Of a DNA stretch of 64,000 nt, positions 1-64,000 are shown in pieces. The stretch covers positions 13,717 to 77,716 of the forward strand of contig JAOAHX010000013.1 of NCBI GenBank assembly GCA_026415035.1, written 5' to 3'. This stretch comes from Thermodesulfobacteriota bacterium. GTDB lineage: Bacteria > Desulfobacterota > BSN033 > UBA1163. Each line of letters begins with the position of its first letter. Positions within the stretch are counted from its first letter, which is position 1. The translations under genes were made by a program, and so were the position numbers. The notes beneath the pieces are model-generated. The model was not told where the DNA came from and did not search any database. It saw only the letters and a list, made by a program, of their open reading frames with translations.

Positions 1-404
1 GGGAGGGAGAGCTTTTAAAAGAGGTGATCGTCCCGGGACCGCCCGAGGGGAGTCGTTTCTCGTATCTCAAATTGGGGCGGAGAAAGAGCATGGACCTCGC
101 CCTGGTGAGCGTCGCCGTCCTCTTGACATTGGGAGGAGGCGATCAGAGGTTCGAAAAGGTAAGGATCGGTTTGGGTTCGGTCGGCCCGACCCCCATCCGG
201 GCAAGGGAAGCAGAAAAGGTAATTGAAGGAGGACCTGTAAAGGAAGAGGCGATCCGTGAGGCGGCGGAGGTGGCCTCGAGGCATTGCGAGCCGATCACCG
301 ATATTCGGGCCTCTGCCGAATATCGAAGGGAGATGGTGAAGGTCCTGGTCGCAAGGGCGATTCAGGACTGCCTCGGGCTTCCCATCCCTCCCACGGGCAT
401 TTGA
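1..404 (+). CDS. Molybdenum hydroxylase FAD-binding medium subunit (CoxM/CutM-like), C-terminal fragment. The gene start lies upstream of the window.
   Basis: The frame is open from window position 1. The C-terminal 'DIRASAEYRREM' is the conserved CO dehydrogenase flavoprotein C-terminal domain. It sits directly upstream of the FeS and Mo subunits. Confidence 0.7.
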   Translation, partial: EGELLKEVIVPGPPEGSRFSYLKLGRRKSMDLALVSVAVLLTLGGGDQRFEKVRIGLGSVGPTPIRAREAEKVIEGGPVKEEAIREAAEVASRHCEPITDIRASAEYRREMVKVLVARAIQDCLGLPIPPTGI

Positions 405-428
405 GGGAGACCCTCGGGAGCGACATCG

Positions 429-917
429 GTGAAATATCCCCTGAGGTTGACGGTCAACGGAGAGCTCTTCGAGCTTGAGGTCGAAGCCCATCGGACCCTC
501 CTCGAGGTGTTGCGAAAGGACCTAAGATTAAAGGGGGCCAAGGAGGGTTGCGGGGCTGGAGAGTGCGGGGCCTGCACCGTCTTGCTGGATGACGAGCCCG
601 TCAACTCCTGTCTGGTCCTTGCCCTGCAGGCAGACGGAAGGCGGGTGACCACCATCGAAGGCCTGGCACAGGGGACAACCCTTCACCCCCTCCAGGAGGC
701 CTTCATCCGGCATGGGGCGATTCAATGCGGATTCTGCACGCCGGGGATGATCCTCTCGGCCAAAGCCTTTCTCGATCGAAACCCGGAGCCCACGGAGAGG
801 GAGATCCGTGAAGCCTTGGTGGGAAACTTCTGCCGCTGCACGGGATATCAAAAGGTCGTTGAAGCGATCCTCTCTTTGACACGAAGGGAAATGGGAAGAA
901 AGGGCCCAGGAGGATGA
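429..917 (+). CDS. Molybdenum hydroxylase [2Fe-2S] small subunit (CoxS/XdhC-type ferredoxin subunit)
   Basis: GTG start. Plant-type 2Fe-2S motif CGAGECGAC and second-cluster motifs CGFCTPG and CRCTGY. Length of 162 aa is typical. Confidence 0.9.
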   Translation: MKYPLRLTVNGELFELEVEAHRTLLEVLRKDLRLKGAKEGCGAGECGACTVLLDDEPVNSCLVLALQADGRRVTTIEGLAQGTTLHPLQEAFIRHGAIQCGFCTPGMILSAKAFLDRNPEPTEREIREALVGNFCRCTGYQKVVEAILSLTRREMGRKGPGG

Positions 918-924
918 TCGCACC

Positions 925-3204
925 ATGTCGACCTATTCGATCGTAGGCCGTTCCGTCCCCCAGATCGATGGGCGGGAAAAGGCCCAAGGGAAACTTGAAT
1001 TCATCACCGACCTCGAGCTACCGGGAATGCTCTACGGCAAGGTCCTGAGAAGCCCCCTCCCCCATGCGCGCATCGTATCGATCGATCCCTCCAGGGCAAA
1101 ACGGTTGAGGGGAGTCAGGGCCGTGGTCACGGCCGAAGACACCCCTAAAATCCCCTTCGGTCCGAGGACGGAGGACTGGCAGATCTTCGCCGTAGATAAG
1201 GTCCGGTTCATCGGCGACGAGGTGGCCGCCGTGGCCGCGGTGGACGAGGAGACGGCAGAGGAGGCCCTCGATCTGATCCGCGTGGAGTACGAGGAGCTTC
1301 CCGCGGTCTTCGATCCCATCGAGGCGATGAAGCCCGGCGCCCCTTTGATCCATGACCGGCCCAACAATATCGTCTCTGAATTCAGATTGGAGCGGGGCGA
1401 CGTGGAGAGGGCCTTTCGGGAGTGCGACGTCGTCCACGCCGGCCGCTACTACACGAACCAGGTCTATCAGGCCTATCTCGAACCGATGGCCTGTATCGCC
1501 CATGTCGACCCTTCGGGAAGATTGACCCTCTACCTGGCTACCCAGATCCCCTCGATGACAAGGCTCACCTATGCCAAGGCCCTGGGCCTTCCCCTCGAAA
1601 AGGTCCGGGTCGTCGTCCCTCCCTATGGCGGCGCCTTCGGCGCCAAGATGGAGACCAATCTTCATCTGGCCGCAGCCGTCCTCAGTCAGAAGACGGGAAG
1701 ACCGGTCCGGATGGTCAACAGCCGAGAAGAGGACTTCATGGCCGGCAACCCGAGGGTCCCGATGTATATCGACCTCAAGGTGGGTGCCAAGAAGGACGGA
1801 AGGTTGATCGCCAAAGAGGTGAGGGTCATCGGCGGCTCCGGTGCGAGGGCGATCTATTCGATGGCCATTGTGGCCACGGCCTGTTACCGGGTCGACTCCC
1901 TTTACCGATTCGAACATCTAAAGACCGAGGGCCTGACGGTTTACACCAACACCGTCCCCACCAGCTGTTTCCGGGGCTTCGGAAATGCCCAGATGACCTT
2001 TGCCCTCGAGAGCACGCTCGATATGATCGCGGAGGCGATCGGGATGGACCCGGCCGAATTGCGGATCAGAAACGGGCTCAAGACCGGAGAGGTCTCGATC
2101 CATGGCTGGCAGATCGGCTCTTCGGGGCTGGAGGAGTGCGTGCGAAGGGCCGTGGAGGTCTCGGGCTGGGAGGAGAAACGCCGGCAGAAGCGTTTTGCCC
2201 GAGGCATCGGTCTGGCCTGCTGCAACCACGTCTCGGGCAACCGGGCCTTCTCCAGGGAGTTCGACGGGGGCGCCGGGATCGTGCGGATCGGAAGGGAGGG
2301 AAAGGTCCTCGTCTATCACGGCGAGTCCGACATGGGCCAGGGGCAGAGGACCGTCTTTTCCCAGATCGTGGCCGAGGCGCTCGGGGTTGGCCTTGATCGG
2401 ATCGAGGTGGCCCAGGTCGATACCGAGATCAGCCCTTTCGGCCTCGGTAGCTTTGCCACGCGCGGGACGGTCTTCGGCGGAAACGGCCTTAAAGCCGCAG
2501 CCGAGGCTGCGAAGCAGCAGCTCCTCGAAGGGGTGGCCGAGATCTTCGAGACCTCCCCATCCGCCCTGGAGATCCGAGAGGGGAAGGTCTTTGTCAGGGA
2601 TGAACCGGAGCGTTGCCTCCCATTTGAGAAGGTCGCCGAAGCCTGTATGCTCAGGCGGGGCGGCGCTCCTGTCGTGGGCACAGGGTTCTGGGTTCCGGAT
2701 ACGGAGCTTCCAGATCCCGTGACCAAGTACGGAAATATCTCTCCGGCTTATCCGTTCGCCTGCCAGATCGCCGAGGTGGAGGTGGATACCGAGACCGGCC
2801 AGGTCAACGTGATCCGTTACACCGCAGCCCATGACGTGGGGCGGGCCATCAATCCCCAGGCCATCGAAGGCCAGATTCACGGCGGGGTGGCCCAGGGGAT
2901 CGGCTGGGCCTTGACGGAGGACATGATCCTCCGGGACGGAAAGGTGCTCAACCCCGACTTCAGGGATTACGTGATGCCGGGGCCGCTCGATCTTCCGCCG
3001 ATTCAGACGATTTTGGTGGAACCGGTCGATCCCAACGGGCCTTACGGAGCCAAAGGCATCGGGGAGCCCGCGCTCAATCCCTCCCCTGCCGCGGTGGCCA
3101 ATGCCATTTACGATGCCATCGGCATCCGCTTCACGGAGCTCCCCATCACCCCGGAGAAAATCCTGAAGGCACTGAAAGCCAAGAAGAGAGGGTCTCATGG
3201 CTGA
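925..3204 (+). CDS. Molybdopterin-binding large subunit of a xanthine dehydrogenase/aldehyde oxidoreductase/CO dehydrogenase family enzyme
   Basis: 759 aa. GGAFGAK (GGGFG-like) motif and the conserved 'QGxGxxT' region of the family. The start lies 7 nt after the coxS-like stop. Confidence 0.9.
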   Translation: MSTYSIVGRSVPQIDGREKAQGKLEFITDLELPGMLYGKVLRSPLPHARIVSIDPSRAKRLRGVRAVVTAEDTPKIPFGPRTEDWQIFAVDKVRFIGDEVAAVAAVDEETAEEALDLIRVEYEELPAVFDPIEAMKPGAPLIHDRPNNIVSEFRLERGDVERAFRECDVVHAGRYYTNQVYQAYLEPMACIAHVDPSGRLTLYLATQIPSMTRLTYAKALGLPLEKVRVVVPPYGGAFGAKMETNLHLAAAVLSQKTGRPVRMVNSREEDFMAGNPRVPMYIDLKVGAKKDGRLIAKEVRVIGGSGARAIYSMAIVATACYRVDSLYRFEHLKTEGLTVYTNTVPTSCFRGFGNAQMTFALESTLDMIAEAIGMDPAELRIRNGLKTGEVSIHGWQIGSSGLEECVRRAVEVSGWEEKRRQKRFARGIGLACCNHVSGNRAFSREFDGGAGIVRIGREGKVLVYHGESDMGQGQRTVFSQIVAEALGVGLDRIEVAQVDTEISPFGLGSFATRGTVFGGNGLKAAAEAAKQQLLEGVAEIFETSPSALEIREGKVFVRDEPERCLPFEKVAEACMLRRGGAPVVGTGFWVPDTELPDPVTKYGNISPAYPFACQIAEVEVDTETGQVNVIRYTAAHDVGRAINPQAIEGQIHGGVAQGIGWALTEDMILRDGKVLNPDFRDYVMPGPLDLPPIQTILVEPVDPNGPYGAKGIGEPALNPSPAAVANAIYDAIGIRFTELPITPEKILKALKAKKRGSHG

Positions 3205-4408
3205 CTTGAAAGTTCAGTTTTGCGGGATCGAGTTTAAAAACCCCATCCTGGCGGCCTCGGCCGAGCCCACGCTCTCGGCGGCCAACATGAAGCAGGTCAT
3301 CCAAACCGGCGCGGGCGGACTCGTGGCCAAGACCGTGACGGACTCCGAGGCCCTGAGGCGCCTGACCAAGAGGTCCAAGTTTCGCTACCTCGACGAAGAG
3401 CACCGGGTCTGTCGGGGGAAGGTGCCCCGCCTCTTCACCTTTTTCGGTCGAACCGGCCTCGCCGAAGAGACGCCCGAAGAGTGGATGAAGGAGCTGAAGG
3501 AGGCCCAGGCCTCTGCCCTGAAATCGGATTGCGTGATCATCGGCAGCGTGGCCGGGACGACGGTCGAAAGCTGGGTGACCCTTGCGAAGATGATCGAAGA
3601 CACGGGGATCCGCCTGGTCGAGCTTAACTTCGGGTGTCCCCACCCCTCGGAGATGAAGGGGACGCCCACGGGCATGCTGGTCGGGCAGGATAAAGCCTCG
3701 GCCTCCGAGATCACCCATCGGGTGACCGAGGCCGTGAAGATTCCCGTGATCATCAAACTGACGCCCCAGGTGGCCGATGTGGTGGAGATGGCCCGGGCGG
3801 TCCGATCGGCAGGGGCCTCGGCCGTGACGATCATCAACCGCTTCGTCGGATTCTGCGTCGATATCGAGACAGGAAAACCCCTCCTCCATGGGTGGGCAGG
3901 CGTGGGAGGTCCCTGGGTCAAACCCTTGACCCTCCGATGGGTCTCCAAGATTTACACGAGCCTCGGCCTTCCCATCACCGGGACCAACGGCGTCTACGAC
4001 TGGAAGGACGCCGTGGAGTTTATGATGTCCGGGGCGAGCCTGGTCCAGTTCTGCTCGGTCGTGATGCTCAAGGGATATGCCTATCTCGGGCGAATCGTGA
4101 AGGACCTGGAAGGCTTCCTGGACCGCAAAGGATACGGGTCGGTTCGAGAGATCATCGGCCTGGCGGCCCGGGCGGCCATGACCTACGAGGAGATGGAATC
4201 GCTTCCCAAGGAATATGCCTCGATCGATCCCACCCTGTGCACCGCCTGCAGGCGCTGTTTTCGTTCCTGTTTCTACAACGCGATCGAGGTAAAGGGGAAG
4301 GCCGTGAGGATCACCGAGGCCTGCCGGGGCTGTGGCCTCTGCACCTGCGTCTGTCCCGTGCCGGGCGCCATCCACCTTCAGAGCGAACCGCTCCGTTTTT
4401 CTTCTTGA
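3197..4408 (+). CDS. Dihydroorotate dehydrogenase-fold flavoprotein with a C-terminal 2x[4Fe-4S] domain (dihydropyrimidine dehydrogenase PreA-like)
   Basis: DHOD/DPD TIM-barrel motifs (ELNFGCPH, KLTP). C-terminal CTACRRCFRSC and CRGCGLCTCVCP ferredoxin motifs. ATG overlaps the coxL-like stop (ATGGCTGA). Confidence 0.8.
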   Translation: MADLKVQFCGIEFKNPILAASAEPTLSAANMKQVIQTGAGGLVAKTVTDSEALRRLTKRSKFRYLDEEHRVCRGKVPRLFTFFGRTGLAEETPEEWMKELKEAQASALKSDCVIIGSVAGTTVESWVTLAKMIEDTGIRLVELNFGCPHPSEMKGTPTGMLVGQDKASASEITHRVTEAVKIPVIIKLTPQVADVVEMARAVRSAGASAVTIINRFVGFCVDIETGKPLLHGWAGVGGPWVKPLTLRWVSKIYTSLGLPITGTNGVYDWKDAVEFMMSGASLVQFCSVVMLKGYAYLGRIVKDLEGFLDRKGYGSVREIIGLAARAAMTYEEMESLPKEYASIDPTLCTACRRCFRSCFYNAIEVKGKAVRITEACRGCGLCTCVCPVPGAIHLQSEPLRFSS

Positions 4409-4443
4409 CAAACTCCCGCCGATGATGTAATGGTTTAACCATT
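4405..4443 (+). promoter_or_regulatory. Sigma70-like promoter (TTGACA-17-TAATGG) overlapped by a 7-1-7 inverted repeat AATGGTTtAACCATT, a GntR/FadR-type T.GT-N-AC.A operator, in front of the gntR-family gene
   Basis: TTGACA at 4405-4410, a 17-nt spacer, TAATGG at 4428-4433, and the palindrome at 4429-4443. Confidence 0.5.
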
Positions 4444-4447
4444 CGAA

Positions 4448-5182
4448 ATGGATCGGATCTTCAGGAAGGCCAAACAGAGCCGGGCCTTCGAGGACGTCGT
4501 CTCCCAGATCCAGGAGGCGATCCTCGAAGGGAGATTGAAAACCGGGGAGCGGCTTCCGGGCGAACGGCAGTTGCGGGAGGCCTTTCAGGTCAGCCGGGGC
4601 ACCCTGAGGGAGGCCCTCCGGACCCTGGAGCAGAAGAAGCTCATCCAGATCCGGACCGGAGCCCGAGGGGGCGCGATCGTCTGTCCGGTCAACACCGAGC
4701 CCGTCAGCGAAAGCCTCGACCTCCTGCTCCGGTATCAGAAGGTCGGCCTGAAGGAGCTCGCGGAGTTCCGGGAGGAGGTGGAGGGAGCCGTGGCCGAGAG
4801 GGCAGCCCGGAGGGCGAAGAAGGAGGACATCGAGGAGCTGAAGGCCTATCTCGGATCGATGCAACCCCTCCTCGAGGACGGCCGAAATACCTGGAGGGAG
4901 ATGATCGAGATCGACAACCAATTTCATCGATGCCTGGCCCGGATGGCGGGCAACCGGGTCTTCGAATCGATCCTGACGATCGTCTATGACAACATCTTTC
5001 GGTATTTCGATCGGTTCCTTCCCAGAGACAAGAAGGTGGTCGAGAGGATCTACAAGGACCTGAGCGGGATCGTCGAGGCCATCCAAATGAAGGACCCCCA
5101 GAAGACCAAGGCCCTGATCCAGGACCACGTGAGGCGGTTCGACCGGATGATGGAGGCAAATCGGAAGAAGGTCTTCGGGTGA
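4448..5182 (+). CDS. GntR-family transcriptional regulator, FadR/FCD subfamily
   Basis: N-terminal winged HTH (ERLPGERQLREAFQVSRGTLREALRTLE) and a C-terminal FCD-like helical domain. 244 aa. Confidence 0.85.
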   Translation: MDRIFRKAKQSRAFEDVVSQIQEAILEGRLKTGERLPGERQLREAFQVSRGTLREALRTLEQKKLIQIRTGARGGAIVCPVNTEPVSESLDLLLRYQKVGLKELAEFREEVEGAVAERAARRAKKEDIEELKAYLGSMQPLLEDGRNTWREMIEIDNQFHRCLARMAGNRVFESILTIVYDNIFRYFDRFLPRDKKVVERIYKDLSGIVEAIQMKDPQKTKALIQDHVRRFDRMMEANRKKVFG

Positions 5183-5273
5183 GAAGGAGGTGATGGCAGA
5201 GAAGGACGTAAGAATGCCAAAGGTTGGAACGAGCCTCTAAAAGCAGAGGGAATCCATTTTCAAGGAGGGAGAG

Positions 5274-6386
5274 ATGAAAAAGGTAAGCCTGTGGACGTTG
5301 ACAATACTTCTTTGCATAGGAATAGGTGTCTCATGGGTCACGCCCAAATCGACCGAGGCCCAGACCATCTCCTGGAAGATGCAGACGACCTGGCCCGCGG
5401 GCATGGCCCTTCACACGAGCGCGGTCGGTCTGGCCAAGAGGATCGAGGAGATGACAGGCGGCAGGCTCAAGATCGAGGTCTTGCCTGCAGGGGCCATCGT
5501 CCCTGCCTTTGAGGTCTTAGGAGCGGTCCACAAGGGGACCCTCGATGCGGCCCACGGATGGTCCGCCTACTGGATCGGAAGACACCCGGCGGCCAACCTC
5601 TTCTCCAGCGTGGCAGGCGGTCCCTTCGGCATGGACAACGTGGACTATGCGGGCTGGCTCTACCACGGAGGAGGACTGGAGCTTTACAGAGAACTTTACC
5701 TCGATGTGATGAAGATGAACGTCATGGTCTTTCCGACCGACATCATCGCCTCCGAACCCTTAGGTTGGTTTAAGAAGCCGATCAAGTCCTGGGCCGATTT
5801 AAAGGGGATCAAGATGCGAGAGGCGGGCTTGACGGCGGAGATCTATAAAGAGGCGGGCATCACGGTCGTGGCCATGCCCGGAGGCGAGATCCTGCCTGCG
5901 ATGGAGCGGGGGGTGATCGACGGAGCGGCCTTCATGTGCCCCACCACGGACAAGGAACTGGGACTCATGGATGTGGCCAAATTCTACCATGCCCCGGGCA
6001 TCCACCGGCACACCGGCACCTTGGAGCTCCTCATCAACAAAGAGAAATGGGATAGACTGCCAGCGGACATCAAGGCCATCGTCGATGTGGCCAGCCGCGA
6101 AAACCTCTTCCGCGCCTGGATCGACCTGGTCGATAAGAACGTAAAGGACCTCGAAGTCCTCAAGACCAAACATGGTGTGAAACTGGTCGAGACCCCCAAA
6201 GAGGTCATCCTCGAAATCCTGAAGGCGTGGGATAAGGTGGCGGCCCGATATGTGGCCAAGGACCCCTTCTTCGCCAAGGTCTATGCCTCCCAGAAGGAGT
6301 ATGCGAGGAAGATCGTGGAGTATCGCCGGGAATTCTACGTGCCCTACGAGTTGGTCGCCGACTACTACTGGCCGAAGAAGAAGTAG
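5274..6386 (+). CDS. TRAP transporter substrate-binding protein (DctP-like; COG4663-type)
   Basis: Signal peptide. The conserved 'SWKMQTTWPAG...RLKIEVLPAGAIVPAFEVLGAVHKGTLDAAHG' block is typical of TRAP solute receptors. Strong RBS. Confidence 0.8.
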   Translation: MKKVSLWTLTILLCIGIGVSWVTPKSTEAQTISWKMQTTWPAGMALHTSAVGLAKRIEEMTGGRLKIEVLPAGAIVPAFEVLGAVHKGTLDAAHGWSAYWIGRHPAANLFSSVAGGPFGMDNVDYAGWLYHGGGLELYRELYLDVMKMNVMVFPTDIIASEPLGWFKKPIKSWADLKGIKMREAGLTAEIYKEAGITVVAMPGGEILPAMERGVIDGAAFMCPTTDKELGLMDVAKFYHAPGIHRHTGTLELLINKEKWDRLPADIKAIVDVASRENLFRAWIDLVDKNVKDLEVLKTKHGVKLVETPKEVILEILKAWDKVAARYVAKDPFFAKVYASQKEYARKIVEYRREFYVPYELVADYYWPKKK

Positions 6387-6392
6387 AGGCCC

Positions 6393-6437
6393 CTCCCCCA
6401 TCCCCGTCGAGACAAGGGATGGGGGAGCCCCTTTTTT
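6393..6437 (+). terminator. Rho-independent terminator between the TRAP binding-protein gene and the permease genes
   Basis: 12-bp GC stem CTCCCCCATCCC/GGGATGGGGGAG with an 11-nt loop, followed by T6. Confidence 0.6.
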
Positions 6438-6463
6438 CGGTCATAGAGAAAGAGTGAACCGAG

Positions 6464-6991
6464 ATGAACCTATCGATCGAAAAACTGTTGAGCATCGCCC
6501 GCGGCATCGACCGGATCAGCCTCTGGTCGGGCACCAAGGCAGCCTGGCTCATCCTGCCCCTCATCTTCGGGCTGACCTATGAGGTGATCTCTCGCTATCT
6601 CTTCAAGGCCCCGACCATCTGGGCTTACGATTTGGCCTATATGCTCTACGGAAGCCATTTCATGTTGGGCGCGGCCTTCACCCTCTTCAAAAAGGGCCAT
6701 ATTCGGACCGATATCTTCTATGACAAGTGGTCTCCCAAAAAACAGGGGACGGTTGATGCCCTGCTCTACATCTTCTTCTTCTTCCCCGGCATCGCCCTCT
6801 TCTTCGTGGCCAGCTTGGAGGAGGCCATCCACTCCTGGAGCCTGTGGGAGAGGTCCGAGGTGGGCGCCTGGCGTCCGCCCATCTTCCCGTTTAAAACGGT
6901 GATCCCCCTGACCGCCCTCTTCCTTCTCGTCCAGGGGGTCTCCGAATTGATCAAAAGCCTCTATGCGGCCAAAAAGGGAGAATGGCCATGA
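6464..6991 (+). CDS. TRAP transporter small permease (DctQ-like)
   Basis: 175 aa with 4 predicted TM helices. It sits between the DctP-like and DctM-like genes. Confidence 0.7.
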   Translation: MNLSIEKLLSIARGIDRISLWSGTKAAWLILPLIFGLTYEVISRYLFKAPTIWAYDLAYMLYGSHFMLGAAFTLFKKGHIRTDIFYDKWSPKKQGTVDALLYIFFFFPGIALFFVASLEEAIHSWSLWERSEVGAWRPPIFPFKTVIPLTALFLLVQGVSELIKSLYAAKKGEWP

Positions 6992-8304
6992 AGCCGGAAT
7001 ATGTGGGACTCATCCTTTTAGGATCGCTCCTTACGGGAATCTTCGTTGGATTTCCCATCGCCTTCACGCTCATCATCCTCGCTGTGGTCTTCGGGTATAT
7101 CGGCTTCGGCATGGGCGTCTTCGACCTGATGGTCTTTCAGACCCTCGGTCTGATGAAGGAGGAGACCTTGGCCGCCGTTCCCCTTTTCATCTTCATGGGC
7201 CATCTCTTAGAACATGCGGGATTGATGGAGCGGCTCTTCAAATCCTTCCAATCGATCTTGGGCGGCCTCAAGGGCTCTCTCTACCTCGGCGTCCTTCTGA
7301 CGGCAACGATCTTTGCCACCGCCACGGGGATCATCGGCGCTTCGGTCACGGTGATCGGGTTGATGGCCGCCCCGCTCATGATCAAAAGCGGCTACGACAC
7401 GAGGCTCTCCGCAGGGGTGATCACCGCAGGAGGAGCCCTGGGCATCCTCATCCCACCGAGCGTCATGCTCGTCGTCATCGGACCGGTGGTGGGCGTCTCG
7501 GTCGTCAAACTCTTCGTTGCGGCCATCCTGCCCGGCCTTCTCCTGTCGGCCCTCTACTGCACCTACTCCCTGATCAAGTGTCACATCTGGCCCGAGCTGG
7601 GTCCCACGGTGCCTCCGGAGGAGAGGATCACCTCGACCCGCGAGATCTTAAAAGAGCTCTTTTCGGGGATCGTGCCGATGGCCTTCATCATCTTTGCTGC
7701 CCTCGGAAGCATCATCGCAGGCCTGGCCACACCGACCGAGGCCGCGGCCATGGCGGCCAGTGGCGCCCTCCTCCTGACCATCGCCTATCGAAAGCTGACC
7801 CGAGAGGTCTTGAAAGAGGCGGCCTACAAGACGATCCAGACCTCGAGCATGATCCTCTTTCTCGCGATGGCCTCAAACATCTTCGGCGCGGTCTTCACCC
7901 GCCTGGGGACGAGTTCGATGATCGCCAAGGCGATGCTCTCCATCCCCATCCCTCCGATGGGCATGCTGGCCCTGCTCATGGTCGTCATCTTCCTCTTGGG
8001 ATGGCCCCTCGAGTGGCCGGCCATCGTCTTCATCTTCCTTCCCATCTTCCTTCCTGTGGTTCAGGAATTGAAATTAGACAAGGTCTGGTTCAGCACCCTG
8101 GTGGCGGTCAACCTTCAGACGGCCTACCTCTCTCCGCCCGTGGCCATGGCCGCTTACTATCTGAAGGCCGTGGCCCCGAAGTGGGAGCTGCTCGACATCT
8201 ATAAAGGGATGGCCGAGTTCATGGTCCTCCAGGTGATCGGCCTCATCCTCGTCTTCATCTTTCCCCAGATCGCCCTCTGGTTGCCGAACCTTTTGCTAAA
8301 ATAG
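6982..8304 (+). CDS. TRAP transporter large permease (DctM family)
   Basis: 440 aa polytopic membrane protein with DctM-like repeats. An alternative start at 6988 has better RBS spacing. The overlapping 6963..8204 frame is an artefact. Confidence 0.85.
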   Translation: MAMKPEYVGLILLGSLLTGIFVGFPIAFTLIILAVVFGYIGFGMGVFDLMVFQTLGLMKEETLAAVPLFIFMGHLLEHAGLMERLFKSFQSILGGLKGSLYLGVLLTATIFATATGIIGASVTVIGLMAAPLMIKSGYDTRLSAGVITAGGALGILIPPSVMLVVIGPVVGVSVVKLFVAAILPGLLLSALYCTYSLIKCHIWPELGPTVPPEERITSTREILKELFSGIVPMAFIIFAALGSIIAGLATPTEAAAMAASGALLLTIAYRKLTREVLKEAAYKTIQTSSMILFLAMASNIFGAVFTRLGTSSMIAKAMLSIPIPPMGMLALLMVVIFLLGWPLEWPAIVFIFLPIFLPVVQELKLDKVWFSTLVAVNLQTAYLSPPVAMAAYYLKAVAPKWELLDIYKGMAEFMVLQVIGLILVFIFPQIALWLPNLLLK

Positions 8305-8340
8305 TTTAGGGGCGTTCAAACCGGTTGAGGCTTTGGCCCG

Positions 8341-9519
8341 ATGGACCCGAAGAGGCATTTCGATCTTCTCATCGTGGGAGGCGGGGTGATGGGATCGAGC
8401 CTCGCCTACCATCTCGCCCACGATGGGTTTCAGGGACGGGTGGCCGTCTTCGAGAAAGACCCCTCCTATGAGAAGGCCTCCACGGTCCTAAGCGTGGGCG
8501 GCATCCGGAGGCAGTTCAGCACCGAGGTCAATGTCCGGCTCTCCCAGTATAGCCTCGCCTTCTATCGGGAGTTCGGTGAGCGGATGGAGGTCGAGGGCGT
8601 CCGGCCCGAGATCGACTTTAAACCGAGGGGCTATCTCTTCCTCGGGAACGAGAGGAACTGGCCCCTTTTGGTCAAACACCAGGCCTTCCAGAGATCGCTC
8701 GGCGTGGAGACGAAGCTCTTAACCCCCGAAGAGACCCTCCGGCTCATCCCAGACCTCAATGCAGAGGACCTGGTCGGCTCCTCCTTCTCTCCGGGCGACG
8801 GCTACATGGATCCCCACAGCGTGCTTCAGGGGTTTGTCAGAAAGGCAAAACACCTCGGCGTCACCTATATCCACCAGGAGGTGGTCGAAATCTTCCGCAA
8901 AGGGGATCGGCTGGAGGGGTTGAGGACGAAGGAGGGCACGACCTACGCAGCTCCGATCATCGTGAATGCGGCCGGCCCCTATGCCGGAGCCGTGGGAAGG
9001 ATGGCCGGAATCGAGATCCCGGTGGTTCCGGTGAGGCGGATGGTCTATCTCGTCAAACCCCCTCGACTCTTCGAATACGACCTTCCCTTGGTGATCGATC
9101 CCTCGGGCGTCTACTTCCTTCACGAGACAGGGAGGCAGATCCTGACAGGAAAGTCGAGAAAGGAGGAGCCCCCGGGATTCAACTTCCAGTGGGATCGGGA
9201 CTACTTCCAGGAGACGATTTGGCCTGCCCTGGCCCACCGGATTCCTCTCTTCGACGCGCTGAAACTGGTCAGCGGCTGGGCAGGGCTTTATGAGATCAAC
9301 CAGTGGGACTTCAACGGGATCATTGGAAATCATCCGGAGGTCTCCAATTTCTTCATGGCCGTTGGATTCAGCGGCCATGGATTTCAACAGGCGCCCGCCG
9401 TAGGCAAAGCCCTCTCCGAAAAGATCCGCCTCGGCCGATACGAGACCGTGGATGCAAGCCCTTTGGGATACGAACGGATCGTCGAGGGGAGAAAGGTCCT
9501 GGAGGAGGAGGTGATATAG
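8341..9519 (+). CDS. FAD-dependent oxidoreductase (DadA/sarcosine-oxidase-beta/D-amino-acid dehydrogenase family)
   Basis: N-terminal Rossmann dinucleotide fold DLLIVGGGVMGSSLAYHLA. 392 aa. PF01266-like architecture. Confidence 0.8.
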   Translation: MDPKRHFDLLIVGGGVMGSSLAYHLAHDGFQGRVAVFEKDPSYEKASTVLSVGGIRRQFSTEVNVRLSQYSLAFYREFGERMEVEGVRPEIDFKPRGYLFLGNERNWPLLVKHQAFQRSLGVETKLLTPEETLRLIPDLNAEDLVGSSFSPGDGYMDPHSVLQGFVRKAKHLGVTYIHQEVVEIFRKGDRLEGLRTKEGTTYAAPIIVNAAGPYAGAVGRMAGIEIPVVPVRRMVYLVKPPRLFEYDLPLVIDPSGVYFLHETGRQILTGKSRKEEPPGFNFQWDRDYFQETIWPALAHRIPLFDALKLVSGWAGLYEINQWDFNGIIGNHPEVSNFFMAVGFSGHGFQQAPAVGKALSEKIRLGRYETVDASPLGYERIVEGRKVLEEEVI

Positions 9520-9605
9520 AGCAAGTTTCAATTTTGGGGGATGAAGGGGGTTATGGGATAGCAGAGGGTGAACAATAGACAACAAAACGAGGAGCGAGAG
9601 GACCG

Positions 9606-10580
9606 ATGCTTATTCTGGACAAAAAGGATCTGGAAGAGCTTCTGCCGATGGAAGAGGTGATAGAGGTTCTAAGGGCGGGATTCCGCGAGGTCAAAGAGGG
9701 CCGATGCGTCGTTCCGGTCCGGTTCCACCTTGCCGTCGGAGAGTATCAAGGGCAGTTTCTCTTCATGCCCGCCTACCTCTCCGGCCTGAAGCAGGCTGGG
9801 ACGAAGATCGTCTCGGTCTTTCCCCAGAATGTCTCCAGGGGAAAACCTACGATCTATGCGACCTATCTGCTCTGCGATCCGACCACCGGGGAGTTGCTGG
9901 CGGTGATGGAAGGGGCCACGCTCACGGGGATTCGCACGGGCGCCGCCTCCGGATTGGCGACTGGGTACCTCGCAAGAAAGGAGGCGAAGGCCCTCGGCGT
10001 GATCGGAACGGGCTTCCAATCTTATTTTCAGGTCAGGGCGATCCAGGCCGTTCGCTCCATCGAGGAGATCTGGGCCTACGATACCGACCCAAACAGGCTT
10101 CGGGAATTCTGCGAGAGGTTTTCGCCCTTCGTTAAGGTCCATCCCGTTTCGAGTGCCTCGGAGGTCGTGAGGCCAAGCGACATCCTGATCACCTCAACCA
10201 CTTCCACCACGCCGGTCTTTTCCGGAAGGGACCTGAAGCCCGGAACCCACATCAACGCCATCGGCGCCTTCCGTCCCGATATGCGCGAGACCGACGACGA
10301 GACCGTCCTCCGGGCCAAGATCGTTGTCGACACCTACGAGGGCTGTCTCAGCGAGGCAGGCGACCTGCTCATCCCCATGGCCGAGGGAAAGTTGAAAAAG
10401 GAGGCTATCCATGGAGATCTGGGAGACCTGGTCACCGGAAGGAAGAAGGGGAGAGAGACGGAGGAGGAGATCACCTTATTTAAATCGGTGGGCTTTGCCA
10501 TGGAGGATGTGGTGACCGCCTCCCATGCCTATGAAAAGGCAGGCCGAAGCGGGATGGGAAAGAGGATCGAGCTCTTGTAA
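9606..10580 (+). CDS. Ornithine cyclodeaminase/mu-crystallin family enzyme (cyclodeaminase or ketimine/pyrroline-2-carboxylate reductase)
   Basis: 324 aa. The family-typical N-terminus and the Rossmann GxGxQ region (LGVIGTGFQS). Strong RBS. Confidence 0.8.
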   Translation: MLILDKKDLEELLPMEEVIEVLRAGFREVKEGRCVVPVRFHLAVGEYQGQFLFMPAYLSGLKQAGTKIVSVFPQNVSRGKPTIYATYLLCDPTTGELLAVMEGATLTGIRTGAASGLATGYLARKEAKALGVIGTGFQSYFQVRAIQAVRSIEEIWAYDTDPNRLREFCERFSPFVKVHPVSSASEVVRPSDILITSTTSTTPVFSGRDLKPGTHINAIGAFRPDMRETDDETVLRAKIVVDTYEGCLSEAGDLLIPMAEGKLKKEAIHGDLGDLVTGRKKGRETEEEITLFKSVGFAMEDVVTASHAYEKAGRSGMGKRIELL

Positions 10581-10594
10581 AGGGAGGGTCGAAC

Positions 10595-12223
10595 GTGAAC
10601 GGCATCTTCAGGATCGAAAAACCGGTGAACGAACCCGTCTGTTCCTATGCCCCAGGAACGGTGGAGAGGGAGAAGTTGAAGGCCCAGCTGGCCAAGATGT
10701 TGAAGGAGGAGGTCGAGATTCCCCTCCTCATCGGAGGAAAGGAGGTCCGCACGGGCGACCTCGGCGAATGCCGATGTCCCCACGACCATGGGCATCTCCT
10801 GGGCCGTTACCATAAAGCAGGCCCGAGGGAGGTGGAGAAAGCGATCGAGGAGGCCCGGAAGGCCTGGCAGGAGTGGTCGGAGATGGACTGGGTGGCGCGG
10901 GCCACGATCTTTCTGAGGGCGGCGGAATTGATCACCTCCAAATACCGCTTCATCCTCAATGCGGCGACGATGCTGGGCCAGTCGAAGACCGCGCACCAAG
11001 CCGAGATCGATTCTGCGTGTGAGGTCGCCGACCTCTATCGCTTCAATCCCTACTACATGAGCCAGATCTACCACTGGCAACCCGAATCGACGGCCGAGGC
11101 CTGGAATCGTCTCGACTATCGGCCTCTCGAAGGGTTCGTCTTTGCTGTCTCGCCTTTCAACTTCACGGCCATCGCGGGCAATCTTCCGACCGCCCCGGCC
11201 ATGATGGGCAATACCGTGGTCTGGAAGCCCGCTTCCACGGCCGTCTATTCAGCTTACTTCCTGACACGCTTGTGGAAGGAGGCAGGCCTTCCTGACGGCG
11301 TGATCAACTTCATCCCCGGTTCGGCAAGCACCATCGGAAATCTCGTGCTCACCCATCCCGATCTGGCAGGGCTTCACTTCACCGGCAGCACCTCCACCTT
11401 CCTCGAGATGTGGAGGACGATCGGTACCCACATCGAGCGATATAAGACCTATCCGAGGATCGTGGGGGAGACCGGAGGGAAGGACTTCGTCTTCGTCCAC
11501 CGCTCTGCCGACGTGGAGGTGGCGACCACGGCCCTCATCCGCGGGGCCTTCGAATACCAAGGCCAGAAGTGTTCGGCCGCAAGTCGGGCCTACATCCCGT
11601 CCAACCTGTGGCCCTCGCTCAAGGAGCGGCTGATCGACGAGATCAAGACGATCCGGATGGGCGACGTGACCGATTTTTCAAACTTCATGGGAGCGGTCAT
11701 CGACCAGGCCTCCTTTGAGAAGATCTCGAGCTACATCGACTACGCGAGGCATTCGGGAGAGACCGAGGTCCTCTGCGGGGGCGGCTGCGACAGGTCGAAG
11801 GGATACTTCATCGAGCCGACCCTCATCCTCACCCAGAACCCCCATCACCGGCTGATGGTCGAGGAGATCTTTGGCCCTGTCTTGACCCTCTTCGTCTACC
11901 CGGAGGAGGCCTTCGAGGAGACCCTCGAGCTCTGTAACCGAACGTCTCCTTATGGCCTCACGGGCAGCATCCTGGCAAGCGACCGGAAGGCGATCGAAAA
12001 GGGGTTGAAGGCCCTCCGCCATGCCGCGGGCAATTTCTATATCAACGACAAGCCGACCGGCGCGGTGGTGGCCCAACAGCCCTTCGGAGGGGGGAGGCAG
12101 TCCGGGACGAACGACAAGGCGGGCTCGATCTTCAACCTCATCCGTTGGACCAGCCCGAGGGCGATCAAAGAGAACCTTCTCCCTCCGACCGATTATCGCT
12201 ATCCCTTCCTGGCCGAACCTTGA
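10595..12223 (+). CDS. 1-pyrroline-5-carboxylate (glutamate-gamma-semialdehyde) dehydrogenase, RocA/PruA type
   Basis: ALDH superfamily. Catalytic ETGGKD and Cys motif GQKCSAASR. 542 aa. GTG start with a GGGAGGG RBS. Confidence 0.8.
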   Translation: MNGIFRIEKPVNEPVCSYAPGTVEREKLKAQLAKMLKEEVEIPLLIGGKEVRTGDLGECRCPHDHGHLLGRYHKAGPREVEKAIEEARKAWQEWSEMDWVARATIFLRAAELITSKYRFILNAATMLGQSKTAHQAEIDSACEVADLYRFNPYYMSQIYHWQPESTAEAWNRLDYRPLEGFVFAVSPFNFTAIAGNLPTAPAMMGNTVVWKPASTAVYSAYFLTRLWKEAGLPDGVINFIPGSASTIGNLVLTHPDLAGLHFTGSTSTFLEMWRTIGTHIERYKTYPRIVGETGGKDFVFVHRSADVEVATTALIRGAFEYQGQKCSAASRAYIPSNLWPSLKERLIDEIKTIRMGDVTDFSNFMGAVIDQASFEKISSYIDYARHSGETEVLCGGGCDRSKGYFIEPTLILTQNPHHRLMVEEIFGPVLTLFVYPEEAFEETLELCNRTSPYGLTGSILASDRKAIEKGLKALRHAAGNFYINDKPTGAVVAQQPFGGGRQSGTNDKAGSIFNLIRWTSPRAIKENLLPPTDYRYPFLAEP

Positions 12224-12275
12224 TGAGGAAAGGCCGGCTCCGAAGGAGGGAATCGTACGACGAGAGGAGAATGCG

Positions 12276-13799
12276 ATGAAGGCACTGCTTGAGAAGCTCG
12301 GCATCCGTGAGGTCAACCGGGGCGCCTGTTCAGGAGCCGACCTCTGGTTCGACGATCCGGAAGGCAAGGAGTTGACCTCCTACAACCCGACCACCGGGGA
12401 GCCCATTGCCAAGGTGATCCAGGCGACGGAGAAGAGTTACGATCAGGTGGTCTCCCATGCGGTCAAGGCCTTCAAGACCTGGCGTATGGTCCCCGCGCCG
12501 AAGCGGGGGCTCCTCGCCCGGGACTTTGCCCAGCTCTTGAGGGAGTTCAAAGAACCCCTAGGCGAGCTGGTGACCCTCGAGATGGGAAAGATCAAGGTGG
12601 AAGGGATGGGGGAGGTCCAGGAGATGATCGACATCTGCGACTTCGCCGTAGGTCTCTCGAGGCAACTCTATGGGCTGACCATGCATTCGGAAAGGCCCGG
12701 CCACCGGATGTACGAGCAGTGGCATCCTCTCGGAGCCATCGGCGTGATCACGGCCTTCAACTTCCCTGTGGCGGTCTGGTCCTGGAACGCGGCCATCGCG
12801 GGCGTGTGCGGAGATACGGTCGTCTGGAAACCCTCCTCCGAAACGCCCCTCTGTGCCGTAGCCGTCCAGCACCTCGCCAACCGGATCATGGCCGATCACG
12901 GCCTATCGGGCATTTTCAACCTCGTCATCGGTCCGGGGTCGGTCATCGGTAGGAGGATGATCGACGATCCGAGGCTTCCCCTCCTCTCCTTCACAGGCTC
13001 GACCAAGATGGGTCGCCAGGTGGCCGAAGGGGTGGCCAGGAGGCTCGGACGGACGATCCTCGAATTGGGCGGAAACAACGCCATTATCGTGGCCGAGGAT
13101 GCCGATCTGGAGATGGCCGTCCGATCCATCCTCTTCGGCGCGGTGGGGACAGCGGGTCAGCGATGCACCTCGACCCGCAGGATCATCGTCCATCGCTCGG
13201 TCAGTCAGGAGTTGACCGAGAGGCTCTGCAAAGCCTATAGCCAGGTCCGGATCGGAGATCCTCTAAAGGAAGGGGTCCTGATGGGCCCCCTGGTGACGAA
13301 GGAGGCCGTCGAGGAGATGATGGCCGCCCTGGAGAAGGCGAGGCAGCAGGGCGGGGTCATCCTCTACGGGGGGAGGCGGCTTTCGGACCTTGGGGAGCGA
13401 TTCGTCGAACCGACGATCGTGAAGATGCCGGCTCAGACCGAGATCGTCCACCATGAGACCTTTGCCCCAATCCTCTACCTTATCGAATACGAGGACTTCG
13501 AGGAGGCGATCCGGATCCACAATGAAGTGCCCCAGGGGCTTTCGAGCGCCATCTTCACCCGGAGCCTGAGGACGGCCGAGCGGTTCCTCTCCCATGAGGG
13601 GTCGGACTGCGGGATCGCCAATGTCAATATCGGGACCTCGGGTGCGGAGATCGGAGGGGCCTTCGGAGGCGAAAAGGAGACCGGCGGCGGCAGGGAGTCG
13701 GGATCCGACGCCTGGAAGGGCTACATGCGGCGCCAGACCAACACGATCAACTGGTCCACGGAACTTCCCCTCGCCCAGGGCATCAAGTTCGGGGACTGA
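12276..13799 (+). CDS. ALDH7 (antiquitin)-type aldehyde dehydrogenase; alpha-aminoadipic/piperideine-6-carboxylate semialdehyde dehydrogenase-like
   Basis: ELGGNN and GQRCTS motifs. The C-terminal 'GIANVNIGTSGAEIGGAFGGEKETGGGRESG' is diagnostic of the ALDH7 family. The start was moved to an internal ATG with a GGAGGA RBS. The ORF-track start at 12021 overlaps the previous gene. Confidence 0.8.
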   Translation: MKALLEKLGIREVNRGACSGADLWFDDPEGKELTSYNPTTGEPIAKVIQATEKSYDQVVSHAVKAFKTWRMVPAPKRGLLARDFAQLLREFKEPLGELVTLEMGKIKVEGMGEVQEMIDICDFAVGLSRQLYGLTMHSERPGHRMYEQWHPLGAIGVITAFNFPVAVWSWNAAIAGVCGDTVVWKPSSETPLCAVAVQHLANRIMADHGLSGIFNLVIGPGSVIGRRMIDDPRLPLLSFTGSTKMGRQVAEGVARRLGRTILELGGNNAIIVAEDADLEMAVRSILFGAVGTAGQRCTSTRRIIVHRSVSQELTERLCKAYSQVRIGDPLKEGVLMGPLVTKEAVEEMMAALEKARQQGGVILYGGRRLSDLGERFVEPTIVKMPAQTEIVHHETFAPILYLIEYEDFEEAIRIHNEVPQGLSSAIFTRSLRTAERFLSHEGSDCGIANVNIGTSGAEIGGAFGGEKETGGGRESGSDAWKGYMRRQTNTINWSTELPLAQGIKFGD

Positions 13800-13982
13800 T
13801 CCCTTCCATCGGATGCCCGCCCCAAAGCCGGAATAGCTTCTGTCAGGATCTTTCGCACCTCATCAATCCCGGAATACCCACAGTGGGAGTTTCTCTTTTT
13901 TGTCTTCGAACCGGCCTTCAACGATCTTCCCAGACCTCTTCGTTTGGTGTAAAATAGGCCCGAATGAGATGGGGAGGATCCT

Positions 13983-16199
13983 ATGGGAGAATATCCGAGT
14001 CGGGAGGACCTCGTAAAGATCGCCGAGATGGCTGACGAGGGGATCGTTGTCTTTGACGAGGATTATACGATCGAGTTTGCCAATACCGTGGCCTCGCAAT
14101 TGACCGGCTACCCGAAAGAGAGGTTGCTCGGGATGGATTTTCGTCGCCTCCTCACCGAGAGGGATCGAGACCATCTCCACCGGATGCAGTCCGATGCGGG
14201 AGGGGACGAAACCAGGCGGGTTTGTACCGAGATGGAGATCCTCACCGCAAAAGGCCTAAGGAGGGATATGGAGGTTTGCATCGCCCTCTCGAGGGAGGAG
14301 GAGAAAGGGACGAAAACCTATGCCTACCTGAGAGATATTACGGATGCCAAGAGGATGGCCAGGGAGGTTCGTGAGGCGACCAAGCGGTTCGAGAAGATCG
14401 CAGAGATGGGTGAGGATGGCATCCTCGTCTTCGATGAGGAGTCCAAGATCGAATTTGCGAACCAGAAGGCGGCCGAGATCTTAGGGATGCCGAAGGAGGA
14501 GATCCTCGGCAGGGAATTCTTTTCCCTCATCGGGAAGAGGGATGAGGAGTTTCTCGAGGAGATGGTGATGCGGGGGGAGGGGATGGGTCAGAAGGTCTGT
14601 ATCGAGATGACGTTGATCACCCCCCAGGGCCACTCCAAAGAGGCGGAGGTTTGCATCGCACCGGTCCAATCGGAGGACGGGCCGATCAAGACCTACGCCT
14701 ATATCCGGGATATCACGGAGAGGAAGAGGTATGAAAAGGAGATCCTGGAGTCTGAGGAGAAGTATCGAAACCTCTTCGAACGGGTCCAGCACGGCCTCTT
14801 CATCAGCACGAAAGAGGGGAGGTTTCTCGACTGCAATCAGGCCCTGGTGGAGATGGCGGGCTACTCGACCAAGGAGGAGTTCCTGAAGATCGACATCCCC
14901 CGGGATCTCTATGTCAACAAAGAGGACCGAGAGAAATTTCAGAGGTTGATCGAAGCGAAGGGCTTCGTGAAAGATCTGGAGGTGGAATTCAAGAAGAAGA
15001 ACGGCGAGAAGATCACCATCCTCCTCACGGCCCATGCCAAAAGGGACGAGAAGGGCGAGATCGTCGGCTACGAGGGTCTCAACATCGACATCTCCGAGAG
15101 GAAACGGATGGAGCGGGAGCTGAGGGAGGCCAACCAGTTCTTGAGGAACCTGATCGAAAGCTCTGTGGACGGGATCATCGCCGCCGACATGAAGGGCAAC
15201 ATCATCATCTTCAACAAAGGGGCAGAGGCCCTGACGGGTTACACGGCCGAGGAGGTGATCGGAAAGATCCACATCACCCAGATCTATCCCGAAGGGGTAG
15301 CCAAGGAGGTGATGAGGAAGCTCCGGAGCCCTGACTACGGTGGGGTGGGAAAGTTCGCGCCCACGCAGCTCGAGGTGGTCAACAAACAGGGCGAAAAGAT
15401 TCCCATCCAGCTCTCCGCCGCCCTCATCTATGACGAGGCGGGCAGAGAGATCGCAAGCGTCGGGATCTTCACGGACCTGAGGCCGAGGCTGAAGATGGAG
15501 AAGGAGATCCAGGAGATCCAGCAGGCCCTGCTCCAATCCGAAAAGCTGGCCGCCATGGGAAGGCTCACCTCGCAGATCGCCCATGAATTGAACAACCCCA
15601 TCTACGGGATCATGAACACCCTGGAGCTCTTGAAGACCGAGATCCCTCCTGAGAGCAAGAGGCGGAGAATCTTAGAGCTCTCCCTCTCCGAAACCCATCG
15701 GCTGGCGGAGATGCTCCGAAACATGCTGAGCTTCTCGAAGCCCGAAGAGGAGGAGCGGAGGCCCGTCAACCTGAACGAACTGTTGGAGGGGATCCTCCTC
15801 ATCGTGGACAAGCAGATGCAGGAGGCCAATATCAAGGTCAAGACGTACTTTGACGAACGGATCCCCACGGTGATGGCCTCCACGAACCAGCTGAGGCAGG
15901 TGATCCTCAACATGGTGAAGAATGCGAAGGAGGCCATGCCCAAAGGGGGCAGCCTCACCATCGCCACCGGGAGGGAGAGGGATCGGGTCTTGATCCACAT
16001 CCGGGACACGGGCGTGGGCATCCCGGAGGAACACAGGAATAAGATCTTCGAGGCCTTCTTCACGACCAAACAAAAGGTCAAAGGGGTGGGCTTAGGCCTT
16101 TCGGTCTGTTACGGGATCATCAAAAGTCACGGAGGGGAGATCAAGGTCGAAAGCGAAGAGGGCAAAGGCACCCACTTCACCATCAGCCTTCCTGCCTGA
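13983..16199 (+). CDS. Multi-PAS-domain sensor histidine kinase
   Basis: About four PAS repeats. H-box HELNNPIYGI. HATPase N/G boxes (MVKNAKEAM, DTGVGI, GVGLGLSVCYGII). 738 aa. Confidence 0.85.
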   Translation: MGEYPSREDLVKIAEMADEGIVVFDEDYTIEFANTVASQLTGYPKERLLGMDFRRLLTERDRDHLHRMQSDAGGDETRRVCTEMEILTAKGLRRDMEVCIALSREEEKGTKTYAYLRDITDAKRMAREVREATKRFEKIAEMGEDGILVFDEESKIEFANQKAAEILGMPKEEILGREFFSLIGKRDEEFLEEMVMRGEGMGQKVCIEMTLITPQGHSKEAEVCIAPVQSEDGPIKTYAYIRDITERKRYEKEILESEEKYRNLFERVQHGLFISTKEGRFLDCNQALVEMAGYSTKEEFLKIDIPRDLYVNKEDREKFQRLIEAKGFVKDLEVEFKKKNGEKITILLTAHAKRDEKGEIVGYEGLNIDISERKRMERELREANQFLRNLIESSVDGIIAADMKGNIIIFNKGAEALTGYTAEEVIGKIHITQIYPEGVAKEVMRKLRSPDYGGVGKFAPTQLEVVNKQGEKIPIQLSAALIYDEAGREIASVGIFTDLRPRLKMEKEIQEIQQALLQSEKLAAMGRLTSQIAHELNNPIYGIMNTLELLKTEIPPESKRRRILELSLSETHRLAEMLRNMLSFSKPEEEERRPVNLNELLEGILLIVDKQMQEANIKVKTYFDERIPTVMASTNQLRQVILNMVKNAKEAMPKGGSLTIATGRERDRVLIHIRDTGVGIPEEHRNKIFEAFFTTKQKVKGVGLGLSVCYGIIKSHGGEIKVESEEGKGTHFTISLPA

Positions 16200-16417
16200 G
16201 TAATGATTTGGGGGAAACGAATATCTTGCTCTAAGCGGCCTGTTTCTTTCGATTTCTGATAGGCTGCTTCCCCGATGATCTCGACCTCTTTAATCAGCGT
16301 TAAGGTAAGCTTACGGTCATGATCAAAGGCTTCGCGTTGTTTCTCAAGGGTAAAGTCCATGATCTCACGGGCGGCATCCAGCATGTGCTGTAGTCGGATT
16401 CGATCATCCTTCCACAT
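16127..16417 (-). CDS. HepT-like (DUF86) toxin homologue lacking the canonical Rx4HxY motif
   Basis: DUF86 core '[12 protein letters not shown]...EVEIIGEAA'. The C-terminal region reads AGRLMVKWV where RNxxxHxY is expected. The start (about 16417) overlaps the upstream NTase gene by about 14 nt. Local GC is low. Confidence 0.5.
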
Positions 16418-16709
16418 ATTGCACCTCTGCTTTTTCCTGGATCTCCTTTCGGAAATAACGGCTGAGGTCCTCGGGAGTGCGGAGGTCCACCTTACGGCCT
16501 CCAAACAAAGCAGAGAGTTCCCGTTCCATTCGAGCGATCTTTAAGAGACTTGGAACGTGATCGGGCTCAAATTCAACCAATAAATCGATGTCACTGTCCG
16601 GGGAAAAGTCTTCCCGAAGGGCCGATCCAAACAGGGCCAGGCGTCGGATATGGTAGCGCCGGCAAAACTCTGATAGTTCTTGCTGAGGAATGTTTAAATT
16701 TTTTTTCAT
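16404..16709 (-). CDS. MntA-type minimal nucleotidyltransferase antitoxin
   Basis: GSxxRxxxxxxSDxD motif ([22 protein letters not shown]). ATG at 16709 with a GGGGATAAGG RBS. It is paired with the DUF86 gene. Confidence 0.7.
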
Positions 16710-16744
16710 CCTTATCCCCCACTCCTTTTGAATGGGTCTTTTCT

Positions 16745-17242
16745 TCACTTAAACTCCACGAACTGGTCTTTGGGGGCGGAGCAAACCGGACAGGTCTCAG
16801 GACAGTGGCCATCTGCCACGAAGCCGCACACCTGACAGACATAATAAGTGGTTTCCCGCTCCCCGATCAGGTGATTGATGGCCATTTTGTAGAGTTTGGC
16901 ATGGCCCTCCTCGACGTCTCTCGCCTGGGAGAAGATCGTGGCAGAGGCGGTATCCCCTGCGTTCTCGGCAAGGGCGATGAAATTTTCGTAGGCCACCCCT
17001 GCGATCCCTGTCTCGGACTGGAAACTCTCTTTAAGATTTGACTCAGTATCCTTTATCTCCCTTAACATCCGGAGGGCCCGCTCGCCATGGATCTCCTCGC
17101 TGAAGGCGATGACCCGAAAGAGTTTGGCCATCTGGGGAAGCCCCTCCTGGTCCGCCTTTTTGGCAAAGACCTTCAATCGGAGGGCCGCTTTTGCCTCCGC
17201 CTCATAGACGGTTTGAAAGGCCTCTCGGATCTTCTCCTCCAT
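16745..17242 (-). CDS. rbr: Rubrerythrin
   Basis: Diiron ExxH motifs ([17 protein letters not shown]) and a C-terminal rubredoxin-like CQVCG...CPVCS. Confidence 0.9.
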
Positions 17243-17556
17243 CCTCCCCTCCCGATTTGGGAATGATCTTTTACCCCTCTCAATAGAAAATCAGGGATGG
17301 CTCCAGTATATCACAAAAATATCTGACGTTGAAACCTTGCACAGTAAGGTGCGATGAAAACGGGATTGTGAATCTTTTCTTCTTGAATTTTTCCAATTTT
17401 TCCTCATAATAAAGTCACCCTCCCATTCGGAAGGGTTCGTTGCAGGCTGGCCTCGAACCTTCTCCGACTGAGCAAATGGCTTAATTAACTTAATTAAAAT
17501 GACAAGGGGGATAGACGGAGCGTAAGAAGTCAACCTCGTGAGAAGGAGGAAAACCG

Positions 17557-18582
17557 ATGAAATTCGAGAGGTTTGAGGGGTGCTGGACGGCGATGGTGAC
17601 GCCCTTCGATCGAAAGGGGGAGGTCGATTACGAGGGGCTTGAGAAGAACGTGAGGTTTCTCATCGAGAACGGCTCGAATCTCGTCCCGACCGGAACGACC
17701 GGAGAGTCTCCGACACTGGACTGGAAGGAGCACGACCGGGTCATCACCAAAACGGTGAAGTTAGCCAAAGGGAAGGCCTTTGTCATCGCAGGGACCGGTT
17801 CCAACTCCACCAGAGAGGCCTTCCGCGGGACGAAACACGCGGTGGAAGTGGGGGCGCAGGGCGCCCTCTTGGTCGACTGCTATTACAATGGCCCTTCTTC
17901 GCTCGAGCTCCGGACCCAGTATTACGAGGTGATCGCCAAGGCCTTCCGGAAAACGTATATCGTCCCCTACGTCATTCCGGGAAGGACGGGGACGAAGCTG
18001 GAAGTGGAGGACTTAGCCATTCTTCACCGAAAATTTAAGAACGTCCGGGCCGTGAAAGAAGCCACGGGTGATCTCGACCGGATGGCCAAGACGAGGAGGC
18101 TCTGTGGCGAGGACTTCGACATCCTCTCCGGAGACGACGACAAGACCTTCGAGATGATGACCCGGGAGGACATCCGGGCCACCGGCGTCATCTCCGTCAT
18201 GTCCAACATCGTCCCAGGCCCCATCAACGTGATGGTCATGTCGATCCTGAAAGGGGACATGGAGAGGGCCAACTATCTGAAAGGGGTCTTAGATCCCCTC
18301 TTTAAAGTCGTGACCGTCAATACGGTCGAATCTTACGAAGGGTTTGAAGTGCCTTGCAGGTTCCGAAATCCGGTGGCGATCAAGACGATGATGAGGGGGC
18401 TCGGAATGCCCTCCGGCCCCTGCCGCCAACCCCTCGGAAAGATGACCCCCAAAGGGGTGGAGATCGTGCGAAACGCCCTGAAGGCCGTCTATGAGAAAGA
18501 CCGATCGATCCTCCAGCCCATCGAGGAATTCTACAAGGTGAAGATCGAAGACCGGCTGGCCAACGACCGCCATTGGAAATAG
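17557..18582 (+). CDS. Dihydrodipicolinate synthase/N-acetylneuraminate lyase family class I aldolase
   Basis: The GTTGE motif (PTGTTGES), the YxxPGRTG motif (YVIPGRTG) and the Schiff-base Lys region (RAVKEATGD). 341 aa, with a roughly 50-aa C-terminal extension. Confidence 0.75.
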   Translation: MKFERFEGCWTAMVTPFDRKGEVDYEGLEKNVRFLIENGSNLVPTGTTGESPTLDWKEHDRVITKTVKLAKGKAFVIAGTGSNSTREAFRGTKHAVEVGAQGALLVDCYYNGPSSLELRTQYYEVIAKAFRKTYIVPYVIPGRTGTKLEVEDLAILHRKFKNVRAVKEATGDLDRMAKTRRLCGEDFDILSGDDDKTFEMMTREDIRATGVISVMSNIVPGPINVMVMSILKGDMERANYLKGVLDPLFKVVTVNTVESYEGFEVPCRFRNPVAIKTMMRGLGMPSGPCRQPLGKMTPKGVEIVRNALKAVYEKDRSILQPIEEFYKVKIEDRLANDRHWK

Positions 18583-18604
18583 CAAGAATATGAAAGAGAT
18601 TTTG

Positions 18605-18636
18605 GGGCCTGCGCCTGAGGGAGCAGGCCCTTTTTG
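18605..18636 (+). terminator. Rho-independent terminator downstream of the DHDPS-family gene
   Basis: Stem GGGCCTGC/GCAGGCCC with a 10-nt loop, followed by TTTTT. Confidence 0.55.
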
Positions 18637-20079
18637 TCACCAGGTGGGAAGGCTCGGAAGGACGAGGAGAAAGGCAAGCGAGGTGATCACGAAGTAGACG
18701 AAGAAGACCATGAGCAACCAGCCCATGATGTCCCGGAAGTTGAGTTTGGCCACGGCCAGCATGGCGATGGCCCAGAAGGGCTGGATCATGTCGGTCATCA
18801 TGTCGGCCCAGGCAAAGGTGACGACCGTCGCCCCCATCCCGACCCCTAACTGTTTGGCCGCTGGGATGATGTAGGGGGCCACGACCGCCCATTCCCCTCC
18901 TCCCGATGGGATGAGATAGTTGAGCAACCCGCCATACCAGTAGACGATCAGTGGAAAGGTCTGAGCCGAGGAGATGGCCACGAAGGCCTTGGTGAAGACG
19001 TCGGAAAGTAGGGTATATTTAAAGAGGCCGAGGATCCCCGCATAGAAAGGAAACTGGATGACGATCCCCCAGACCGCCCTTCCCGCATCCTCGGTCGCCT
19101 TGAGGAAGGACCAGGGTCGCCAGTGGAAGAGGATGCCGAGCATGAGCATCGAAAAGTTGACCACATCGAGCGTCAGCCCCCGCATGAAGCCCTTCTCTGA
19201 GAAATGCCAAATCAGCCAGACGAGTCCTCCGGCAAAGACGACGAGGTTGAACCCTGGCCACCAGTTCATCCACTCCGAGGGAGAGTCGAATCTTGCGGGC
19301 TTCGGAGGAGCCTCGTAGAGTTTCAGCTGGTTCATCAGGTCCGATTTCACGACGAAGGTCTTCTCGGGCTTCGGATGCATCAGGGCCATCAGGAGGGTGA
19401 CCACGACGACGATCACCAGGGTCAGGATGAGGTTGAAGGGATGAAAGATCGTGCTGGAGACTGGGATGGTTGCCTCGAGAAACTTCCCTTTGATGAGAAA
19501 GTTGTCCGGCGTAGCCACCAGCAGCGGCGCAGACCCCGAAAGGCCCGAGTGCCAGGTGCATCCGAGGCCGAGGTAGGCGGCCGCCACCAGGAGGCGGTAG
19601 TCCACCTTCGGATTTCGCCTAACGATGAAGAGGGCGAGCATGGCGCTTCCGATCAGGCTGAGGCCCCAGTTGAACCAGGCCATGAGCATGGAGAAGAGGG
19701 ACATCACGATAATGGCCTGGTAAGGTTTTTCTGGATTGGCCCAGCCCGAGATCCCCTCCATCAATTTTCGGACCGGTGGGGAACAGGCCAGGATGTAGCC
19801 CGTCATCATGATGAGGCACATCTGCATGCCGAAGGCGAGGAGCTCCCAGAACCCCTTGCCCCAGGCCTGAACCGACTGGTAGGCGCGGCTGCTAAGGCCG
19901 ACCTCCGGTTTAAATCCCCAGATGAGGGCAAAGAGATAGGCCACGAGGCTCAAGACGATGACGATGACCAGGGCATCGGGGATCCAACGCTCCGTCCAGC
20001 GTGTGAGCGCATCGCCCCAGTCCTTCAAAAACTCGAAGGTCCTTCTACTTTCTTCCTTTCTCTGTGCGTTCATAATCAT
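18637..20079 (-). CDS. Short-chain fatty acid transporter (AtoE-like) polytopic membrane protein
   Basis: 480 aa. The N-terminus 'FTRWTERWIPDALVIV' resembles the AtoE family. About 12 TM helices. Confidence 0.6.
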   Translation of the reverse strand: MIMNAQRKEESRRTFEFLKDWGDALTRWTERWIPDALVIVIVLSLVAYLFALIWGFKPEVGLSSRAYQSVQAWGKGFWELLAFGMQMCLIMMTGYILACSPPVRKLMEGISGWANPEKPYQAIIVMSLFSMLMAWFNWGLSLIGSAMLALFIVRRNPKVDYRLLVAAAYLGLGCTWHSGLSGSAPLLVATPDNFLIKGKFLEATIPVSSTIFHPFNLILTLVIVVVVTLLMALMHPKPEKTFVVKSDLMNQLKLYEAPPKPARFDSPSEWMNWWPGFNLVVFAGGLVWLIWHFSEKGFMRGLTLDVVNFSMLMLGILFHWRPWSFLKATEDAGRAVWGIVIQFPFYAGILGLFKYTLLSDVFTKAFVAISSAQTFPLIVYWYGGLLNYLIPSGGGEWAVVAPYIIPAAKQLGVGMGATVVTFAWADMMTDMIQPFWAIAMLAVAKLNFRDIMGWLLMVFFVYFVITSLAFLLVLPSLPTW

Positions 20080-20352
20080 CCCCTCCTCGCTTTCGTTTGA
20101 TGTGTGGGTAATGGTGGCGATATGCCGGTGGGTTCTGACGGCCGCCTAAACCTGTTTCACCTCCTTTCGACAGGGATGACCGAGCGCTGAAACACCGATG
20201 CGATGGTGGATTGAGTACTTAAACCGGATCCCTTCCACTCATATAAAAAACCCCCTGTTTTGTCAAGGGAAAAGTCAGGGGATAGAAGGCTTCCAACTCC
20301 TTTTCAACATTGACTTTTTCTCTATTTGTGTTAACATCGAATCAGCTTGGCG

Positions 20353-20385
20353 GAATTCTGAAAGGCCAAAGGCGATTCAGAATTC
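20353..20385. repeat. Perfect 10-bp inverted repeat GAATTCTGAA-N13-TTCAGAATTC in the atoE/thpR divergent intergenic region
   Basis: Read directly from the sequence. No T-tract follows it, so it is more likely an operator than a terminator. Confidence 0.5.
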
Positions 20386-20436
20386 TCTCTGGGATGAGCC
20401 CTCAGGGGCAGCCATTCTATCCAAAGAGGAGTTTCT

Positions 20437-21000
20437 TTGATCCGTTCCTTTCTGGCCATCGAACTTCCAGAGGCCCTTCGAGAGAGGATCGAAGAAGTTC
20501 AGAAGGAATTAAGGTCCACCCCGGCCGATGTGCGATGGGTTAGGCCTGAGCAGATCCATCTCACCCTGAAATTTTTTGGCAACATCGAGGCCTCTCGGAT
20601 CGAATCGATCCTTCAGGCGATCGAAGAACCCCTGAAGACCACCCCTCCCGCTTCGATCGAGGTCCAGGGCATGGGCGCCTTCCCGAACCTGAATCATCCA
20701 AGGGTGGTCTGGGTGGGGATAAAGGAGGAGGGGAAGATCCTCATCTCGTTGCAGAAACGACTGGAAGAGCGGTTGCGAAAGGTCGGGTTCAAACCTGAAG
20801 ACCGAGACTTCCATCCCCATCTCACCCTGGGGAGGGTGAGGTCGAACCGGGGGAGGGAGGAGCTGATCAGAGGGATGGAGCGACATCGGGATGAGATCTT
20901 CGGGGCTTTCCGAATGGAAAAGGCTGTCCTTTTCAAGAGCGATCTCACCCCTCAAGGACCCATTTATACGGCCTTGAAGGAAATGAGGATCGGGAGCTGA
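20437..21000 (+). CDS. thpR: RNA 2',3'-cyclic phosphodiesterase (ThpR/LigT, 2H phosphoesterase)
   Basis: Two HxT/Sx motifs (HLTLKF, HLTLGR). 187 aa. Confidence 0.8.
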
Positions 21001-21133
21001 GAAGGGGAACATCGAAACCCCCGAAGAGAGGCGGGCAACGCCGGCCGCATGGCCGACCGGAGAGGGGCTATGGGGATCAAGGAAGTGGCGAGGAAGGGAT
21101 ACCGGTCCCGGGGCCCATAGAAGGGAGGGGAGG

Positions 21134-22150
21134 ATGAGAGAGGATCCGAGCAGAAGGAAGGCGGTCGAATTGGCGGTTTCCCAGATCGAAAAACAGTTCG
21201 GAAAAGGCGCCATCATGAAGTTAGGCGCCGAGACCCTGCCCGGCGAGATCCCCACCATCTCCACAGGTTCCCTCTCCCTCGACATCGCCCTCGGAGTGGG
21301 AGGGCTGCCCAGGGGTCGGATCATCGAGATCTTCGGCCCCGAGGCCTCCGGAAAGACGACCCTGGCCCTCCACGTGGTCGCCGAAGCCCAGAAACGAGGC
21401 GGGATCGCCGTCTTCATCGATGCCGAACACGCCCTCGATATCCAGTATGCCAAGAAATTAGGGGTGAAGATTGACGAGCTCCTCCTCTCCCAACCCGATA
21501 CCGGAGAGCAGGCCCTCGAGATCGCGGAACATCTGGTCCGAAGCGGGGGGGTCGATGTGATCGTCATCGACTCGGTGGCCGCCCTGGTTCCCAAGGCAGA
21601 GATCGAAGGCGAGATGGGCGATGCCCACATGGGGCTGCAGGCGAGGCTGATGTCCCAGGCCCTGAGGAAATTGACGGCCACGATCAGCAAATCGAATACG
21701 ATCGTCATCTTCGTCAATCAGATCCGGATGAAGATCGGGGTCATGTTTGGAAACCCCGAGACGACCACGGGTGGCAACGCCCTCAAGTTCTATGCCTCGG
21801 TCCGCCTCGATGTGCGGCGGATCGCCTCCATCAAGCAGGGACAGGACGTGATCGGCAGCCGGACGAAGGTCCGGGTGGTGAAGAATAAAGTGGCCCCGCC
21901 CTTCCGGGAGGTGGAGTTCGATATCATCCATGGAGAGGGGATTTCGAGGGAAGGCGACGTCCTCGATTTGGCCGTCGAGAAGAATATCGTGGAGAAGAGC
22001 GGCACCTGGTATACCTTCGGCGGACAGCGGATCGGTCAGGGAAGGGAGAACGCCAAACAGTTCTTGAAGGAGAATCCGAAGATCCTCGAACAGGTGGAGA
22101 AGGAGATCCTCGAGAAGGTGACTTTGGCGAGGACTCCGATGGCGAGGTGA
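21134..22150 (+). CDS. recA: Recombinase RecA
   Basis: Walker [10 protein letters not shown]. The highly conserved RecA core ([14 protein letters not shown]). 338 aa. Confidence 0.95.
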
Positions 22151-22163
22151 GAAGGAGGTTCCG

Positions 22164-23393
22164 ATGGATATCAACCAGATCTTAGTCGAAGCCCTGGAAC
22201 GGGAAGCATCCGATGTCCATATCAAAGAGGGAGCGCCCCCGATCTTCAGGATCAACGGCGTCCTCCGGCCCTTCACCAAGGTGAAGCCCTTCGATCACAA
22301 CGACCTTTCGAGGATGGCCTTTGGTTTGATGAACGACTGGCAAAAGGAGCGTTTCATCAAAAATCGGGAAGTGGACATGGGCTACGAGGTCTATGGGCTG
22401 GGTCGATTCCGGGTCAATGTCTATCAGCAGAGGGGAAAATTGTCGATCGCCCTCCGGATCGTTCCCTATCAGATCAAGACCCTCGAAGAGCTCCACCTCC
22501 CGCCCGTCATCGCCGATATCGCCCTGGAACAGAGAGGCCTCATCCTGGTCACGGGCACGACCGGAAGCGGGAAATCGACGACCCTGGCCTCGATGATCGA
22601 CATCATCAACCGGAACCGGAACTGCCACATCATCACCATCGAGGACCCCATCGAATTCATCCACGAAGACAAGAAATCGATCGTCGACCAGAGGGAGGTC
22701 GGTTCGGATACGAGCACCTTCTCCAGCGCCCTCCGGGTCGCCCTCCGTCAGGATCCGGATGTGATCCTCGTCGGGGAGATGCGGGACTTCGAAACGATCG
22801 AGACGGCCTTGACCGCTGCCGAGACCGGACACCTCGTCATGTCCACCCTTCATACCCTGAACGCGACCGAGACGATCACCCGGATCATCTCCGTCTTTCC
22901 TCCCTACCATCAGAAACAGGTGAGGCTCCAGCTGGCCGCTGTGCTCAAAGGGGTCATCTCCCAAAGGCTGGTGCCCAGGGCCGACGGGATGGGACGGGTG
23001 CCCGCCGTCGAAATCCTGGTCTCCACGGCTAGGGTGAGGGAGTGCATCATCGAAAGGGACAAGACGAACGAACTGAACGATGCCATCGCCAAAGGTCAGA
23101 CCACCTACGGGATGCAGACCTTCGACCAGTCCCTGATGTATCTGTTGAAGCAGAACCTCATCACCTATGAGGAGGCCCTCAAACACTGCACCAACCCCGA
23201 CGACTTCGCCCTGAGGGTGAAGGGCATCCTCGCCACCAGCGACACCTCCTGGGACGATTTCGAGGCCTTGGAGAGGGAGAAGGAGGCGGAGAGAAAAGCC
23301 AAAGCCGCCCAACCCCCTGTCGAACCCAATGTAGAACCGCGGATGGGGGCCAAAATGGGACCGAAGATGGGAGGGATGGGGTTAAAGCGATGA
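22164..23393 (+). CDS. pilT: Type IV pilus retraction ATPase PilT/PilU family with an extended low-complexity C-terminus
   Basis: Walker A GTTGSGKSTT. Asp/His boxes. The AIRNLIRE-like region. 409 aa against about 345 aa typical. Confidence 0.85.
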   Translation: MDINQILVEALEREASDVHIKEGAPPIFRINGVLRPFTKVKPFDHNDLSRMAFGLMNDWQKERFIKNREVDMGYEVYGLGRFRVNVYQQRGKLSIALRIVPYQIKTLEELHLPPVIADIALEQRGLILVTGTTGSGKSTTLASMIDIINRNRNCHIITIEDPIEFIHEDKKSIVDQREVGSDTSTFSSALRVALRQDPDVILVGEMRDFETIETALTAAETGHLVMSTLHTLNATETITRIISVFPPYHQKQVRLQLAAVLKGVISQRLVPRADGMGRVPAVEILVSTARVRECIIERDKTNELNDAIAKGQTTYGMQTFDQSLMYLLKQNLITYEEALKHCTNPDDFALRVKGILATSDTSWDDFEALEREKEAERKAKAAQPPVEPNVEPRMGAKMGPKMGGMGLKR

Positions 23394-26014
23394 CCTCGGA
23401 TCAGATTCGAAAGGCCTTTCTCGCCTATTTCGAACAAAAGGGACACCGGGTCCTCCCGAGCTCCTCCCTCGTTCCGAAGAACGATCCCTCCTTGCTGTTC
23501 ACCAACGCCGGGATGGTTCAATTCAAAGGGGTCTTCTTGGGCGAGGAGACCCGCGACTACCTTCGGGCGGCCACCTCTCAGAAGTGTGTCCGCGCCGGGG
23601 GCAAGCATAACGACCTCGAAAACGTGGGGAAGACCGCCCGCCACCACACCTTCTTCGAGATGCTCGGGAATTTCTCCTTCGGTGATTATTTTAAAGAGGG
23701 CGCCATCGAAATGGCCTGGGACCTCCTCATCCATCAATGGGGGCTGCCCGCGGAGAAGATGTGGATCACCATCTACCTCGATGACGACGAGGCCTTCGAA
23801 TTGTGGCGGAAGATCGGGATCCCCGCGGACCGAATCGTACGGCTCGGAGAGAAGGATAACTTCTGGGCCATGGGAGAGACCGGCCCCTGCGGCCCCTGTT
23901 CGGAGATCGTGATCGACCAGGGAGAGGCCATGGGCTGTGGTCGCCCGGGCTGCGCGGTGGGTTGCGACTGCGACCGTTTCCTCGAGCTCTGGAATCTCGT
24001 CTTCATGCAGTTCAACCGAGACGGACAGGGCCGGCTGACGCCTCTGGCCAAACCGTGCATCGATACGGGCATGGGCCTGGAACGGATCTCGGCCATCCTC
24101 CAGGGGGTGAGGAGCAACTTCGAGACCGACCTTTTCGTCCCGATCATCCGGGAGATCGAGTCGATCGCCCAACGCTCTTACGGAGGCGAACCCAAGGCCG
24201 ACATCTCCATCCGGGTGATCGCGGATCACAGCCGGGCCGCCACCTTCCTGATCAACGACGGCGTCTTGCCCTCCAATGAAGGCAGGGGCTATGTCCTCCG
24301 CCGGATCATGAGGCGGGCGATGAGGCATGGAAAGATGCTCGGGATCGACCGTCCCTTCCTCTTTCAGACCTCCCTCAAGGTGATCGATCGGATGAAAGAG
24401 GCTTATCCCGAATTGAGGGAGACGGAGACCATCATCTCCGAGGTCATCCGCAACGAAGAGGAGCGCTTTTCAGAGACCCTCGAGGCCGGTCTGAAAATCT
24501 TGAGAGAGGAACTGGAGCGGATGAAAGAGGAGGACCTCCACCTCCTTCCGGGGGAGGTGGCCTTCCGACTCTATGATACCTTCGGTTTCCCTCTCGATCT
24601 GACCCATGAGATCCTTCAGGAGGAGGGGTTGGGCCTGGACGAAGAGGGGTTCAGGCGGCAGATGGAGGAGCAGCGGAGAAGGAGCAAAACGACCTGGCAG
24701 GGGATCGGAGAGGGGAAAACCAAGGAGATCTACCGTCGCCTCGTCCAGGAGGGTCTAAAAACCCTCTTCACCGGATATGAGGAGACCCAGTCCACCTCGA
24801 GGATTCTCCACCTGGTGCGAGGAGAGGAGGCGGTCCGGGAAGCCCGGGAGGGAGAGGAGATCGAGATCATCGCCGAGAGGACGCCCTTTTACGGAGAGAC
24901 CGGAGGACAGGTGGGAGACCGGGGCGTCATCTTTCAGGAGTCCTTCTCGCTCGAGGTCGTCGATACGGTCAGGCCCCTGGAAGACCTGATCGTCCATCGA
25001 GGTCGGGTCAAGAGGGGGGTCGTCAGACCCGCAGAAGAGGCTATCTTCAAAATCGACGTGGATCGCCGGAGGGCCATCGCCCTCAATCACACCGCTACCC
25101 ACCTGCTTCAGGCGGTGTTGCGCGAGGTCCTCGGAGGCCACGTCCACCAGGCCGGCTCCCTCGTGGCGCCCGACCGATTGAGGTTCGACTTTACCCATTT
25201 CGCCCCCATCGGTCCAAGGGATCTGGAGCGGATTGAGAGGATGGTCAACGAGAAGATCCGGCAAAATATCGAGGTGGTGACGAAGATCATGGACCTCGAG
25301 GAAGCGCTTCAGATCGGCGCCATGGCCCTCTTCGGGGAGAAATACGGGGAGAAGGTGAGGGTGGTCAGGGTCTCCGATTTCAGCATCGAGCTCTGCGGAG
25401 GAACCCACACCTCCCGGACCGGGGATATCGGGATCTTCAAAATCGTCCACGAAAGCGGCGTGGCCGCAGGCGTCCGAAGGATCGAGGCCCTGACGGGCGA
25501 GGGCGCCTATCAATATCTTCTCGAGAAAGAACGCCAATTGGAGGAGATCGCCGAGGTCCTCAAATCCCCCCTGGGCGAGGTGGGATCGAAACTGGAGAGG
25601 CTGATTCAGAGACAGCGAGAGCTGGAGAGGGAGCTGGAGTCCCTTCAGGCGAAGTGGGCCAACCAGGAGATCTCGAACCTGATCGCCCTCGCCCGAGAGG
25701 TCAAGGGGATCAAGGTGCTTTCCGTCCGCCTCGACGGGAAAGACCCGAAACGTCTGAGGGAGTATGTGGATCAGCTGAAAGGGAAGATCGGCTCCGGCCT
25801 CATCCTCCTCGGAAGCGCCAACGAGGGCAAGGCCTCCCTCTTGATGGGCATCACCGATGACCTCACCTCTCGGTTCAAGGCCAACGATTTGATCAAGAAG
25901 GTCGCCCACCATGTGGGAGGGACGGGCGGAGGACGCCCCGATTTCGCTCAGGCCGGGGGCAGCGAACCTCAAAAACTGGATCAAGCCCTGCGATCGATCG
26001 ACGATCTCCTCTGA
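23390..26014 (+). CDS. alaS: Alanine--tRNA ligase
   Basis: FTNAGM and WNLVFMQFN motifs, the editing domain, and C-terminal DHHA1 GGGRPDFAQAGG. 874 aa. The start overlaps the pilT stop (ATGA). Confidence 0.95.
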   Translation: MTSDQIRKAFLAYFEQKGHRVLPSSSLVPKNDPSLLFTNAGMVQFKGVFLGEETRDYLRAATSQKCVRAGGKHNDLENVGKTARHHTFFEMLGNFSFGDYFKEGAIEMAWDLLIHQWGLPAEKMWITIYLDDDEAFELWRKIGIPADRIVRLGEKDNFWAMGETGPCGPCSEIVIDQGEAMGCGRPGCAVGCDCDRFLELWNLVFMQFNRDGQGRLTPLAKPCIDTGMGLERISAILQGVRSNFETDLFVPIIREIESIAQRSYGGEPKADISIRVIADHSRAATFLINDGVLPSNEGRGYVLRRIMRRAMRHGKMLGIDRPFLFQTSLKVIDRMKEAYPELRETETIISEVIRNEEERFSETLEAGLKILREELERMKEEDLHLLPGEVAFRLYDTFGFPLDLTHEILQEEGLGLDEEGFRRQMEEQRRRSKTTWQGIGEGKTKEIYRRLVQEGLKTLFTGYEETQSTSRILHLVRGEEAVREAREGEEIEIIAERTPFYGETGGQVGDRGVIFQESFSLEVVDTVRPLEDLIVHRGRVKRGVVRPAEEAIFKIDVDRRRAIALNHTATHLLQAVLREVLGGHVHQAGSLVAPDRLRFDFTHFAPIGPRDLERIERMVNEKIRQNIEVVTKIMDLEEALQIGAMALFGEKYGEKVRVVRVSDFSIELCGGTHTSRTGDIGIFKIVHESGVAAGVRRIEALTGEGAYQYLLEKERQLEEIAEVLKSPLGEVGSKLERLIQRQRELERELESLQAKWANQEISNLIALAREVKGIKVLSVRLDGKDPKRLREYVDQLKGKIGSGLILLGSANEGKASLLMGITDDLTSRFKANDLIKKVAHHVGGTGGGRPDFAQAGGSEPQKLDQALRSIDDLL

Positions 26015-26124
26015 TCCTCAAACCCGATCAGGCTAAGATTTCCTCTTTCCGGTGACGAAGGAGAGGGGATTTTTTATGCCGAGGGGGAAGGCGGAAGAGA
26101 GGGAGCCATCAAATCGGTGAAGAG

Positions 26125-27531
26125 ATGGAGATGACCACGATCCGAACGCGTTTTGCCCCCAGCCCCACAGGGGACCTCCACATCGGGGGGGCCCGAACGG
26201 CCCTCTTCAACTGGCTCTTCGCACGCCACCATCGAGGGAGCTTCATCCTTCGGATCGAGGACACCGACATAGCACGCTCAACCCAGTCCTCGGTCCAGGT
26301 CATCCTCGATGCCCTGACCTGGCTGGGCCTCGATTGGGACGAGGGCCCTTACTTTCAGACCGAGAGGATTTCCCTGTACCGGCAGATGGCCGAGCAGTTG
26401 GTGGCGAAGGGAGGGGCCTACCGGTGCTACTGCCTCCCCGAGGAGTTAGAGGCGAAACGGGAGGCGGCGCTGAAGACGGGGCTTAAGCCTAAATATGACC
26501 GGACCTGTCTCCACCGAAAGGGCCCCGGTCCGGATCGTCCTTTTGCCATTCGGTTCCTCTCCCCGGACGAGGGCAAGACCGTGGTGGAGGACCTCATCCA
26601 GGGCCGGGTCGAGTTCGACAACAGCGAACTGGACGACCTCATCATCCTCCGGAGTGACGGCTCCCCCACCTACAACTTCTCGGTGGTCGTAGACGATGCC
26701 ACGATGGGGATCACCCACGTGATCCGTGGGACCGACCATCTCAACAATACGCCCAGGCAGATCCAGATCTACAAGGCCTTGGGATACCCCCTCCCCAAAT
26801 TCGGTCACGTCCCGATGATCCTCGGTCCGGACAAGAAGAAACTCTCAAAACGACATGGGGCCCAGTCGGTTCTGGAGTACCGGAAGATGGGCTATCTCCC
26901 CCAGGCGGTGGTGAACTACCTTGTCCGTTTGGGGTGGTCCCATGGCGACCAGGAGGAATTCACCCTAAAGGAGTTGATCGAGAAGTTCTCCCTGGAAGCG
27001 GTCGGCCGGTCGGCCGCGGCCATCAATCCGGGGAAGCTCGACTGGCTCAACTCTCAATATCTCAAGAGGATAGACCCCGACGACCTGGTTGAAAAGGCCC
27101 TTCCCTTTATCGAAGAGAGGGGATACCGGATCCCCGATCGAGATTATCTCAAAAAGGCCCTCCTCTCGCTCCGGGAGAGATCGAAAACCCTCAGGGAGAT
27201 GGCCGAACAATCGGAATTTTACCTTTGCGATGCGGTCCGTTATGACGAAGCCGCCTCCCAAAAATTCTTGACCAGAGATTCCTTGACCCTCTTTCAAGAG
27301 GCCATCGACGCCCTTTCTCGGGAGACGCGGCTTACCAAAGAGAGCGCCCACTTCCTGATCCAAGGCCTCTCCGAAAAGCGAGCCGAACCCCTGGTCAAGA
27401 TCGCCCAGCCCCTTCGGGTGGCCCTGACCGGAAAGACCGCCAGCCCTCCCCTCGACGAGGTGATGGAGATCTTAGGGAAGGAGAAGGTGATTCACCGGCT
27501 CCGAAGGGCAAGGGAGTGGATCGAAGGATGA
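26125..27531 (+). CDS. gltX: Glutamate--tRNA ligase
   Basis: HIGH motif (HIGGART) and KMSKS motif (KLSKR). 468 aa. The start may be 6 nt downstream. Confidence 0.9.
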   Translation: MEMTTIRTRFAPSPTGDLHIGGARTALFNWLFARHHRGSFILRIEDTDIARSTQSSVQVILDALTWLGLDWDEGPYFQTERISLYRQMAEQLVAKGGAYRCYCLPEELEAKREAALKTGLKPKYDRTCLHRKGPGPDRPFAIRFLSPDEGKTVVEDLIQGRVEFDNSELDDLIILRSDGSPTYNFSVVVDDATMGITHVIRGTDHLNNTPRQIQIYKALGYPLPKFGHVPMILGPDKKKLSKRHGAQSVLEYRKMGYLPQAVVNYLVRLGWSHGDQEEFTLKELIEKFSLEAVGRSAAAINPGKLDWLNSQYLKRIDPDDLVEKALPFIEERGYRIPDRDYLKKALLSLRERSKTLREMAEQSEFYLCDAVRYDEAASQKFLTRDSLTLFQEAIDALSRETRLTKESAHFLIQGLSEKRAEPLVKIAQPLRVALTGKTASPPLDEVMEILGKEKVIHRLRRAREWIEG

Positions 27532-27535
27532 TCCG

Positions 27536-30500
27536 ATGAAGCTGAAGTCGCTGGAGATCATTGGATTTAAATCATTTGTGGACCGCCTTCACCTCACCTT
27601 TCCGGAGGGGATCACCACGATCGTCGGTCCAAACGGGTGCGGGAAGTCGAACATCGTCGATGCGATCCTCTGGGCCATAGGCGAGCGAAGCGCCAAACAC
27701 TTGAGAGGAAAGTTGATGGAGGATGTCATCTTCAACGGGGCCGACGGCCGAAAACCCATGGGCATGGCCGAGGTGACCCTGACCTTCTCCAATGAGGACG
27801 GCTCCGCGCCGCCGGAATACCAGGAGTTCAGCGAGATCACCATCACCCGCAGGCTCTACCGTTCTGGGGAGAGTGAATTCTTGATCAACCGGACGCCCTG
27901 CCGCCTCAGGGACATCATCGACCTCTTCCTCGACACCGGCATCGGGGTGAATGGCTACTCGATCGTGGAGCAGGGCCGGGTCGAATATCTCATCCATGCC
28001 AATCCCCAGGAGCGCCGCTTCCTGATCGAGGAGGCCGGCGGGATCGCCAAGTATAAAGAGCGAAAACGGCTGGCCCTTTTGAAGATGGAGGCGACCCAGC
28101 AGAACCTTCTCCGGATCCAGGACATCGTCTCCGAAGTGAAACGCCAGATCGCCACGCTGGAGCGCCAGGTGAAGCGGGCCGAGGAGTACAAGGCGATGCG
28201 CAAGGAGATCCGGGAGATCGAGCTCCGTCTCGCCCTCCAGGATTTCACCGAACTCTCCGAAAAGGCAGAGGCCTCCAGGGGGTATCTGAAAGCCCTGAGG
28301 GAGAGGGAGGCCATCGTGGGGGGTCAGTTGGCCGAGAGGGAAGCCGGGATCGAGGAGATGAAACTGAGGCATCTCGAAGAAGAGGAAAGGCTTCGAAGGC
28401 TCCAGCAAGAACTCTACGAACTGACCCAGACGATCCAGAAGCTTGAAAGTGAGGTCGCCCTCTTCCGGAGGGAAAAGGAGGCCCTCCAGAGGCAGGAAGT
28501 CATCCTGGGAGAGGAGATCCGAAAGGGGCTTCAAGCCTGGAGGGAGACTCGCCGGGAACGGAGAAGGGCGGAGCAAGCCCGGCAGGAGATGGAAAAGGAG
28601 TGCCTGGAGATTGGCGAGGTCGTAACAGAGTGGGAGGCCCTCTACAACGACTTCCGCTCCACCTATCAGGAGGTCTCCGATCAGCTGGAGGCCGAAAAAG
28701 GGCAACTGATCGACCGGCTCACCCGAATCACCTCCCTCCGAAACCGCAGCGCCCATCTCGAGGAGCGAAAGAAGGAGCTGGGACGACGGATGCAATCCCA
28801 CCAGAAAGAGAGGGAGGAGGTGAGGGCAGGGTTGTCCGGCCTTGAAGCAGGCCTCTCGGCCGCAGAGAGGGAGCGGGAGGTCCTTCTCGGCCTTCGGGCC
28901 GTGCTTCAGGAAGAGAAAGAGAAGTGGACCGAAGAGCTGGAGCTTTTAAGGCAGCGCCATCAGGTCAAGCAGTCGGAGCGATTTGAGTTGGAAGGCCGAT
29001 TGAGGCAGGACCGGTCCCGTTACCTCTCTTTAAAAGAGCTTCAGGAGAATTACGAGGGGTTCGAAAAGGGCGTCAGGGCCCTTCTCCTCGCCAAGAGGGA
29101 AGAGCCGGCCCGTTGGCAGGGAATCCTCGGGGTTCTGGCCGATCTCTTCGAGCCCGATCCTCCTTATGAAATTCCTCTCGAAGCCGTCCTGAGAGAACGC
29201 CTGCAATATTTGATGGTCGAGGGAGAAACAGAGGCCCTCGAGGCGATCGCCTTTCTCAAACAGAAAGGCCTGGGTCGAGGGAGTTTCATCCTCACGGGAG
29301 GGACTCCCAAGGCCCCCGAGAGAGGCCAGGATAGGACGGGGAAAGGAGATGGGCCGATCCCGTTGAGACAAGTCGTCAAGGTGAAGGAGGGGTTTTCCGA
29401 TCTCTCAGAGTTCCTGATCGGCGATGTGGGAGTGGTCGACCGTCTGGAGGAAGCCCTCGATTGGATGAAGAAGGGCAGCGACTTCGAGATCCTCGTCACC
29501 CGGGAAGGGGAGGTGGTCGAACAGTGGGGGGTGATCTCGGGAGGAAGCCGGGACCAAGGGCTCGGCCTGCTCGAGAGGAAGAGGGAGCTTCGGGAGTTGG
29601 AGGGACGGATCTCGAAAGCGGAGGAGGAATGCCAAGCCCTCCTCACGGAGGAGGCGAGACTCCTCCAGGAGATTCAGGAACGAGAGCGTCGTCTGGAAGA
29701 GAGGAAGAAGGAGCTTCAAGAGAAGGAGATCGAACTCCTCCATCAGGAGAGGGACCTGGAGGGCCTTCGAAAAGAGATCTCTCGGTTTCATCAAAGGGCA
29801 GAGCTCCTCCGGTTCGAAGAAGAGCAGCTCCAGGCCGAGGCGAAAGAGATCGAAGAAGAGATGACCACGGTCCTCGATCACCTTAAGCGGGAGGAGGCGG
29901 AAAGGAGGGTGAAAGAGGAAGAACTCCAGGGATTGAAGAAGACGGTGGACGAGGTGAACGAAGGGACCGAGGAACTGGGGAGAAGGATCACGGAGAAGAA
30001 GGTGGCCTTGGCCTCCCTGGAGGAGAAACGGAGGGGGATGGAGGCTCGGATCCTCAACCTGAAGGAACAGATCCGCACCCATCGGGACCAGCTCATCGAT
30101 CGAGTCCGAAAGATCAAGACCTCGCGCCAAGACATGGCCCATCTCTCCGAGACCATTGAGAAGAAAGAGGGAGAGCTGAGGGGGCTGATCGAAAGCCATC
30201 GGGTCAAGGAGGAGGGGCTTTTTCGGCTCCGAGAGACTGTGGAGGCCCTCACGGCCCAATGGAAGGAGGCCGAGGGCTCCACGCGATACCTCCGTCAGGA
30301 ATTGGAGGAGGTGAGACAGAAGGCTCACGAGGAAGAGATCCGGGTTTCAGAGATTCAGATGAGGCTACAGCATCTCCAGGATTCGATGCGGGAACGCTAC
30401 GGAGCAACCCTCTCGGCCTCCCCCTTGGGCATGGAACCCGGAGGGTTTTCAAGGGAGGAGATGACCAAGCGGCTGGAGACCTTGAAGGCAGGCCTGGAGG

Positions 30501-31096
30501 GGTTTGGAGAGGTGAATCTGCTCGCCCTTGAAGAGTATCAGGAGTTGAAACAGCGCCACGACTTTCTCACCGAACAGCAGAACGACCTCCAGCAGGCCCT
30601 CGATACGTTGAAACGGGCCATCGCCCGGATCAACCGGACGACGACGAAACGGTTTCTCGAAACCTTCCACCTCGTCAACGAAAAGTTCAAAGAGGTCTTC
30701 GTCCGTCTCTTCAAGGGCGGCCAAGCCAGCCTCATCCTGCTGGACGAGCAGGACCCCTCCACCTCGGGGGTGGACATCATCGCCCAGCCCCCCGGCAAAA
30801 AGCTCCAGAACATCGACCTCCTCTCCGGAGGCGAGAAGGCCCTGGTCGCCACGGCCCTGCTCTTCGGCCTCTTCATGATCAAACCCACCCCCTTCTGTCT
30901 CCTCGACGAGATCGATGCGCCCTTGGACGATACGAATATCAATCGTTTCATCGAGCTGGTCAAGGAGTTTTCCAAGACCTCCCAGTTTATCCTCATCACC
31001 CACAACAAGAAGACGATGGAGGTGGCCAACACCCTTTACGGCATCACGATGGAGACCCCTGGGGTTTCCAAAGTGGTCTCTGTTCGGTTCAATTGA
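27536..31096 (+). CDS. smc: Chromosome segregation protein SMC
   Basis: N-terminal Walker A GPNGCGKSN. Long coiled coils. A hinge. C-terminal LSGGEKALVATALLF signature and Walker B. 1186 aa. Confidence 0.95.
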   Translation: MKLKSLEIIGFKSFVDRLHLTFPEGITTIVGPNGCGKSNIVDAILWAIGERSAKHLRGKLMEDVIFNGADGRKPMGMAEVTLTFSNEDGSAPPEYQEFSEITITRRLYRSGESEFLINRTPCRLRDIIDLFLDTGIGVNGYSIVEQGRVEYLIHANPQERRFLIEEAGGIAKYKERKRLALLKMEATQQNLLRIQDIVSEVKRQIATLERQVKRAEEYKAMRKEIREIELRLALQDFTELSEKAEASRGYLKALREREAIVGGQLAEREAGIEEMKLRHLEEEERLRRLQQELYELTQTIQKLESEVALFRREKEALQRQEVILGEEIRKGLQAWRETRRERRRAEQARQEMEKECLEIGEVVTEWEALYNDFRSTYQEVSDQLEAEKGQLIDRLTRITSLRNRSAHLEERKKELGRRMQSHQKEREEVRAGLSGLEAGLSAAEREREVLLGLRAVLQEEKEKWTEELELLRQRHQVKQSERFELEGRLRQDRSRYLSLKELQENYEGFEKGVRALLLAKREEPARWQGILGVLADLFEPDPPYEIPLEAVLRERLQYLMVEGETEALEAIAFLKQKGLGRGSFILTGGTPKAPERGQDRTGKGDGPIPLRQVVKVKEGFSDLSEFLIGDVGVVDRLEEALDWMKKGSDFEILVTREGEVVEQWGVISGGSRDQGLGLLERKRELRELEGRISKAEEECQALLTEEARLLQEIQERERRLEERKKELQEKEIELLHQERDLEGLRKEISRFHQRAELLRFEEEQLQAEAKEIEEEMTTVLDHLKREEAERRVKEEELQGLKKTVDEVNEGTEELGRRITEKKVALASLEEKRRGMEARILNLKEQIRTHRDQLIDRVRKIKTSRQDMAHLSETIEKKEGELRGLIESHRVKEEGLFRLRETVEALTAQWKEAEGSTRYLRQELEEVRQKAHEEEIRVSEIQMRLQHLQDSMRERYGATLSASPLGMEPGGFSREEMTKRLETLKAGLEGFGEVNLLALEEYQELKQRHDFLTEQQNDLQQALDTLKRAIARINRTTTKRFLETFHLVNEKFKEVFVRLFKGGQASLILLDEQDPSTSGVDIIAQPPGKKLQNIDLLSGGEKALVATALLFGLFMIKPTPFCLLDEIDAPLDDTNINRFIELVKEFSKTSQFILITHNKKTMEVANTLYGITMETPGVSKVVSVRFN

Positions 31097-31237
31097 ATCC
31101 TTCCCGTTTCGATTTCCGAAACACCTTGACATTTTACCTTTTTTTGGATAAGCTCTACCCGGGTTGAGCAAGATGCTGCATATCCCTTGGAAACTTCTAC
31201 CGGTTTATAACTACTGGCCTTTAGGGTGAAAAGGGGG

Positions 31238-31274
31238 GGCCGTTATCTGAGGGATCAGATAACGGCCTTTTTTT
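31238..31274 (+). terminator. Strong rho-independent terminator
   Basis: 13-bp perfect stem GGCCGTTATCTGA/TCAGATAACGGCC with a 4-nt loop, followed by T7. Confidence 0.75.
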
Positions 31275-31347
31275 CACTCGTGATCACCCCAAAAGGTATA
31301 AATTTCTTCGGGGATTTGAGAAAAAGCCGTGATGTGAATTTTTTTAC

Positions 31348-31375
31348 TTGCTTTTTATTTTTAGATGTGTAAAAT
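31348..31375 (+). promoter_or_regulatory. Putative sigma70 promoter (TTGCTT-16-TAAAAT with an upstream TG) for the liv-like operon
   Basis: The hexamers sit in an AT-rich tract about 170 nt upstream of the binding-protein gene. Confidence 0.4.
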
Positions 31376-31546
31376 GGGTTCGCCCTATAGAACATCGCCG
31401 GCCATTCAGAAGAGAAAAAAATTCGAGGAAAGGAGGTGATTCGGGGTTTCAAGCCCATCCGTTCGATCCATAAGTATTGAAGAAGGGTTCGATCTTGGAT
31501 CGAGATGTCAGACGCCTTTTAACTCATTCAAAGGGAGGGGAATGTC

Positions 31547-32755
31547 ATGAAGAAGTCGTTGATCTTTGCCGTCATCTTCGGAATCATCCTTGTCGGTCTT
31601 CCGTGGACGGGAGGGGCTCAACCCATCCGGGTCGGAGCGGTCATCAACCTGACCGGGCCTGCCTCCACTTGGGGACAATTCCACGCCAAGGGCCATACGG
31701 ACTATACGAAGTACGTGAATGAAGTGAAGGGAGGGGTGGCCGGAAGAAAGATCGATCTGACGATTGTCGATCATGCTTACAAACCTCCGGAAGGCGTCAA
31801 ACTGGTGAAGAAGTTCTGCGAGGAGAAAGTGGACATGATCGCCACCTGGGATGCCGGGACGGGCATCATGATCAAGCCCATCGTTCAGGAACACAAGATT
31901 CCCACCCTCAATTACTCCACCTTCCAGGGGCTTCTCAAACCCCCGATCGATTATATTTACCTACCTTTCGGAAGCTACGTCTTGGACTCCTATGCGGTTT
32001 TGGAATATATCAAAGCCATCCATAAGGGGAAAGATGCCCCCAAGGTTGGACTGCTGACCTACAACAATGCCTACGGCAAGGCGATCCATGACCCGAGCAA
32101 AGAGTATGCGGCCAAACACGGCATCAACATCGTGGGCATCGAGGAGTTTCCCCCGCCCACCGTCGACATCACCACGGAGGTCATGCGCCTGAAGGAGAAG
32201 GGGGCGGAATATCTCTTCGTCCAGATTCTCCCGGAGGCCATCATCCGGGCCCTGAAATCGATGGATCGGATCGGGTTTAACGTGCCGGTCTTCGGGACCT
32301 GGACCGCCACCGATCCCGACTTCTTCAAGCTTGGAAAAGGGGTGATTCGAGACCGCTTGGCCATGCAATTCTGCGGGGTGCTTCCCGGGGATAAGGTTTG
32401 GGGAATGAAGTTGATGGACGATCTCAAGACCCGGTACAAGACCGTGGACAAATTTGACACCTCTTACTGGGAAGGGGTGGTCATCGCCATGATCATGGAG
32501 AGGGCCATGCACCGGGCCTCGGGCCTCTACGGAAAGATCAATGCCGAGACGATCAACAACGCCTTGGAGACCTTCCGAAATGAGGATTTCGGAGGCCTCG
32601 TCCCCCCGATCACCTATACGAAGGAGAATCATGAGGGGTCCTTTATCGGAAGGATCGTCCAGATCCATGAGGATGCGACCTATACGCCGATGACCAACTT
32701 CTTCGTCCCGGGCAAGGGAGAGATCAAGGTCCTGAAGACGCTCAAAACGAAATAG
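31547..32755 (+). CDS. ABC transporter substrate-binding protein, Leu/Ile/Val-binding (LivK/LivJ, PBP type 1) family
   Basis: Signal peptide. The family-typical 'IRVGAVINLTGPAS' N-terminus. 402 aa. Confidence 0.8.
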   Translation: MKKSLIFAVIFGIILVGLPWTGGAQPIRVGAVINLTGPASTWGQFHAKGHTDYTKYVNEVKGGVAGRKIDLTIVDHAYKPPEGVKLVKKFCEEKVDMIATWDAGTGIMIKPIVQEHKIPTLNYSTFQGLLKPPIDYIYLPFGSYVLDSYAVLEYIKAIHKGKDAPKVGLLTYNNAYGKAIHDPSKEYAAKHGINIVGIEEFPPPTVDITTEVMRLKEKGAEYLFVQILPEAIIRALKSMDRIGFNVPVFGTWTATDPDFFKLGKGVIRDRLAMQFCGVLPGDKVWGMKLMDDLKTRYKTVDKFDTSYWEGVVIAMIMERAMHRASGLYGKINAETINNALETFRNEDFGGLVPPITYTKENHEGSFIGRIVQIHEDATYTPMTNFFVPGKGEIKVLKTLKTK

Positions 32756-32794
32756 GTTTCAAAAAAAGCCCAAACCGAGGGAAAGGACATCTCG

Positions 32795-33622
32795 ATGAAA
32801 GCATTTCGGGGGACACCATCCATCTATGCCTTCGCTCAGCCCGGAGAACGCCGGGCTGAGCTGGAGGTCAAGAACATCACCTTGAACTTCGGGGGCGTCA
32901 TGGCCCTCCACAATGTCAGTCTGACCGTCCATACTGGGGAGTTCGTCAGCGTCATCGGCCCCAATGGAGCAGGGAAGACCAGCTTGATGAACTCCATCAC
33001 GGGCTACTATCACCCCCAAAGCGGAGAGATCCTCTTCAACGGGGAGAAGATCATGGGCCACCATCCCCACGAGATCACGCGCAAGGGGATCGGGAGGACC
33101 TATCAGAACATCGAGCTCTTTCCGGGGATGACCGTCCTCTCCAACTTGCTTCTGGCCCGGCATCTTTACTGCCGTTATGGGTTTGGCAAGGCGGCCCTCT
33201 TTTCCCGCTCGGTCCGGCAAGAGGAGGTCCGCCATCGCCAGGTCCTGGAGGAACTGATCGACTTCTTGGAGATGCAGCCCATCCGGAAGAAGTTGGTCGG
33301 TTCCCTTCCCTATGGACTCCGAAAGAGGGTGGAATTGGGCCGGGCCCTTGCCTTGGAACCCAAGCTGCTCGTTTTGGACGAACCCTTCGCCGGCATGACC
33401 CTCGAAGAGAAGGAGGACATGGTTCGATTCCTCCTGGAGCTCAACTCCGCATGGGGACAGACGATGATCCTTGTGGAACACGACATGTCCGTCGTCATGA
33501 GCGTCTCCCAGCGGATCATGGTCTTAAATTTTGGCGAAAAGATCGCCGAGGGGACGCCCGAAGAGATCCAGAACCACCCCGAGGTGATCAAGGCCTATTT
33601 AGGGGACACCACAAAGTTTTGA
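32795..33622 (+). CDS. ABC transporter ATP-binding protein (LivG-like)
   Basis: Walker A GPNGAGKTS, signature LSYGLRKRVELGRAL, Walker B LLVLDEP. A LivG-type insertion. Confidence 0.8.
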   Translation: MKAFRGTPSIYAFAQPGERRAELEVKNITLNFGGVMALHNVSLTVHTGEFVSVIGPNGAGKTSLMNSITGYYHPQSGEILFNGEKIMGHHPHEITRKGIGRTYQNIELFPGMTVLSNLLLARHLYCRYGFGKAALFSRSVRQEEVRHRQVLEELIDFLEMQPIRKKLVGSLPYGLRKRVELGRALALEPKLLVLDEPFAGMTLEEKEDMVRFLLELNSAWGQTMILVEHDMSVVMSVSQRIMVLNFGEKIAEGTPEEIQNHPEVIKAYLGDTTKF

Positions 33623-33648
33623 CCTCCCCCGTTACGGAGTTTTTCCCT

Positions 33649-35595
33649 ATGGAACTTCACAAAAACAGACGGTTTGACGAAGCGACGGTTCTCTCCCTGG
33701 CCCAGTTGACCCTGCCCCAGATCTTGGCCAAGCAGGCCGAACGCCTGGGTTCCCGTCAGATCGCCATCCGGGAGAAGATGTTTGGCATCTGGCTGGCCTA
33801 TACCTGGGAGGATTACCTCCGTTTCACGAAACAGGTGGCTTTGGGGCTCCATGCGCTGGGGCTCAAAAGGGGCGAGAATATCGGGCTCATCGTGAACAAC
33901 CATCCGGAGTGGCTCTTCAGCGAGATGGGGGCCCAGGCCCTGGGAGCGATCACCGTCAACATGTTCACCTCGGCGATCGCCAAAGAGCTGACCGTGATGC
34001 TCAATCGAATTCAGGCGGCTTTCGCGATTGTCCAGGACCAGGAACAGGTCGATAAGCTCCTCGAGATGAGACAGGAACTCCCCCATCTCCGGAAGGTGAT
34101 CTATATCGATCCGACCGGCATGAGAACCTATGCCAGCAACCCCTGGCTGATGAGTTTCAAGGACCTCCTGAAACTGGGGGAAGAGGTCGACCGGAAGGAG
34201 CCCTACCTGTTTCAAGAGGAGCTCTCCAAGGGCAAGCCCGACGAGGTCGCCTTGATGATCATGACCTCCGGGACCACTGGCATCCCAAAGCTTGCGATGA
34301 TCTCCCATCGAAGCTTCACCGAGATTGCAAGGAAATGGATCGAGACGGCTCCCATTGGCGTCGGGGACAACTGGATCTCGATCACCCCGACGGCCTGGAT
34401 CGTGGACCAGATGTGGGGCATGGGGGTTTCACCCCTCACCGGCATGACCATGAACTTCCCAGAGACCCTGGAGACCCAGGCGGAGGACTTTCGCGAGATC
34501 GGCCCGGTGATCATCATCACCTCTTCTCGGTTCTGGGAGGACCTGGCCTCGAAGATCCGGGTGAAGATGGCCGATGCGGGTTGGGTGAAACGGAAACTCT
34601 TCGATTTGGGCGAGAAGATCGGTGGGGCCGTGGTGGACAAGGAGTCGAAGAAAGAGGCCGTGCCCTTGTCTCTGAGGCTTCTCCATCAACTCTTCGCCAG
34701 GATCGTCTACCGCCCCCTCTTGGATCGGGTCGGCTGTGCCCAGATCCGCGCCGCGGTCACCGGCGGACACCCGATCAGCCCCGACGTGATCCGCTTCTTC
34801 AGGGCAAAGGGGCTCAACTTGAAACATGCCTATGGGCTCACCGAAGGGGGAGGGGTCTTCCAGGTGCAACCCGACCATGAAGTGAAACCGGAGTCCGTTG
34901 GCAAGCCCCTCCCGAGGACCGAGATCAAGATCGCCGAGGATCAGGAAGTGCTGGTGAAAACCCCCTCCTGCTTCGTCGGCTATTATCAAGACCCGGAAGC
35001 CACGAAGAAGGCCCTCCGCGACGGATGGCTCCACACGGGCGATGCGGGTTACATCGACGACGATGGTCACCTGCTCATCATCGGCCGCAAAGAGGAGATC
35101 ATGCGGACCAAGGCGGGCGAGGCCATCTCCTCGGATTTTATCGAAACGAGATTGAAATTCAGCCCTTACATCAAAGAGGCCGTGGTCTGGGGCGAGGGAC
35201 GGGATTACATCACCGGGTTCATCAACATCGACTTCGGAAACGTGGGCAGCTGGGCCGAGGACCGGATGATCCCCTATACGACTTACACCGACCTTTCTCA
35301 GCGGCCGGAGGTGGAGGAGCTGATCCTCGGTGAAGTTCGACATGTGAACACGCAGTTGCCGAGGCCGATGCGCTTGAGGAAGATCATCCTCCTCTATAAG
35401 CTTCTCGATGCGGACGACGAGGAGCTGACCCGGACTGGAAAGGTGAGGAGGAAGTTTGTCTATGAACAGTATCTCAATCTGATCGAAGCTATGTATAGCG
35501 ACCTGAAAGAGCTGGAGGTGACCGGAAAGGTCCGCTATCGGGATGGACACGTGGGAACGATCACCACCAAGGTGAGGATCTTGACGGTGGAGTAA
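33649..35595 (+). CDS. Long-chain acyl-CoA synthetase (AMP-forming, COG1022-type) embedded in the ABC transporter operon
   Basis: AMP-binding P-loop MTSGTTGIPK. 648 aa. The ORF-track N-terminal extension (33451-) overlaps livG and was rejected. An alternative TTG start at 33619 overlaps the livG stop (TTGA). Confidence 0.75.
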   Translation: MELHKNRRFDEATVLSLAQLTLPQILAKQAERLGSRQIAIREKMFGIWLAYTWEDYLRFTKQVALGLHALGLKRGENIGLIVNNHPEWLFSEMGAQALGAITVNMFTSAIAKELTVMLNRIQAAFAIVQDQEQVDKLLEMRQELPHLRKVIYIDPTGMRTYASNPWLMSFKDLLKLGEEVDRKEPYLFQEELSKGKPDEVALMIMTSGTTGIPKLAMISHRSFTEIARKWIETAPIGVGDNWISITPTAWIVDQMWGMGVSPLTGMTMNFPETLETQAEDFREIGPVIIITSSRFWEDLASKIRVKMADAGWVKRKLFDLGEKIGGAVVDKESKKEAVPLSLRLLHQLFARIVYRPLLDRVGCAQIRAAVTGGHPISPDVIRFFRAKGLNLKHAYGLTEGGGVFQVQPDHEVKPESVGKPLPRTEIKIAEDQEVLVKTPSCFVGYYQDPEATKKALRDGWLHTGDAGYIDDDGHLLIIGRKEEIMRTKAGEAISSDFIETRLKFSPYIKEAVVWGEGRDYITGFINIDFGNVGSWAEDRMIPYTTYTDLSQRPEVEELILGEVRHVNTQLPRPMRLRKIILLYKLLDADDEELTRTGKVRRKFVYEQYLNLIEAMYSDLKELEVTGKVRYRDGHVGTITTKVRILTVE

Positions 35596-35614
35596 ACAAG
35601 GGAGGATCGGGATT

Positions 35615-36493
35615 ATGGAATTCTTCGTTCAGCTTTTCATCCAGGGACTCTCCGTGGGCTTTCTCTACGGCATCGCCGCCCTGGGTTTCGTCATGATTTT
35701 CAAGTCCTCCAGCGTGCTCAACTTCGCCCATGGAGACCTTCTGGCCATGGGGGCCTTCTTCTTCTTGGTCCTCTCCGTCTGGTTGAAGTTACCCATCTAC
35801 CTCTCCTTCCTCTTCACCCTGATGGGGAGCTTCGCCATGGGTTTTATCATCGAACGTCTCTTCTTGCGGCCCCTGATCGGGGAATCCCTCATCCTGGTCA
35901 TCATGTTGACCGTGGGGCTCGCCTCGATGTTTAAAGGGCTGATGCTCTTCATCTTTGGGGGCAATCTGTTCGCCTATCCAGAGTTTCTGCCGGCCTACCT
36001 CGGGATCCAGGTGGGCAAGGTCGATATCCCTCCGGTCTACGTGGCCTCCTTCATCATCAGCATCCTCTTCCTCTCGCTCTTCGGCCTCTTTTTTAAGTAC
36101 TCCTCCCAGGGGATCTACATGAGGTCGGTCGCGGACAACCAGACCGCGGCCCTCTCCCTCGGGGTGCATGTGAGACGGGTCTTCGCCCTCTCCTGGGCGA
36201 TCGCGGCCCTGGTCTGCGCCATGAGCGGGATCATCCTCGGGATCATCAGCGGCGTCAATGTCCACAGCATCAGCATCATCGGCCTGAAGGTCTTCCCGGT
36301 GGTCATCCTCGGCGGTCTGGAGAGCATCGGCGGAGCCATCATCGGAGGCCTCATCATCGGGGTGTTAGAAACCTTCACAGGAGGATATATCTCCACCTCC
36401 CTCCGAGAGGTGGTCCCTTACATCATCCTGGTCTTTATCCTGCTGGTCAAGCCCTACGGCCTGTTCGGCCTGGTGGAGATCGAACGGGTCTGA
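35615..36493 (+). CDS. Branched-chain amino acid-type ABC transporter permease (LivH-like)
   Basis: 292 aa with 8 TM helices and LivH family features. Confidence 0.85.
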   Translation: MEFFVQLFIQGLSVGFLYGIAALGFVMIFKSSSVLNFAHGDLLAMGAFFFLVLSVWLKLPIYLSFLFTLMGSFAMGFIIERLFLRPLIGESLILVIMLTVGLASMFKGLMLFIFGGNLFAYPEFLPAYLGIQVGKVDIPPVYVASFIISILFLSLFGLFFKYSSQGIYMRSVADNQTAALSLGVHVRRVFALSWAIAALVCAMSGIILGIISGVNVHSISIIGLKVFPVVILGGLESIGGAIIGGLIIGVLETFTGGYISTSLREVVPYIILVFILLVKPYGLFGLVEIERV

Positions 36494-36518
36494 TCGAGAC
36501 AGCCAAGAGGGAGGCGGC

Positions 36519-37589
36519 ATGCGGAAGCTACGATTACATCCCTGCGGAAACTACAAAGAAAGATACGAGGAGGAGCTCACCATCTTCGAGACCGACTTCG
36601 GAAGGATCTGGATGCTGGTGGGGCTGTTCGTCCTCTTTGTGTTGATCCCGCTGGTCAGCAGTTCCTACCTCCTCTACGTGATCAATCACATCGGGATCTT
36701 CGCCATCGCCGCCGTCGGCCTCAACCTCCTCATCGGCTTCACCGGCCAGATCTCCCTCGGCCACGGAGCCTTCGTCGGGGTGGGGGGGTATGCCGCTGCC
36801 ATCCTGACGACCCGTCTGGGCTTCCCCTTCTACCTATCGGTCATCTCCTCCGGGATCATCACCGCCCTCGTGGGGTTGATCTTCGGGCTCCCCTCCGCCC
36901 GCCTGAAACACCTCTACCTGACCATCGCCACCCTGGCCGGCCAGTTCATCCTCCAGTTCCTCTTCGTGAATTGGGAGAGCCTCACGGGCGGCTCCATGGG
37001 GATCATCCTGCCCAGGGCGACCCTCTTCGGCCTGAGCCTCAAAAGCGACCTCGCCTTCTTCTATGTCGTGTTCGTCTGCTTTGTGGCGATGCTCTGGATC
37101 GCTAAGAACCTCTTGCGGACGAGGTACGGTCGGGCCTTCATCGCCATCCGGGACAACGATCGGGCGGCCGAGGGGATGGGCATCCCCATCTTCAAATACA
37201 AGCTCCTCTCCTTTGCCATCAGCTCCTTCTACGCCGGCTTTGCCGGTGCCCTCTGGACCCACTATCTGGCCAGCATCACGCCCGATCCTTATACCCTACT
37301 GCTGTCGGTCGAATTCATCGCCATGATCATCATCGGCGGGCTCGGGAGCCTGACGGGCAGCGTCTTCGGGGCGATCTTCATCACCTCCCTCAACGAGAGC
37401 TTGAGCCATGCTTCGGAATTCTTCATGAACCTTCCGGCCCTGGCGGGCGTCGCCTTGACGATCGCTCCTCTTCGTGAATTCGTCTTCGGACTGGCCATCG
37501 TGCTCTTCATCATCTTTGAACCGAGGGGACTGGCAGAGGTGTGGCGGATCATCCGGTCCAGTTTCAGGCTCTGGCCATTTTCTTATTGA
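36519..37589 (+). CDS. Branched-chain amino acid-type ABC transporter permease (LivM-like)
   Basis: 356 aa polytopic protein of the LivM family. Confidence 0.85.
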   Translation: MRKLRLHPCGNYKERYEEELTIFETDFGRIWMLVGLFVLFVLIPLVSSSYLLYVINHIGIFAIAAVGLNLLIGFTGQISLGHGAFVGVGGYAAAILTTRLGFPFYLSVISSGIITALVGLIFGLPSARLKHLYLTIATLAGQFILQFLFVNWESLTGGSMGIILPRATLFGLSLKSDLAFFYVVFVCFVAMLWIAKNLLRTRYGRAFIAIRDNDRAAEGMGIPIFKYKLLSFAISSFYAGFAGALWTHYLASITPDPYTLLLSVEFIAMIIIGGLGSLTGSVFGAIFITSLNESLSHASEFFMNLPALAGVALTIAPLREFVFGLAIVLFIIFEPRGLAEVWRIIRSSFRLWPFSY

Positions 37590-37598
37590 GGGGGGATT

Positions 37599-38402
37599 AT
37601 GGAAGATCAAATCCTGCTCCAAATTAACAACATCAGCGTCGTCTACTCCGATGTGATCCAGGTGCTCAAAGGGGTCTCCTTGGTCGTCAAAAGGAGGCAG
37701 ATCGTCTCCCTTCTGGGCAGCAATGGCGCGGGGAAGACGACCACCTTGAAGGCCATCTCGGGTCTGTTAAAGCCTGAAAATGGTTATGTCACCGAAGGGT
37801 CGATCATCTACGAAGGCCATCCCATTCACAATTTCTCGCCCGAGAAGATCACCCGGTTGGGGATCATCCAGGTGATGGAGGGACGGCAACCCTTCAAATT
37901 GTTGACCGTTGAAGAGAACCTCCGCGTGGGGACCGCTACGAGGTGGGGCAAACCCTACAAGAAAGACCTCGAGATGGTCTATCACTACTTTCAACCCCTT
38001 CTGGCCCGGAGGAACCGGCTGGCCGGTTACTGCAGCGGCGGCGAGTTGCAGATGCTCGTCATGGGCCGGGCCCTCATGGCCCATCCCAAGCTCCTGCTCT
38101 TGGACGAGCCCTCCTTGGGTTTGGCTCCCTTCTTGGTGCGGGAGATCTTCGAGATCATCAAGAGGATCAACGAAGAGCAGGGGACGACGATCATGTTGGT
38201 GGAGCAGAATGCCAACATGGCCCTGCAGATTGCCACCTATGGCTATGTGATGGAGAACGGCAAGATCATGATGGAGGACGAGGCTGCCCGGTTGCGGGAA
38301 AACCCCGATGTCAAGGAATTTTACCTGGGAACCGCAACTTCAGGCGCCTTAAAATCCTACAAGGACGTTAAGGCCTACAAACGGCGCAAACGTTGGCTGT
38401 AA
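37599..38402 (+). CDS. ABC transporter ATP-binding protein (LivF-like)
   Basis: Walker A GSNGAGKTT, signature CSGGELQML, Walker B LLLLDEPS. Confidence 0.85.
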   Translation: MEDQILLQINNISVVYSDVIQVLKGVSLVVKRRQIVSLLGSNGAGKTTTLKAISGLLKPENGYVTEGSIIYEGHPIHNFSPEKITRLGIIQVMEGRQPFKLLTVEENLRVGTATRWGKPYKKDLEMVYHYFQPLLARRNRLAGYCSGGELQMLVMGRALMAHPKLLLLDEPSLGLAPFLVREIFEIIKRINEEQGTTIMLVEQNANMALQIATYGYVMENGKIMMEDEAARLRENPDVKEFYLGTATSGALKSYKDVKAYKRRKRWL

Positions 38403-38539
38403 AAAAAGATCGAGGAGAGACCCCTCCTCGAAAACGCTAAGGGCGACGGCTGTCGCCAATTAATTGTTCTGAATTTGTGAAATATTGCACCACAACCCTT
38501 CGATCCATTCCATTATGAAGCGTTAAGAAAGGGGGCTTT

Positions 38540-40123
38540 ATGGGAATGATGGACATCCATATCGGAGAGATGCTCGCACGAAATGCAAGGCTCTACCCCA
38601 ACGACGTCGCCCTGGTGGAGCGGGTTCCCGAAAAGGGGATCAGAAGGGAGATCACCTGGAGGCAGTTCGATGAACAGGCCAACCGTTTTGCCAATGTCCT
38701 GTTGAATAAGGGAATCAAGAAGGGGGATAAGGTCATCCACCTCATGATGAACTCCTTGGAATGGCTCGTGGCCTACTTTGGAATCATCCGGACCGGTGCC
38801 TGGGCCGTACCCCTCAATTTTCGTTTCACCAGTGGCGATATCAAATATTGCTGCGAGGTGGCCGAACCCAAAGGTCTGGTCTTCGGTGAGGAATTTATCG
38901 ATCGGGTGACCGCCATCAAGGACGAACTTCCCACGGTGAAGGACTACATCTTCGTCGGCAAAGACGTCCCCTCTTTTGCGGACTCCTTCGAACAGGCCCT
39001 CGAGAAGGTTCCTTCCACCGCGCCCGAGGTCCCTATTGGCTACGATGATCCCTGCGGCCTCTACTTTACCTCTGGAACGACGGGACAGCCGAAACCGATC
39101 CTCCTCACCCACAAGAACATGGTCTGTGCCTGCATCACGGAGAATCATCACCACTACCAGACTCGAAAGGACACCTTCGTCCTCATCCCACCCCTCTATC
39201 ACACCGGCGCCAAGATGCACTGGTTCGGGAGTTTCATCGTGGGCGGAAAAGGGGTGATCCTCAAAGGGGTTCAACCCGAATGGATCCTTCAAACCATGAG
39301 CGAAGAGAAGGCCTCCATCATCTTCCTGCTCGTCCCCTGGGCCCAGGATATCCTCGTAAAGCTCGATAGCGGTGAGGTCAAACTCGACCGCTATGACCTG
39401 AGGCACTGGAGGCTGATGCACATCGGCGCCCAGCCCGTCCCGCCCTCGCTGGTGAAACACTGGAAGGAGTACTTCCCCAAGATGCAGTATGACACCAATT
39501 ACGGCCTCAGCGAGTCGACCGGGCCGGGATGTGTCCACCTCGGCATCGAGAACGAACACAAGGTGGGCGCCATCGGCCTGCCGGGATTTAACTGGGAGGC
39601 CCGTATCGTGGACGAGGAAGGCAACGATGTCCGGAAGGGAGAGGTGGGAGAGCTGGTCGTCAGGGGAGACGGGGTGATGAGGGAGTATTATAAAAATCCG
39701 GAGGCCACGGCCAAGGCCATCCGGAAGGGTTGGCTCTATACGGGAGACATGGGAAGGGTCGATGAGGACGATTTCATCTACCTCGTCGATCGAAAGAAAG
39801 ACCTGATCATCTGTGGCGGTGAGAATGTCTTTCCCGTGGAGGTGGAGGATTTCCTTCACACCCTGCCCGGGGTCAAGGACGTGGCGGCCATTGGGTTTCC
39901 GGATGAACGCCTCGGGGAGATCGTGGGGGTTATCGTGGAGGTCGTCCCCGGGAAGACCCTGACCGAAGAAGAGGTGCTGAAGTTCTGCGAGGCCTTGCCC
40001 AAGTATAAACGGCCCCGGAAGGTCTTCTTCGGAGAGGTCCCCCGGAATCCAACGGGAAAGATCGAAAAACCGAAATTGAGAAAGAAGTACATCGGCACGG
40101 AGGAAGCCTTCCGGATCAAATAA
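38540..40123 (+). CDS. AMP-dependent synthetase/ligase (class I acyl-/aryl-CoA ligase)
   Basis: YFTSGTTGQPKP motif. 527 aa. Strong RBS. Confidence 0.85.
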   Translation: MGMMDIHIGEMLARNARLYPNDVALVERVPEKGIRREITWRQFDEQANRFANVLLNKGIKKGDKVIHLMMNSLEWLVAYFGIIRTGAWAVPLNFRFTSGDIKYCCEVAEPKGLVFGEEFIDRVTAIKDELPTVKDYIFVGKDVPSFADSFEQALEKVPSTAPEVPIGYDDPCGLYFTSGTTGQPKPILLTHKNMVCACITENHHHYQTRKDTFVLIPPLYHTGAKMHWFGSFIVGGKGVILKGVQPEWILQTMSEEKASIIFLLVPWAQDILVKLDSGEVKLDRYDLRHWRLMHIGAQPVPPSLVKHWKEYFPKMQYDTNYGLSESTGPGCVHLGIENEHKVGAIGLPGFNWEARIVDEEGNDVRKGEVGELVVRGDGVMREYYKNPEATAKAIRKGWLYTGDMGRVDEDDFIYLVDRKKDLIICGGENVFPVEVEDFLHTLPGVKDVAAIGFPDERLGEIVGVIVEVVPGKTLTEEEVLKFCEALPKYKRPRKVFFGEVPRNPTGKIEKPKLRKKYIGTEEAFRIK

Positions 40124-40146
40124 GAGACCGTCTCTCCTGAATCAAC

Positions 40147-40941
40147 ATGGGGATTGCCCTCGGGATCGATATCGGATCGGCGGTTTCGAAAGGGGTGGCC
40201 CTCCATCCGGAAGGCCTCCTCAGCTCGTTCGATTGCCCCTCCGGTGGACATCTCCGATCGACCGCGGAAAAGGTGAGGACGGCCTTGTTGGAGCGTGCAG
40301 GAATCGCCGCCACCCAAAACCTTAGGACGGTGGCCACCGGGTACGGGGCCAAACAGGTCTATTATGCCGATGAGGTCAGACCCGAGGTCGCCTGCCTGGC
40401 CAAGGGCATCTCCTCACTCCTCCCTTCCGTGAGGACGGTGATCGATATCGGAGACCTCTATACCAAAGTCCTCCACACCGATGGGAAGGGGGGGGTAACG
40501 AACTTTGTTTTAAGCGGAAAATGCGCGGGAGGCAGCGGAAGGATCCTTCAGGTGATGGCCAAGGTCCTCCAAGTCAAGGTGGAGGAGATCGGTGAACTCT
40601 CTTTGAAATCGACCCGGAGGGTCGAATTTAACACCGGATGTGCGGTCTTTGCGGAGTCGGAGGCCATCTCCCGGCTCTCTCAAGAGACGAAAAAGGAGGA
40701 CCTCCTCGCGGGTCTCCACCGCGCCCTGGCAGCGCAGATCCAGAGCCTCGCCGAACGGATCGGCATCGAGAAGGATGTGGCCCTCACCGGAGGGGGCGCC
40801 CTGGACATCGGTCTCGTAGCGGCCTTCCGAGAGCTTTGGGGAGAGGCGATCCTGGTCCCGGCCAACCCCAATCTGGTGGCGGCCTTAGGCGCTGCCCTTT
40901 TTGCAAGGGAAGGGCTCGGCCCATCGATTGAAAGCCTCTAA
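40147..40941 (+). CDS. BadF/BadG/BcrA/BcrD/HgdC-family ATPase ('activase'-type electron-transferring subunit) 1
   Basis: N-terminal GIDIGSAVSKGV (ASKHA fold). VIDIGDLYTKV. The Cys region 'GKCAGGSGRIL'. 264 aa. Confidence 0.8.
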   Translation: MGIALGIDIGSAVSKGVALHPEGLLSSFDCPSGGHLRSTAEKVRTALLERAGIAATQNLRTVATGYGAKQVYYADEVRPEVACLAKGISSLLPSVRTVIDIGDLYTKVLHTDGKGGVTNFVLSGKCAGGSGRILQVMAKVLQVKVEEIGELSLKSTRRVEFNTGCAVFAESEAISRLSQETKKEDLLAGLHRALAAQIQSLAERIGIEKDVALTGGGALDIGLVAAFRELWGEAILVPANPNLVAALGAALFAREGLGPSIESL

Positions 40942-41030
40942 GGGATGGGATATAGTTAAATCATAGGGATCGAATTCGGGCGATCGGGAAAAAGGGTTCC
41001 CCGGAGGCCGGTTGAGAGAGGAGCGACTCG

Positions 41031-42194
41031 ATGAGCGACACACCCTCGGCGATCTTTTCTATCGTGAAGTCGAATTATGAGGATTACGGACGGAGAGCCA
41101 GAGAACTGAAAGAGGCCGGAAGGACGATCATCGGTTATATCTGCTCCTTCGTCCCCCTGGAGATTATCACCGCCTCCGGTGCCATCCCTTTTCGCGTCCG
41201 GGGAAACCCGCACGAGCCCATCACGAAAGGCGACACCCTCCTTGAGACGATCGTCTGCCCCTATTACCGGAGCTGTTTCGACCTCTCCGTGAAGGAGAAG
41301 TATTCTTTCCTCTCCGGCATGGTGATCCCACACGGGTGCGACAGCATGGTGAGGAGTTACAGCGTCTGGAGCTACAGTCTGCCCTATCCCTATTTCCACT
41401 TTGTCAATACCCCAACGGTCTGCGAGGAGTCTTCCTTCGAATTCTTCGAGGCCGAGCTCCTCACCTATAAAAGGAGCCTCGAACAGTTCCTGGGAAAGGA
41501 GATCACCCGGCAGGACCTCGAGCAGGCCATCCGGCTCCATAACGAGCTTCGCGACCGGGTGAGAGCCCTCTATGACCTGAGAAGATCGGACCCTCCCCTC
41601 CTGTCGGGGACCGAACTGACCATGACCCTCACGGTGGGATCGAGCCTTCCGGTCGAAGAAGCGACCCAACTCTTTGACCAGGTTCTGGCCGAGGCCAAGA
41701 CCAGGGGGAGATCCCCCTTAAAAAAGGGACCGAGAATTCTGGTCGACGGGGCGTGTCTGGACAACATCGAACTGATCAAGCTGGTGGAAGAGCTGGGGGG
41801 CAATGTCGTGGCCGACACGATCTGCAACGGGGCCAGGGACCAGCTTCCCAAGACCGATGTCGATCAGGAACCTCTCAAGGCGCTGGCCCGTCGCTATTTG
41901 GACAAGATCAACTGCCCCAAGACGTACCGGGCCAACAAGGCCGGGACTTTCGAAGGGGACATTGCGAATCGGTTCGGCGATATCGGCGCCTATGCAAAGG
42001 CCTTCGGTGTGCAGGGAGCGATCCTCTATGTCTATAAGTACTGCGACCCCTTCGGTTTCGAGGTTCCGGCCCGGAAGGCCTACTATCAATCGATCCAGGT
42101 CCCCCTTCTCCACCTCGAAGATATCTATTCCGCCGGGACCCTGGGACAATTGAAGACGAGGATTCAGGCCTTCTTGGAGATGATCGGGGGGTAG
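41031..42194 (+). CDS. 2-hydroxyacyl-CoA dehydratase/benzoyl-CoA reductase family subunit (HgdB/BcrC/BadD-like)
   Basis: 387 aa. N-terminal 'RTIIGYICSFVPLEIITASGAIPFRVRG', typical of the D-component/BcrC family. Conserved Cys residues. Confidence 0.75.
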   Translation: MSDTPSAIFSIVKSNYEDYGRRARELKEAGRTIIGYICSFVPLEIITASGAIPFRVRGNPHEPITKGDTLLETIVCPYYRSCFDLSVKEKYSFLSGMVIPHGCDSMVRSYSVWSYSLPYPYFHFVNTPTVCEESSFEFFEAELLTYKRSLEQFLGKEITRQDLEQAIRLHNELRDRVRALYDLRRSDPPLLSGTELTMTLTVGSSLPVEEATQLFDQVLAEAKTRGRSPLKKGPRILVDGACLDNIELIKLVEELGGNVVADTICNGARDQLPKTDVDQEPLKALARRYLDKINCPKTYRANKAGTFEGDIANRFGDIGAYAKAFGVQGAILYVYKYCDPFGFEVPARKAYYQSIQVPLLHLEDIYSAGTLGQLKTRIQAFLEMIGG

Positions 42195-42247
42195 GGCGAT
42201 TTAAGAGGAAGCCCCCATCCGCAAGGGAAATAGAGGAGAGCGACGGA

Positions 42248-43651
42248 ATGGCTGAGGAGCAGAAAGAGACAAAACCGAAGAAGAGGATGACCGCGACCCG
42301 GGCGGCCGCCTCGGTCGGCGCCATGGTGAAAGAGTTCATCACGGGGGCGCTCCAGGCCCGGGCCGAAGGGAAGCAGAAGCTCGCCTATACCTTCATCGTC
42401 TGCCACCACGAGGAGATCTTCCGGGCCCTCGACGTGGTGCCGATCTGGACCGAAAACTTCGCGGGCATCTGCGGCGCCAAAAGGGATGCCGAACGGTTCC
42501 TCCAGCGGGCCGAATCGTTGGGTCTATCCCGATCCTTATGCACCTATGCCCTTTGCGGGATCGGTTTCGACCAGTGGAGGGAGGAGTTGGGTCAGATGCC
42601 TCCGGATGCCCCCTGGGGCGGAATGCCGAGGCCCGACTTCATGATCTCCAGCGGTCAGATCCTCTGCGATCCGCGCTCCAAATGGTACCAAGCCTCTCAG
42701 CAATTCATGCCCGATGTGCCCATCTACAACATCGATCTTCCCTACCCTCTCTTTCATCCCCATCGCGACCACCGGGAGGTCCTGGGGTATTACCATCGCT
42801 ACATCGTCCAACAGTTACGAGGCCTGGTGGCCTTCCTCGAGGAACAGACAAAGAAGAAGATGGATTATGACCGTCTGAGAGAGCTGGTGGACTTGAGCGA
42901 CCGCACCTGGGACCTGATCGAGGAGACCTACTCGCTCCGAAAGGCGGTCCCCTGTCCCATGGGAACGGGCGATGCGATGAACACGATGGTGCCCATCAAC
43001 TTCATGATGGCGACCCAGAGGGCCTACGACTTCTTCGTCGAACTGAAGAAGGAGTTAGAAGAGAAGATTGCCAAAGGAGAGGGCGAGGTTGAAAACGAGA
43101 AGTACCGGCTCATGTGGGGTGGGGGGTTGCCCGCCTGGTATGCCCTGAGCGACTTCAACTATTTCAACAGCAAAGGGGCCTCCTTTCCCGTGGAGACGAC
43201 CTACCGGATGGTGGCCCCTCTCAAGGAGATGGACCTGCCGGAGACGAAAGACCCGATCGAACACCTGGCCTGGCGATGGCTCGGATACTGGACGTTCTGG
43301 TACGATCGGGCCAGGAGGCGGCCGGGTTCGGAGCCGGACGTCGAACGGCTGATCCACCGGATCGAGGAGTACAAGATCGACGGGGTCGTCATGCACGAGG
43401 CCTTCTCTTGTCGGACCTGGCACGTGGGCCTCATCTGGCAGTTACACCAGTTGGCCAAAATTTACAAACCCATTCCGGTCTATGTGGTGGGTAAGGATGG
43501 ACAAAGAGAAAAAATCTACCGGGAGCTTCCCTCCCTGATCCTCGAAAGCGACATCATCGATATCACCTCCTATTCCGAGGTGGATACGAGACAGAAGATC
43601 GACGCCTTCATCGAAACCCTCGAGTCGATCCGCCTCAACAGAGCGGCCTGA
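42248..43651 (+). CDS. 2-hydroxyacyl-CoA dehydratase/benzoyl-CoA reductase family subunit (HgdA/BcrB/BadE-like)
   Basis: 467 aa. The region 'AYTFIVCHHEEIFRALDVVPIWTENFAGICGAKRDAERFLQRAESLGLSRSLCTYALCGIGF' matches the family. Confidence 0.75.
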   Translation: MAEEQKETKPKKRMTATRAAASVGAMVKEFITGALQARAEGKQKLAYTFIVCHHEEIFRALDVVPIWTENFAGICGAKRDAERFLQRAESLGLSRSLCTYALCGIGFDQWREELGQMPPDAPWGGMPRPDFMISSGQILCDPRSKWYQASQQFMPDVPIYNIDLPYPLFHPHRDHREVLGYYHRYIVQQLRGLVAFLEEQTKKKMDYDRLRELVDLSDRTWDLIEETYSLRKAVPCPMGTGDAMNTMVPINFMMATQRAYDFFVELKKELEEKIAKGEGEVENEKYRLMWGGGLPAWYALSDFNYFNSKGASFPVETTYRMVAPLKEMDLPETKDPIEHLAWRWLGYWTFWYDRARRRPGSEPDVERLIHRIEEYKIDGVVMHEAFSCRTWHVGLIWQLHQLAKIYKPIPVYVVGKDGQREKIYRELPSLILESDIIDITSYSEVDTRQKIDAFIETLESIRLNRAA

Positions 43652-43670
43652 TCCTCTGCGAGCTTGACCC

Positions 43671-44513
43671 TTGACCTTCTACTTCGCGGGCATCGATATC
43701 GGTTCCACCATGACGAAGGCGGTGATCCTCGAAAAGGGGATCCTGGCCTCCGTCATCGGTCCCACAGGTCCGGAACAGCGCCGTCTGGCGCACCGGGTGA
43801 TGGAAGAGGCCTTGAAGCGGGCCTCCCTTCCCTTCTCCCGCCTCACCTTCATCGTTGCCACAGGTTACGGAAGGCTCAACGTCCCTTTTGCTGACAAGCA
43901 GTTCACCGAGATCACCTGCCACGCCAGGGGCATCGTCCATCTCCTTCCCCGGGCCCGGACGATCATCGATATCGGAGGCCAGGATGTGAAGGGGATCAAG
44001 GTCGATGCCACGGGAAAGGTCGTCGATTTCGTGATGAACGATAAGTGTGCGGCCGGAAGCGGCCGCTTTATCGAGGTGATCGCGGAGACGCTCGGCGTTC
44101 CGCTGGATCAGGTGGGCGAGCTCTCCCTTCAGAGCCAGAATCCGGCGACGATCAGCAACCTCTGCACCATCTATGCCCAGCAGGAGGTGGCCGCAAGCCT
44201 CGCTGAGGGAGTTCCCCTACCCGATCTGCTCGCCGGCGTCCACCTCTCCCTTGCCGACCGGATCGTCCGGATGGTGAAACGGCTGAAGGTGGAGGAGGCG
44301 GTCATCGTCACAGGGGGCGGTGCAAAAAACAGGGGGCTCCTCAAGGTCCTCTCGGAGCTGTTGGGCCAAAAGATCCTCGTCCCAGAAGAGCCCCTCCTCA
44401 CGGGTGCCCTCGGCGCCGCGCTCTTGGGAAGGGAGTTGGTGGATAAGGCCCTAAAAAACAAGACGCCCCTCGAAACCAAAGAGCGGGTCTTCAAAGAGGT
44501 CGAAATCCTTTGA
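43671..44513 (+). CDS. BadF/BadG/BcrA/BcrD/HgdC-family ATPase ('activase'-type) 2
   Basis: N-terminal GIDIGSTMTKAV, IIDIGGQDVKGIKV, NDKCAAGSGRFIEV. 280 aa. Only a TTG start precedes the GIDIGS motif, so the start is uncertain. Confidence 0.75.
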   Translation: MTFYFAGIDIGSTMTKAVILEKGILASVIGPTGPEQRRLAHRVMEEALKRASLPFSRLTFIVATGYGRLNVPFADKQFTEITCHARGIVHLLPRARTIIDIGGQDVKGIKVDATGKVVDFVMNDKCAAGSGRFIEVIAETLGVPLDQVGELSLQSQNPATISNLCTIYAQQEVAASLAEGVPLPDLLAGVHLSLADRIVRMVKRLKVEEAVIVTGGGAKNRGLLKVLSELLGQKILVPEEPLLTGALGAALLGRELVDKALKNKTPLETKERVFKEVEIL

Positions 44514-44574
44514 TCCGGGGTTGCATCGGAACGAAGGCCATGGCAAGAGAAGGAAGGATCTAAGGAGCCGCACC

Positions 44575-45036
44575 ATGGAGGAGAGGGGTTTCACCCTGAT
44601 CGAGATCATCATCCTCATCGTCATTCTGGGGATTCTAAGCGCCATTGTCATCCCGAGGTACCTCGACCTTTCGAGATCGTCCGAAAAGGCCGTGGCCGAG
44701 CAACTGGTCGGCTCCATGAGGTCGGCCCTGACCCTCTATTATTCGAACTGGGTGGCGAAACAGAAGGGAACGCTTAAGAACTTCAGAGATAACATCTCCA
44801 TCCCCAATTTTGTGAAGGTGGCGGGAGATGCGATGGGGCTCACGGGAAACGAGACCCTGGTCTTGGAGAGGCATATGACCTCCCGGTTCGTGAACGACCA
44901 GCCTTCCTCCATCAAAGACTATGCCCAGGACGGATCCGGGAGGCACCTTCGTTTCGTCTTTAAGAACGGGGCCATCCTGGATATCTATTACGATCGAGAG
45001 AAACCTGCCATCGATGCCGTTTTCACCGGATTCTAA
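44575..45036 (+). CDS. Prepilin-type N-terminal cleavage/methylation domain protein (type IV pilin or pseudopilin)
   Basis: Class III signal 'MEERG|FTLIEIIILIVILGILSAIVIP' with Glu at +5. ATG with an AGGAG RBS. The ORF-track TTG extension was rejected. Confidence 0.7.
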   Translation: MEERGFTLIEIIILIVILGILSAIVIPRYLDLSRSSEKAVAEQLVGSMRSALTLYYSNWVAKQKGTLKNFRDNISIPNFVKVAGDAMGLTGNETLVLERHMTSRFVNDQPSSIKDYAQDGSGRHLRFVFKNGAILDIYYDREKPAIDAVFTGF

Positions 45037-46547
45037 TCGAACCGATAGAAACCGACGGGCGTGAAGATGAATTCCGTCACCCCGGAGTGGTAAAAGAACC
45101 GGTTGAGGAAATAGTACATCAGAAACTTATGGTTCTCATCGAGCTGGTCGATCCTCCCCCCTTCCGCATGGGCCAGGGCAGGGAAATAGGAGGGATCGAA
45201 GGCGATCGTCCCCTGGAACCGGTTCCGACCTAAATCGGCCTCCTTCAATTTGAGATCCACAATCTTCGGGACTTCAAGTCTCGTCTCTCTCCTCTGAAAT
45301 TCTAAGAAGGTGATCTCCGCAAGGATCCCGTAGGCCTCTCGAGGTTTCGGTCGGAGGACGGCGACCCGCCGGTTCCGGTAGGGATTCTCTCCGAGGCTAC
45401 GGTAGAGATCGAGAACCTGCTCCTTCTTCTCGAGGGTAAGCCTGTAGATCCTCAAAAAATCGGAATCGAATACGATCTGGCTCCCCCGGAGACGTTCGGG
45501 AACAGAGCGGTCTTTATAATGAAAGTAATGGATTGTCGTGCCCTCCTCAAGATCCATAAGGAAAGGCCGGAGATAAATGGCATGCCGGGTATAAACGATA
45601 TAGAAAAGAAAAAGGGTCAGGCCGAGGATGAGCACTCCCTTTGCCCGACTTCCGGCTGAGGATCCCTTCAGGGTGAGGAGATAGATAAAAAGGTAGAGGG
45701 CGAGGTGGACGGTGCCATGTTTTAACGTGTAGGTGGCAAGGCCGAGGGAGGGATCGATCAGGCCTTTCAAGGCGAAGATTCCAAGCCCCGCCCAGAAGAA
45801 GACCTTCCATCTCTTTTTCAGGAAGAGCCGGACCTCATCAGGCCCCTGGGCATGGAAGAGGATGAGGAGGGCGGCGATCGCCACGAGGAAATCGTAGGCC
45901 AAAGGCCCGCCGTCAGAGAGAGATTTGATGACGGAGTGAAAGGCGAGGGTGTTAAGAATCGCCATGCCTGTTCGATACTCCCTCTTCCAGCGAAGAACGA
46001 TTCCCGGTGCGAGATGAAAGCTGAGAAAGAGGGCCGAGAGGACGGAAGCGAGTGTCAGAAAGCCGTAGGCCTTCGGGACCGCCTGGACAAAGGCCCTTCC
46101 ATCATCCATGCCTCCGAAAGTCCCTTCCAAACCGAGGAGTTCTGCCGACCGGAAGAGGAAGACCTTTGAAGTATGGATATGGGGGAAGAAATTGACGGAG
46201 TTGTCGATCTCCCTGAAGTGGTAGTGATAAGCTCCCATGGGAAGGGAAAAGGTTTGGAGATAATGGAGATAGGAGCCGAGGGAGGCTGCCATGCCCACCC
46301 CCAAGGAGAACAGGAAGGCCTTTTTTGTCCAACCGGCCTCCTTGGGCACGCTCCCTCCCCTGATGCTACGGAAAAAGAGAAGGAGGAAAAGACCGGAGGC
46401 GTAGAGCAACAGGAAGTAGATCTTTCCTCCCGAAACCCCATGGACCAGCAGGCTCAACAGGAAATGGGAAAAGAAGCGGAAGGAGTAGTTCAACCGGTAG
46501 AGGAGAAACGTCGATAGGGTCAGGAAGGCGAAGAAGAGGTAGACCAT
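45033..46547 (-). CDS. Hypothetical polytopic membrane protein with a C-terminal soluble domain
   Basis: 504 aa. About 9-10 hydrophobic helices in the first 330 aa and a C-terminal domain of about 170 aa. No recognisable motif. Convergent with the pilin gene and overlapping it by 4 nt. Confidence 0.45.
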   Translation of the reverse strand: MVYLFFAFLTLSTFLLYRLNYSFRFFSHFLLSLLVHGVSGGKIYFLLLYASGLFLLLFFRSIRGGSVPKEAGWTKKAFLFSLGVGMAASLGSYLHYLQTFSLPMGAYHYHFREIDNSVNFFPHIHTSKVFLFRSAELLGLEGTFGGMDDGRAFVQAVPKAYGFLTLASVLSALFLSFHLAPGIVLRWKREYRTGMAILNTLAFHSVIKSLSDGGPLAYDFLVAIAALLILFHAQGPDEVRLFLKKRWKVFFWAGLGIFALKGLIDPSLGLATYTLKHGTVHLALYLFIYLLTLKGSSAGSRAKGVLILGLTLFLFYIVYTRHAIYLRPFLMDLEEGTTIHYFHYKDRSVPERLRGSQIVFDSDFLRIYRLTLEKKEQVLDLYRSLGENPYRNRRVAVLRPKPREAYGILAEITFLEFQRRETRLEVPKIVDLKLKEADLGRNRFQGTIAFDPSYFPALAHAEGGRIDQLDENHKFLMYYFLNRFFYHSGVTEFIFTPVGFYRFD

Positions 46548-46569
46548 CGATCCTGTGGAAAGAATGGGT

Positions 46570-47697
46570 TCAGTTCCTCCTTTTAAATTGGATGACGACG
46601 ATCTCCGGTTCCGAGTCGATCCGCAGGGGAGGCCCCCAGGTTCCTACCCCACTGGAGGTGTAGACGAGGAGATCGCCGTATCTCTTCAATCCGTAATCGT
46701 ATCCCTTGTAAATCCACGAGGTGAGGAACCGGAAGAGAAAAACCTGTCCCCTGTGGGTGTGGCCCGAAAGTTGAGCCGAAATCCCTTGCTCCCTTGCAAT
46801 CTCGAGATCGGAAGGGACATGTTTTAAGAGGAGGCTCGGTTTCTTAGGGTCGATTTCCATCTTGCGGAGCATCGCTTGAAACTGTTTTTGATTTCTCGAA
46901 TCCCGGTAGCCCACGCCAAGGATCTGAAGCCCATCGATCTCCATCTTCTCGTTGTCCAAGACCCGAATGCCAGCGCTTCGGACCGCCTCGAGAAAAGGGG
47001 TGCGGTCGCCAAACTCCTCGTGATTTCCCGTAATGAAATAGGTGCCTAAAGGGGGGCGAAGACGCAAAAACGGGGCCACCGTCTGGGAAAGGTCCATCGC
47101 CTTGGCGCCGTCGAAGAGATCCCCTCCGATGAAGACGATATCCGGGTTCGGGTGTCGAAGGATCTCGGTGAGCCGTTGGGCAAACCCGCGATGCCTTACA
47201 TGACCCAGATGGAGGTCGCTCACCCAGACGGCCTTTCGACCTTCCCAAACCGCGGGGAGATGTGGCAGCGGTAGGTCGATCGTTTGAATACGAATCACCG
47301 AAGCATTGATAAAGCCATAGAGGCCTCCTGCCAAGGCGATGCCGAAAAGAAGGGTTATCATGGCTTTCCGGTTTAAAGGAAAAGGGAAGAGCGGCTTCAG
47401 GCCGTGAAGGATCCATCCCAAAGCGGAGGCAAGGAAGAGGAGGTAGGAGAGGCCGAGCCAGGAGGCGGAGAGAATATAGAGCGCCCTGACCCAAAGGTTG
47501 GCAAAACGAGAGGACAGCAGAGACGAACCGATGAAGCTGATCGAAAGAAGGGCGAGGGAGACCCTCAGGGTCCAAAGTTTCACGGGATCGGCCACCCCAT
47601 AAAAGGAGACCAGGGTCCGGTAAAGCAACCCGTGACCCAAAAAAAGGATCGACTGAGCGATCCCGATCCAGAGGATAAGTCGCATAGGACCAGACAC
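46570..47697 (-). CDS. Membrane-anchored metallophosphoesterase (calcineurin-like, YkuE-type)
   Basis: N-terminal TM region followed by DLHLGH, GDLFDG, GNHE and GHTHRG motifs. Confidence 0.75.
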   Translation of the reverse strand: MSGPMRLILWIGIAQSILFLGHGLLYRTLVSFYGVADPVKLWTLRVSLALLSISFIGSSLLSSRFANLWVRALYILSASWLGLSYLLFLASALGWILHGLKPLFPFPLNRKAMITLLFGIALAGGLYGFINASVIRIQTIDLPLPHLPAVWEGRKAVWVSDLHLGHVRHRGFAQRLTEILRHPNPDIVFIGGDLFDGAKAMDLSQTVAPFLRLRPPLGTYFITGNHEEFGDRTPFLEAVRSAGIRVLDNEKMEIDGLQILGVGYRDSRNQKQFQAMLRKMEIDPKKPSLLLKHVPSDLEIAREQGISAQLSGHTHRGQVFLFRFLTSWIYKGYDYGLKRYGDLLVYTSSGVGTWGPPLRIDSEPEIVVIQFKRRN

Positions 47698-47869
47698 GGT
47701 CCCATTATAAGGGATTTCGGGGTCAAATCGCTACCGAAAGAGCGGGGATCATCCGTGGATGGGGATTTGAAGGGCCCGCCGAGAAATGATTTTTTGGCTT
47801 GACAGAAGGGCAGGTTTCAATCTATACGTAAATACGAATCCCGAATAGGAAGGAAAGGAACGAACGATC

Positions 47870-48370
47870 ATGGCGACATCGATCTTGGAAGGAAAGAGGA
47901 TTCTGGCGGTGGATGACGAACCGGATGTCCTGAACATCCTCGAAGAGGAGATCAAGGAGGCCGCTCCAAACTGTATCTACGAGAAGGCCACGACCTTTGA
48001 GGAGGCCTCGGAGAAGCTCCGATCCAACCCTTACGATCTCGTCATCCTCGATATCATGGGCGTCCGGGGCTTTGAGCTTCTGGAGCTGGCGGTGAACAAA
48101 AATCTACGGGTGGTGATGCTCACCGCCCATGCCCTCAGTCCAGAGGCCCTGAAACGGTCCTTCGAGATGAAAGCGCGCGCCTACCTTCCCAAAGAGCAAC
48201 TGGGGGAGGTGGTGCCGCTTCTCGAAGACGTCCTGAGGCTGGACTACCTCTCCGGGTGGAAGAAGGTGATGGAGAAGCTGAAATGGTTCTTCGACTCCAA
48301 ATTCGAATCGGATTGGGAAAAGAAGACCGGTTTGATATGGCAGGAATGGGGAAAGCCCGAACGGAGCTGA
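47870..48370 (+). CDS. Stand-alone response regulator receiver protein with a conserved roughly 45-aa C-terminal tail (paralogue 1)
   Basis: LAVDDEPD, phospho-acceptor LVILDIMG, LTAHA, YLPKE. 166 aa with no output domain. Confidence 0.8.
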   Translation: MATSILEGKRILAVDDEPDVLNILEEEIKEAAPNCIYEKATTFEEASEKLRSNPYDLVILDIMGVRGFELLELAVNKNLRVVMLTAHALSPEALKRSFEMKARAYLPKEQLGEVVPLLEDVLRLDYLSGWKKVMEKLKWFFDSKFESDWEKKTGLIWQEWGKPERS

Positions 48371-48405
48371 TGCCCTGATCTTCTTGAAGAAAGGAGGGCC
48401 CCGCA

Positions 48406-48915
48406 TTGAAGGAGTCTCTGTTAAACCACAAGCTCATCCTGGCCGTGGACGATGAACCCGATGTGCTGGCCGTCCTCGAAGAAGAGATCAAAGAAGCGGC
48501 CCCCCAGTGCCGGGTCGACAAGGCGACCACCTATGAGGAGGCCGTCGAACGAATGATGTCGCTCACCTACGACCTGGTGATCCTGGACATCATGGGGGTC
48601 CGGGGCTTCGACCTCCTCCAACTTGCCGTCAGTCGCCGCTTTCCGGTGGTCATGCTCACCGCTCATGCCCTCAATACGGAGGCCCTGAAGAAATCGATCG
48701 AGTTGGGCGCCCGGGCTTACCTTCCCAAGGAGAAGCTGGGCGAACTCGTCCCCTTTCTCGAGGATGTCTTGAAATATGAATACCTGCCGGGATGGGAGCG
48801 CCTCTTGGACAAATTGAGCGGATTCTTCACGGCCCGCTGGGGAGAACACTGGAAGAAGGTGGACGAGAAATTCTGGAAGGAGTTCGACGAAAAGATCGCC
48901 TTTATCAAAAAATAA
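48406..48915 (+). CDS. Stand-alone response regulator receiver protein (paralogue 2, tandem duplicate)
   Basis: TTG start with an AAAGGAGGG RBS. About 60% identical to the upstream gene over the full length, including the W/K-rich tail. Confidence 0.8.
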   Translation: MKESLLNHKLILAVDDEPDVLAVLEEEIKEAAPQCRVDKATTYEEAVERMMSLTYDLVILDIMGVRGFDLLQLAVSRRFPVVMLTAHALNTEALKKSIELGARAYLPKEKLGELVPFLEDVLKYEYLPGWERLLDKLSGFFTARWGEHWKKVDEKFWKEFDEKIAFIKK

Positions 48916-49085
48916 GCCCCTTCCTTCCGACCCCTTGAACCGAGCATCCTGAGGGACCTCTTCCTGGACGACCGTCGCTCTGAGAAAAACCTTGAACCTC
49001 CCCTCCTTGAGGATTGTTTTCAGAAGGGGCCTTGAGTTATAAGATAGGGAAAAAGGCCCATCAGGGCAGGCCATCCCCCGGTCCT

Positions 49086-49763
49086 ATGTTTGAGCGACTG
49101 AAGGAAGACCTCCGAACCATCAAAGAGCGAGATCCGGCGGCAAAAAATTATTTGGAGATTCTCATCTGCTATCCTGGCCTCCATGCCATCTGGCTTCATC
49201 GGATTGCCCATTTTTTCTACCGACGAGGGTGGTTCACCACGGCCAGGCTCATCTCTCATCTCAGCCGGGCGATCACGGGCATCGAGATCCATCCAGGGGC
49301 CAAGATCGGCAGGCGGCTTTTTATCGACCACGGCATGGGGGTGGTCATCGGCGAGACCGCCGAAATCGGGGATGACTGTTTGATTTACAAGGGCGTGGTC
49401 CTCGGGGGCACCACCCTCGAAAAGAAGAAGCGGCACCCCACCCTGGGCAACCGGGTGGTGGTGGGATCGAATGCCGTCGTCCTCGGCGCCATCACCGTGG
49501 GCGATGGGGCTCGCATTGGGTCGGGCTCCGTGGTGGTCAAACCTGTCCCTCCCGGGGCCACCGTGGTGGGCGTGCCCGGTCGCATCATCGAATCTCCGAC
49601 CCCGGAAAAAGTCGAGCTCGACTTCGAGCACGGAAACCTTCCCGACCCCCTTTCCGACATCATGAAGATGCTCCTACGGCTCCATCACAAACTGGAGGAA
49701 AGGGTGAAACGCCTGGAGCGCTTGGTGGACCTCCCCCATAAAACGCTCTCCCATGAGGATTGA
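49086..49763 (+). CDS. cysE: Serine O-acetyltransferase
   Basis: SATase N-terminal helical domain ([16 protein letters not shown]) followed by the hexapeptide-repeat core [28 protein letters not shown]. The start was moved to an internal ATG. Confidence 0.85.
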
Positions 49764-49765
49764 CG

Positions 49766-50203
49766 ATGTCGAAATATCCCAAATTCTTGATCGAACATTT
49801 TCAAGATCCCAGGAACGTCGGCGAGATCCCCGATGCCGATGGCATCGGCACCGTCGGGAACGCCTCCTGTGGGGACATCATGCAGATGTTCATCAAAGTG
49901 AAAGACGAGAAGATTGCGGACGCAAAATTCAAGACCTTTGGCTGTGGCGCCGCCATCGCCACGAGTTCGATTCTCACCGACCGGATCAAAGGGGCCACGT
50001 TGGAGGAAGCCCTAAAGATCTCGGAACAGACGTCCAAGGAAATCCTGTCTCAGCTGCCGAAGGAGAAGACCCCCTGCTTCACCCTGGCCACGGATGCCCT
50101 CAAGCTGGCCATTGAAGAGTATCGGTGTAAACATCGCAGGGCCGATGGGAAACGAGGGTTTCAGCTCGGAGACTGGGAGGAGGAAGGGAAGGGAGATTCA
50201 TGA
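49766..50203 (+). CDS. Fe-S cluster assembly scaffold (IscU/NifU N-terminal domain)
   Basis: GNASCGD and GCGAAIA motifs and a third Cys (KTPCF). ATG with a GAGGA RBS. Confidence 0.85.
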   Translation: MSKYPKFLIEHFQDPRNVGEIPDADGIGTVGNASCGDIMQMFIKVKDEKIADAKFKTFGCGAAIATSSILTDRIKGATLEEALKISEQTSKEILSQLPKEKTPCFTLATDALKLAIEEYRCKHRRADGKRGFQLGDWEEEGKGDS

Positions 50204-51108
50204 CCCCGGAGGAAAAGGTCGTATTCTTAAAGGATCCGAATCGAGTCCTCGTTCAGCTCATCAAAAAATTCATCCACGAGAGTGAGCAGAACCGAAGAAG
50301 ACCTCTCGATTTCGGCCTCTATTGGGAAGAGCCCCAGGTCGGGTTCGCCTCCGGAACCGATCCCCTTTTCCACGAGTTGAAATCGATCGTCGGACCTTTT
50401 CACCTCACTCCGACCGAGGTCATCGCCACTGCCCTCGGGGAAAGAGGAGGGGCCCTCTCTCCGGCGGAGATCGATCCCATCAGCGTTATCTCATGGGTCT
50501 TGCCCGCTGCGGAGGATACGCGAAAGAGCAACCGGAGGGAAGATCGGTTTCCTTCAAAGCTTTGGGCCTACACAAGGCATTTCGGTGAGGCCTGTAACGA
50601 TGCACTCCGCCGTCATGTGGTCGCTTTTCTCGAAGATTTGGGTTTCGTCTCGGTCGCCCCTGTGTTGATGCCCGGGTTTCAGCTCCTCCACGATGCAAGG
50701 GTCGGATGGGCTTCGCCCTGGTCGGAGCGCCATGTCGCCTATATCTGCGGCCTCGGAACCTTCAGCCTCAACGACGGCTTCATCACTCCCCGAGGGATGG
50801 CGGTCCGGTTAGGGAGTGTCGTCACGCTTTTGAAGCTAACCCCGAGCGAGCGGCGATACCGCCATTACCGGGAAAACTGCCTCTTCTTCAGGAACGAAAA
50901 ATGCGGCAAATGCATCTCCCGATGCCCTGCCCAGGCCATTACCGAGGAAGGCCATGACAAGGAGAAATGCCACGCCTATCTCAATTCTCCCTCCCTAAAG
51001 GCGAGGCGTCTGGAATATGGGATAGAAAACGGTCCCTCCTCCTGTGGTCTCTGTCAAACCGGGGTCCCCTGTGAATTTCAGATCCCCAGGCCTGATCTCA
51101 TCGCCTGA
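50200..51108 (+). CDS. QueG/reductive-dehalogenase-superfamily-like iron-sulfur protein (possible epoxyqueuosine reductase homologue)
   Basis: 'ICGLGTFSLNDGFITPRGMAVRLGSVVT' resembles the QueG core. CxxCxxxCP ferredoxin motif (CGKCISRCP) plus a C-terminal CGLCQTGVPC. 302 aa. Overlaps the iscU-like stop. Confidence 0.4.
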   Translation: MTPEEKVVFLKDPNRVLVQLIKKFIHESEQNRRRPLDFGLYWEEPQVGFASGTDPLFHELKSIVGPFHLTPTEVIATALGERGGALSPAEIDPISVISWVLPAAEDTRKSNRREDRFPSKLWAYTRHFGEACNDALRRHVVAFLEDLGFVSVAPVLMPGFQLLHDARVGWASPWSERHVAYICGLGTFSLNDGFITPRGMAVRLGSVVTLLKLTPSERRYRHYRENCLFFRNEKCGKCISRCPAQAITEEGHDKEKCHAYLNSPSLKARRLEYGIENGPSSCGLCQTGVPCEFQIPRPDLIA

Positions 51109-51201
51109 AACAGGCTCTCTCGGCTAGGATTTTTCAGACGAGAAGGGAAGCGTTTTGTGGAAGATCGAAGCGGTGAGCTGAACCGACCCTGTCCCTCCTT
51201 G

Positions 51202-52332
51202 ATGCACCTCTTCCTCGCTTTCTTCAAATTGGGAGCCACGGCCTTCGGCGGACCCGCGATCGTCGCCTACATGCGGCAGTTGGCGGTGAATCAGAAGCGT
51301 TGGCTGGATGAAAAGACAGCCCGGGATGGGATCGCCCTGTGTCAGACCATCCCAGGCGCCACCGCCATGCAGATGTCGGCCTATGTGGGGTTTAGGGCCA
51401 GAGGCATAGGAGGGGCCGCCGTCAGTTTCATCGGATTTGGGCTTCCGGCCTTTCTTCTCATGATGATCCTCTCGGCCTTCTACGCCAAGACGCATACCCT
51501 GCCTTCGGTTGTTTCCATCTTCAATGGACTCCAAGCCATCGTCGTGGCGATCGTGGCCTATGCCACGTTCTCCTTCGGCAGGCCCTTGGTTAAAACATGG
51601 CAGAACGGGGTGTTGGCCTTGACGGCTGCAGCTCTTTTCGGGCTGAAGCTCCATCCCATCCTGGTCATCTCCTTCGCCGCCTTCTTAGGGGTCGCGCTCT
51701 ACTTCAAACAGCCCGTTCAACTCGGGGAAAAACCTCCCACCAAGTCGTCTCCTCCACCCTCCCTCCTCTGGTTAATCTTCGCAGCCCTCTTGGGGACGGC
51801 CGCCCTTTTCAGGCTCAACAGAAGGCTTTTTGATTTGGCGATGCTGATGTTCAGAATCGATCTGTTTGCCTTTGGGGGCGGTTATGCCTCTGTCCCCATG
51901 ATGTTCCACGAGGTCGTCGAGGTCCGTCGATGGATGGATGGACCCACGCTCTTAAACGGCATTGCCCTGGGACAGGTGACTCCCGGGCCCATTGTGATCA
52001 CCGCCACCTTCATCGGATACTTGTGGCAGGGGTTTTGGGGTGGGGTGGTCGCCACAGCCAGCGTCTTTTTGCCCTCCTTCCTCATCGTCATCGGGGCAAT
52101 TCCCTATTTCGACCGGATCCGATCCTCTCCCCATTTGATAAAGGTTTTCACGGGGATATTCTGTTCTTTCGTGGGACTTCTCTTAACGGTCACCTTCCGT
52201 TTTGCAATCCATCTTCCTTGGGATCTCCCCCGTCTCCTCATCACGCTCGGGGCCTTAGCAGCCCTTTTCCTGAAGGTGGGACTCCTCTGGGTCGTTCTTT
52301 TGGGAGCAGGGGTCTCTTGGATCGTCTTATAG
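51202..52332 (+). CDS. chrA: Chromate ion transporter (CHR family, fused two-domain ChrA)
   Basis: The two repeats each carry the family motif (LGATAFGGPA and FAFGGGYA). About 377 aa. Confidence 0.8.
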   Translation: MHLFLAFFKLGATAFGGPAIVAYMRQLAVNQKRWLDEKTARDGIALCQTIPGATAMQMSAYVGFRARGIGGAAVSFIGFGLPAFLLMMILSAFYAKTHTLPSVVSIFNGLQAIVVAIVAYATFSFGRPLVKTWQNGVLALTAAALFGLKLHPILVISFAAFLGVALYFKQPVQLGEKPPTKSSPPPSLLWLIFAALLGTAALFRLNRRLFDLAMLMFRIDLFAFGGGYASVPMMFHEVVEVRRWMDGPTLLNGIALGQVTPGPIVITATFIGYLWQGFWGGVVATASVFLPSFLIVIGAIPYFDRIRSSPHLIKVFTGIFCSFVGLLLTVTFRFAIHLPWDLPRLLITLGALAALFLKVGLLWVVLLGAGVSWIVL

Positions 52333-52390
52333 GCCTTCGAACCATCGCTCCCGCCCGCACCCTTTTGCCGATCCCAAAAGAAAAAAAAGA

Positions 52391-52419
52391 TTGACATCGA
52401 TGCGGTCCTGTCGGATAAT
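52391..52419 (+). promoter_or_regulatory. Near-consensus sigma70 promoter TTGACA-17-GATAAT
   Basis: Hexamers at 52391-52396 and 52414-52419. Predicted TSS at about 52426. Confidence 0.55.
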
Positions 52420-52488
52420 AGATTGAGAAAAAACATATCGGGCGATGAAGTTCGCCATTAAAGGTCCCCAGCTTTATCGGGGAATGAT

Positions 52489-52524
52489 AACTTCTACTGG
52501 GTCCACTGGTAGAAGTTTTTTTTT
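52489..52524 (+). terminator. Rho-independent terminator or attenuator about 100 nt downstream of the promoter and upstream of the DUF2267-like gene
   Basis: Stem AACTTCTAC/GTAGAAGTT with an 11-nt loop, followed by T9. Confidence 0.6.
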
Positions 52525-52611
52525 CAAGGGAATATCTTCATCCCAGTTTTCGCATCTTGTGCAGGAGGAGGGATGGGGAAGGAGTGGTCTGAGAGGAAAG
52601 GAGGTAAGAGG

Positions 52612-52899
52612 ATGGAGACGAGGAAAGCGTTTCTCGAAGCGGTCATGAAAATCGCCCATCTCGAAGACTTAAAACAGGCGGATTTAGCCGCCCGGGCGGT
52701 CATCGCATTGACCAAAGCGATCATCGGAGAAGAACTTTCCCAGAAGATCGCGGAGGTCTCCCCGCCTGACCTTCGCGAGGGGTGGGAGTCGATCAAGCCT
52801 GCCTACCTCTTTGATGCCTACGAGCGAGATGAATTGCTGTTTGAGACAGGGGAGGTCTCGGAGGTCTCTGGGGAAACTCCTTACCTCACCCGGCCGTGA
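52612..52899 (+). CDS. Hypothetical protein (DUF2267-like)
   Basis: 95 aa. Excellent RBS (AGGAAAGGAGG). The helical pattern resembles DUF2267. Confidence 0.35.
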   Translation: METRKAFLEAVMKIAHLEDLKQADLAARAVIALTKAIIGEELSQKIAEVSPPDLREGWESIKPAYLFDAYERDELLFETGEVSEVSGETPYLTRP

Positions 52900-53057
52900 G
52901 ATCGAAAACGGTCCAACAAAAGACATCCTCTATGAAATCCCGGTCGATCGAGGGAGGCCACCCGTCCTTTCCCCTTTCCTCCTGCCCTGAGAAATGGTGA
53001 CGTCACCGAGTCCACCGGGATCGCTCTTGAACACACCCTGGCTTCGAAGGAGACCGT

Positions 53058-53759
53058 ATGACCGATCCCTACAGTGCCCTGATAATCGCCGCCCTTATCT
53101 TTCTCGGAAGCCTCCTTTCCGTCGAGACGGGGGTGTCGGTGGCCCTCATCGAGATCACCCTTGGCGTGATCGGCGGAAATTTTCTCGGTCTCGCACCTAC
53201 CCCTTGGCTGACCTTTCTGGCAGGTTTCGGAGGAATTCTTCTAACTTTCCTGGCAGGAGCGGAGGTCGATCCCATCATCCTGAGAGAAAAGGCGAAGGAG
53301 AGTTTATGGATCGGTGGCCTCTCATTCCTCGCGCCTTTTTTAGGAACGATTGCTTATTGCTACTGGGTGGCTCACTGGTCTTTAAACGCTTCGGTCATTG
53401 GAGGAATCGCCCTCTCGACCACTTCTTTGGCTGTGATCTATGCTGTTCTGGTAGAGACAGGATTAACCCATTATGAAATCGGTAAGATCCTCATGGCTTC
53501 CTGTTTCATCACCGACCTGGGCACAGCCCTGGCTTTAAGCCTCATCTTTGCGGAATTTAATATCTTCACCCTCCTTTCTGCCGGAGTCTCTGCCTTCGTC
53601 ATCCTGGTCATACCCAAGATAGCTCCCTTCCTATTCAAACGATACGGCGACCGGGTGATTGAGCCTGAAATCAAATTTCTCTTCTTCATGCTTTTCCTTT
53701 TCATTTATGTTTCTAAAGTGGGATCGAGCCATGCGATCCTGCCCGCCTTTGTGGTATGA
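53058..53759 (+). pseudogene. Truncated cation:proton antiporter (CPA2/Na+/H+ exchanger family) N-terminal fragment
   Basis: 233 aa with 6 TM helices and the 'AGAEVD' motif. Full-length members are about 380-600 aa. No continuation is found in any frame. It ends 5 nt from the truncated DUF86 gene. Confidence 0.5.
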
Positions 53760-53764
53760 TATCT

Positions 53765-53989
53765 TTATAGGTATCGGGAAGAGGATGGCCCTCTGAAGTC
53801 AGGATCAATTTTGGCAATATCAATGGACGAATTGACGATATTTTCAATCCATCTCTCCACATTTCTTCTCTTTCCTCTGTCCTCATGGTATCCTTCCCAG
53901 GAAAGGGTTTTGAACGTTTCGTAATCCTTCAGTTCATTTTCGAGGAAAGTGAGATGTCGGATGAACCTATATCGAATCTCTCTTTTCAA
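53765..53989 (-). CDS. DUF86/HepT-like fragment, truncated before the catalytic motif
   Basis: 74 aa. 'RRNVERWIENIVNSSIDIAKI' resembles the central DUF86 helix. The Rx4HxY region is absent. It overlaps the upstream NTase gene by 23 nt. Local GC is low. Confidence 0.4.
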   Translation of the reverse strand: MKREIRYRFIRHLTFLENELKDYETFKTLSWEGYHEDRGKRRNVERWIENIVNSSIDIAKIDPDFRGPSSSRYL

Positions 53990-54389
53990 GGGGATTTTTC
54001 TCCCTATAATCGTTGATCACAAGATGCATAAAATCTTCAGCCTCTTTCGTTACCCCCTCCATGAAATCGAGATAAAGCCCCCAGTCATTGATGGCAAGGG
54101 GGATTCCGCGAATGGCGCTTGCCGCAGCCGTTGAAGGATCCCTGTTCAAGACAAGAAGCTCAACCTCTCTTTTAATCATCCTTTCCAGGTCAGACCATAT
54201 CTCATCTTCGCTTGTGTAATAAATTTCTTCTTCAAACTCGATCGGATATCTTTTCTCGGGAGAAAAATAGACTGCGATATCCACATCGGATAAGGGGGTA
54301 GCCTTCCCTTTCGCTTGCGAGCCGTATAAAAAGGCGAAGGCGACCTCTTTCCGGTTCTTAAAGTAATGTTTTAAGGCTTCGATATCCAT
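53967..54389 (-). CDS. MntA-like minimal nucleotidyltransferase
   Basis: GSxxxGxxxxxSDxD motif (LYGSQAKGKATPLSDVDIAVYF). 140 aa. Confidence 0.65.
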   Translation of the reverse strand: MDIEALKHYFKNRKEVAFAFLYGSQAKGKATPLSDVDIAVYFSPEKRYPIEFEEEIYYTSEDEIWSDLERMIKREVELLVLNRDPSTAAASAIRGIPLAINDWGLYLDFMEGVTKEAEDFMHLVINDYREKNPLEKRDSI

Positions 54390-54431
54390 CGAACCAAAAC
54401 TAAGCGAAGGCGTGAAAAATGTCGACCCCTT

Positions 54432-54659
54432 TTATCGGATTCTTTCTTTCCGGGCCTCAATATACTCTCTATATTCTTTCAGGAGGACGCTTTTATACTC
54501 CCGGCGGGCGGAGGACGGGATGTAGTTGTTATATTTCTCCAGCCGGTCGAGGAGCTCTTCTGCCGTATCCCGATTCGGCAATCTCCCCTCGGAGTAAAGT
54601 TCGGCCATCACTTCATCCAAGCCATTCACCCGGACCTGTATGCCATCTGGAAATTTCAA
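54432..54659 (-). CDS. Hypothetical small protein
   Basis: 75 aa charged helical protein between the TA pair and ACR3. No recognisable motif. Confidence 0.3.
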   Translation of the reverse strand: MKFPDGIQVRVNGLDEVMAELYSEGRLPNRDTAEELLDRLEKYNNYIPSSARREYKSVLLKEYREYIEARKERIR

Positions 54660-54808
54660 GGTGCGCCGACTAACTGTCAGCGTCTCGGGCTCTCAGCCCA
54701 CTCAGCCATCGCCTTCCACCTGTGAAATTCGATACTCGGTCATCGATGACCTCCTTCCTCAATAGATCTCCCCTTCGGCCAGTCCCCCATAAGGGCTGGT
54801 TCCCTCCC

Positions 54809-55903
54809 TCAGGGTCGGCAGGAGAGGTGACAGACTCCCGTCGGTGTCTCGACGGCATAAGGAAAATATCTCTTCTTGAACCAGAGGGCCACATTGACAA
54901 GGCTGATCAGGACCGGGACTTCCATCAAGGGGCCGATCACCGCGGCAAAGGCCTGGCCGGAGTTGATTCCGAAGACGGCGACGGCAACGGCGATGGCGAG
55001 TTCGAAATTGTTCGAGGCCGCTGTAAAACTTAACGTCGTAGCTTGCTCGTAAGTCGCCCCGACTTTCTTGGAGAAATAGAAAGAGACCAGGAACATCACC
55101 ACGAAATAGATCAGCAAGGGAATGGCCACCCGGATCACATCGAGGGGGAGACGGACGATGTATTCCCCTTTGAGGGAGAACATGACGAGGATGGTGAAGA
55201 GGAGGGCGATCAACGTGATCGGGCTGATCTTGGGAACGAACTTCGTTTCGTACCAGGTTTTGCCCTTTGTCTTTAACCCGATCAGCCTGGAAAGAACCCC
55301 GGCAATGAAAGGGATGCCGAGGTAGATGAAGACGCTCTCCGCAATCTGACCGATCGTGATTTGAACGGCCATGCCTTTCAGCCCGAGCAAGGGTGGGAGG
55401 ACCGTGATGAAGATGTAGGCGTAGATGGAGAAGAAGAGGACCTGAAAGATGGAATTAAAGGCAACGAGCCCCGCGCAGTATTCCCGATCTCCCGAGGCCA
55501 GATCGTTCCACACGATCACCATGGCGATGCACCGGGCCAGGCCGATCAAGATCAATCCAACCATATATTCGTGATGCCCCGAAAGAAAGGTGATCGCCAG
55601 AAGAAACATCAGGACCGGGCCGATGACCCAGTTCTGGATGAGGGAGAGGGCAAGGACCTTATAGTTTCGAAAGACGTGGGCCATCTCTTCGTATCTCACC
55701 TTGGCCAGGGGGGGATACATCATGAGGATGAGTCCGATGGCGATGGGGATGTTCGTCGTGTCCACCTGGAACTGGTCCCAGAAGTGGACGATGCCGGGAA
55801 AGACATAGCCCCAGCCCACACCGACAAACATCGCTAAGAAAATCCATAAGGTTAAGTAACGATCCAGGAACGAGAGTCTTTTAGTGATTTGTTCTCCTGC
55901 CAT
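54809..55903 (-). CDS. acr3: Arsenite efflux permease, ACR3 family
   Basis: 364 aa with 10 TM helices. ACR3 family N-terminus ([16 protein letters not shown]). RBS AGGAG. Confidence 0.85.
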
Positions 55904-55978
55904 GTGGTCTATCCTCCTTGGCCCAGGTTTGAAATAGCTATCACTCTTAACCCGCGACCTGCCGGTTTTTTAGATGTC

Positions 55979-56182
55979 TCAGGAGCCTCCGAAACCGATG
56001 GTCACCTTGCCTCCCTCTACGATCACCGGTATCTTTCTCTTCCCCTTCGAATATTTCAACATCTCTTCAAGTGTTGCCTTGACCCCGACGTCACGAAAGA
56101 CGGCCTTATCTCCATAGGCCTCCCGGGCCTTTCTGGTATAAGGACAACCCTCTGTTCCATAGATTAAAACCTTTGAAGACAT
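55979..56182 (-). CDS. Glutaredoxin-like small protein (YruB/NrdH-like, thioredoxin fold)
   Basis: 67 aa. 'KVLIYGTEGCPYT' and C-terminal 'IPVIVEGGKVTIGFGG' are typical of YruB-type Grx-like proteins. Strong RBS. Confidence 0.7.
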   Translation of the reverse strand: MSSKVLIYGTEGCPYTRKAREAYGDKAVFRDVGVKATLEEMLKYSKGKRKIPVIVEGGKVTIGFGGS

Positions 56183-56251
56183 GAGCCCCCTCCTTTCCGC
56201 TACTTAAACAAAATGATCCGAAAACCATCTCCAAATTCGTAAATCGAAGAT

Positions 56252-56797
56252 TCATTTCGCTGGAGGGCCTTTAAGCCCGATATTGTGAAGCGTTTCAAGA
56301 AGCAGGCTTCGCTTCTCGGAATACGCATCCGAGAAGAGGGGTGAACATTTCTCGATCTCCGTCTGCCCCCGTAACAATTTAAAGGCAAAGGCCTGACAAC
56401 TCAAAAGTCCACATTCTTTACAGTTCGTTCCCGGAAGCAGCTTGACGATATCCGTCGGCTTCAGTTCCTGTCTCATGGTGTAGTCTGGATGGATCTTATC
56501 CCGATTCCGATAGGTCTCGTTCACCAGGTCCTGAAGCCACTGGAGGAGCGACACCGCCTCCTTCTCGTCATCGATTTTAGTCAGGGTGATATGGTGGGCA
56601 TGAAGGGTGATCAACTTTTCGCCTTTCTTAATCGTCAGCGTCAACGCTGGATGATTAAAAAGACACCCTTTGAGGGTGGCATTTAAATAGGGGAAGGCCT
56701 CGTAAATCTCCCCCGCCACCTCCGCAATGACGCGAATCTTCTCCGGGTCCGCAACACATGGAAGGATGCGAGTGATTTTGTAAGATTGGAAGAGCAT
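56252..56797 (-). CDS. Protein with a C-terminal 'putative Fe-S cluster' domain (PF04060-like, as in CdhD/AcsC N-termini)
   Basis: LLPGTNCKECGLLSCQAFAFKLL....C motif. The N-terminal 120 aa are unknown. No SD upstream. Confidence 0.5.
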   Translation of the reverse strand: MLFQSYKITRILPCVADPEKIRVIAEVAGEIYEAFPYLNATLKGCLFNHPALTLTIKKGEKLITLHAHHITLTKIDDEKEAVSLLQWLQDLVNETYRNRDKIHPDYTMRQELKPTDIVKLLPGTNCKECGLLSCQAFAFKLLRGQTEIEKCSPLFSDAYSEKRSLLLETLHNIGLKGPPAK

Positions 56798-56860
56798 AGG
56801 GGCCGATTGTATTTTTCGTCTCTTTTTTCAGGTTGCCCGAAGCTTAACAGGGATGACCTG

Positions 56861-57010
56861 TCACTGCTCCCGTGTCGCCCGATCGACCTGCGGTTTCAAT
56901 ACCTCTTTCAAAAAGAGATAGGCATCCTCTCTGTCCTCATCCAGCAAGATTTTGACCCTCCTGAGCAACTCTCCGGAGCCCAAGGTGATCTCGAGAGGTT
57001 TGACGATCAT
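56861..57010 (-). CDS. Candidate unannotated small ORF (49 aa), translationally coupled to the upstream Trx-like gene
   Basis: ATG at 57010-57008 overlaps the upstream TGA (ATGA). GGAGGAG RBS 5 nt upstream. It lies in an otherwise unexplained 210-nt intra-operon gap. Confidence 0.35.
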   Translation of the reverse strand: MIVKPLEITLGSGELLRRVKILLDEDREDAYLFLKEVLKPQVDRATREQ

Positions 57011-57561
57011 CCACTCTCCTCCATCAGCCATTTAATAATCATCGATCTTGTGGGAATGGTCCCCTGGGATTTGACCTTCCCGTTGATGATCAGGGCTGGC
57101 ATGGGGATGTTGCCATATTGGCTTCTCAGCGAGGGATCCTTAATATATTGGAACCCCGCCCGGAGCCCGGTCTCTGCAAGGGCCTGAATCACCTCTTGCT
57201 CGAGCTGATTGCAGGAGAAACATCCTAACCCCAATAAGATGACCTCGAGAAAATCCTTTTTCTCTTCAGGCAATTCTTCCCCGAGGAATTTTTTAAATTC
57301 CCGAAAAAGGGCCTTTTTATATTCCTCTTCCATGGTGGAAGGGACATAGTTTTTCTCCCTGACTTTCTCGAGGAGCTTCTGCTTCAGGGCAGGCTCCTCC
57401 GTTCTCTTTTCGTCCCTGAGTTCTTCAAAGATCTCCTGAAGACCACTCAAACCGACCTGGGCGTTTCCCACCAGGACAAGTCTGTAATCTTTTCCTTCCA
57501 TACCCTTACCCTCATTTCGACGGCGCTCCCCGGTTGGGTGTCCGGAGTCTGAGACCCTCAC
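57007..57561 (-). CDS. Thioredoxin-fold 'redox-active disulfide protein 2'-like protein with a roughly 100-aa N-terminal extension
   Basis: C-terminal GLGCFSCNQ...ALIINGKV. GTG start overlapping the upstream stop (GTGA). An alternative internal start is at 57501. Confidence 0.6.
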   Translation of the reverse strand: MRVSDSGHPTGERRRNEGKGMEGKDYRLVLVGNAQVGLSGLQEIFEELRDEKRTEEPALKQKLLEKVREKNYVPSTMEEEYKKALFREFKKFLGEELPEEKKDFLEVILLGLGCFSCNQLEQEVIQALAETGLRAGFQYIKDPSLRSQYGNIPMPALIINGKVKSQGTIPTRSMIIKWLMEESG

Positions 57562-57791
57562 CTAATCCAGGCCTTGATCTCCTCTATTTGGGGCACCTTT
57601 CCAGCGATTTTGACGACGCCATCCACCACCAGGGCAGGGGTCACGAGGACGCCGTAGTTGGTGATCGTTTTGATATCCTGAACCTTAATCACTTCGGCCT
57701 CGATGCCAAGCTCTTTCACGGCCTCTTTGGCCCGCTCTTCGAGCTGATTGCATTTGGCGCATCCCATTCCGAGGATCTCGATCTTCTTCAT
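57558..57791 (-). CDS. Redox-active disulfide protein 2 (small thioredoxin-fold protein)
   Basis: MKKIEILGMGCAKCNQ...PALVVDGV. AGGAGG RBS 6 nt upstream. 77 aa. Confidence 0.7.
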   Translation of the reverse strand: MKKIEILGMGCAKCNQLEERAKEAVKELGIEAEVIKVQDIKTITNYGVLVTPALVVDGVVKIAGKVPQIEEIKAWIR

Positions 57792-57801
57792 AGATGGCCT
57801 C

Positions 57802-58839
57802 CTATTCGAAAAGATATCCAAAGCCCAATCCGGTCACCGTCGCCATGAGGATGACGAGGAAAATATAGGTGAGCCCCTTCTTGAATCCCATCACGCGGAC
57901 GATCACGATCATACTGGGCAGACTTAAGGCAGGCCCTGCTAACAGGAGAGCAAGGGCCGGTCCTCTGCCCATTCCCATATCGAGGAAAGCTCTGATAATG
58001 GGGACCTCTGTCAGCGTGGCGAAATACATGAGGGCTCCCACGACAGAAGCGATGAGGTTGGAGCGGAGGGAATTTCCCCCTACCCATTGTTGGATAAGAC
58101 TTTCTGGAATAAGGGCTTTGATCATCCCTGCGGCAAAAACCCCGATGAGGAGCCAGGGCGCGATCAATTTGACGAAGCCCCAGGTGGCTGAGAACCATTC
58201 TTTGACCTCTTCCCGGTCATACCAGCTCTTTAAAGCGACCAAGAGAACCAAAAAGGATATCCCTGTTAAAATCCATTCCTTCTGCGAGGCAAAGACCAGT
58301 ATCCCTATTAAGGAGGCAAAATAGACAAGAAGGACAGGCCCTTTCTTTCCTCCCTCGGGAATGCCCAGGACCAACGATTGGTCCCTCTTTTCCTTTTCCT
58401 CCTTATGGAAGAGCAAGGCCATGATGAGACCGATGACGATGGAGAAGGCCACCGCCCCGATTGCCCTCCCCGCCCCGAGGTCCAGGCCTAACAACCTTGC
58501 CGAATAGACGATGGCGAGCACATTGATGGCCGGGCCGGAGTAAAGAAAAGTGGTCGCAGGTCCGATTCCCGCCCCCCTTTGATAAATGCCTGAAAACAAG
58601 GGCAACACCGTGCAGGAGCAGACCGCGAGAACGGATCCTGAAACGGAGGCGACTCCATAGGATAACACCCGGTTGGCTTTTGCTCCAAAATACTTCAGCA
58701 CCGAAGCCTGCGAGACGAAGACCCCGATGGCCCCGGCGATAAAAAAAGCGGGGACCAGACAGGTCAGGACATGGGCCGATAGGTAATCGAGAAACGTCTC
58801 CCATCCACTTTTGAGAATATCGGCGAGCAATGATTTCAC
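57802..58839 (-). CDS. arsP: ArsP-type permease (DUF318/PF03773 family), putative organoarsenical efflux permease
   Basis: 345 aa with 8-10 TM helices. Conserved CSC motif (LAVCSCTVLP) in a TM helix, as in the ArsP TPFcSCS motif. Confidence 0.7.
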   Translation of the reverse strand: MKSLLADILKSGWETFLDYLSAHVLTCLVPAFFIAGAIGVFVSQASVLKYFGAKANRVLSYGVASVSGSVLAVCSCTVLPLFSGIYQRGAGIGPATTFLYSGPAINVLAIVYSARLLGLDLGAGRAIGAVAFSIVIGLIMALLFHKEEKEKRDQSLVLGIPEGGKKGPVLLVYFASLIGILVFASQKEWILTGISFLVLLVALKSWYDREEVKEWFSATWGFVKLIAPWLLIGVFAAGMIKALIPESLIQQWVGGNSLRSNLIASVVGALMYFATLTEVPIIRAFLDMGMGRGPALALLLAGPALSLPSMIVIVRVMGFKKGLTYIFLVILMATVTGLGFGYLFE

Positions 58840-58844
58840 CCTCT

Positions 58845-59162
58845 TTACAGGGAACGCATGAGCCGGTTCTGTTCGTGTACCCGGTTTTTCAGAACGATGC
58901 TGATGCTATCCAAAATTTCGAAGACCTTTGGATCCTTGACCTTCACCATCACCTTGACCCCGTCCTTTCGGGTGGTGACAAGCTGGCTCTTCTGCATCAG
59001 GGAAATGTGGCGGGAGACGTTGGACTGCTCCCCTTTAACGGCCGGGACAATTTCGCAGATGCATTTCTCTCCATTTCTTAGAAATTCCAGTATCTTTAAG
59101 CGAGTGGGCTGGGCAAGGGCCTTTAAGATCTCTGCCTTCATCTCGAGAACCCTTTCCTCCAT
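58845..59162 (-). CDS. arsR: ArsR/SmtB-family metalloregulator
   Basis: 'LAQPTRLKILEFL' and the CxC metalloid site (KCICEIV). HTH 'SNVSRHISLMQKSQLV'. Strong RBS. Confidence 0.85.
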   Translation of the reverse strand: MEERVLEMKAEILKALAQPTRLKILEFLRNGEKCICEIVPAVKGEQSNVSRHISLMQKSQLVTTRKDGVKVMVKVKDPKVFEILDSISIVLKNRVHEQNRLMRSL

Positions 59163-59257
59163 ACCTCACCTCCTCCTTGCATATATGAATCATTAATCAT
59201 ATAATCCAAAAAACATAAAAGGTCAATCGGCCACCGTGCGAAACCTTCCACAATCCT

Positions 59258-59286
59258 TTGAAAGTGCCGTCCGTTGTTTGTATAAT
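59258..59286 (+). promoter_or_regulatory. Near-consensus sigma70 promoter TTGAAA-17-TATAAT immediately upstream of the DsbD-like gene (possibly leaderless)
   Basis: Hexamers at 59258-59263 and 59281-59286. The ATG at 59294 lies about 7-8 nt downstream of the -10. Confidence 0.5.
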
Positions 59287-59293
59287 TTATCTA

Positions 59294-60850
59294 ATGAAGA
59301 GAGCCATCCTCATTCTCTCCGCCTTTATTTTTATTCTTTTTGGGATCACCCCCGGGATTCCACAGACCAACCCTCCAAAGGGCCAAATCTACTATTTTTA
59401 CTCGCAGGATTGTGAACCCTGTAAAACGATCTACCAGAGTTATTTACCGACCCTTAAAACGGTTTATCCTTTCCTTGAAATTCAGGCCTTCGACGTCGGA
59501 GACCCGATCCATTACGAAGCCCTTTTGAAGCTGGAAAAACGATTCGGCAAAAGGGAAAGCGAACTGCCCGTCCTCCTGATCGGAGATCATTTCCTCTCAG
59601 GCGAGAGGGAGGTGATGGAGAGGCTTGACCCTCTGCTGATGGAGTACCAGGCAAAAGGCGGAATCCCCCCGGTTTCTCTTGACCTTCCCTCGGGGATCGC
59701 TTCAACCCCACCCCAAAGGGCCGAAATCTCCCTTTCTCTCACGTACTTTCATCAGAAGGGATGCCCAAAATGTGACCGGGCCAATGCCCTGCTGAAATAC
59801 CTCGTCGGAAAGTATCCCGGGCTCAAGGTCGAGGCGATCGACCTCAACACCCCTGAGGGCAAACGCCTCAACGAGGTCCTTTCAAACCGTCTTCAAGTCC
59901 CCTCTGAAAAGAGGCTCCTCGCACCGGCCATCTTCATCGGCAACGAATATCTCCCGCCCGAAGAGATCGAGTTGTCCAGGCTGGAAACGCTCCTCGCCAA
60001 GTATTCGTCCGATCCCTCATCAACTCCCCCCTTCGCTTCCAGGGGGCCCTCGGTCCCCACCCAGGAGGAGATCGCAAAAGCCGAAGAGACCATGATCGAA
60101 CGGTTCAAATCTTTTGGGCTACCCGCCATCCTGGTCGCCGGTTTGGTCGAAGGGCTCAATCCCTGCGCCCTTGCCACGCTCGTCTTCTTCATCTCCTACC
60201 TCACCATGATCGGCCAGGGACGAAAACAAATCTTGATGGTGGGATTGGGTTTTTCAGGATCGGCCTTCTTGACCCATCTCCTATTGGGGTTGGGACTCCT
60301 CGGGTTTATCCAGCACCTCTCCTTCCTTCCCGTCCTCTCCCGTGCCATCTATCTGGTCACCTTCTTGTTGAGCCTCTTTCTTGCCATCTTAAGCCTCTAT
60401 GATTACATCCAGTTGAAAAAAGGGAAGCCCTCAAAGATGAAACTCCAAGCCCCTGATTTTCTCAAGAGGAGGATCCATAAGGTCATCCGGGCGAGGGGGG
60501 CGGGGTTGGAGACGATTCCGGAGGGCCAACCGCTTCGGCTCCTCCTGGTCGCCATCGCCTTAGGCTTCCTCGTCACCCTCTTCCTTTCCACCTGCACGAG
60601 CCAAGTTTATCTTCCAACGCTCCTCTTCGTCACCCAATTCTCCGCGCTCAGGGAAAAGGCCCTCTTCTACCTGGTGTTATACAATCTCGTCTATGTCCTT
60701 CCCCTGCTGGGGATCTTCGGGATCGTCTATTGGGGGGTCACCTCTCAACAACTCGCTCTCTTCCTTCAGAGAAGGGCTTCCACCCTAAAACTCATAACGG
60801 CCCTCTTCTTCTTCGCTCTCGCCGGAATATTGATTTTTACCTTATTATGA
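59294..60850 (+). CDS. Thiol:disulfide interchange membrane protein (DsbD/CcdA-type transmembrane domain) with two N-terminal thioredoxin/glutaredoxin-like domains
   Basis: Signal/TM, then CEPC and CPKC CxxC motifs, then a CcdA-like domain (LNPCA ... LSTCTSQ). The ORF-track start at 59258 lies inside the promoter and was rejected. Confidence 0.7.
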   Translation: MKRAILILSAFIFILFGITPGIPQTNPPKGQIYYFYSQDCEPCKTIYQSYLPTLKTVYPFLEIQAFDVGDPIHYEALLKLEKRFGKRESELPVLLIGDHFLSGEREVMERLDPLLMEYQAKGGIPPVSLDLPSGIASTPPQRAEISLSLTYFHQKGCPKCDRANALLKYLVGKYPGLKVEAIDLNTPEGKRLNEVLSNRLQVPSEKRLLAPAIFIGNEYLPPEEIELSRLETLLAKYSSDPSSTPPFASRGPSVPTQEEIAKAEETMIERFKSFGLPAILVAGLVEGLNPCALATLVFFISYLTMIGQGRKQILMVGLGFSGSAFLTHLLLGLGLLGFIQHLSFLPVLSRAIYLVTFLLSLFLAILSLYDYIQLKKGKPSKMKLQAPDFLKRRIHKVIRARGAGLETIPEGQPLRLLLVAIALGFLVTLFLSTCTSQVYLPTLLFVTQFSALREKALFYLVLYNLVYVLPLLGIFGIVYWGVTSQQLALFLQRRASTLKLITALFFFALAGILIFTLL

Positions 60851-60899
60851 GGGATAAGTATTCAATAATCCTTCATCTCAAAGAACTCGAGGAGGTGGC

Positions 60900-61799
60900 A
60901 TGAGACAGAAAATCATTCTCTTGGGAGTCGTCGCGGCCCTCTTGGCAGGCGCTCTCCTCTTTTACTTCTTCTATCTCCAGCATCCGAGCCGTCAGGTCCT
61001 TGCCCAGGTCAACGGGGAGAAGATCACCCTGCTTCAATTCAACAAGGAATTGGAAAAAGTGGACTCTCCCCTCAAAGAGATGCTTCGAGAGGATCCCCAA
61101 CAATTCCTCGAAGGCCTGATCATGCAGAGGATTCTTCTTCAAGAGGCCAAAAAAGAGGGGATCACCCCTCCCCTGAAAACCTATAAGGATACGGATAAGG
61201 AGGGGCGATCGCCAGAAGAGATCCTGGTCGGTGAACTGATGAAGAAGAAATTCTCTACGCCCCCGCCTGTGACCAAAGAAGAAATCGCGGCCCTCTACCC
61301 CGTCGTGAAGGATCGGCTGGGCGGACAACCTTTCGAGAAGGTCTCTCCCTTCCTGGAAGAGTTAATCCGGCAGGCCAAACAGGAGGAGGCGATGAAGAGG
61401 TATGTCACTCAGCTTCGAACCGCGGCCAAAGTCGAGATCGACCAGATTCGCCTCCAGAAGATCGCCCTCAAGCCTCCGGAATCGAATACCGAAGAGGAGT
61501 TCAAGAAGGCCCTTGCCGGCGGAAGACCTTTGCTCGTCGATTTCGGTGCCAACTCCTGCCTCCCCTGCCGTCAGCTGCGACCGATTCTTAAGGAACTCGA
61601 AAAGGAATTTGCAGGAAAGGCAGAAATTCTGGTCATCGATGTCTATAAGTATCAGAATCTCGCCAGGGAATATAAAATTGTGGCCCTGCCGACCCTCGTC
61701 TTTTTCGACCCCAAAGGGAAAGAGGTCTTTCGACAACCAGGCGCGATGAGCAAAGAACAGATCTCCGCAAAGCTCAAAGAGCTCGGGGCGGGAACCTAA
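60900..61799 (+). CDS. Periplasmic thioredoxin-domain protein with an N-terminal SurA-N-like chaperone domain
   Basis: N-terminal TM/signal. C-terminal Trx fold with CLPC (LVDFGANSCLPCRQL). 299 aa. Confidence 0.65.
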   Translation: MRQKIILLGVVAALLAGALLFYFFYLQHPSRQVLAQVNGEKITLLQFNKELEKVDSPLKEMLREDPQQFLEGLIMQRILLQEAKKEGITPPLKTYKDTDKEGRSPEEILVGELMKKKFSTPPPVTKEEIAALYPVVKDRLGGQPFEKVSPFLEELIRQAKQEEAMKRYVTQLRTAAKVEIDQIRLQKIALKPPESNTEEEFKKALAGGRPLLVDFGANSCLPCRQLRPILKELEKEFAGKAEILVIDVYKYQNLAREYKIVALPTLVFFDPKGKEVFRQPGAMSKEQISAKLKELGAGT

Positions 61800-61926
61800 T
61801 TTTAGAGCGCGAGGGGATAAGGTCCCACCTGGGAGGGACGGTTTCCTTCGATTCCCTCTCCCATCCGGATGAGCCGATCTCACCTCCCTCCGACCCTCTG
61901 GGGTTGACCTCATCCCCCTCTTCTTT

Positions 61927-62490
61927 ATGGATTACCTCACCCTGCTTCTTGTAGCCTTTGGATTATCGATGGATGCCTTTGCGGTCTCGGTCACCAACGG
62001 CATGACCATCCTCCGACATCAGCGAGCGAATCGGGCGCTGAAAATAGGGGTTTTTTTCGGTTCCTTCCAGGCCTTGATGCCCTTGATCGGCTGGTCCATC
62101 GGGCTCGGGCTGAAAGACCTCATCTCGAGCGTCGACCATTGGGTGGCCTTCGGGCTCCTCAGCCTGATCGGCTTGAAGATGATCTACGAATCGACGAAGA
62201 TGGGGGGAGAAAAAACCGAGAAGGCCTCTCTAAGCCTCTGGGTGCTCCTTATGCTTTCGATCGCCACCAGCATCGACGCCTTCGCGGTTGGGATCAGCTT
62301 TGCCATCCTGGACCTTTCGATCGTGGCGCCGATCCTCCTCATCGGAACCGTGACTTTCGGCGTATCCTTCCTCGGCGTCTTTATCGGAAACAAGACGGGT
62401 CACTTCTTCGAGAAGAAGATCGAGGTCATAGGGGGGCTTATTTTAATCGGCATCGGCCTCAAGATCCTGATCGAACATTTAGGACTCTAA
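61927..62490 (+). CDS. mntP: Manganese efflux pump MntP
   Basis: Two DAFAV motifs (SMDAFAVS, SIDAFAVG). 187 aa with 6 TM helices. Confidence 0.85.
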   Translation: MDYLTLLLVAFGLSMDAFAVSVTNGMTILRHQRANRALKIGVFFGSFQALMPLIGWSIGLGLKDLISSVDHWVAFGLLSLIGLKMIYESTKMGGEKTEKASLSLWVLLMLSIATSIDAFAVGISFAILDLSIVAPILLIGTVTFGVSFLGVFIGNKTGHFFEKKIEVIGGLILIGIGLKILIEHLGL

Positions 62491-62493
62491 TCG

Positions 62494-63126
62494 ATGGGAA
62501 AGAAGAGAGAGAAGGAGGTTGAAGAAGGCGAGTTCAGGGAGCTCATCCAATTTACCTTGGGCGGCTTCATCGGAGGATTTCTCCTCGGGGTCTTCTTAGA
62601 CCTTCTCAATTTCCAACGCAGTGCCATAGGCCAGTGGCTCGTCCGAACCCTTTCCGGAGAGGGAGAAAGCCTCTTTGAAGGCATTTATGCCCTCCGTCAG
62701 CGATGGCGCAGGGCATCGAATTCTATGGCGGAAGCCTATGGATGGGGAAAACTTGCCGGCATGGCCCTCCCATGGTTCATCGACTGGGGTAGCCGGTTGG
62801 TCGGGGTCGATGTCTATGGGATTGAAGGATTTTATATCCCTTACTTCTATGCCCTCAGTGACCAAATGGGTGCCAATCTCTCCGGATTAATTTTCCTCCG
62901 TCGGAAAGAAGGGGCCTGGTCAAGGGCGTTGGGGGAGTATGTCCGCCATCCCGTGATGCTCACCAGCCTTTTGATTATCCTCATCGTCCCTCTGGGCCTT
63001 TTGGGCGCCAGACTCATAGGGTTTAGCCCCACCACCCAAACCTTTACCGCCCTGGAGACGATCGCGGCCAACCTCTGCTGGCTCCCGCCCCTGGTAGGTT
63101 GGATTCAGGAGAAGAAAGAAATATGA
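62494..63126 (+). CDS. Hypothetical membrane protein
   Basis: 210 aa with 3-4 hydrophobic segments. Starts 4 nt after mntP. No recognisable motif. Confidence 0.4.
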
Positions 63127-63179
63127 GCACAATTGCACCTAAAATCTCCTTTCGGGCCCATGAGAGGAGGGTTTACGAG

Positions 63180-63725
63180 ATGGTGAAGATCACCGGCGCT
63201 CTTATGTGTTCAATCCTTTTGGTAGGAATTATCATGGCCCCGGCCGAGGCCAAAACGGCCAATACGATCAATGCGGAGGTCAATGCTGCCTTGAAGCTCT
63301 TCGAGCAGAAGGTCAAGGGAGGCAGGGAATTTCTGCAGGCGGCCCGGGGCGTCCTCGTGATCCCCAACCTCGTCAAGGCGGGCCTCGGAATCGGAGGGAT
63401 GTACGGGGAAGGGGCGCTGAGGGTCGGCGGCAAGACGGTGGCCTATTACAGCCTCGCAGGAGGCTCTGTGGGATTTCAGATCGGAGCCCAGAAGACCCAT
63501 CTGCTCCTCGTTTTTATGGATGAAGAAGCGCTCAAGCAGTTCCGGAGGGGCTCGGGTTGGAAAGCGGGGGTTGACGGCTCTGTCGCCTTCATCGATGTCG
63601 GAGCCGGAAAATCCCTGGATACCCTGAACATCAAGGACCCCATCGTTGCCTTCCTCTTCGGCCAGAAGGGGTTGATGGCAAACGCAACGGTGGAGGGCTC
63701 CAAATTCACCCGGTTGACCAAATGA
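63180..63725 (+). CDS. SYLF (Ysc84/DUF500)-domain lipid-binding protein with a signal peptide
   Basis: Signal peptide 'ITGALMCSILLVGIIMAPAEA', then the SYLF-like core (GGREFLQAARGVLVIPNLVKAGLGIGGMYGEGAL...). GAGGAGGG RBS. Confidence 0.5.
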   Translation: MVKITGALMCSILLVGIIMAPAEAKTANTINAEVNAALKLFEQKVKGGREFLQAARGVLVIPNLVKAGLGIGGMYGEGALRVGGKTVAYYSLAGGSVGFQIGAQKTHLLLVFMDEEALKQFRRGSGWKAGVDGSVAFIDVGAGKSLDTLNIKDPIVAFLFGQKGLMANATVEGSKFTRLTK

Positions 63726-63876
63726 CCCGAGCAAGAAGGACAATTGCCTTCGGTTTTCCCAGCCAGAGGTTCCCTCTCCAAAAGACTCAAAGGGAAGAGA
63801 CCCAACCGGCGTTTTAGATGATCCTGCCTCCGAGGAAAAAATCTCTCGGGCAAAGCCCCAGACCCTTAATAAGTTG

Positions 63877-63905
63877 TTGACTTTTTTGAACTATTTCAAT
63901 AGACT
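63877..63905 (+). promoter_or_regulatory. Putative sigma70 promoter TTGACT-17-TAGACT near the window end
   Basis: Hexamers at 63877-63882 and 63900-63905. The downstream gene is outside the window. Confidence 0.35.
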
Positions 63906-64000
63906 CTAATCGGAAAGGGGGTAGCCTCTGGGCAGGGGCCTTCCAATCTTCTCTAAGAGGACTTTTTCAGAAGTCCCATGAATCCAATACCTCTCGTGAT

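Follow-up and report, generated by a model that had tools for sequence, protein, structure and literature searches.

The first 4408 positions of the window, which is the whole 64,000-nucleotide stretch of DNA analysed, are proposed to form the 3' end of a catabolic operon. The genes encode a molybdenum hydroxylase and a PreA-like flavoprotein, which probably act as consecutive enzymes in the oxygen-free breakdown of a carboxylated N-heteroaromatic compound; a probability of about 0.6 was assigned to this reading on the basis of sequence comparison. The sequence-only reading had suggested an N-heterocycle hydroxylase/reductase, and the results given here are best read as a route in which a hydroxylase and then a reductase act on an N-heterocyclic acid. 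No description of a Mo hydroxylase paired with a PreT-less PreA-like protein was found in the literature. The features of the region are as follows.

1..404, + strand: M, CoxM/XdhB-type FAD-binding medium subunit, 3' part (Pfam CO_deh_flav_C, E 2e-29)
429..917, + strand: S, CoxS/XdhC-type small subunit, 162 aa (Pfam Fer2_2, E 3e-34; Fer2, E 2e-9)
925..3204, + strand: L, large molybdopterin subunit, 759 aa (Pfam Ald_Xan_dh_C, MoCoBD_1, MoCoBD_2)
3197..4408, + strand: PreA/DPD-like flavoprotein, 403 aa (Pfam DHO_dh, E 4e-36; Fer4_21)
3197..3204, + strand: ATGGCTGA, PreA-like start overlapping the L stop, read directly from the sequence
4381..4403, + strand: terminator-like hairpin GAGCGAACCGCTC with a T-rich tail, within the last PreA-like codons (consensus scan)
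4405..4443 region, + strand: promoter-like TTGACA (4405-4410), 17-nt spacer and TAATGG, read from the sequence
4429-4443, + strand: perfect 15-bp palindrome AATGGTTTAACCATT, overlapping TAATGG just 5' of gntR, read from the sequence
4448..5182, + strand: GntR/FCD-family regulator (Pfam GntR and FCD)
5274..8304, + strand: TRAP transporter, with DctP 5274-6386 (Pfam DctP), DctQ 6464-6991 and DctM 6982-8304
8341-9519: DAO-family oxidoreductase
9606-10580: OCD/mu-crystallin
10595-12223: P5C dehydrogenase

The four genes of positions 1-4408 were tightly packed on the + strand in the order M-S-L and then PreA-like, as first read. The gaps were 24 nt (M-S) and 7 nt (S-L), and the ATG of the PreA-like gene (3197-3199) and the TGA stop of L (3202-3204) shared an 8-nt overlap, ATGGCTGA. 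Purine runs resembling Shine-Dalgarno sequences preceded each start. M was represented by its C-terminal 133 codons, the gene being truncated by the window start. The complete operon was seen in an 85%-identical relative (L001) in the order DUF2848, omega-amidase-like CN hydrolase, M, S, L and PreA-like. The overlap was not kept in this relative, which had a 10-nt gap and a GAGGA ribosome-binding site instead.

The top NCBIfam matches of M were glyceraldehyde dehydrogenase beta and XdhB, each under its own cut-off. The full-length M orthologue of L001 had 295 aa (FAD_binding_5 and CO_deh_flav_C) and did not carry the Fe-S insertion of the 4-hydroxybenzoyl-CoA reductase (4-HBCR) beta subunit, for which this length leaves no room. 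The domain content of S corresponded to two [2Fe-2S] clusters, and no CoxG/SRPBCC extension was present. The nearest solved relative of L (GenBank MCX8118036.1) was the 4-HBCR alpha subunit (1RM6, 479 bits, full length), and the Glu of the GAKGIGEP motif in the L C-terminus was kept and aligned with the conserved Glu of 1RM6. L is not the equivalog, since its best NCBIfam match, TIGR03194 (cut-off 995), reached only 668 bits.

The PreA-like protein (GenBank MCX8118037.1, annotated "tRNA-dihydrouridine synthase") consisted of a DHOD-fold FMN domain and a C-terminal 2x[4Fe-4S] ferredoxin domain. Its best NCBIfam matches were PreA and class-1 PyrD, and every family cut-off was missed (PreA, 271 bits against 335). 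The identity to true PreA was 31-36% for its clade, compared with 37-100% inside the clade, and the clade had its own bipartition against PreA in the NJ tree. By these sequence criteria, the protein is not a true PreA and belongs to a separate PreT-less clade. Domains IV and V of pig DPD both aligned to it (E 1e-42). The catalytic C671, N668, N736 and the FMN lysines K574 and K709 of pig DPD were conserved in the clade, as were all 8 Fe-S cysteines. The uracil contacts N609 and T737 were replaced. Moreover, Y83-G84-R85 and R215 were each at least 93% conserved in the clade, at positions occupied by N, I and T in PreA; the arginines R85 and R215 replaced I and T, respectively. A pocket rebuilt around two arginines would suit an anionic substrate, and the protein is proposed as a candidate ene-lactam (hydroxy-N-heteroaromatic acid) reductase.

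The gene neighbourhoods of 24 clade loci and 63 true PreA loci were compared; the reference set of the scan held no B12-mutase or methylitaconate-pathway probes. A Mo large subunit lay within 10 kb in 17 of the 24 clade loci and in 2 of the 63 true PreA loci (p 1e-10), the 24 loci being phylogenetically non-independent and including four closely related Burkholderiaceae. The association spanned Desulfobacterota, Burkholderiaceae and Planctomycetes. DUF2848 and Cupin_7 occurred in half of the clade loci (12/24) and beside no true PreA (0/63). PreT was adjacent in 0/24 versus 54/63 loci and dihydropyrimidinase was present in 0/24 versus 42/63. The absence of PreT noted from the sequence also held for the whole 64 kb, in which a phmmer search with a genuine PreT query (E<1e-6) found no PreT/GltD-like ORF. 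The sequence-only reading thus stands on three points: the protein is distinct from bona fide PreA, has no PreT partner and shows a conserved association with Mo hydroxylase.

The proposed route has three steps. As expected from its family, M/S/L would be a hydroxylase of the xanthine-dehydrogenase type whose cofactors are Mo-pterin, two [2Fe-2S] clusters and FAD. It would attach an OH taken from water at the ring carbon adjoining N and yield a pyridone or a pyrrolinone (an alpha,beta-unsaturated lactam). The conserved catalytic residues suggest that the PreA-like protein (FMN and two [4Fe-4S] clusters) would then reduce the lactam C=C by a hydride and a Cys proton, as in the conversion of uracil to dihydrouracil. 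Without PreT, its electrons would most likely come from a low-potential ferredoxin, which may be supplied by a 2-oxoacid:ferredoxin oxidoreductase or by ferredoxin plus an FNR-like protein, both encoded alongside in other genomes. POR/KOR-type oxidoreductase genes adjoined the cluster in L006, L010, L024 and L093 and lay upstream in L001, and a ferredoxin and FNR-like gene was near the PreA-like gene in L026. Finally, the gene context suggests that the reduced lactam would be opened by hydrolysis with enzymes that vary by lineage. One set would be Cupin_7, DUF2848 and a Nit2-like omega-amidase; the nearest match of the CN hydrolase was Nit2 omega-amidase 2W1V (152 bits). The roles given to Cupin_7 and DUF2848 are guesses, and DUF2848 matched an FAH-family isomerase weakly (E=0.74). 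Other sets could be caprolactamase-like HyuAB, found directly 3' of the PreA-like gene in L021, an amidase-signature enzyme (L026) or a D-Glu-cyclase-like hydro-lyase (L010); RidA was a further candidate (L092). Ring opening would yield a 2-oxo- or 2-amino-dicarboxylate, and a 2-oxoacid:ferredoxin oxidoreductase could then oxidise it.

The start/stop overlap had been taken as an argument for a four-subunit complex. In such a complex, two electrons would pass from Mo through [2Fe-2S], FAD, [4Fe-4S] and FMN back to the same, now hydroxylated, ring, and hydroxylation and ring reduction would be redox-neutral with no external cofactor. In addition to the 8-nt overlap, the PreA-like and Mo genes were near-contiguous in L001 (10 nt) and L010 (14 nt, PreA-like gene before L). 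PreA ordinarily depends on its Fe-S/flavin partner PreT, which was not found here. The Mo enzyme of L094 was S-L fused with no FAD subunit found nearby, so that another acceptor must take its electrons. Furthermore, L resembles the alpha subunit of 4-HBCR, whose holoenzyme has an extra [4Fe-4S] cluster, and M is without that insertion. However, M, S and L were always contiguous, whereas the PreA-like gene moved. Only the window, L001 and L002 had it directly 3' of L; in L003, L008 and L092 ILVD/SDR genes intervened between the two, and in L013, L093, L094 and the Burkholderiaceae loci the distance was 2-8 kb. L006/L012, L023 and L025 had no Mo enzyme near the PreA-like gene, and L023 and L025 were also without Cupin_7 and DUF2848 within 10 kb. 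The similarities of the two proteins were not parallel across loci, which argues against co-evolving subunits: L013 had a PreA-like identity of 54% and the best L score (1083 bits), and L010 had 61% and an L score of only 459. The accompanying ferredoxin-generating genes suggest that the PreA-like protein may be an independent ferredoxin-dependent enzyme. Together with its variable position, they fit consecutive enzymes better than an obligate four-subunit complex, which was weakened to an unlikely reading of about one chance in five.

Much less probable is a Mo enzyme that runs in reverse like 4-HBCR and dehydroxylates a (hetero)aromatic acid, with the PreA-like protein mainly as a low-potential electron-input module. 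The closeness of L to 4-HBCR alpha, the 2x[4Fe-4S] domain of the PreA-like protein and the strict-anaerobe lineage of the organism (a Thermodesulfobacteriota MAG) are consistent with it. The TIGR03194 shortfall argues against it, as does the beta-subunit model, which scored 121 against a cut-off of 404 in a match split into two stretches. The substrate of 4-HBCR is a CoA thioester, and a CoA ligase was missing from the cluster. Moreover, the strongly conserved full catalytic site (Cys, Asn, Lys) would be unexpected in a pure electron carrier, and amide- and lactam-hydrolysing enzymes were abundant in the context. An ordinary dihydropyrimidine or dihydroorotate dehydrogenase subunit placed by chance beside a Mo hydroxylase, with PreT/PyrK elsewhere, would agree with the PreA and PyrD matches and with the PreA, DHOD or Dus labels given to relatives by the JGI and NCBI pipelines, but is strongly disfavoured by the missed cut-offs, the separate clade, the replaced uracil-binding residues and the neighbourhood counts, including the conserved linkage to Mo hydroxylase, Cupin_7 and DUF2848.

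The preferred route of consecutive enzymes shares traits with several known systems. PreA/PreT and domains IV-V of mammalian DPD (1H7W/1GT8) share with the PreA-like clade the DHOD-fold FMN barrel, the C-terminal 2x[4Fe-4S] domain, the catalytic residues, FMN lysines and 8 cluster cysteines, and the expected chemistry, in which a C=C in conjugation with a ring amide is reduced; the clade differs in its identity, its two pocket arginines in place of the uracil contacts, and its lack of PreT and dihydropyrimidinase neighbours. The nicotinate fermentation of Eubacterium barkeri (NdhFSLM, 6-hydroxynicotinate reductase, enamidase) has the same three-step logic, namely Mo hydroxylation beside N, ferredoxin-dependent pyridone reduction and hydrolytic ring opening. 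Its 6-hydroxynicotinate reduction depends on ferredoxin, and the reductase is not known to be a DHOD-fold protein. The ring is partly saturated before enamidase acts (PMC9304392). In the clade loci, the part of enamidase in ring opening would be taken by Cupin_7, DUF2848 and omega-amidase or by HyuAB. The Mo enzyme of L093 was split into two Mo-binding pieces, like NdhL/NdhM. Among solved structures, HcrABC (1RM6) is nearest to the window L, and the window enzyme differs by its scores below the equivalog cut-offs, its FAD subunit without the [4Fe-4S] insertion and its lack of CoA-ligase context.

Downstream, the GntR, TRAP and imino-acid genes were present as described. The hairpin GAGCGAACCGCTC is possibly the end of the Mo-hydroxylase/PreA-like transcription unit, in a scan that found 16 terminator-like sites where 12.4 were expected by chance. 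The palindrome AATGGTTTAACCATT resembles a FadR/GntR-type operator and is a putative one; its core TGGTNNNACCA occurred once in the 64 kb, and TTGACA and TAATGGTTTAACCATTA were also kept 5' of gntR in L001. The regulator is probably autoregulated and probably controls the transporter genes, and the imino-acid genes (DAO, OCD and aldehyde dehydrogenase) would have their own putative promoter and operator. The locus had been read as support for a heterocycle or imino-acid substrate. This held for the GntR/FCD genes (L006, L008, L027, L093) and TRAP genes (L010, L015-L022, L092, L093), which recurred in distant clade loci, but not for the imino-acid genes, which were tied to the PreA-like gene only in the window lineage. 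One window neighbour was an L-piperidine-6-carboxylate dehydrogenase equivalog (798 bits, cut-off 730) and the OCD neighbour was Pyr2C/Pip2C-reductase-like; both act on saturated counterparts of these ring acids. The AF2 model of the window DctP (pLDDT 91) matched 4YIC/4YZZ (B. bronchiseptica BB0280) first in Foldseek, followed by 7UG8, 2HZL and 2ZZV, which are alpha-keto-acid and lactate binders. According to this model, the binding protein, 30% identical to BB0280, is of the TakP/alpha-keto-acid type.

The leading candidate substrate is picolinate via 6-hydroxypicolinate, as the gene context suggests, with pyrrole-2-carboxylate and nicotinate as alternatives. Picolinate leads because Burkholderiaceae clade members adjoin a PicA-type picolinate dehydrogenase. 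The Mo enzyme of L015-L022 and L026 had the order L-M-S with S fused to CoxG/SRPBCC, and the PicA-type enzyme was carried by clade loci in Burkholderiaceae, Ideonella and Blastopirellula. Directly 5' of the Mo enzyme in L021, a TRAP binding protein matched 4YIC/4YZZ at full length with 668 bits; the ligand of 4YIC is presumably picolinate. The L-M-S order with the S-CoxG/SRPBCC fusion is the architecture of PicA1A2A3 (bioRxiv 10.1101/530550), and one gene between picB1 and picA1 of RB50 has no assignment in the published pic cluster table. The window Mo enzyme is not PicA-orthologous, belonging instead to a different subfamily (M-S-L order, S without a CoxG domain, L closest to 4-HBCR and only about 240-260 bits against PicA-type L subunits), so that the picolinate assignment reaches the window only via the 47%-identical PreA-like protein. 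In Alcaligenes faecalis JQ135, the aerobic pathway encoded by the pic cluster (PicA1A2A3, PicB, PicC and later enzymes) likewise begins with a three-component Mo hydroxylase that makes 6-hydroxypicolinate. PicB, a four-component 6-hydroxypicolinate monooxygenase that requires O2, acts next, followed by a decarboxylase and a dioxygenase that cleaves the ring. In the clade loci, a PreA-like reductase and hydrolases replace these later enzymes, and in the L015-L022/L026 genomes the PreA-like gene and HyuAB hold the place of PicB. Furthermore, two clade clusters contained demethylation genes (BCCT and MttB in L013; a corrinoid protein and URO-D methyltransferases in L094), which would fit N-methylpyridinium acid precursors, such as homarine or trigonelline, as sources of the ring acid.

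The first genes of the window, which derives from a Thermodesulfobacteriota MAG, were located on the forward strand, and a further equivalog was assigned downstream. The features are as follows:

1-404, forward strand: M, the CoxM/XdhB-type FAD subunit, last 133 codons, cut by the window start (CO_deh_flav_C)
429-917, forward strand: S, the small subunit with two [2Fe-2S] clusters, 162 aa (Fer2 and Fer2_2)
925-3204, forward strand: L, the molybdopterin large subunit, 759 aa, MCX8118036.1 (Ald_Xan_dh_C, MoCoBD_1, MoCoBD_2)
3197-4408, forward strand: the PreA-like protein, 403 aa, with a DHOD-fold domain and a C-terminal 2x[4Fe-4S] domain, MCX8118037.1
12276-13799: L-piperidine-6-carboxylate dehydrogenase equivalog, 798 bits against a cut-off of 730

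The tight packing of M, S, L and the PreA-like gene described in the sequence-only reading was real. All four genes were on the plus strand with gaps of 24 and 7 nt, and the ATG of the PreA-like gene overlapped the stop codon of L as ATGGCTGA. The Ald_Xan_dh_C (E 1e-29), MoCoBD_1 (E 2e-79), and MoCoBD_2 (E 9e-82) domains of the XDH family were found in L by Pfam, and S carried both [2Fe-2S] domains of an XDH/CoxMSL small subunit. The window M showed the C-terminal domain only, its 5' part lying outside the window. The 5' part of the Mo operon was deduced from L001, an 85%-identical comparison locus in which M contained complete FAD_binding_5 and CO_deh_flav_C domains. The C-terminal GAKGIGEP of L was aligned with GAKEASEG of 1RM6; the active-site Glu was conserved and may have a catalytic role. 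The enzyme differed from 4-hydroxybenzoyl-CoA reductase (4-HBCR, HcrABC). The alpha equivalog TIGR03194 needs 995 bits, whereas L reached 668 bits, and the extra [4Fe-4S]-binding insertion of the beta subunit was absent from the L001 M as judged by length and profile match (295 aa; 121 bits to TIGR03195 against a cut-off of 404, split in two stretches, with the best matches to XdhB-type proteins). The Mo enzyme adds an ordinary new member to the xanthine-dehydrogenase family.

The PreA-like protein was aligned with pig dihydropyrimidine dehydrogenase (DPD) across domain IV (FMN) and domain V (Fe-S) with an E value of 1e-42, and it shared with PreA the FMN barrel with the catalytic Cys and the C-terminal 2x[4Fe-4S] domain. 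It probably works like DPD/PreA, yet true PreA, the classical dihydropyrimidine dehydrogenase subunit, was rejected on score, partner, and substrate residues. The score was 271 bits, below the PreA cut-off of 335 bits (NCBIfam NF006183). A class 1 PyrD was also rejected (208 bits against cut-offs of 269-270, with the extra Fe-S domain present). Neither a class 1B DHOD nor a Dus enzyme was accepted; the Dus match in Pfam was a weak overlap with the same barrel. In the NJ tree, a bipartition separated a clade of PreA-like proteins without PreT, 37-100% identical to the window protein, from the classical PreA proteins (31-36%). Clustering with bona fide PreA, which would have undermined the sequence-only reading, was thus not found. 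The public names in the clade were inconsistent ("tRNA-dihydrouridine synthase", "dihydroorotate dehydrogenase", "PreA", and "hypothetical" for MCX8118037.1 and its relatives P0001, an identical copy, and P0011), and MCX8118037.1 itself was annotated as "tRNA-dihydrouridine synthase". None of these names fits the evidence. Moreover, more than 120 metagenome sequence clusters shared at least 55% identity with the window protein. The clade is a widespread, unnamed group of DPD-like flavo-Fe-S enzymes.

The catalytic machinery was kept in both the clade and true PreA, including the catalytic C147 (pig C671) in the motif NFGCPHP, N144 (pig N668), N214 (N736), the FMN lysines K45 and K187, and all eight cluster Cys. 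In contrast, two uracil-contacting positions differed systematically between the groups. The PreA motif N-x-I-x-L was Y-G-R-T-G in the clade, so that the N609 equivalent was replaced (Y83/G84) and R85 was introduced, and the position of pig T737 was an invariant Thr in PreA and an invariant R215 in the clade. At the N609 and T737 equivalents, each group was at least 89% conserved, for different residues. This pattern suggests DPD-type C=C reduction chemistry in a substrate pocket remodelled to take an anionic, probably carboxylated compound. Such a pocket would fit the TRAP transporters found in many clade loci; TRAP transporters usually take up carboxylates.

The gene neighborhoods were compared in a scan of one genome per species, which gave 80 loci, to which metagenome loci were added. 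The 24 clade loci and 63 PreA loci were scored by phmmer with reference proteins taken from these loci. A Mo-hydroxylase large subunit was encoded within 10 kb in 17/24 clade loci and 2/63 PreA loci (Fisher p 1e-10), although the clade loci were not phylogenetically independent and four were from closely related Burkholderiaceae. PreT was adjacent in none of the 24 clade loci but in 54 of the 63 true PreA loci, and a dihydropyrimidinase was nearby in 0/24 and 42/63, respectively. Conversely, a Cupin_7 gene together with a DUF2848 gene occurred in 12/24 clade loci and 0/63 PreA loci. A phmmer search of all window ORFs (64 kb) with the PreT of a Geobacillus PreT-PreA-dihydropyrimidinase locus detected no relative. 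Hence, the missing PreT partner in the sequence-only reading was borne out, and the association with Mo hydroxylases, whose absence would have counted against that reading, was conserved. In Desulfobacterota, Dehalococcoidales, Synergistota, Burkholderiaceae, and Planctomycetes, the clade genes were linked with those for Mo hydroxylases and for amide or lactam hydrolases. For DUF2848, a single-sequence search gave no PDB match, and the profile reached only E=0.74 to an FAH-family isomerase. In the locus L092 (1243-21197), four Mo large-subunit genes and FAD/[2Fe-2S] subunit genes surrounded one PreA-like gene, with ILVD/EDD, SDR, RidA, and TRAP genes also present; this gene set may serve multiple hydroxylation steps or a number of related substrates. 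Besides an Amdase/Asp_Glu_race-family gene, the locus L094 had a second DHOD+Fer4 paralogue of shorter length (310 aa).

M, S, and L were contiguous wherever a locus had all three, whereas the position of the PreA-like gene varied. It was immediately 3' of L in just three loci (the window, L001, and L002), with a 10-nt gap instead of the overlap in L001. It was 5' of L in L010, separated from the Mo genes by ILVD/EDD-family and SDR genes in L003, L008, and L092, and 2-8 kb away from them in L013, L093, L094, and the Burkholderiaceae loci. In L006/L012, L023, and L025, no Mo enzyme was within reach of the PreA-like gene. The similarities of L and the PreA-like protein across loci were not parallel. 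Furthermore, a four-subunit 2-oxoacid:ferredoxin oxidoreductase was encoded beside the PreA-like gene in L006, L010, L024, and L093 and upstream in L001, and the Blastopirellula locus L026 had a ferredoxin and an FNR-like gene beside it. The variable position, the non-parallel similarity, and the nearby genes for reduced ferredoxin together favour a separate, ferredoxin-dependent enzyme acting after the hydroxylase in the pathway. The same variable position and the recurrence of ferredoxin-generating genes make the obligate four-subunit complex of M, S, L and the PreA-like protein, which the ATG/stop overlap had suggested, unlikely, even though the S-L fused Mo enzyme (853 aa) of L094 (906-18057) had no FAD subunit nearby, as such a complex might explain. 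Still less probable is a four-subunit "hydroxylase-reductase" in which ring electrons would pass from Mo via [2Fe-2S], FAD, and [4Fe-4S] to FMN and return to the same ring, so that an aromatic N-heterocyclic acid would be converted to a lactam with a partly saturated ring, at no net redox change and without need for a cofactor. We know of no earlier description in which a xanthine-oxidase-family enzyme is internally wired to a DPD-type module in this way.

The transcription units were examined in the window and in L001. In L001, a terminator-like hairpin after Cupin_7 was followed by DUF2848, CN hydrolase, M, S, L, and PreA-like genes separated by 3 to 27 nt. The window had a weak terminator-like hairpin at the end of the PreA-like gene (4381-4403), and a promoter-like TTGACA-N17-TAATGG overlapping the perfect palindrome AATGGTTTAACCATT was located at 4405-4443, directly 5' of the GntR/FCD gene. 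Both the promoter-like site and the palindrome were conserved in L001 (11209-11248). The palindrome is likely the autoregulatory operator of the GntR/FCD gene. It occurred solely before gntR in the window and in L001, no copy was found upstream of the Mo operon in L001, and co-regulation of the two units through a shared GntR operator was thus not supported. According to the succession of the hairpin, the promoter-like site, and the palindrome, the GntR/TRAP/imino-acid genes are probably a separate, self-regulated unit. The P5CR-like gene upstream in L001 was a genuine proC equivalog, probably housekeeping, and was set aside as pathway evidence.

The imino-acid island (8341-13799 and 17557-18582) encoded a DAO-family oxidoreductase, an OCD/mu-crystallin protein near Pyr2C/Pip2C reductases, an L-glutamate gamma-semialdehyde (P5C) dehydrogenase, and the L-piperidine-6-carboxylate dehydrogenase, and it resembles a joint catabolic route for proline and pipecolate. 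Next came a PAS histidine kinase gene (13983-16199) and one for a DapA-family protein. A housekeeping block (recA, T2SSE-type ATPase, alaS, gltX, and smc) was located at 21134-31096. The region 31547-43651, 34 kb from the Mo/PreA-like operon, carried a 2-hydroxyacyl-CoA-dehydratase-like set with an ABC transporter of the branched-chain type, a pair of AMP-binding (CoA ligase-like) genes, a single BcrAD/BadFG-type ATPase, and two genes for HGD-D. Two long ORFs had no Pfam match at E<=1e-5 (45033-46547, minus strand, 503 aa; 59258-60850, plus strand, 530 aa). The G+C content was about 0.60 in the first 14 kb and fell to about 0.51-0.55 beyond 52 kb.

The variable neighbors of the clade were mostly amide or lactam hydrolases. 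The CN hydrolase was closest to the Nit2 omega-amidase, the caprolactamase-like HyuAB was directly 3' of the PreA-like gene in Burkholderiaceae, and an amidase-signature enzyme, a D-Glu-cyclase-like hydro-lyase, an M20 hydrolase, and RidA were also present. On this basis, a three-step scheme is proposed in which the ring would be hydroxylated next to N to give a lactam, the conjugated C=C of the lactam would be reduced, and the ring would then be opened by hydrolysis. The N-heterocycle hydroxylase/reductase of the sequence-only reading is best understood as hydroxylation followed by reduction, and a single complex is disfavoured by the variable gene position.

The best substrate lead was picolinate. 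The picolinate dehydrogenase PicA1A2A3 has the order L-M-S and a [2Fe-2S] subunit fused to SRPBCC/CoxG (bioRxiv 10.1101/530550). The same order and the fusion of S to CoxG/SRPBCC were found for the Mo enzyme of the tested loci L015, L018, L019, L020, L021, and L026. The loci L016-L022 (Burkholderiaceae, Lautropia), for example L021 at 10001-20928, carried in this order the PreA-like gene, HyuA/HyuB, a TRAP binding protein, and the PicA-type L-M-S(CoxG) genes. Upstream, L017 and L021 each had two extra S-L Mo enzymes and L018 had one; the upstream region of L021 contained cytochrome c/FCSD genes as well. The TRAP binding protein directly upstream of the L021 Mo enzyme matched PDB 4YIC/4YZZ over its full length with 668 bits, and these structures were identified by Foldseek as BB0280 of B. 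bronchiseptica RB50. 4YIC is probably a picolinic-acid complex. In the published pic-cluster table, exactly one unassigned gene lies between picB1 and picA1 in RB50 and S798 (bioRxiv 10.1101/530550). In L016-L022, the PreA-like gene and HyuAB occupied the place of PicB, the O2-dependent 6-hydroxypicolinate monooxygenase of aerobic clusters, which suggests that the PreA-like enzyme takes over 6-hydroxypicolinate. A reductase and a lactamase appear to replace the O2-dependent PicB in these loci.

Two clade clusters contained demethylation modules. In L013 (11326-14392), a locus of a Desulfobacter MAG from the coral Oculina patagonica, the PreA-like gene and M/S/L were separated by genes for an MttB-family methyltransferase and a BCCT betaine-type transporter, suggesting that an N-methylated quaternary substrate (homarine, trigonelline) is demethylated before hydroxylation. 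A corrinoid-binding protein and two URO-D-family methyltransferases were upstream of the cluster in L094. Homarine and other N-methylpyridinium acids would call for modules of this kind. Together with the window neighbors for saturated ring analogues (the L-piperidine-6-carboxylate dehydrogenase, the Pyr2C/Pip2C-reductase-like OCD, the DAO-family oxidoreductase, and the P5C dehydrogenase), the demethylation modules point toward a picolinate-type substrate. For the window itself, the assignment is limited because its Mo enzyme belongs to a subfamily other than the PicA type (M-S-L order, a 162-aa S without CoxG, and L closest to the 4-HBCR alpha subunit) and its TRAP binding protein was only 30% identical to BB0280, grouping equally well with alpha-keto-acid and lactate binders. 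Picolinate is thus a tentative assignment here, with a probability of roughly 0.4; pyrrole-2-carboxylate and nicotinate are the alternatives.

The proposed route has the same overall logic as the nicotinate fermentation of Eubacterium barkeri, in which the ring of 6-hydroxynicotinate is partly saturated and then opened hydrolytically by an enamidase (PMC9304392), and the same first step as the aerobic pic pathway. However, the family of the ring reductase and the set of hydrolases probably distinguish it from both. The homarine pathway homABCDER is oxygen-dependent (PMC13236597) and is unrelated to the window system. In the literature searched, no paper on DUF2848 or on the pairing of a Mo hydroxylase with a PreA-like protein was found.

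To our knowledge, genes for the oxygen-independent breakdown of pyridine or pyrrole carboxylic acids are essentially limited to nicotinate (one clostridial relative). Picolinate arises in tryptophan metabolism, and homarine and trigonelline derivatives come from marine and plant sources. If the proposed role is true, the PreA-like enzyme would supply the missing ring-reducing step of a reductive picolinate-type pathway, the systematic misannotation of the clade would be corrected, and marker genes for anaerobic N-heterocycle turnover would become available. Moreover, the aerobic (PicB) and anaerobic (PreA-like) solutions would be swapped behind one common first hydroxylation.

Follow-up and report, generated by a model that had tools for sequence, protein, structure and literature searches.

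Four consecutive genes on the plus strand of the window, the 64,000-nt stretch of a Thermodesulfobacteriota bacterium contig (JAOAHX010000013.1:13717-77716) analysed here, encode an uncharacterised relative of the benzoyl-CoA reductases (BCR) and 2-hydroxyacyl-CoA dehydratases (HAD). The enzyme is conserved among strictly anaerobic Desulfobacterota, and its homologues are routinely mislabelled as benzoyl-CoA reductase. Our tentative reading, to which we assign a probability of roughly 45%, is that the four genes encode a single BCR/HAD-family radical enzyme, BZD-like in its build but in a separate clade, which would carry out the ATP-coupled reduction of a CoA ester other than benzoyl-CoA. All four open reading frames (ORFs) are intact and span positions 40147-44513 in the order ATPase, BzdN/HadC-type, BzdO/HadB-type, ATPase, exactly matching the coordinates given in the initial annotation of this DNA:

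40147..40941, plus strand: ATPa, the first ATPase, 264 aa, ATG start; Pfam PF01869 BcrAD_BadFG, 161 bits
41031..42194, plus strand: C-like subunit (BzdN/BcrC/HadC-type), 387 aa; PF06050 HGD-D, 258 bits
42248..43651, plus strand: B-like subunit (BzdO/BcrB/HadB-type), 467 aa; PF06050 HGD-D, 178 bits
43671..44513, plus strand: ATPb, the second ATPase, 280 aa, TTG start; PF01869 BcrAD_BadFG, 198 bits

The Pfam scores of all four ORFs are far beyond chance, and both ATPases pass the TIGR00241 cut-off of 125 (ATPa 204 bits, ATPb 261.7 bits). With two PF01869 and two PF06050 members, and with cluster cysteines in both catalytic subunits, the set belongs to the BCR/HAD superfamily, as initially proposed. 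The proposed subunit assignment also stood: the 387-aa protein is of the beta/N type, from its matches to BzdN, HadC and MbdN, and the 467-aa protein is of the alpha/O type, matching BzdO, MbdO and HadB both in sequence and in its AlphaFold model.

All four subunits scored below the cut-offs of the curated NCBIfam equivalogs for Bcr, Bzd, Had and DCCP. The Bcr and Bzd cut-offs were missed at least twofold: bzdN (TIGR03190) and bzdO (TIGR03191) gave 139.4 and 84 bits versus 453.8 and 448.6; the two ATPases scored 123.9 and 180.7 versus 380.2 with bzdQ (TIGR03192); BcrA gave 120 and 154 versus 578, BcrD 96 and 147 versus 313, BcrB 67.6 versus 486.6 and BcrC 131.6 versus 421. Scores were sevenfold short for HadB (NF052455, 99.5 versus 750) and sixfold short for HadC (NF052456, 124.9 versus 700), and the DCCP model NF040772 gave 204.6 and 60.7 versus 350. 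Models for Hgd, Fld and Lcd were absent from the NCBIfam matches of either catalytic subunit at E <= 0.001. The enzyme lies inside no characterised dehydratase clade, a placement that the initial annotation had named as grounds for refuting its interpretation.

Six cysteines of the C-like subunit (C38, C76, C103, C265, C295 and C338) align with the ligands of the [8Fe-9S] double-cubane cluster in BzdN and DCCP, and these six columns are invariant across 73 C-like sequences. A further cysteine, C242, is invariant and specific to the clade. Based on this signature, the subunit is predicted to carry an [8Fe-9S] double cubane. The complete set is otherwise known only from BzdN and DCCP, while HadC lacks two of the ligands (the C38 and C265 equivalents) and MbdN, with only three of the six, lacks the others; this lends weight to the earlier leaning towards a reductase. 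In the dehydratases both double cubanes have been lost, and the cluster in BzdN stores at least two electrons (Fuchs et al. 2025, PMC11971306). The C-like subunit matches BzdN (8s02_B) at 1e-37 with ~27% identity and MbdN with only 55.7 bits; its top NCBIfam match is the double_cubane model NF040772.

Conservation is highest in the B-like subunit, whose median identity is 85%, compared to 64-72% for the other three. Its C98, C140 and C388 are the equivalents of BzdO Cys95, Cys128 and Cys380 and are predicted to ligate a [4Fe-4S] cluster in which one iron is left open; the catalytic Glu65 of BzdO is kept as E69, and its Tyr97 as Y100. MbdO and HadB have the three cysteines and the Glu as well, so these are features of the whole family and not of the BZD type in particular. 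The clade has its own signature, consisting of C52-H53-H54, R143 and W391, and both core and signature residues are fully or almost fully conserved in 80 orthologues. The AlphaFold model (pLDDT 89) gave TM scores of 0.77-0.80 to BzdO, MbdO and HadB; sequence identity to BzdO is ~21%. The residues specific to the BzdO pocket and catalytic site (Trp46, His131, Gln274, Tyr298, Leu302 and Glu381-Gly382) have all been replaced. The changes include Ser/Gly44 to I50, Trp46 to C52, His131 to R143, Gln274 to L294, Leu302 to V315 and Leu383 to W391, together with deletion of the Tyr298 insertion. Trp46, Gln274, Tyr298 and Leu302 occur in all of six BZD-type O sequences and His131 in all five that cover the position; either Ser or Gly occupies position 44, and four of the six have Leu at position 383. 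Like MbdO, the B-like subunit has an SCRT motif following the third cysteine and lacks the BZD insertion, and its GGLPAW motif resembles EGIPCW in HadB, the top NCBIfam match of this subunit (99.5 bits, versus 84 for BzdO).

ATPa and ATPb are old paralogues that share 41% identity, and each is 34-44% identical to HadI, HgdC and MbdQ. Neither is a pseudogene, a possibility that had been flagged earlier: both are intact, retain the [4Fe-4S] cluster cysteines C126 and C165, and are found beside the catalytic genes in dozens of genomes. The start codon of ATPb is conserved across orthologues (TTG in 34, ATG in 35). The phosphate motifs of ATPb are canonical (GSTMTK and DIGGQDVK), while those of ATPa are degenerate in every orthologue (GSAxSK, and DIGDLYTK where DxGGQDxK would be expected). 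MbdONQP/BcrCBAD (9G87, 9GAI) similarly have a heterodimeric ATPase in which one subunit is less canonical, MbdP having DIGGQTMK. The top PDB match of ATPa is HadI (2e-56); that of ATPb is MbdQ (1.9e-69), followed by HadI (3.8e-68).

The initial annotation took the presence of two ATPases to favour a reductase, and the matched systems bear this out, as those of the dehydratase and DCCP types have a single activator (HadI, HgdC and DCCP-R) and only the reductase MbdONPQ has two. It also remarked on the HgdC-like size of the ATPases. The sizes are as described, but they are no peculiarity, being normal for BZD-/MBR-type reductases (the MbdQ chain has 269 aa, MbdP 273 aa, and the bzdQ model 293 positions); the large ATPase subunit is restricted to the Thauera-type BcrA. 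BzdNOPQ from Aromatoleum sp. CIB likewise combines two small ATPases with an N/O catalytic heterodimer (BzdNO structure 8S02), and BzdN and BzdO are the top PDB sequence matches of the C-like and B-like subunits, at only ~21-27% identity. The gene order is ATPase-N-O-ATPase here, compared to N-O-P-Q in BzdNOPQ, which also differs from the present unit in its pocket residues, in the equivalog cut-offs and in its linked ferredoxin and downstream pathway genes.

The ATPase-C-B-ATPase order, described as atypical in the initial annotation, is real and is kept in 57 of the 80 related loci; most of the remaining 23 are interrupted by contig ends. Nearly all of the loci with the four-gene unit are labelled Desulfobacterota; Syntrophus buswellii, strain NaphS2 and the benzene degrader ORM2a are among the hosts. 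The S. buswellii and NaphS2 copies have only unrelated genes around them, those flanking the NaphS2 copy being a sigma-54 two-component system and an AraC-type regulator. In the lineage of the window, the four genes form the 3' end of an 11-gene block with the order SBP-LivG-AMP1-LivH-LivM-LivF-AMP2-ATPa-C-B-ATPb, the first seven genes of which are:

31547..32755, plus strand: periplasmic substrate-binding protein (SBP) of a Liv-type ABC importer, first gene of the block; PF13458 Peripla_BP_6, 152.7 bits
32795..33622, plus strand: ABC transporter ATP-binding protein (LivG-like); PF00005, PF12399
33649..35595, plus strand: AMP1, transporter-associated acyl-CoA synthetase; PF00501, PF23562
35615..36493, plus strand: ABC permease (LivH-like); PF02653
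36519..37589, plus strand: ABC permease (LivM-like); PF02653, NCBIfam LivM-like
37599..38402, plus strand: ABC transporter ATP-binding protein (LivF-like); PF00005, and NF008626 LivF at 219 bits, under the cut-off
38540..40123, plus strand: AMP2, acyl-CoA ligase; PF00501, PF13193

The AMP1 ORF is open from 33451, and the ATG at 33649 is its probable start, giving a protein of 648 aa; the orthologues have 642-648 aa. The same 11-gene block, including the four genes, was found in three independent contigs (L001, L086 and L087) with differing downstream genes. AMP2 ends 23 nt before ATPa. Its top NCBIfam match is PRK06187 (428.8 bits versus a cut-off of 476), and its top PDB matches are FadD13, FadD5, feruloyl-CoA synthetase and 4-coumarate ligase. 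Homologues of AMP2 lie immediately upstream on the same strand in ~26 of the 80 loci, in line with the adjacent ligase noted initially, and the AMP2 product is presumably the CoA-ester substrate of the four-gene enzyme. In the ORFs scanned, ~10 kb on each side, we found neither a small ferredoxin nor the other usual partner genes of benzoyl-CoA reductases, which agrees with the lack of ferredoxin, dienoyl-CoA hydratase and ring-cleavage genes reported in the initial annotation. The ORFs scanned near the S. buswellii, NaphS2 and ORM2a clusters likewise included no ferredoxin, dienoyl-CoA hydratase, dehydrogenase or ring hydrolase genes, and neither the window nor the S. buswellii and NaphS2 loci have electron-donor genes linked to the unit.

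From these features, we infer complex formation, an electron path, a CoA-ester substrate and a net reaction. ATPa and ATPb would form a heterodimer sharing one [4Fe-4S] cluster, with two cysteines from each subunit, and a low-potential donor would supply this dimer with an electron. The binding and hydrolysis of ATP, probably for the most part at the canonical site of ATPb, would then drive the electron onto the catalytic heterodimer. There, the 387-aa subunit would accept and store electrons on its double cubane and may pass them on to the three-cysteine [4Fe-4S] cluster of the 467-aa subunit, at whose open iron site the CoA thioester would be converted to a ketyl-type radical. Most likely, the enzyme acts on an organic acid in CoA-ester form; the acid would enter the cell through the co-transcribed Liv-type ABC importer, and AMP2 would activate it. 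Since both the cofactor set and the two-subunit ATPase are reductase-like rather than dehydratase-like, the net reaction would be a stoichiometric ATP-coupled two-electron reduction, or a reductive elimination, with a CoA ester other than benzoyl-CoA as the substrate. For energy-limited strict anaerobes, such as the hosts here, a stoichiometric ATP cost is unfavourable by the reasoning in PMC11971306.

An enzyme of the 2-hydroxyacyl-CoA dehydratase type would need ATP and one electron only catalytically, which fits energy-limited syntrophs. It would carry out a redox-neutral radical dehydration or hydration, with an ancestral double cubane serving as an electron relay and a dedicated heterodimeric activator, and an imported 2-hydroxy acid, as its CoA ester, would yield an enoyl-CoA for beta-oxidation. 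We regard this as a realistic possibility, though we lean away from it. HadBC with HadI ((R)-2-hydroxyisocaproyl-CoA dehydratase), Hgd, Fld and Lcd share the fold, the three-cysteine active-site cluster and the conserved Glu with the present enzyme, and similarity to this group is apparent in the HadB score and GGLPAW motif of the B-like subunit and in the HadI match of ATPa. The characterised dehydratases, however, have one activator gene, encoding a homodimer, and have lost the double cubane, whereas two diverged ATPases are co-conserved here with a complete cysteine set, and the HadB and HadC cut-offs were missed by a wide factor.

Among related enzymes, the sister clades have dehydratase-like genomic neighbourhoods. 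Sister clades with 41-68% identity have the same six-plus-three cysteine pattern and no adjacent ATPase genes, and their neighbours include D-2-hydroxyacid dehydrogenases, family III CoA-transferases, ligases, thiolases and OYE-type reductases. D-2-hydroxyacid dehydrogenases and family III CoA-transferases are the usual partners of the Had, Fld and Hgd dehydratases. A 2-Hacid_dh gene is located beside three of five sister-clade loci, and a family III CoA-transferase beside two of the five (L083 and L085); L085 belongs to the nearest outgroup, and its block recurs in two other loci (L088 and L089). Because the cysteine pattern is thus shared with clades that have dehydratase-like neighbours, the double cubane may be no reliable mark of a reductase. 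In the clade itself, eight of the 80 loci contain a GlcD-type FAD 2-hydroxyacid dehydrogenase (GlcD-CCG), a thiolase and a ligase, and the ORM2a locus is next to genes for an acyl-CoA dehydrogenase, ETF and an EMO-like protein, also consistent with a dehydratase. Against this, neither a hydroxyacid dehydrogenase nor a CoA-transferase was found in the window or its closest relatives.

The six-cysteine set and the top NCBIfam match of the C-like subunit are also what would be expected of a reductase like DCCP/DCCP-R of Carboxydothermus hydrogenoformans (6ENO, 7YYL), acting on a small non-CoA molecule, with the adjacent ligase and transporter functionally unrelated; the isolated copies in S. buswellii and NaphS2 would fit such an arrangement. 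We consider this unlikely. DCCP consists of two identical subunits, each with its own double cubane, works with a homodimeric ATPase and is not known to use a CoA ester, whereas the present enzyme is predicted to be a heterodimer of one six-cysteine and one alpha/O-type subunit with two different ATPases. Furthermore, NF040772 stayed below its cut-off, the ligase is linked in about a third of the loci and the 11-gene block is conserved.

That the genes encode a true BZD-type class I benzoyl-CoA or close aryl-CoA reductase, as public pipelines label them (JGI homologue names 'bcr-type benzoyl-CoA reductase subunit C' and 'bzd-type N subunit'; KEGG K04112 in ORM2a), is very improbable in spite of the BzdN and BzdO matches and the aromatic degraders among the hosts, since the BzdO ring pocket and catalytic residues are replaced, all Bcr and Bzd cut-offs are missed, the partner genes were not found near the cluster, and >150 clusters at 50% identity outscore BzdO. 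Orthology with benzoyl-CoA reductase is rejected, and a benzoyl-CoA or close aryl-CoA substrate, which the initial annotation had listed among several options, is not indicated. The dehydratase-like surroundings of the sister clades point the same way, as does ORM2a, where benzoyl-CoA is handled by a Bam-type class II reductase. No spectra are listed for WAC06985, the probable C-like orthologue of ORM2a, in benzene-grown proteomes, in which the acyl-CoA dehydrogenase and ETF encoded beside it are abundant. NaphS2 contains both the four-gene unit and thn/ncr, which is also an ATP-dependent class I-like system of strictly anaerobic Desulfobacterota. The two are at different loci: the thn genes run C-B-A-D and lead into ferredoxin and beta-oxidation genes, and it is by this order and neighbourhood that the four-gene unit is told apart from thn.

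The four genes make up a conserved four-subunit enzyme of the BCR/HAD family of radical enzymes, with two electron-activating ATPase subunits (ATPa and ATPb) and two catalytic subunits (C-like and B-like). All four ORFs are on the + strand, and their coordinates in the initial annotation proved exact:

40147–40941 (+), ATPa, 264 aa; Pfam BcrAD_BadFG, 161 bits
41031–42194 (+), C-like subunit, 387 aa; Pfam HGD-D, 258 bits
42248–43651 (+), B-like subunit, 467 aa; Pfam HGD-D, 178 bits
43671–44513 (+), ATPb, 280 aa, TTG start; Pfam BcrAD_BadFG, 198 bits

A search against solved structures identified C-like as a beta/N-type subunit (BzdN, 1e-37; DCCP and HadC, ≈1e-30; MbdN, 4e-14) and B-like as an alpha/O-type, active-site subunit (BzdO, 2e-19; MbdO, 3e-17; HadB, 3e-14). 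The AlphaFold model of B-like (pLDDT 89) superposed about equally well on BzdO, MbdO and HadB (TM 0.77–0.80, identity roughly 21%), and less well on DCCP and the beta-type chains. Since all three O-type chains fall within this TM range, the fold does not separate reductases from dehydratases. Every curated equivalog score was below its cut-off, both for C-like (double-cubane reductase, 204.6 vs. 350; bzdN, 139 vs. 454; bcrC, 132 vs. 421; HadC, 125 vs. 700) and for B-like (HadB, 99.5 vs. 750; bzdO, 84 vs. 449; bcrB, 68 vs. 487), and ATPa and ATPb did not reach any curated equivalog cut-off either.

When one genome per species was scanned, close relatives of B-like turned up at 123 loci. The locus counts below are based on the best 80 of these, among which B-like identity was 68–95%. 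Almost all of the 80 hosts are labelled Desulfobacterota (Syntrophaceae, Desulfatiglandales and Desulfobacteraceae); among them are the benzene degrader ORM2a, strain NaphS2 and Syntrophus buswellii DM-2. Of the 80 loci, 57 kept the order ATPa–C–B–ATPb, and most of the others are cut by contig ends, so that the atypical, ATPase-flanked arrangement proposed in the initial annotation is a real and conserved trait. In ORM2a, the second ATPase gene is shifted a few kilobases upstream. Median identity to the window proteins was 64% for ATPa, 72% for C-like, 85% for B-like and 72% for ATPb, which implies that the active-site subunit is the most constrained. The ATPb start codon is TTG in half of the orthologues and ATG in the remainder. 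In an exhaustive search of cluster representatives, relatives of B-like fell into 1189 clusters at 50% identity, of which >150 scored >126 bits, whereas BzdO scored only 73 bits. The clade thus lies within a large uncharacterised radiation, far from every characterised enzyme, a placement based on scores, signatures and PDB chains, not on a complete tree with full-length BzdO, BcrB, HgdA, FldB and LcdA references. A BzdO-seeded search gave mostly partial proteins.

ATPa and ATPb both pass the activase domain model TIGR00241 and contain C126 and C165, the bridging cysteines of the shared [4Fe-4S] cluster; neither is a pseudogene, a possibility raised with the initial annotation. They share 41% identity with one another and 34–44% each with HadI, HgdC and MbdQ, and a neighbour-joining tree places them as old sister lineages, with longer branches for ATPa. 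In all orthologues, ATPa has the motifs GSAxSK and D[VI]GDLY[ST]K (DIGDLYTK in the window) in place of the usual family motifs GSTxxK and DxGGQDxK. ATPb retains the canonical phosphate motifs, among them DIGGQD, with CTIWAQQE where CTVFAESE is otherwise found. From their sequences, the two are predicted to form an obligate, asymmetric heterodimer. MbdP and MbdQ are a similarly asymmetric pair, in which MbdP has DIGGQTMK. The HgdC-like size of both ATPases, previously considered noteworthy, carries no weight, because such sizes are normal for BZD- and MBR-type reductases.

BzdN holds an [8Fe-9S] double cubane via six cysteines, for which a role as an electron store has been argued, and BzdO holds a [4Fe-4S]-OH2 cluster via Cys95, Cys128 and Cys380, with Glu65 and His131 located at the water ligand; both double cubanes were argued to have been lost in the dehydratases (Fuchs et al. 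2025, PMC11971306). C38, C76, C103, C265, C295 and C338 of C-like match the six BzdN and DCCP cysteines in the alignment and are invariant in 73 sequences, whereas two of the six are missing in HadC and three in MbdN. A seventh cysteine, C242, is invariant in 73 of 73 clade members and absent from BzdN, DCCP, HadC, MbdN and the sister clades. In B-like, C98, C140, C388, E69 and Y100 are invariant and equivalent to BzdO Cys95, Cys128, Cys380, Glu65 and Tyr97, but because MbdO and HadB have them too, these core residues mark the family and not the BZD type. B-like is without the two C-terminal double-cubane ligands. We considered the possibility that B-like C52 was a retained double-cubane ligand; upon re-alignment, it fell on the position of BzdO Trp46, two residues off the ligand position. 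The cysteine pattern is BzdNO-like, and the ATPase pair is BCR-like and asymmetric. Sampled members of the surrounding radiation also have a BzdNO-like cofactor set.

In the mechanism we propose, an ATP-driven electron would travel from the ATPase cluster to the open-site [4Fe-4S] cluster by way of the double cubane, and a ketyl radical would then be formed on a CoA thioester. Because of the cofactor set and the presence of two ATPases, we favour a stoichiometric two-electron reduction as the net reaction, with a probability of about 45%. Dehydratase-type chemistry is a possible alternative, to be held tentatively, and is favoured by the energy economy of the hosts and by the gene neighbourhoods.

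In the window, the unit closes an 11-gene same-strand block consisting of a binding protein (31547–32755), a LivG-like ATPase, a 648-aa acyl-CoA synthetase, two permeases, a LivF-like ATPase, a 527-aa acyl-CoA ligase (AMP2; 38540–40123) and ATPa–C–B–ATPb. Intergenic gaps are 9–137 nt, with 23 nt between AMP2 and ATPa. The same block is found in independent contigs with different downstream genes, and an AMP2-homologous ligase is directly upstream of the unit in ≈26 of the 80 loci. In the window lineage, the unit is linked to the uptake of an organic acid and its activation to a CoA ester. The binding protein had only a generic Liv-type PDB match that gave no substrate clue, and AMP2 resembles FadD13, FadD5 and feruloyl-CoA and 4-coumarate ligases, with no indication of specificity. 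The block is preceded by smc, gltX, alaS and recA, and followed by a pilin-like ORF and then by unrelated genes. The pilin-like ORF (44521–45036, +; 171 aa, TTG start, prepilin N-methylation motif) starts 7 nt past the ATPb stop and probably lies outside the unit, since it was not found 3' of the cluster in L086 and L087, two loci that share the 11-gene block. The scanned ORFs around the cluster included no ferredoxin, dienoyl-CoA hydratase or ring-cleavage gene, as the initial annotation had stated, nor any other gene usually linked to benzoyl-CoA reductase. No sigma-54 promoter was found upstream of the cluster in NaphS2 or the window, sigma-70 and terminator scans were near background, and there were no Rfam elements near the operon.

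In S. buswellii DM-2, the unit lies within NZ_CP175563 1,232,554–1,253,954 and stands alone amid yidC, jag, mnmE, a deacetylase-like gene, a LuxR-type response regulator and a Sir2-family gene. In NaphS2, it is on ADZZ01000749 and is preceded by a histidine kinase and a sigma-54 response regulator, and is also flanked by an AraC-type regulator. This regulator-flanked locus is not the thn/ncr operon for the ATP-dependent tetrahydronaphthoyl-CoA reductase, which has the order C–B–A–D followed by ferredoxin and beta-oxidation genes. In ORM2a, the unit adjoins an EMO-like protein, an ETF and an acyl-CoA dehydrogenase, the latter described by the ORM2a authors as a non-decarboxylating glutaryl-CoA dehydrogenase. 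In 8 of the 80 in-clade loci, the unit is accompanied by a ligase, a thiolase and a FAD dehydrogenase of the GlcD type that has a CCG iron–sulfur module. In one Desulfobacterota genome (L033, 661–19241), the cluster is inside a long same-strand island with a fused GlcD–CCG dehydrogenase (865 aa), ligase, thiolase, CxxCxxCC protein and ATPa, then a TetR regulator between ATPa and C, followed by C, B, ATPb, a second ligase, TRAP DctPQM and an Amidohydro_2 protein.

The sister clades, from Chloroflexota, Syntrophaceae, Thermodesulfobacteriota and Spirochaeta-labelled genomes, are mostly 41–51% identical to B-like (65–68% in the nearest group), and their beta-type partners have the same six cysteines. 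No ATPase genes were found in the sister-clade neighbourhoods. An NAD-dependent D-2-hydroxyacid dehydrogenase was present in three of five loci and a 2-oxoacid:ferredoxin oxidoreductase in one; other neighbours are family III CoA-transferase, TRAP or Liv-type importers, CoA ligases, thiolases and OYE-type reductases. Together with the GlcD-type loci and ORM2a, these neighbourhoods are as expected for a 2-hydroxyacyl-CoA dehydratase, not an aromatic ring reductase. Dehydratases, like DCCP, have single-gene activators, unlike the ATPa/ATPb pair. The nearest outgroup, at 65–68% identity to B-like, has a conserved block (L085, 5039–13648; L088, 5104–15583; L089, 3316–13795) with a family III CoA-transferase, a DMSO-reductase-type molybdoenzyme, two HGD-D genes, COXG and a CoxM/S/L-like molybdenum hydroxylase. 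ATPase genes are absent from its vicinity, and the block has the look of a separate pathway that has yet to be studied.

We regard the unit as a new form of a known enzyme family and not as a system of a new kind. It is rather doubtful that the clade represents a third functional type of BCR/HAD enzyme, one that always has four subunits and a double cubane, serves obligate anaerobes living under energy limitation, has one degenerate nucleotide site in an asymmetric activator, and catalyses a reaction not yet tied to any gene. If it did, the asymmetry of the activator might lower the ATP cost per electron, and a candidate reaction would be the reductive dehydroxylation, or some other reductive elimination, of an acyl- or aryl-CoA with a hydroxy or other substituent. 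The surrounding radiation (>150 clusters at 50% identity) would then likewise represent new enzymology and not ordinary dehydratases. A DCCP-like enzyme with a non-CoA substrate is unlikely.

The window clade was aligned with six BZD-type O subunits. In BzdO, benzoyl-CoA is enclosed by Trp46, Tyr97, Leu302, Leu383, Gln274 and Tyr298 (PMC11971306).

Active-site positions of BzdO and their equivalents in the window clade, from the alignment
BzdO Ser/Gly44: Ile50
BzdO Trp46: Cys52
BzdO His131: Arg143
BzdO Gln274: Leu294
BzdO Tyr298, with its seven-residue insertion: absent
BzdO Leu302: Val/Ala
BzdO Glu381-Gly382: Arg-Thr
BzdO Leu383: Trp391

Cys52 is directly followed by His-His in 62 of the 80 orthologues. 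The active site of B-like is unlike that of BzdO, and the substrate pocket differs; a bona fide benzoyl-CoA reductase is very unlikely.

Annotation pipelines label these proteins either “benzoyl-CoA reductase subunit B/C” (JGI, KEGG and Prokka-style) or “2-hydroxyacyl-CoA dehydratase” (NCBI). The active-site comparison indicates that inferring ATP-dependent ring reduction from such labels would be unsafe. This has practical weight, as pipelines call the unit a benzoyl-CoA reductase and at least one study (PMC10936416) took such Prokka calls in Syntrophaceae as a marker of ATP-dependent aromatic ring reduction, where BlastKOALA found none. The interest of the unit lies in its being a predicted ATP-consuming radical enzyme without an assigned reaction, strongly conserved in ≈120 species-level genomes of syntrophs and sulfate reducers important in anaerobic carbon turnover. 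Since a BzdN-type double-cubane signature occurs here in dehydratase-like neighbourhoods, the clade and its relatives test whether the double cubane marks two-electron reductases, and the clade may show whether it is diagnostic of reductases. Cultured hosts exist (S. buswellii DM-2 and NaphS2), which makes the question open to experiment.

In benzene-grown ORM2a proteomes, the dehydrogenase and ETF beside the unit were abundant, and zero spectra were listed for WAC06985, the probable C-like protein, as matched from consecutive numbering and gene order. WAC06985 and WAC06986 are the ORM2a accessions tentatively linked to the unit. The NaphS2 supplements listed only another paralogue, NPH_3614, and the S. 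aciditrophicus acyl-proteome paper had no relevant text. Nothing on the window clade was found in the literature on Syntrophus class I reductases, the MBR structure or family phylogenies.

Elsewhere in the window, a separate, catabolic-looking cluster (925–13799, +) encodes a xanthine-dehydrogenase-family molybdenum subunit, a DHOD-like Fe-S protein, a GntR regulator, the TRAP transporter proteins DctP and DctM, a DAO-family FAD oxidoreductase, an ornithine cyclodeaminase-family protein and two overlapping aldehyde dehydrogenase ORFs (10595–12223 and 12021–13799). A fluoride riboswitch (52432–52503, +; Rfam RF01734, 39.4 bits vs. a gathering score of 34) lies just 5' of a small ORF (52573–52899) and a Na+/H+-exchanger-family ORF (53058–53759). 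Near it are ion and oxyanion transporter genes for a chromate transporter, an SBF-family protein and an ArsP-type permease (51157–52332, +; 54809–55903, −; 57802–58839, −).
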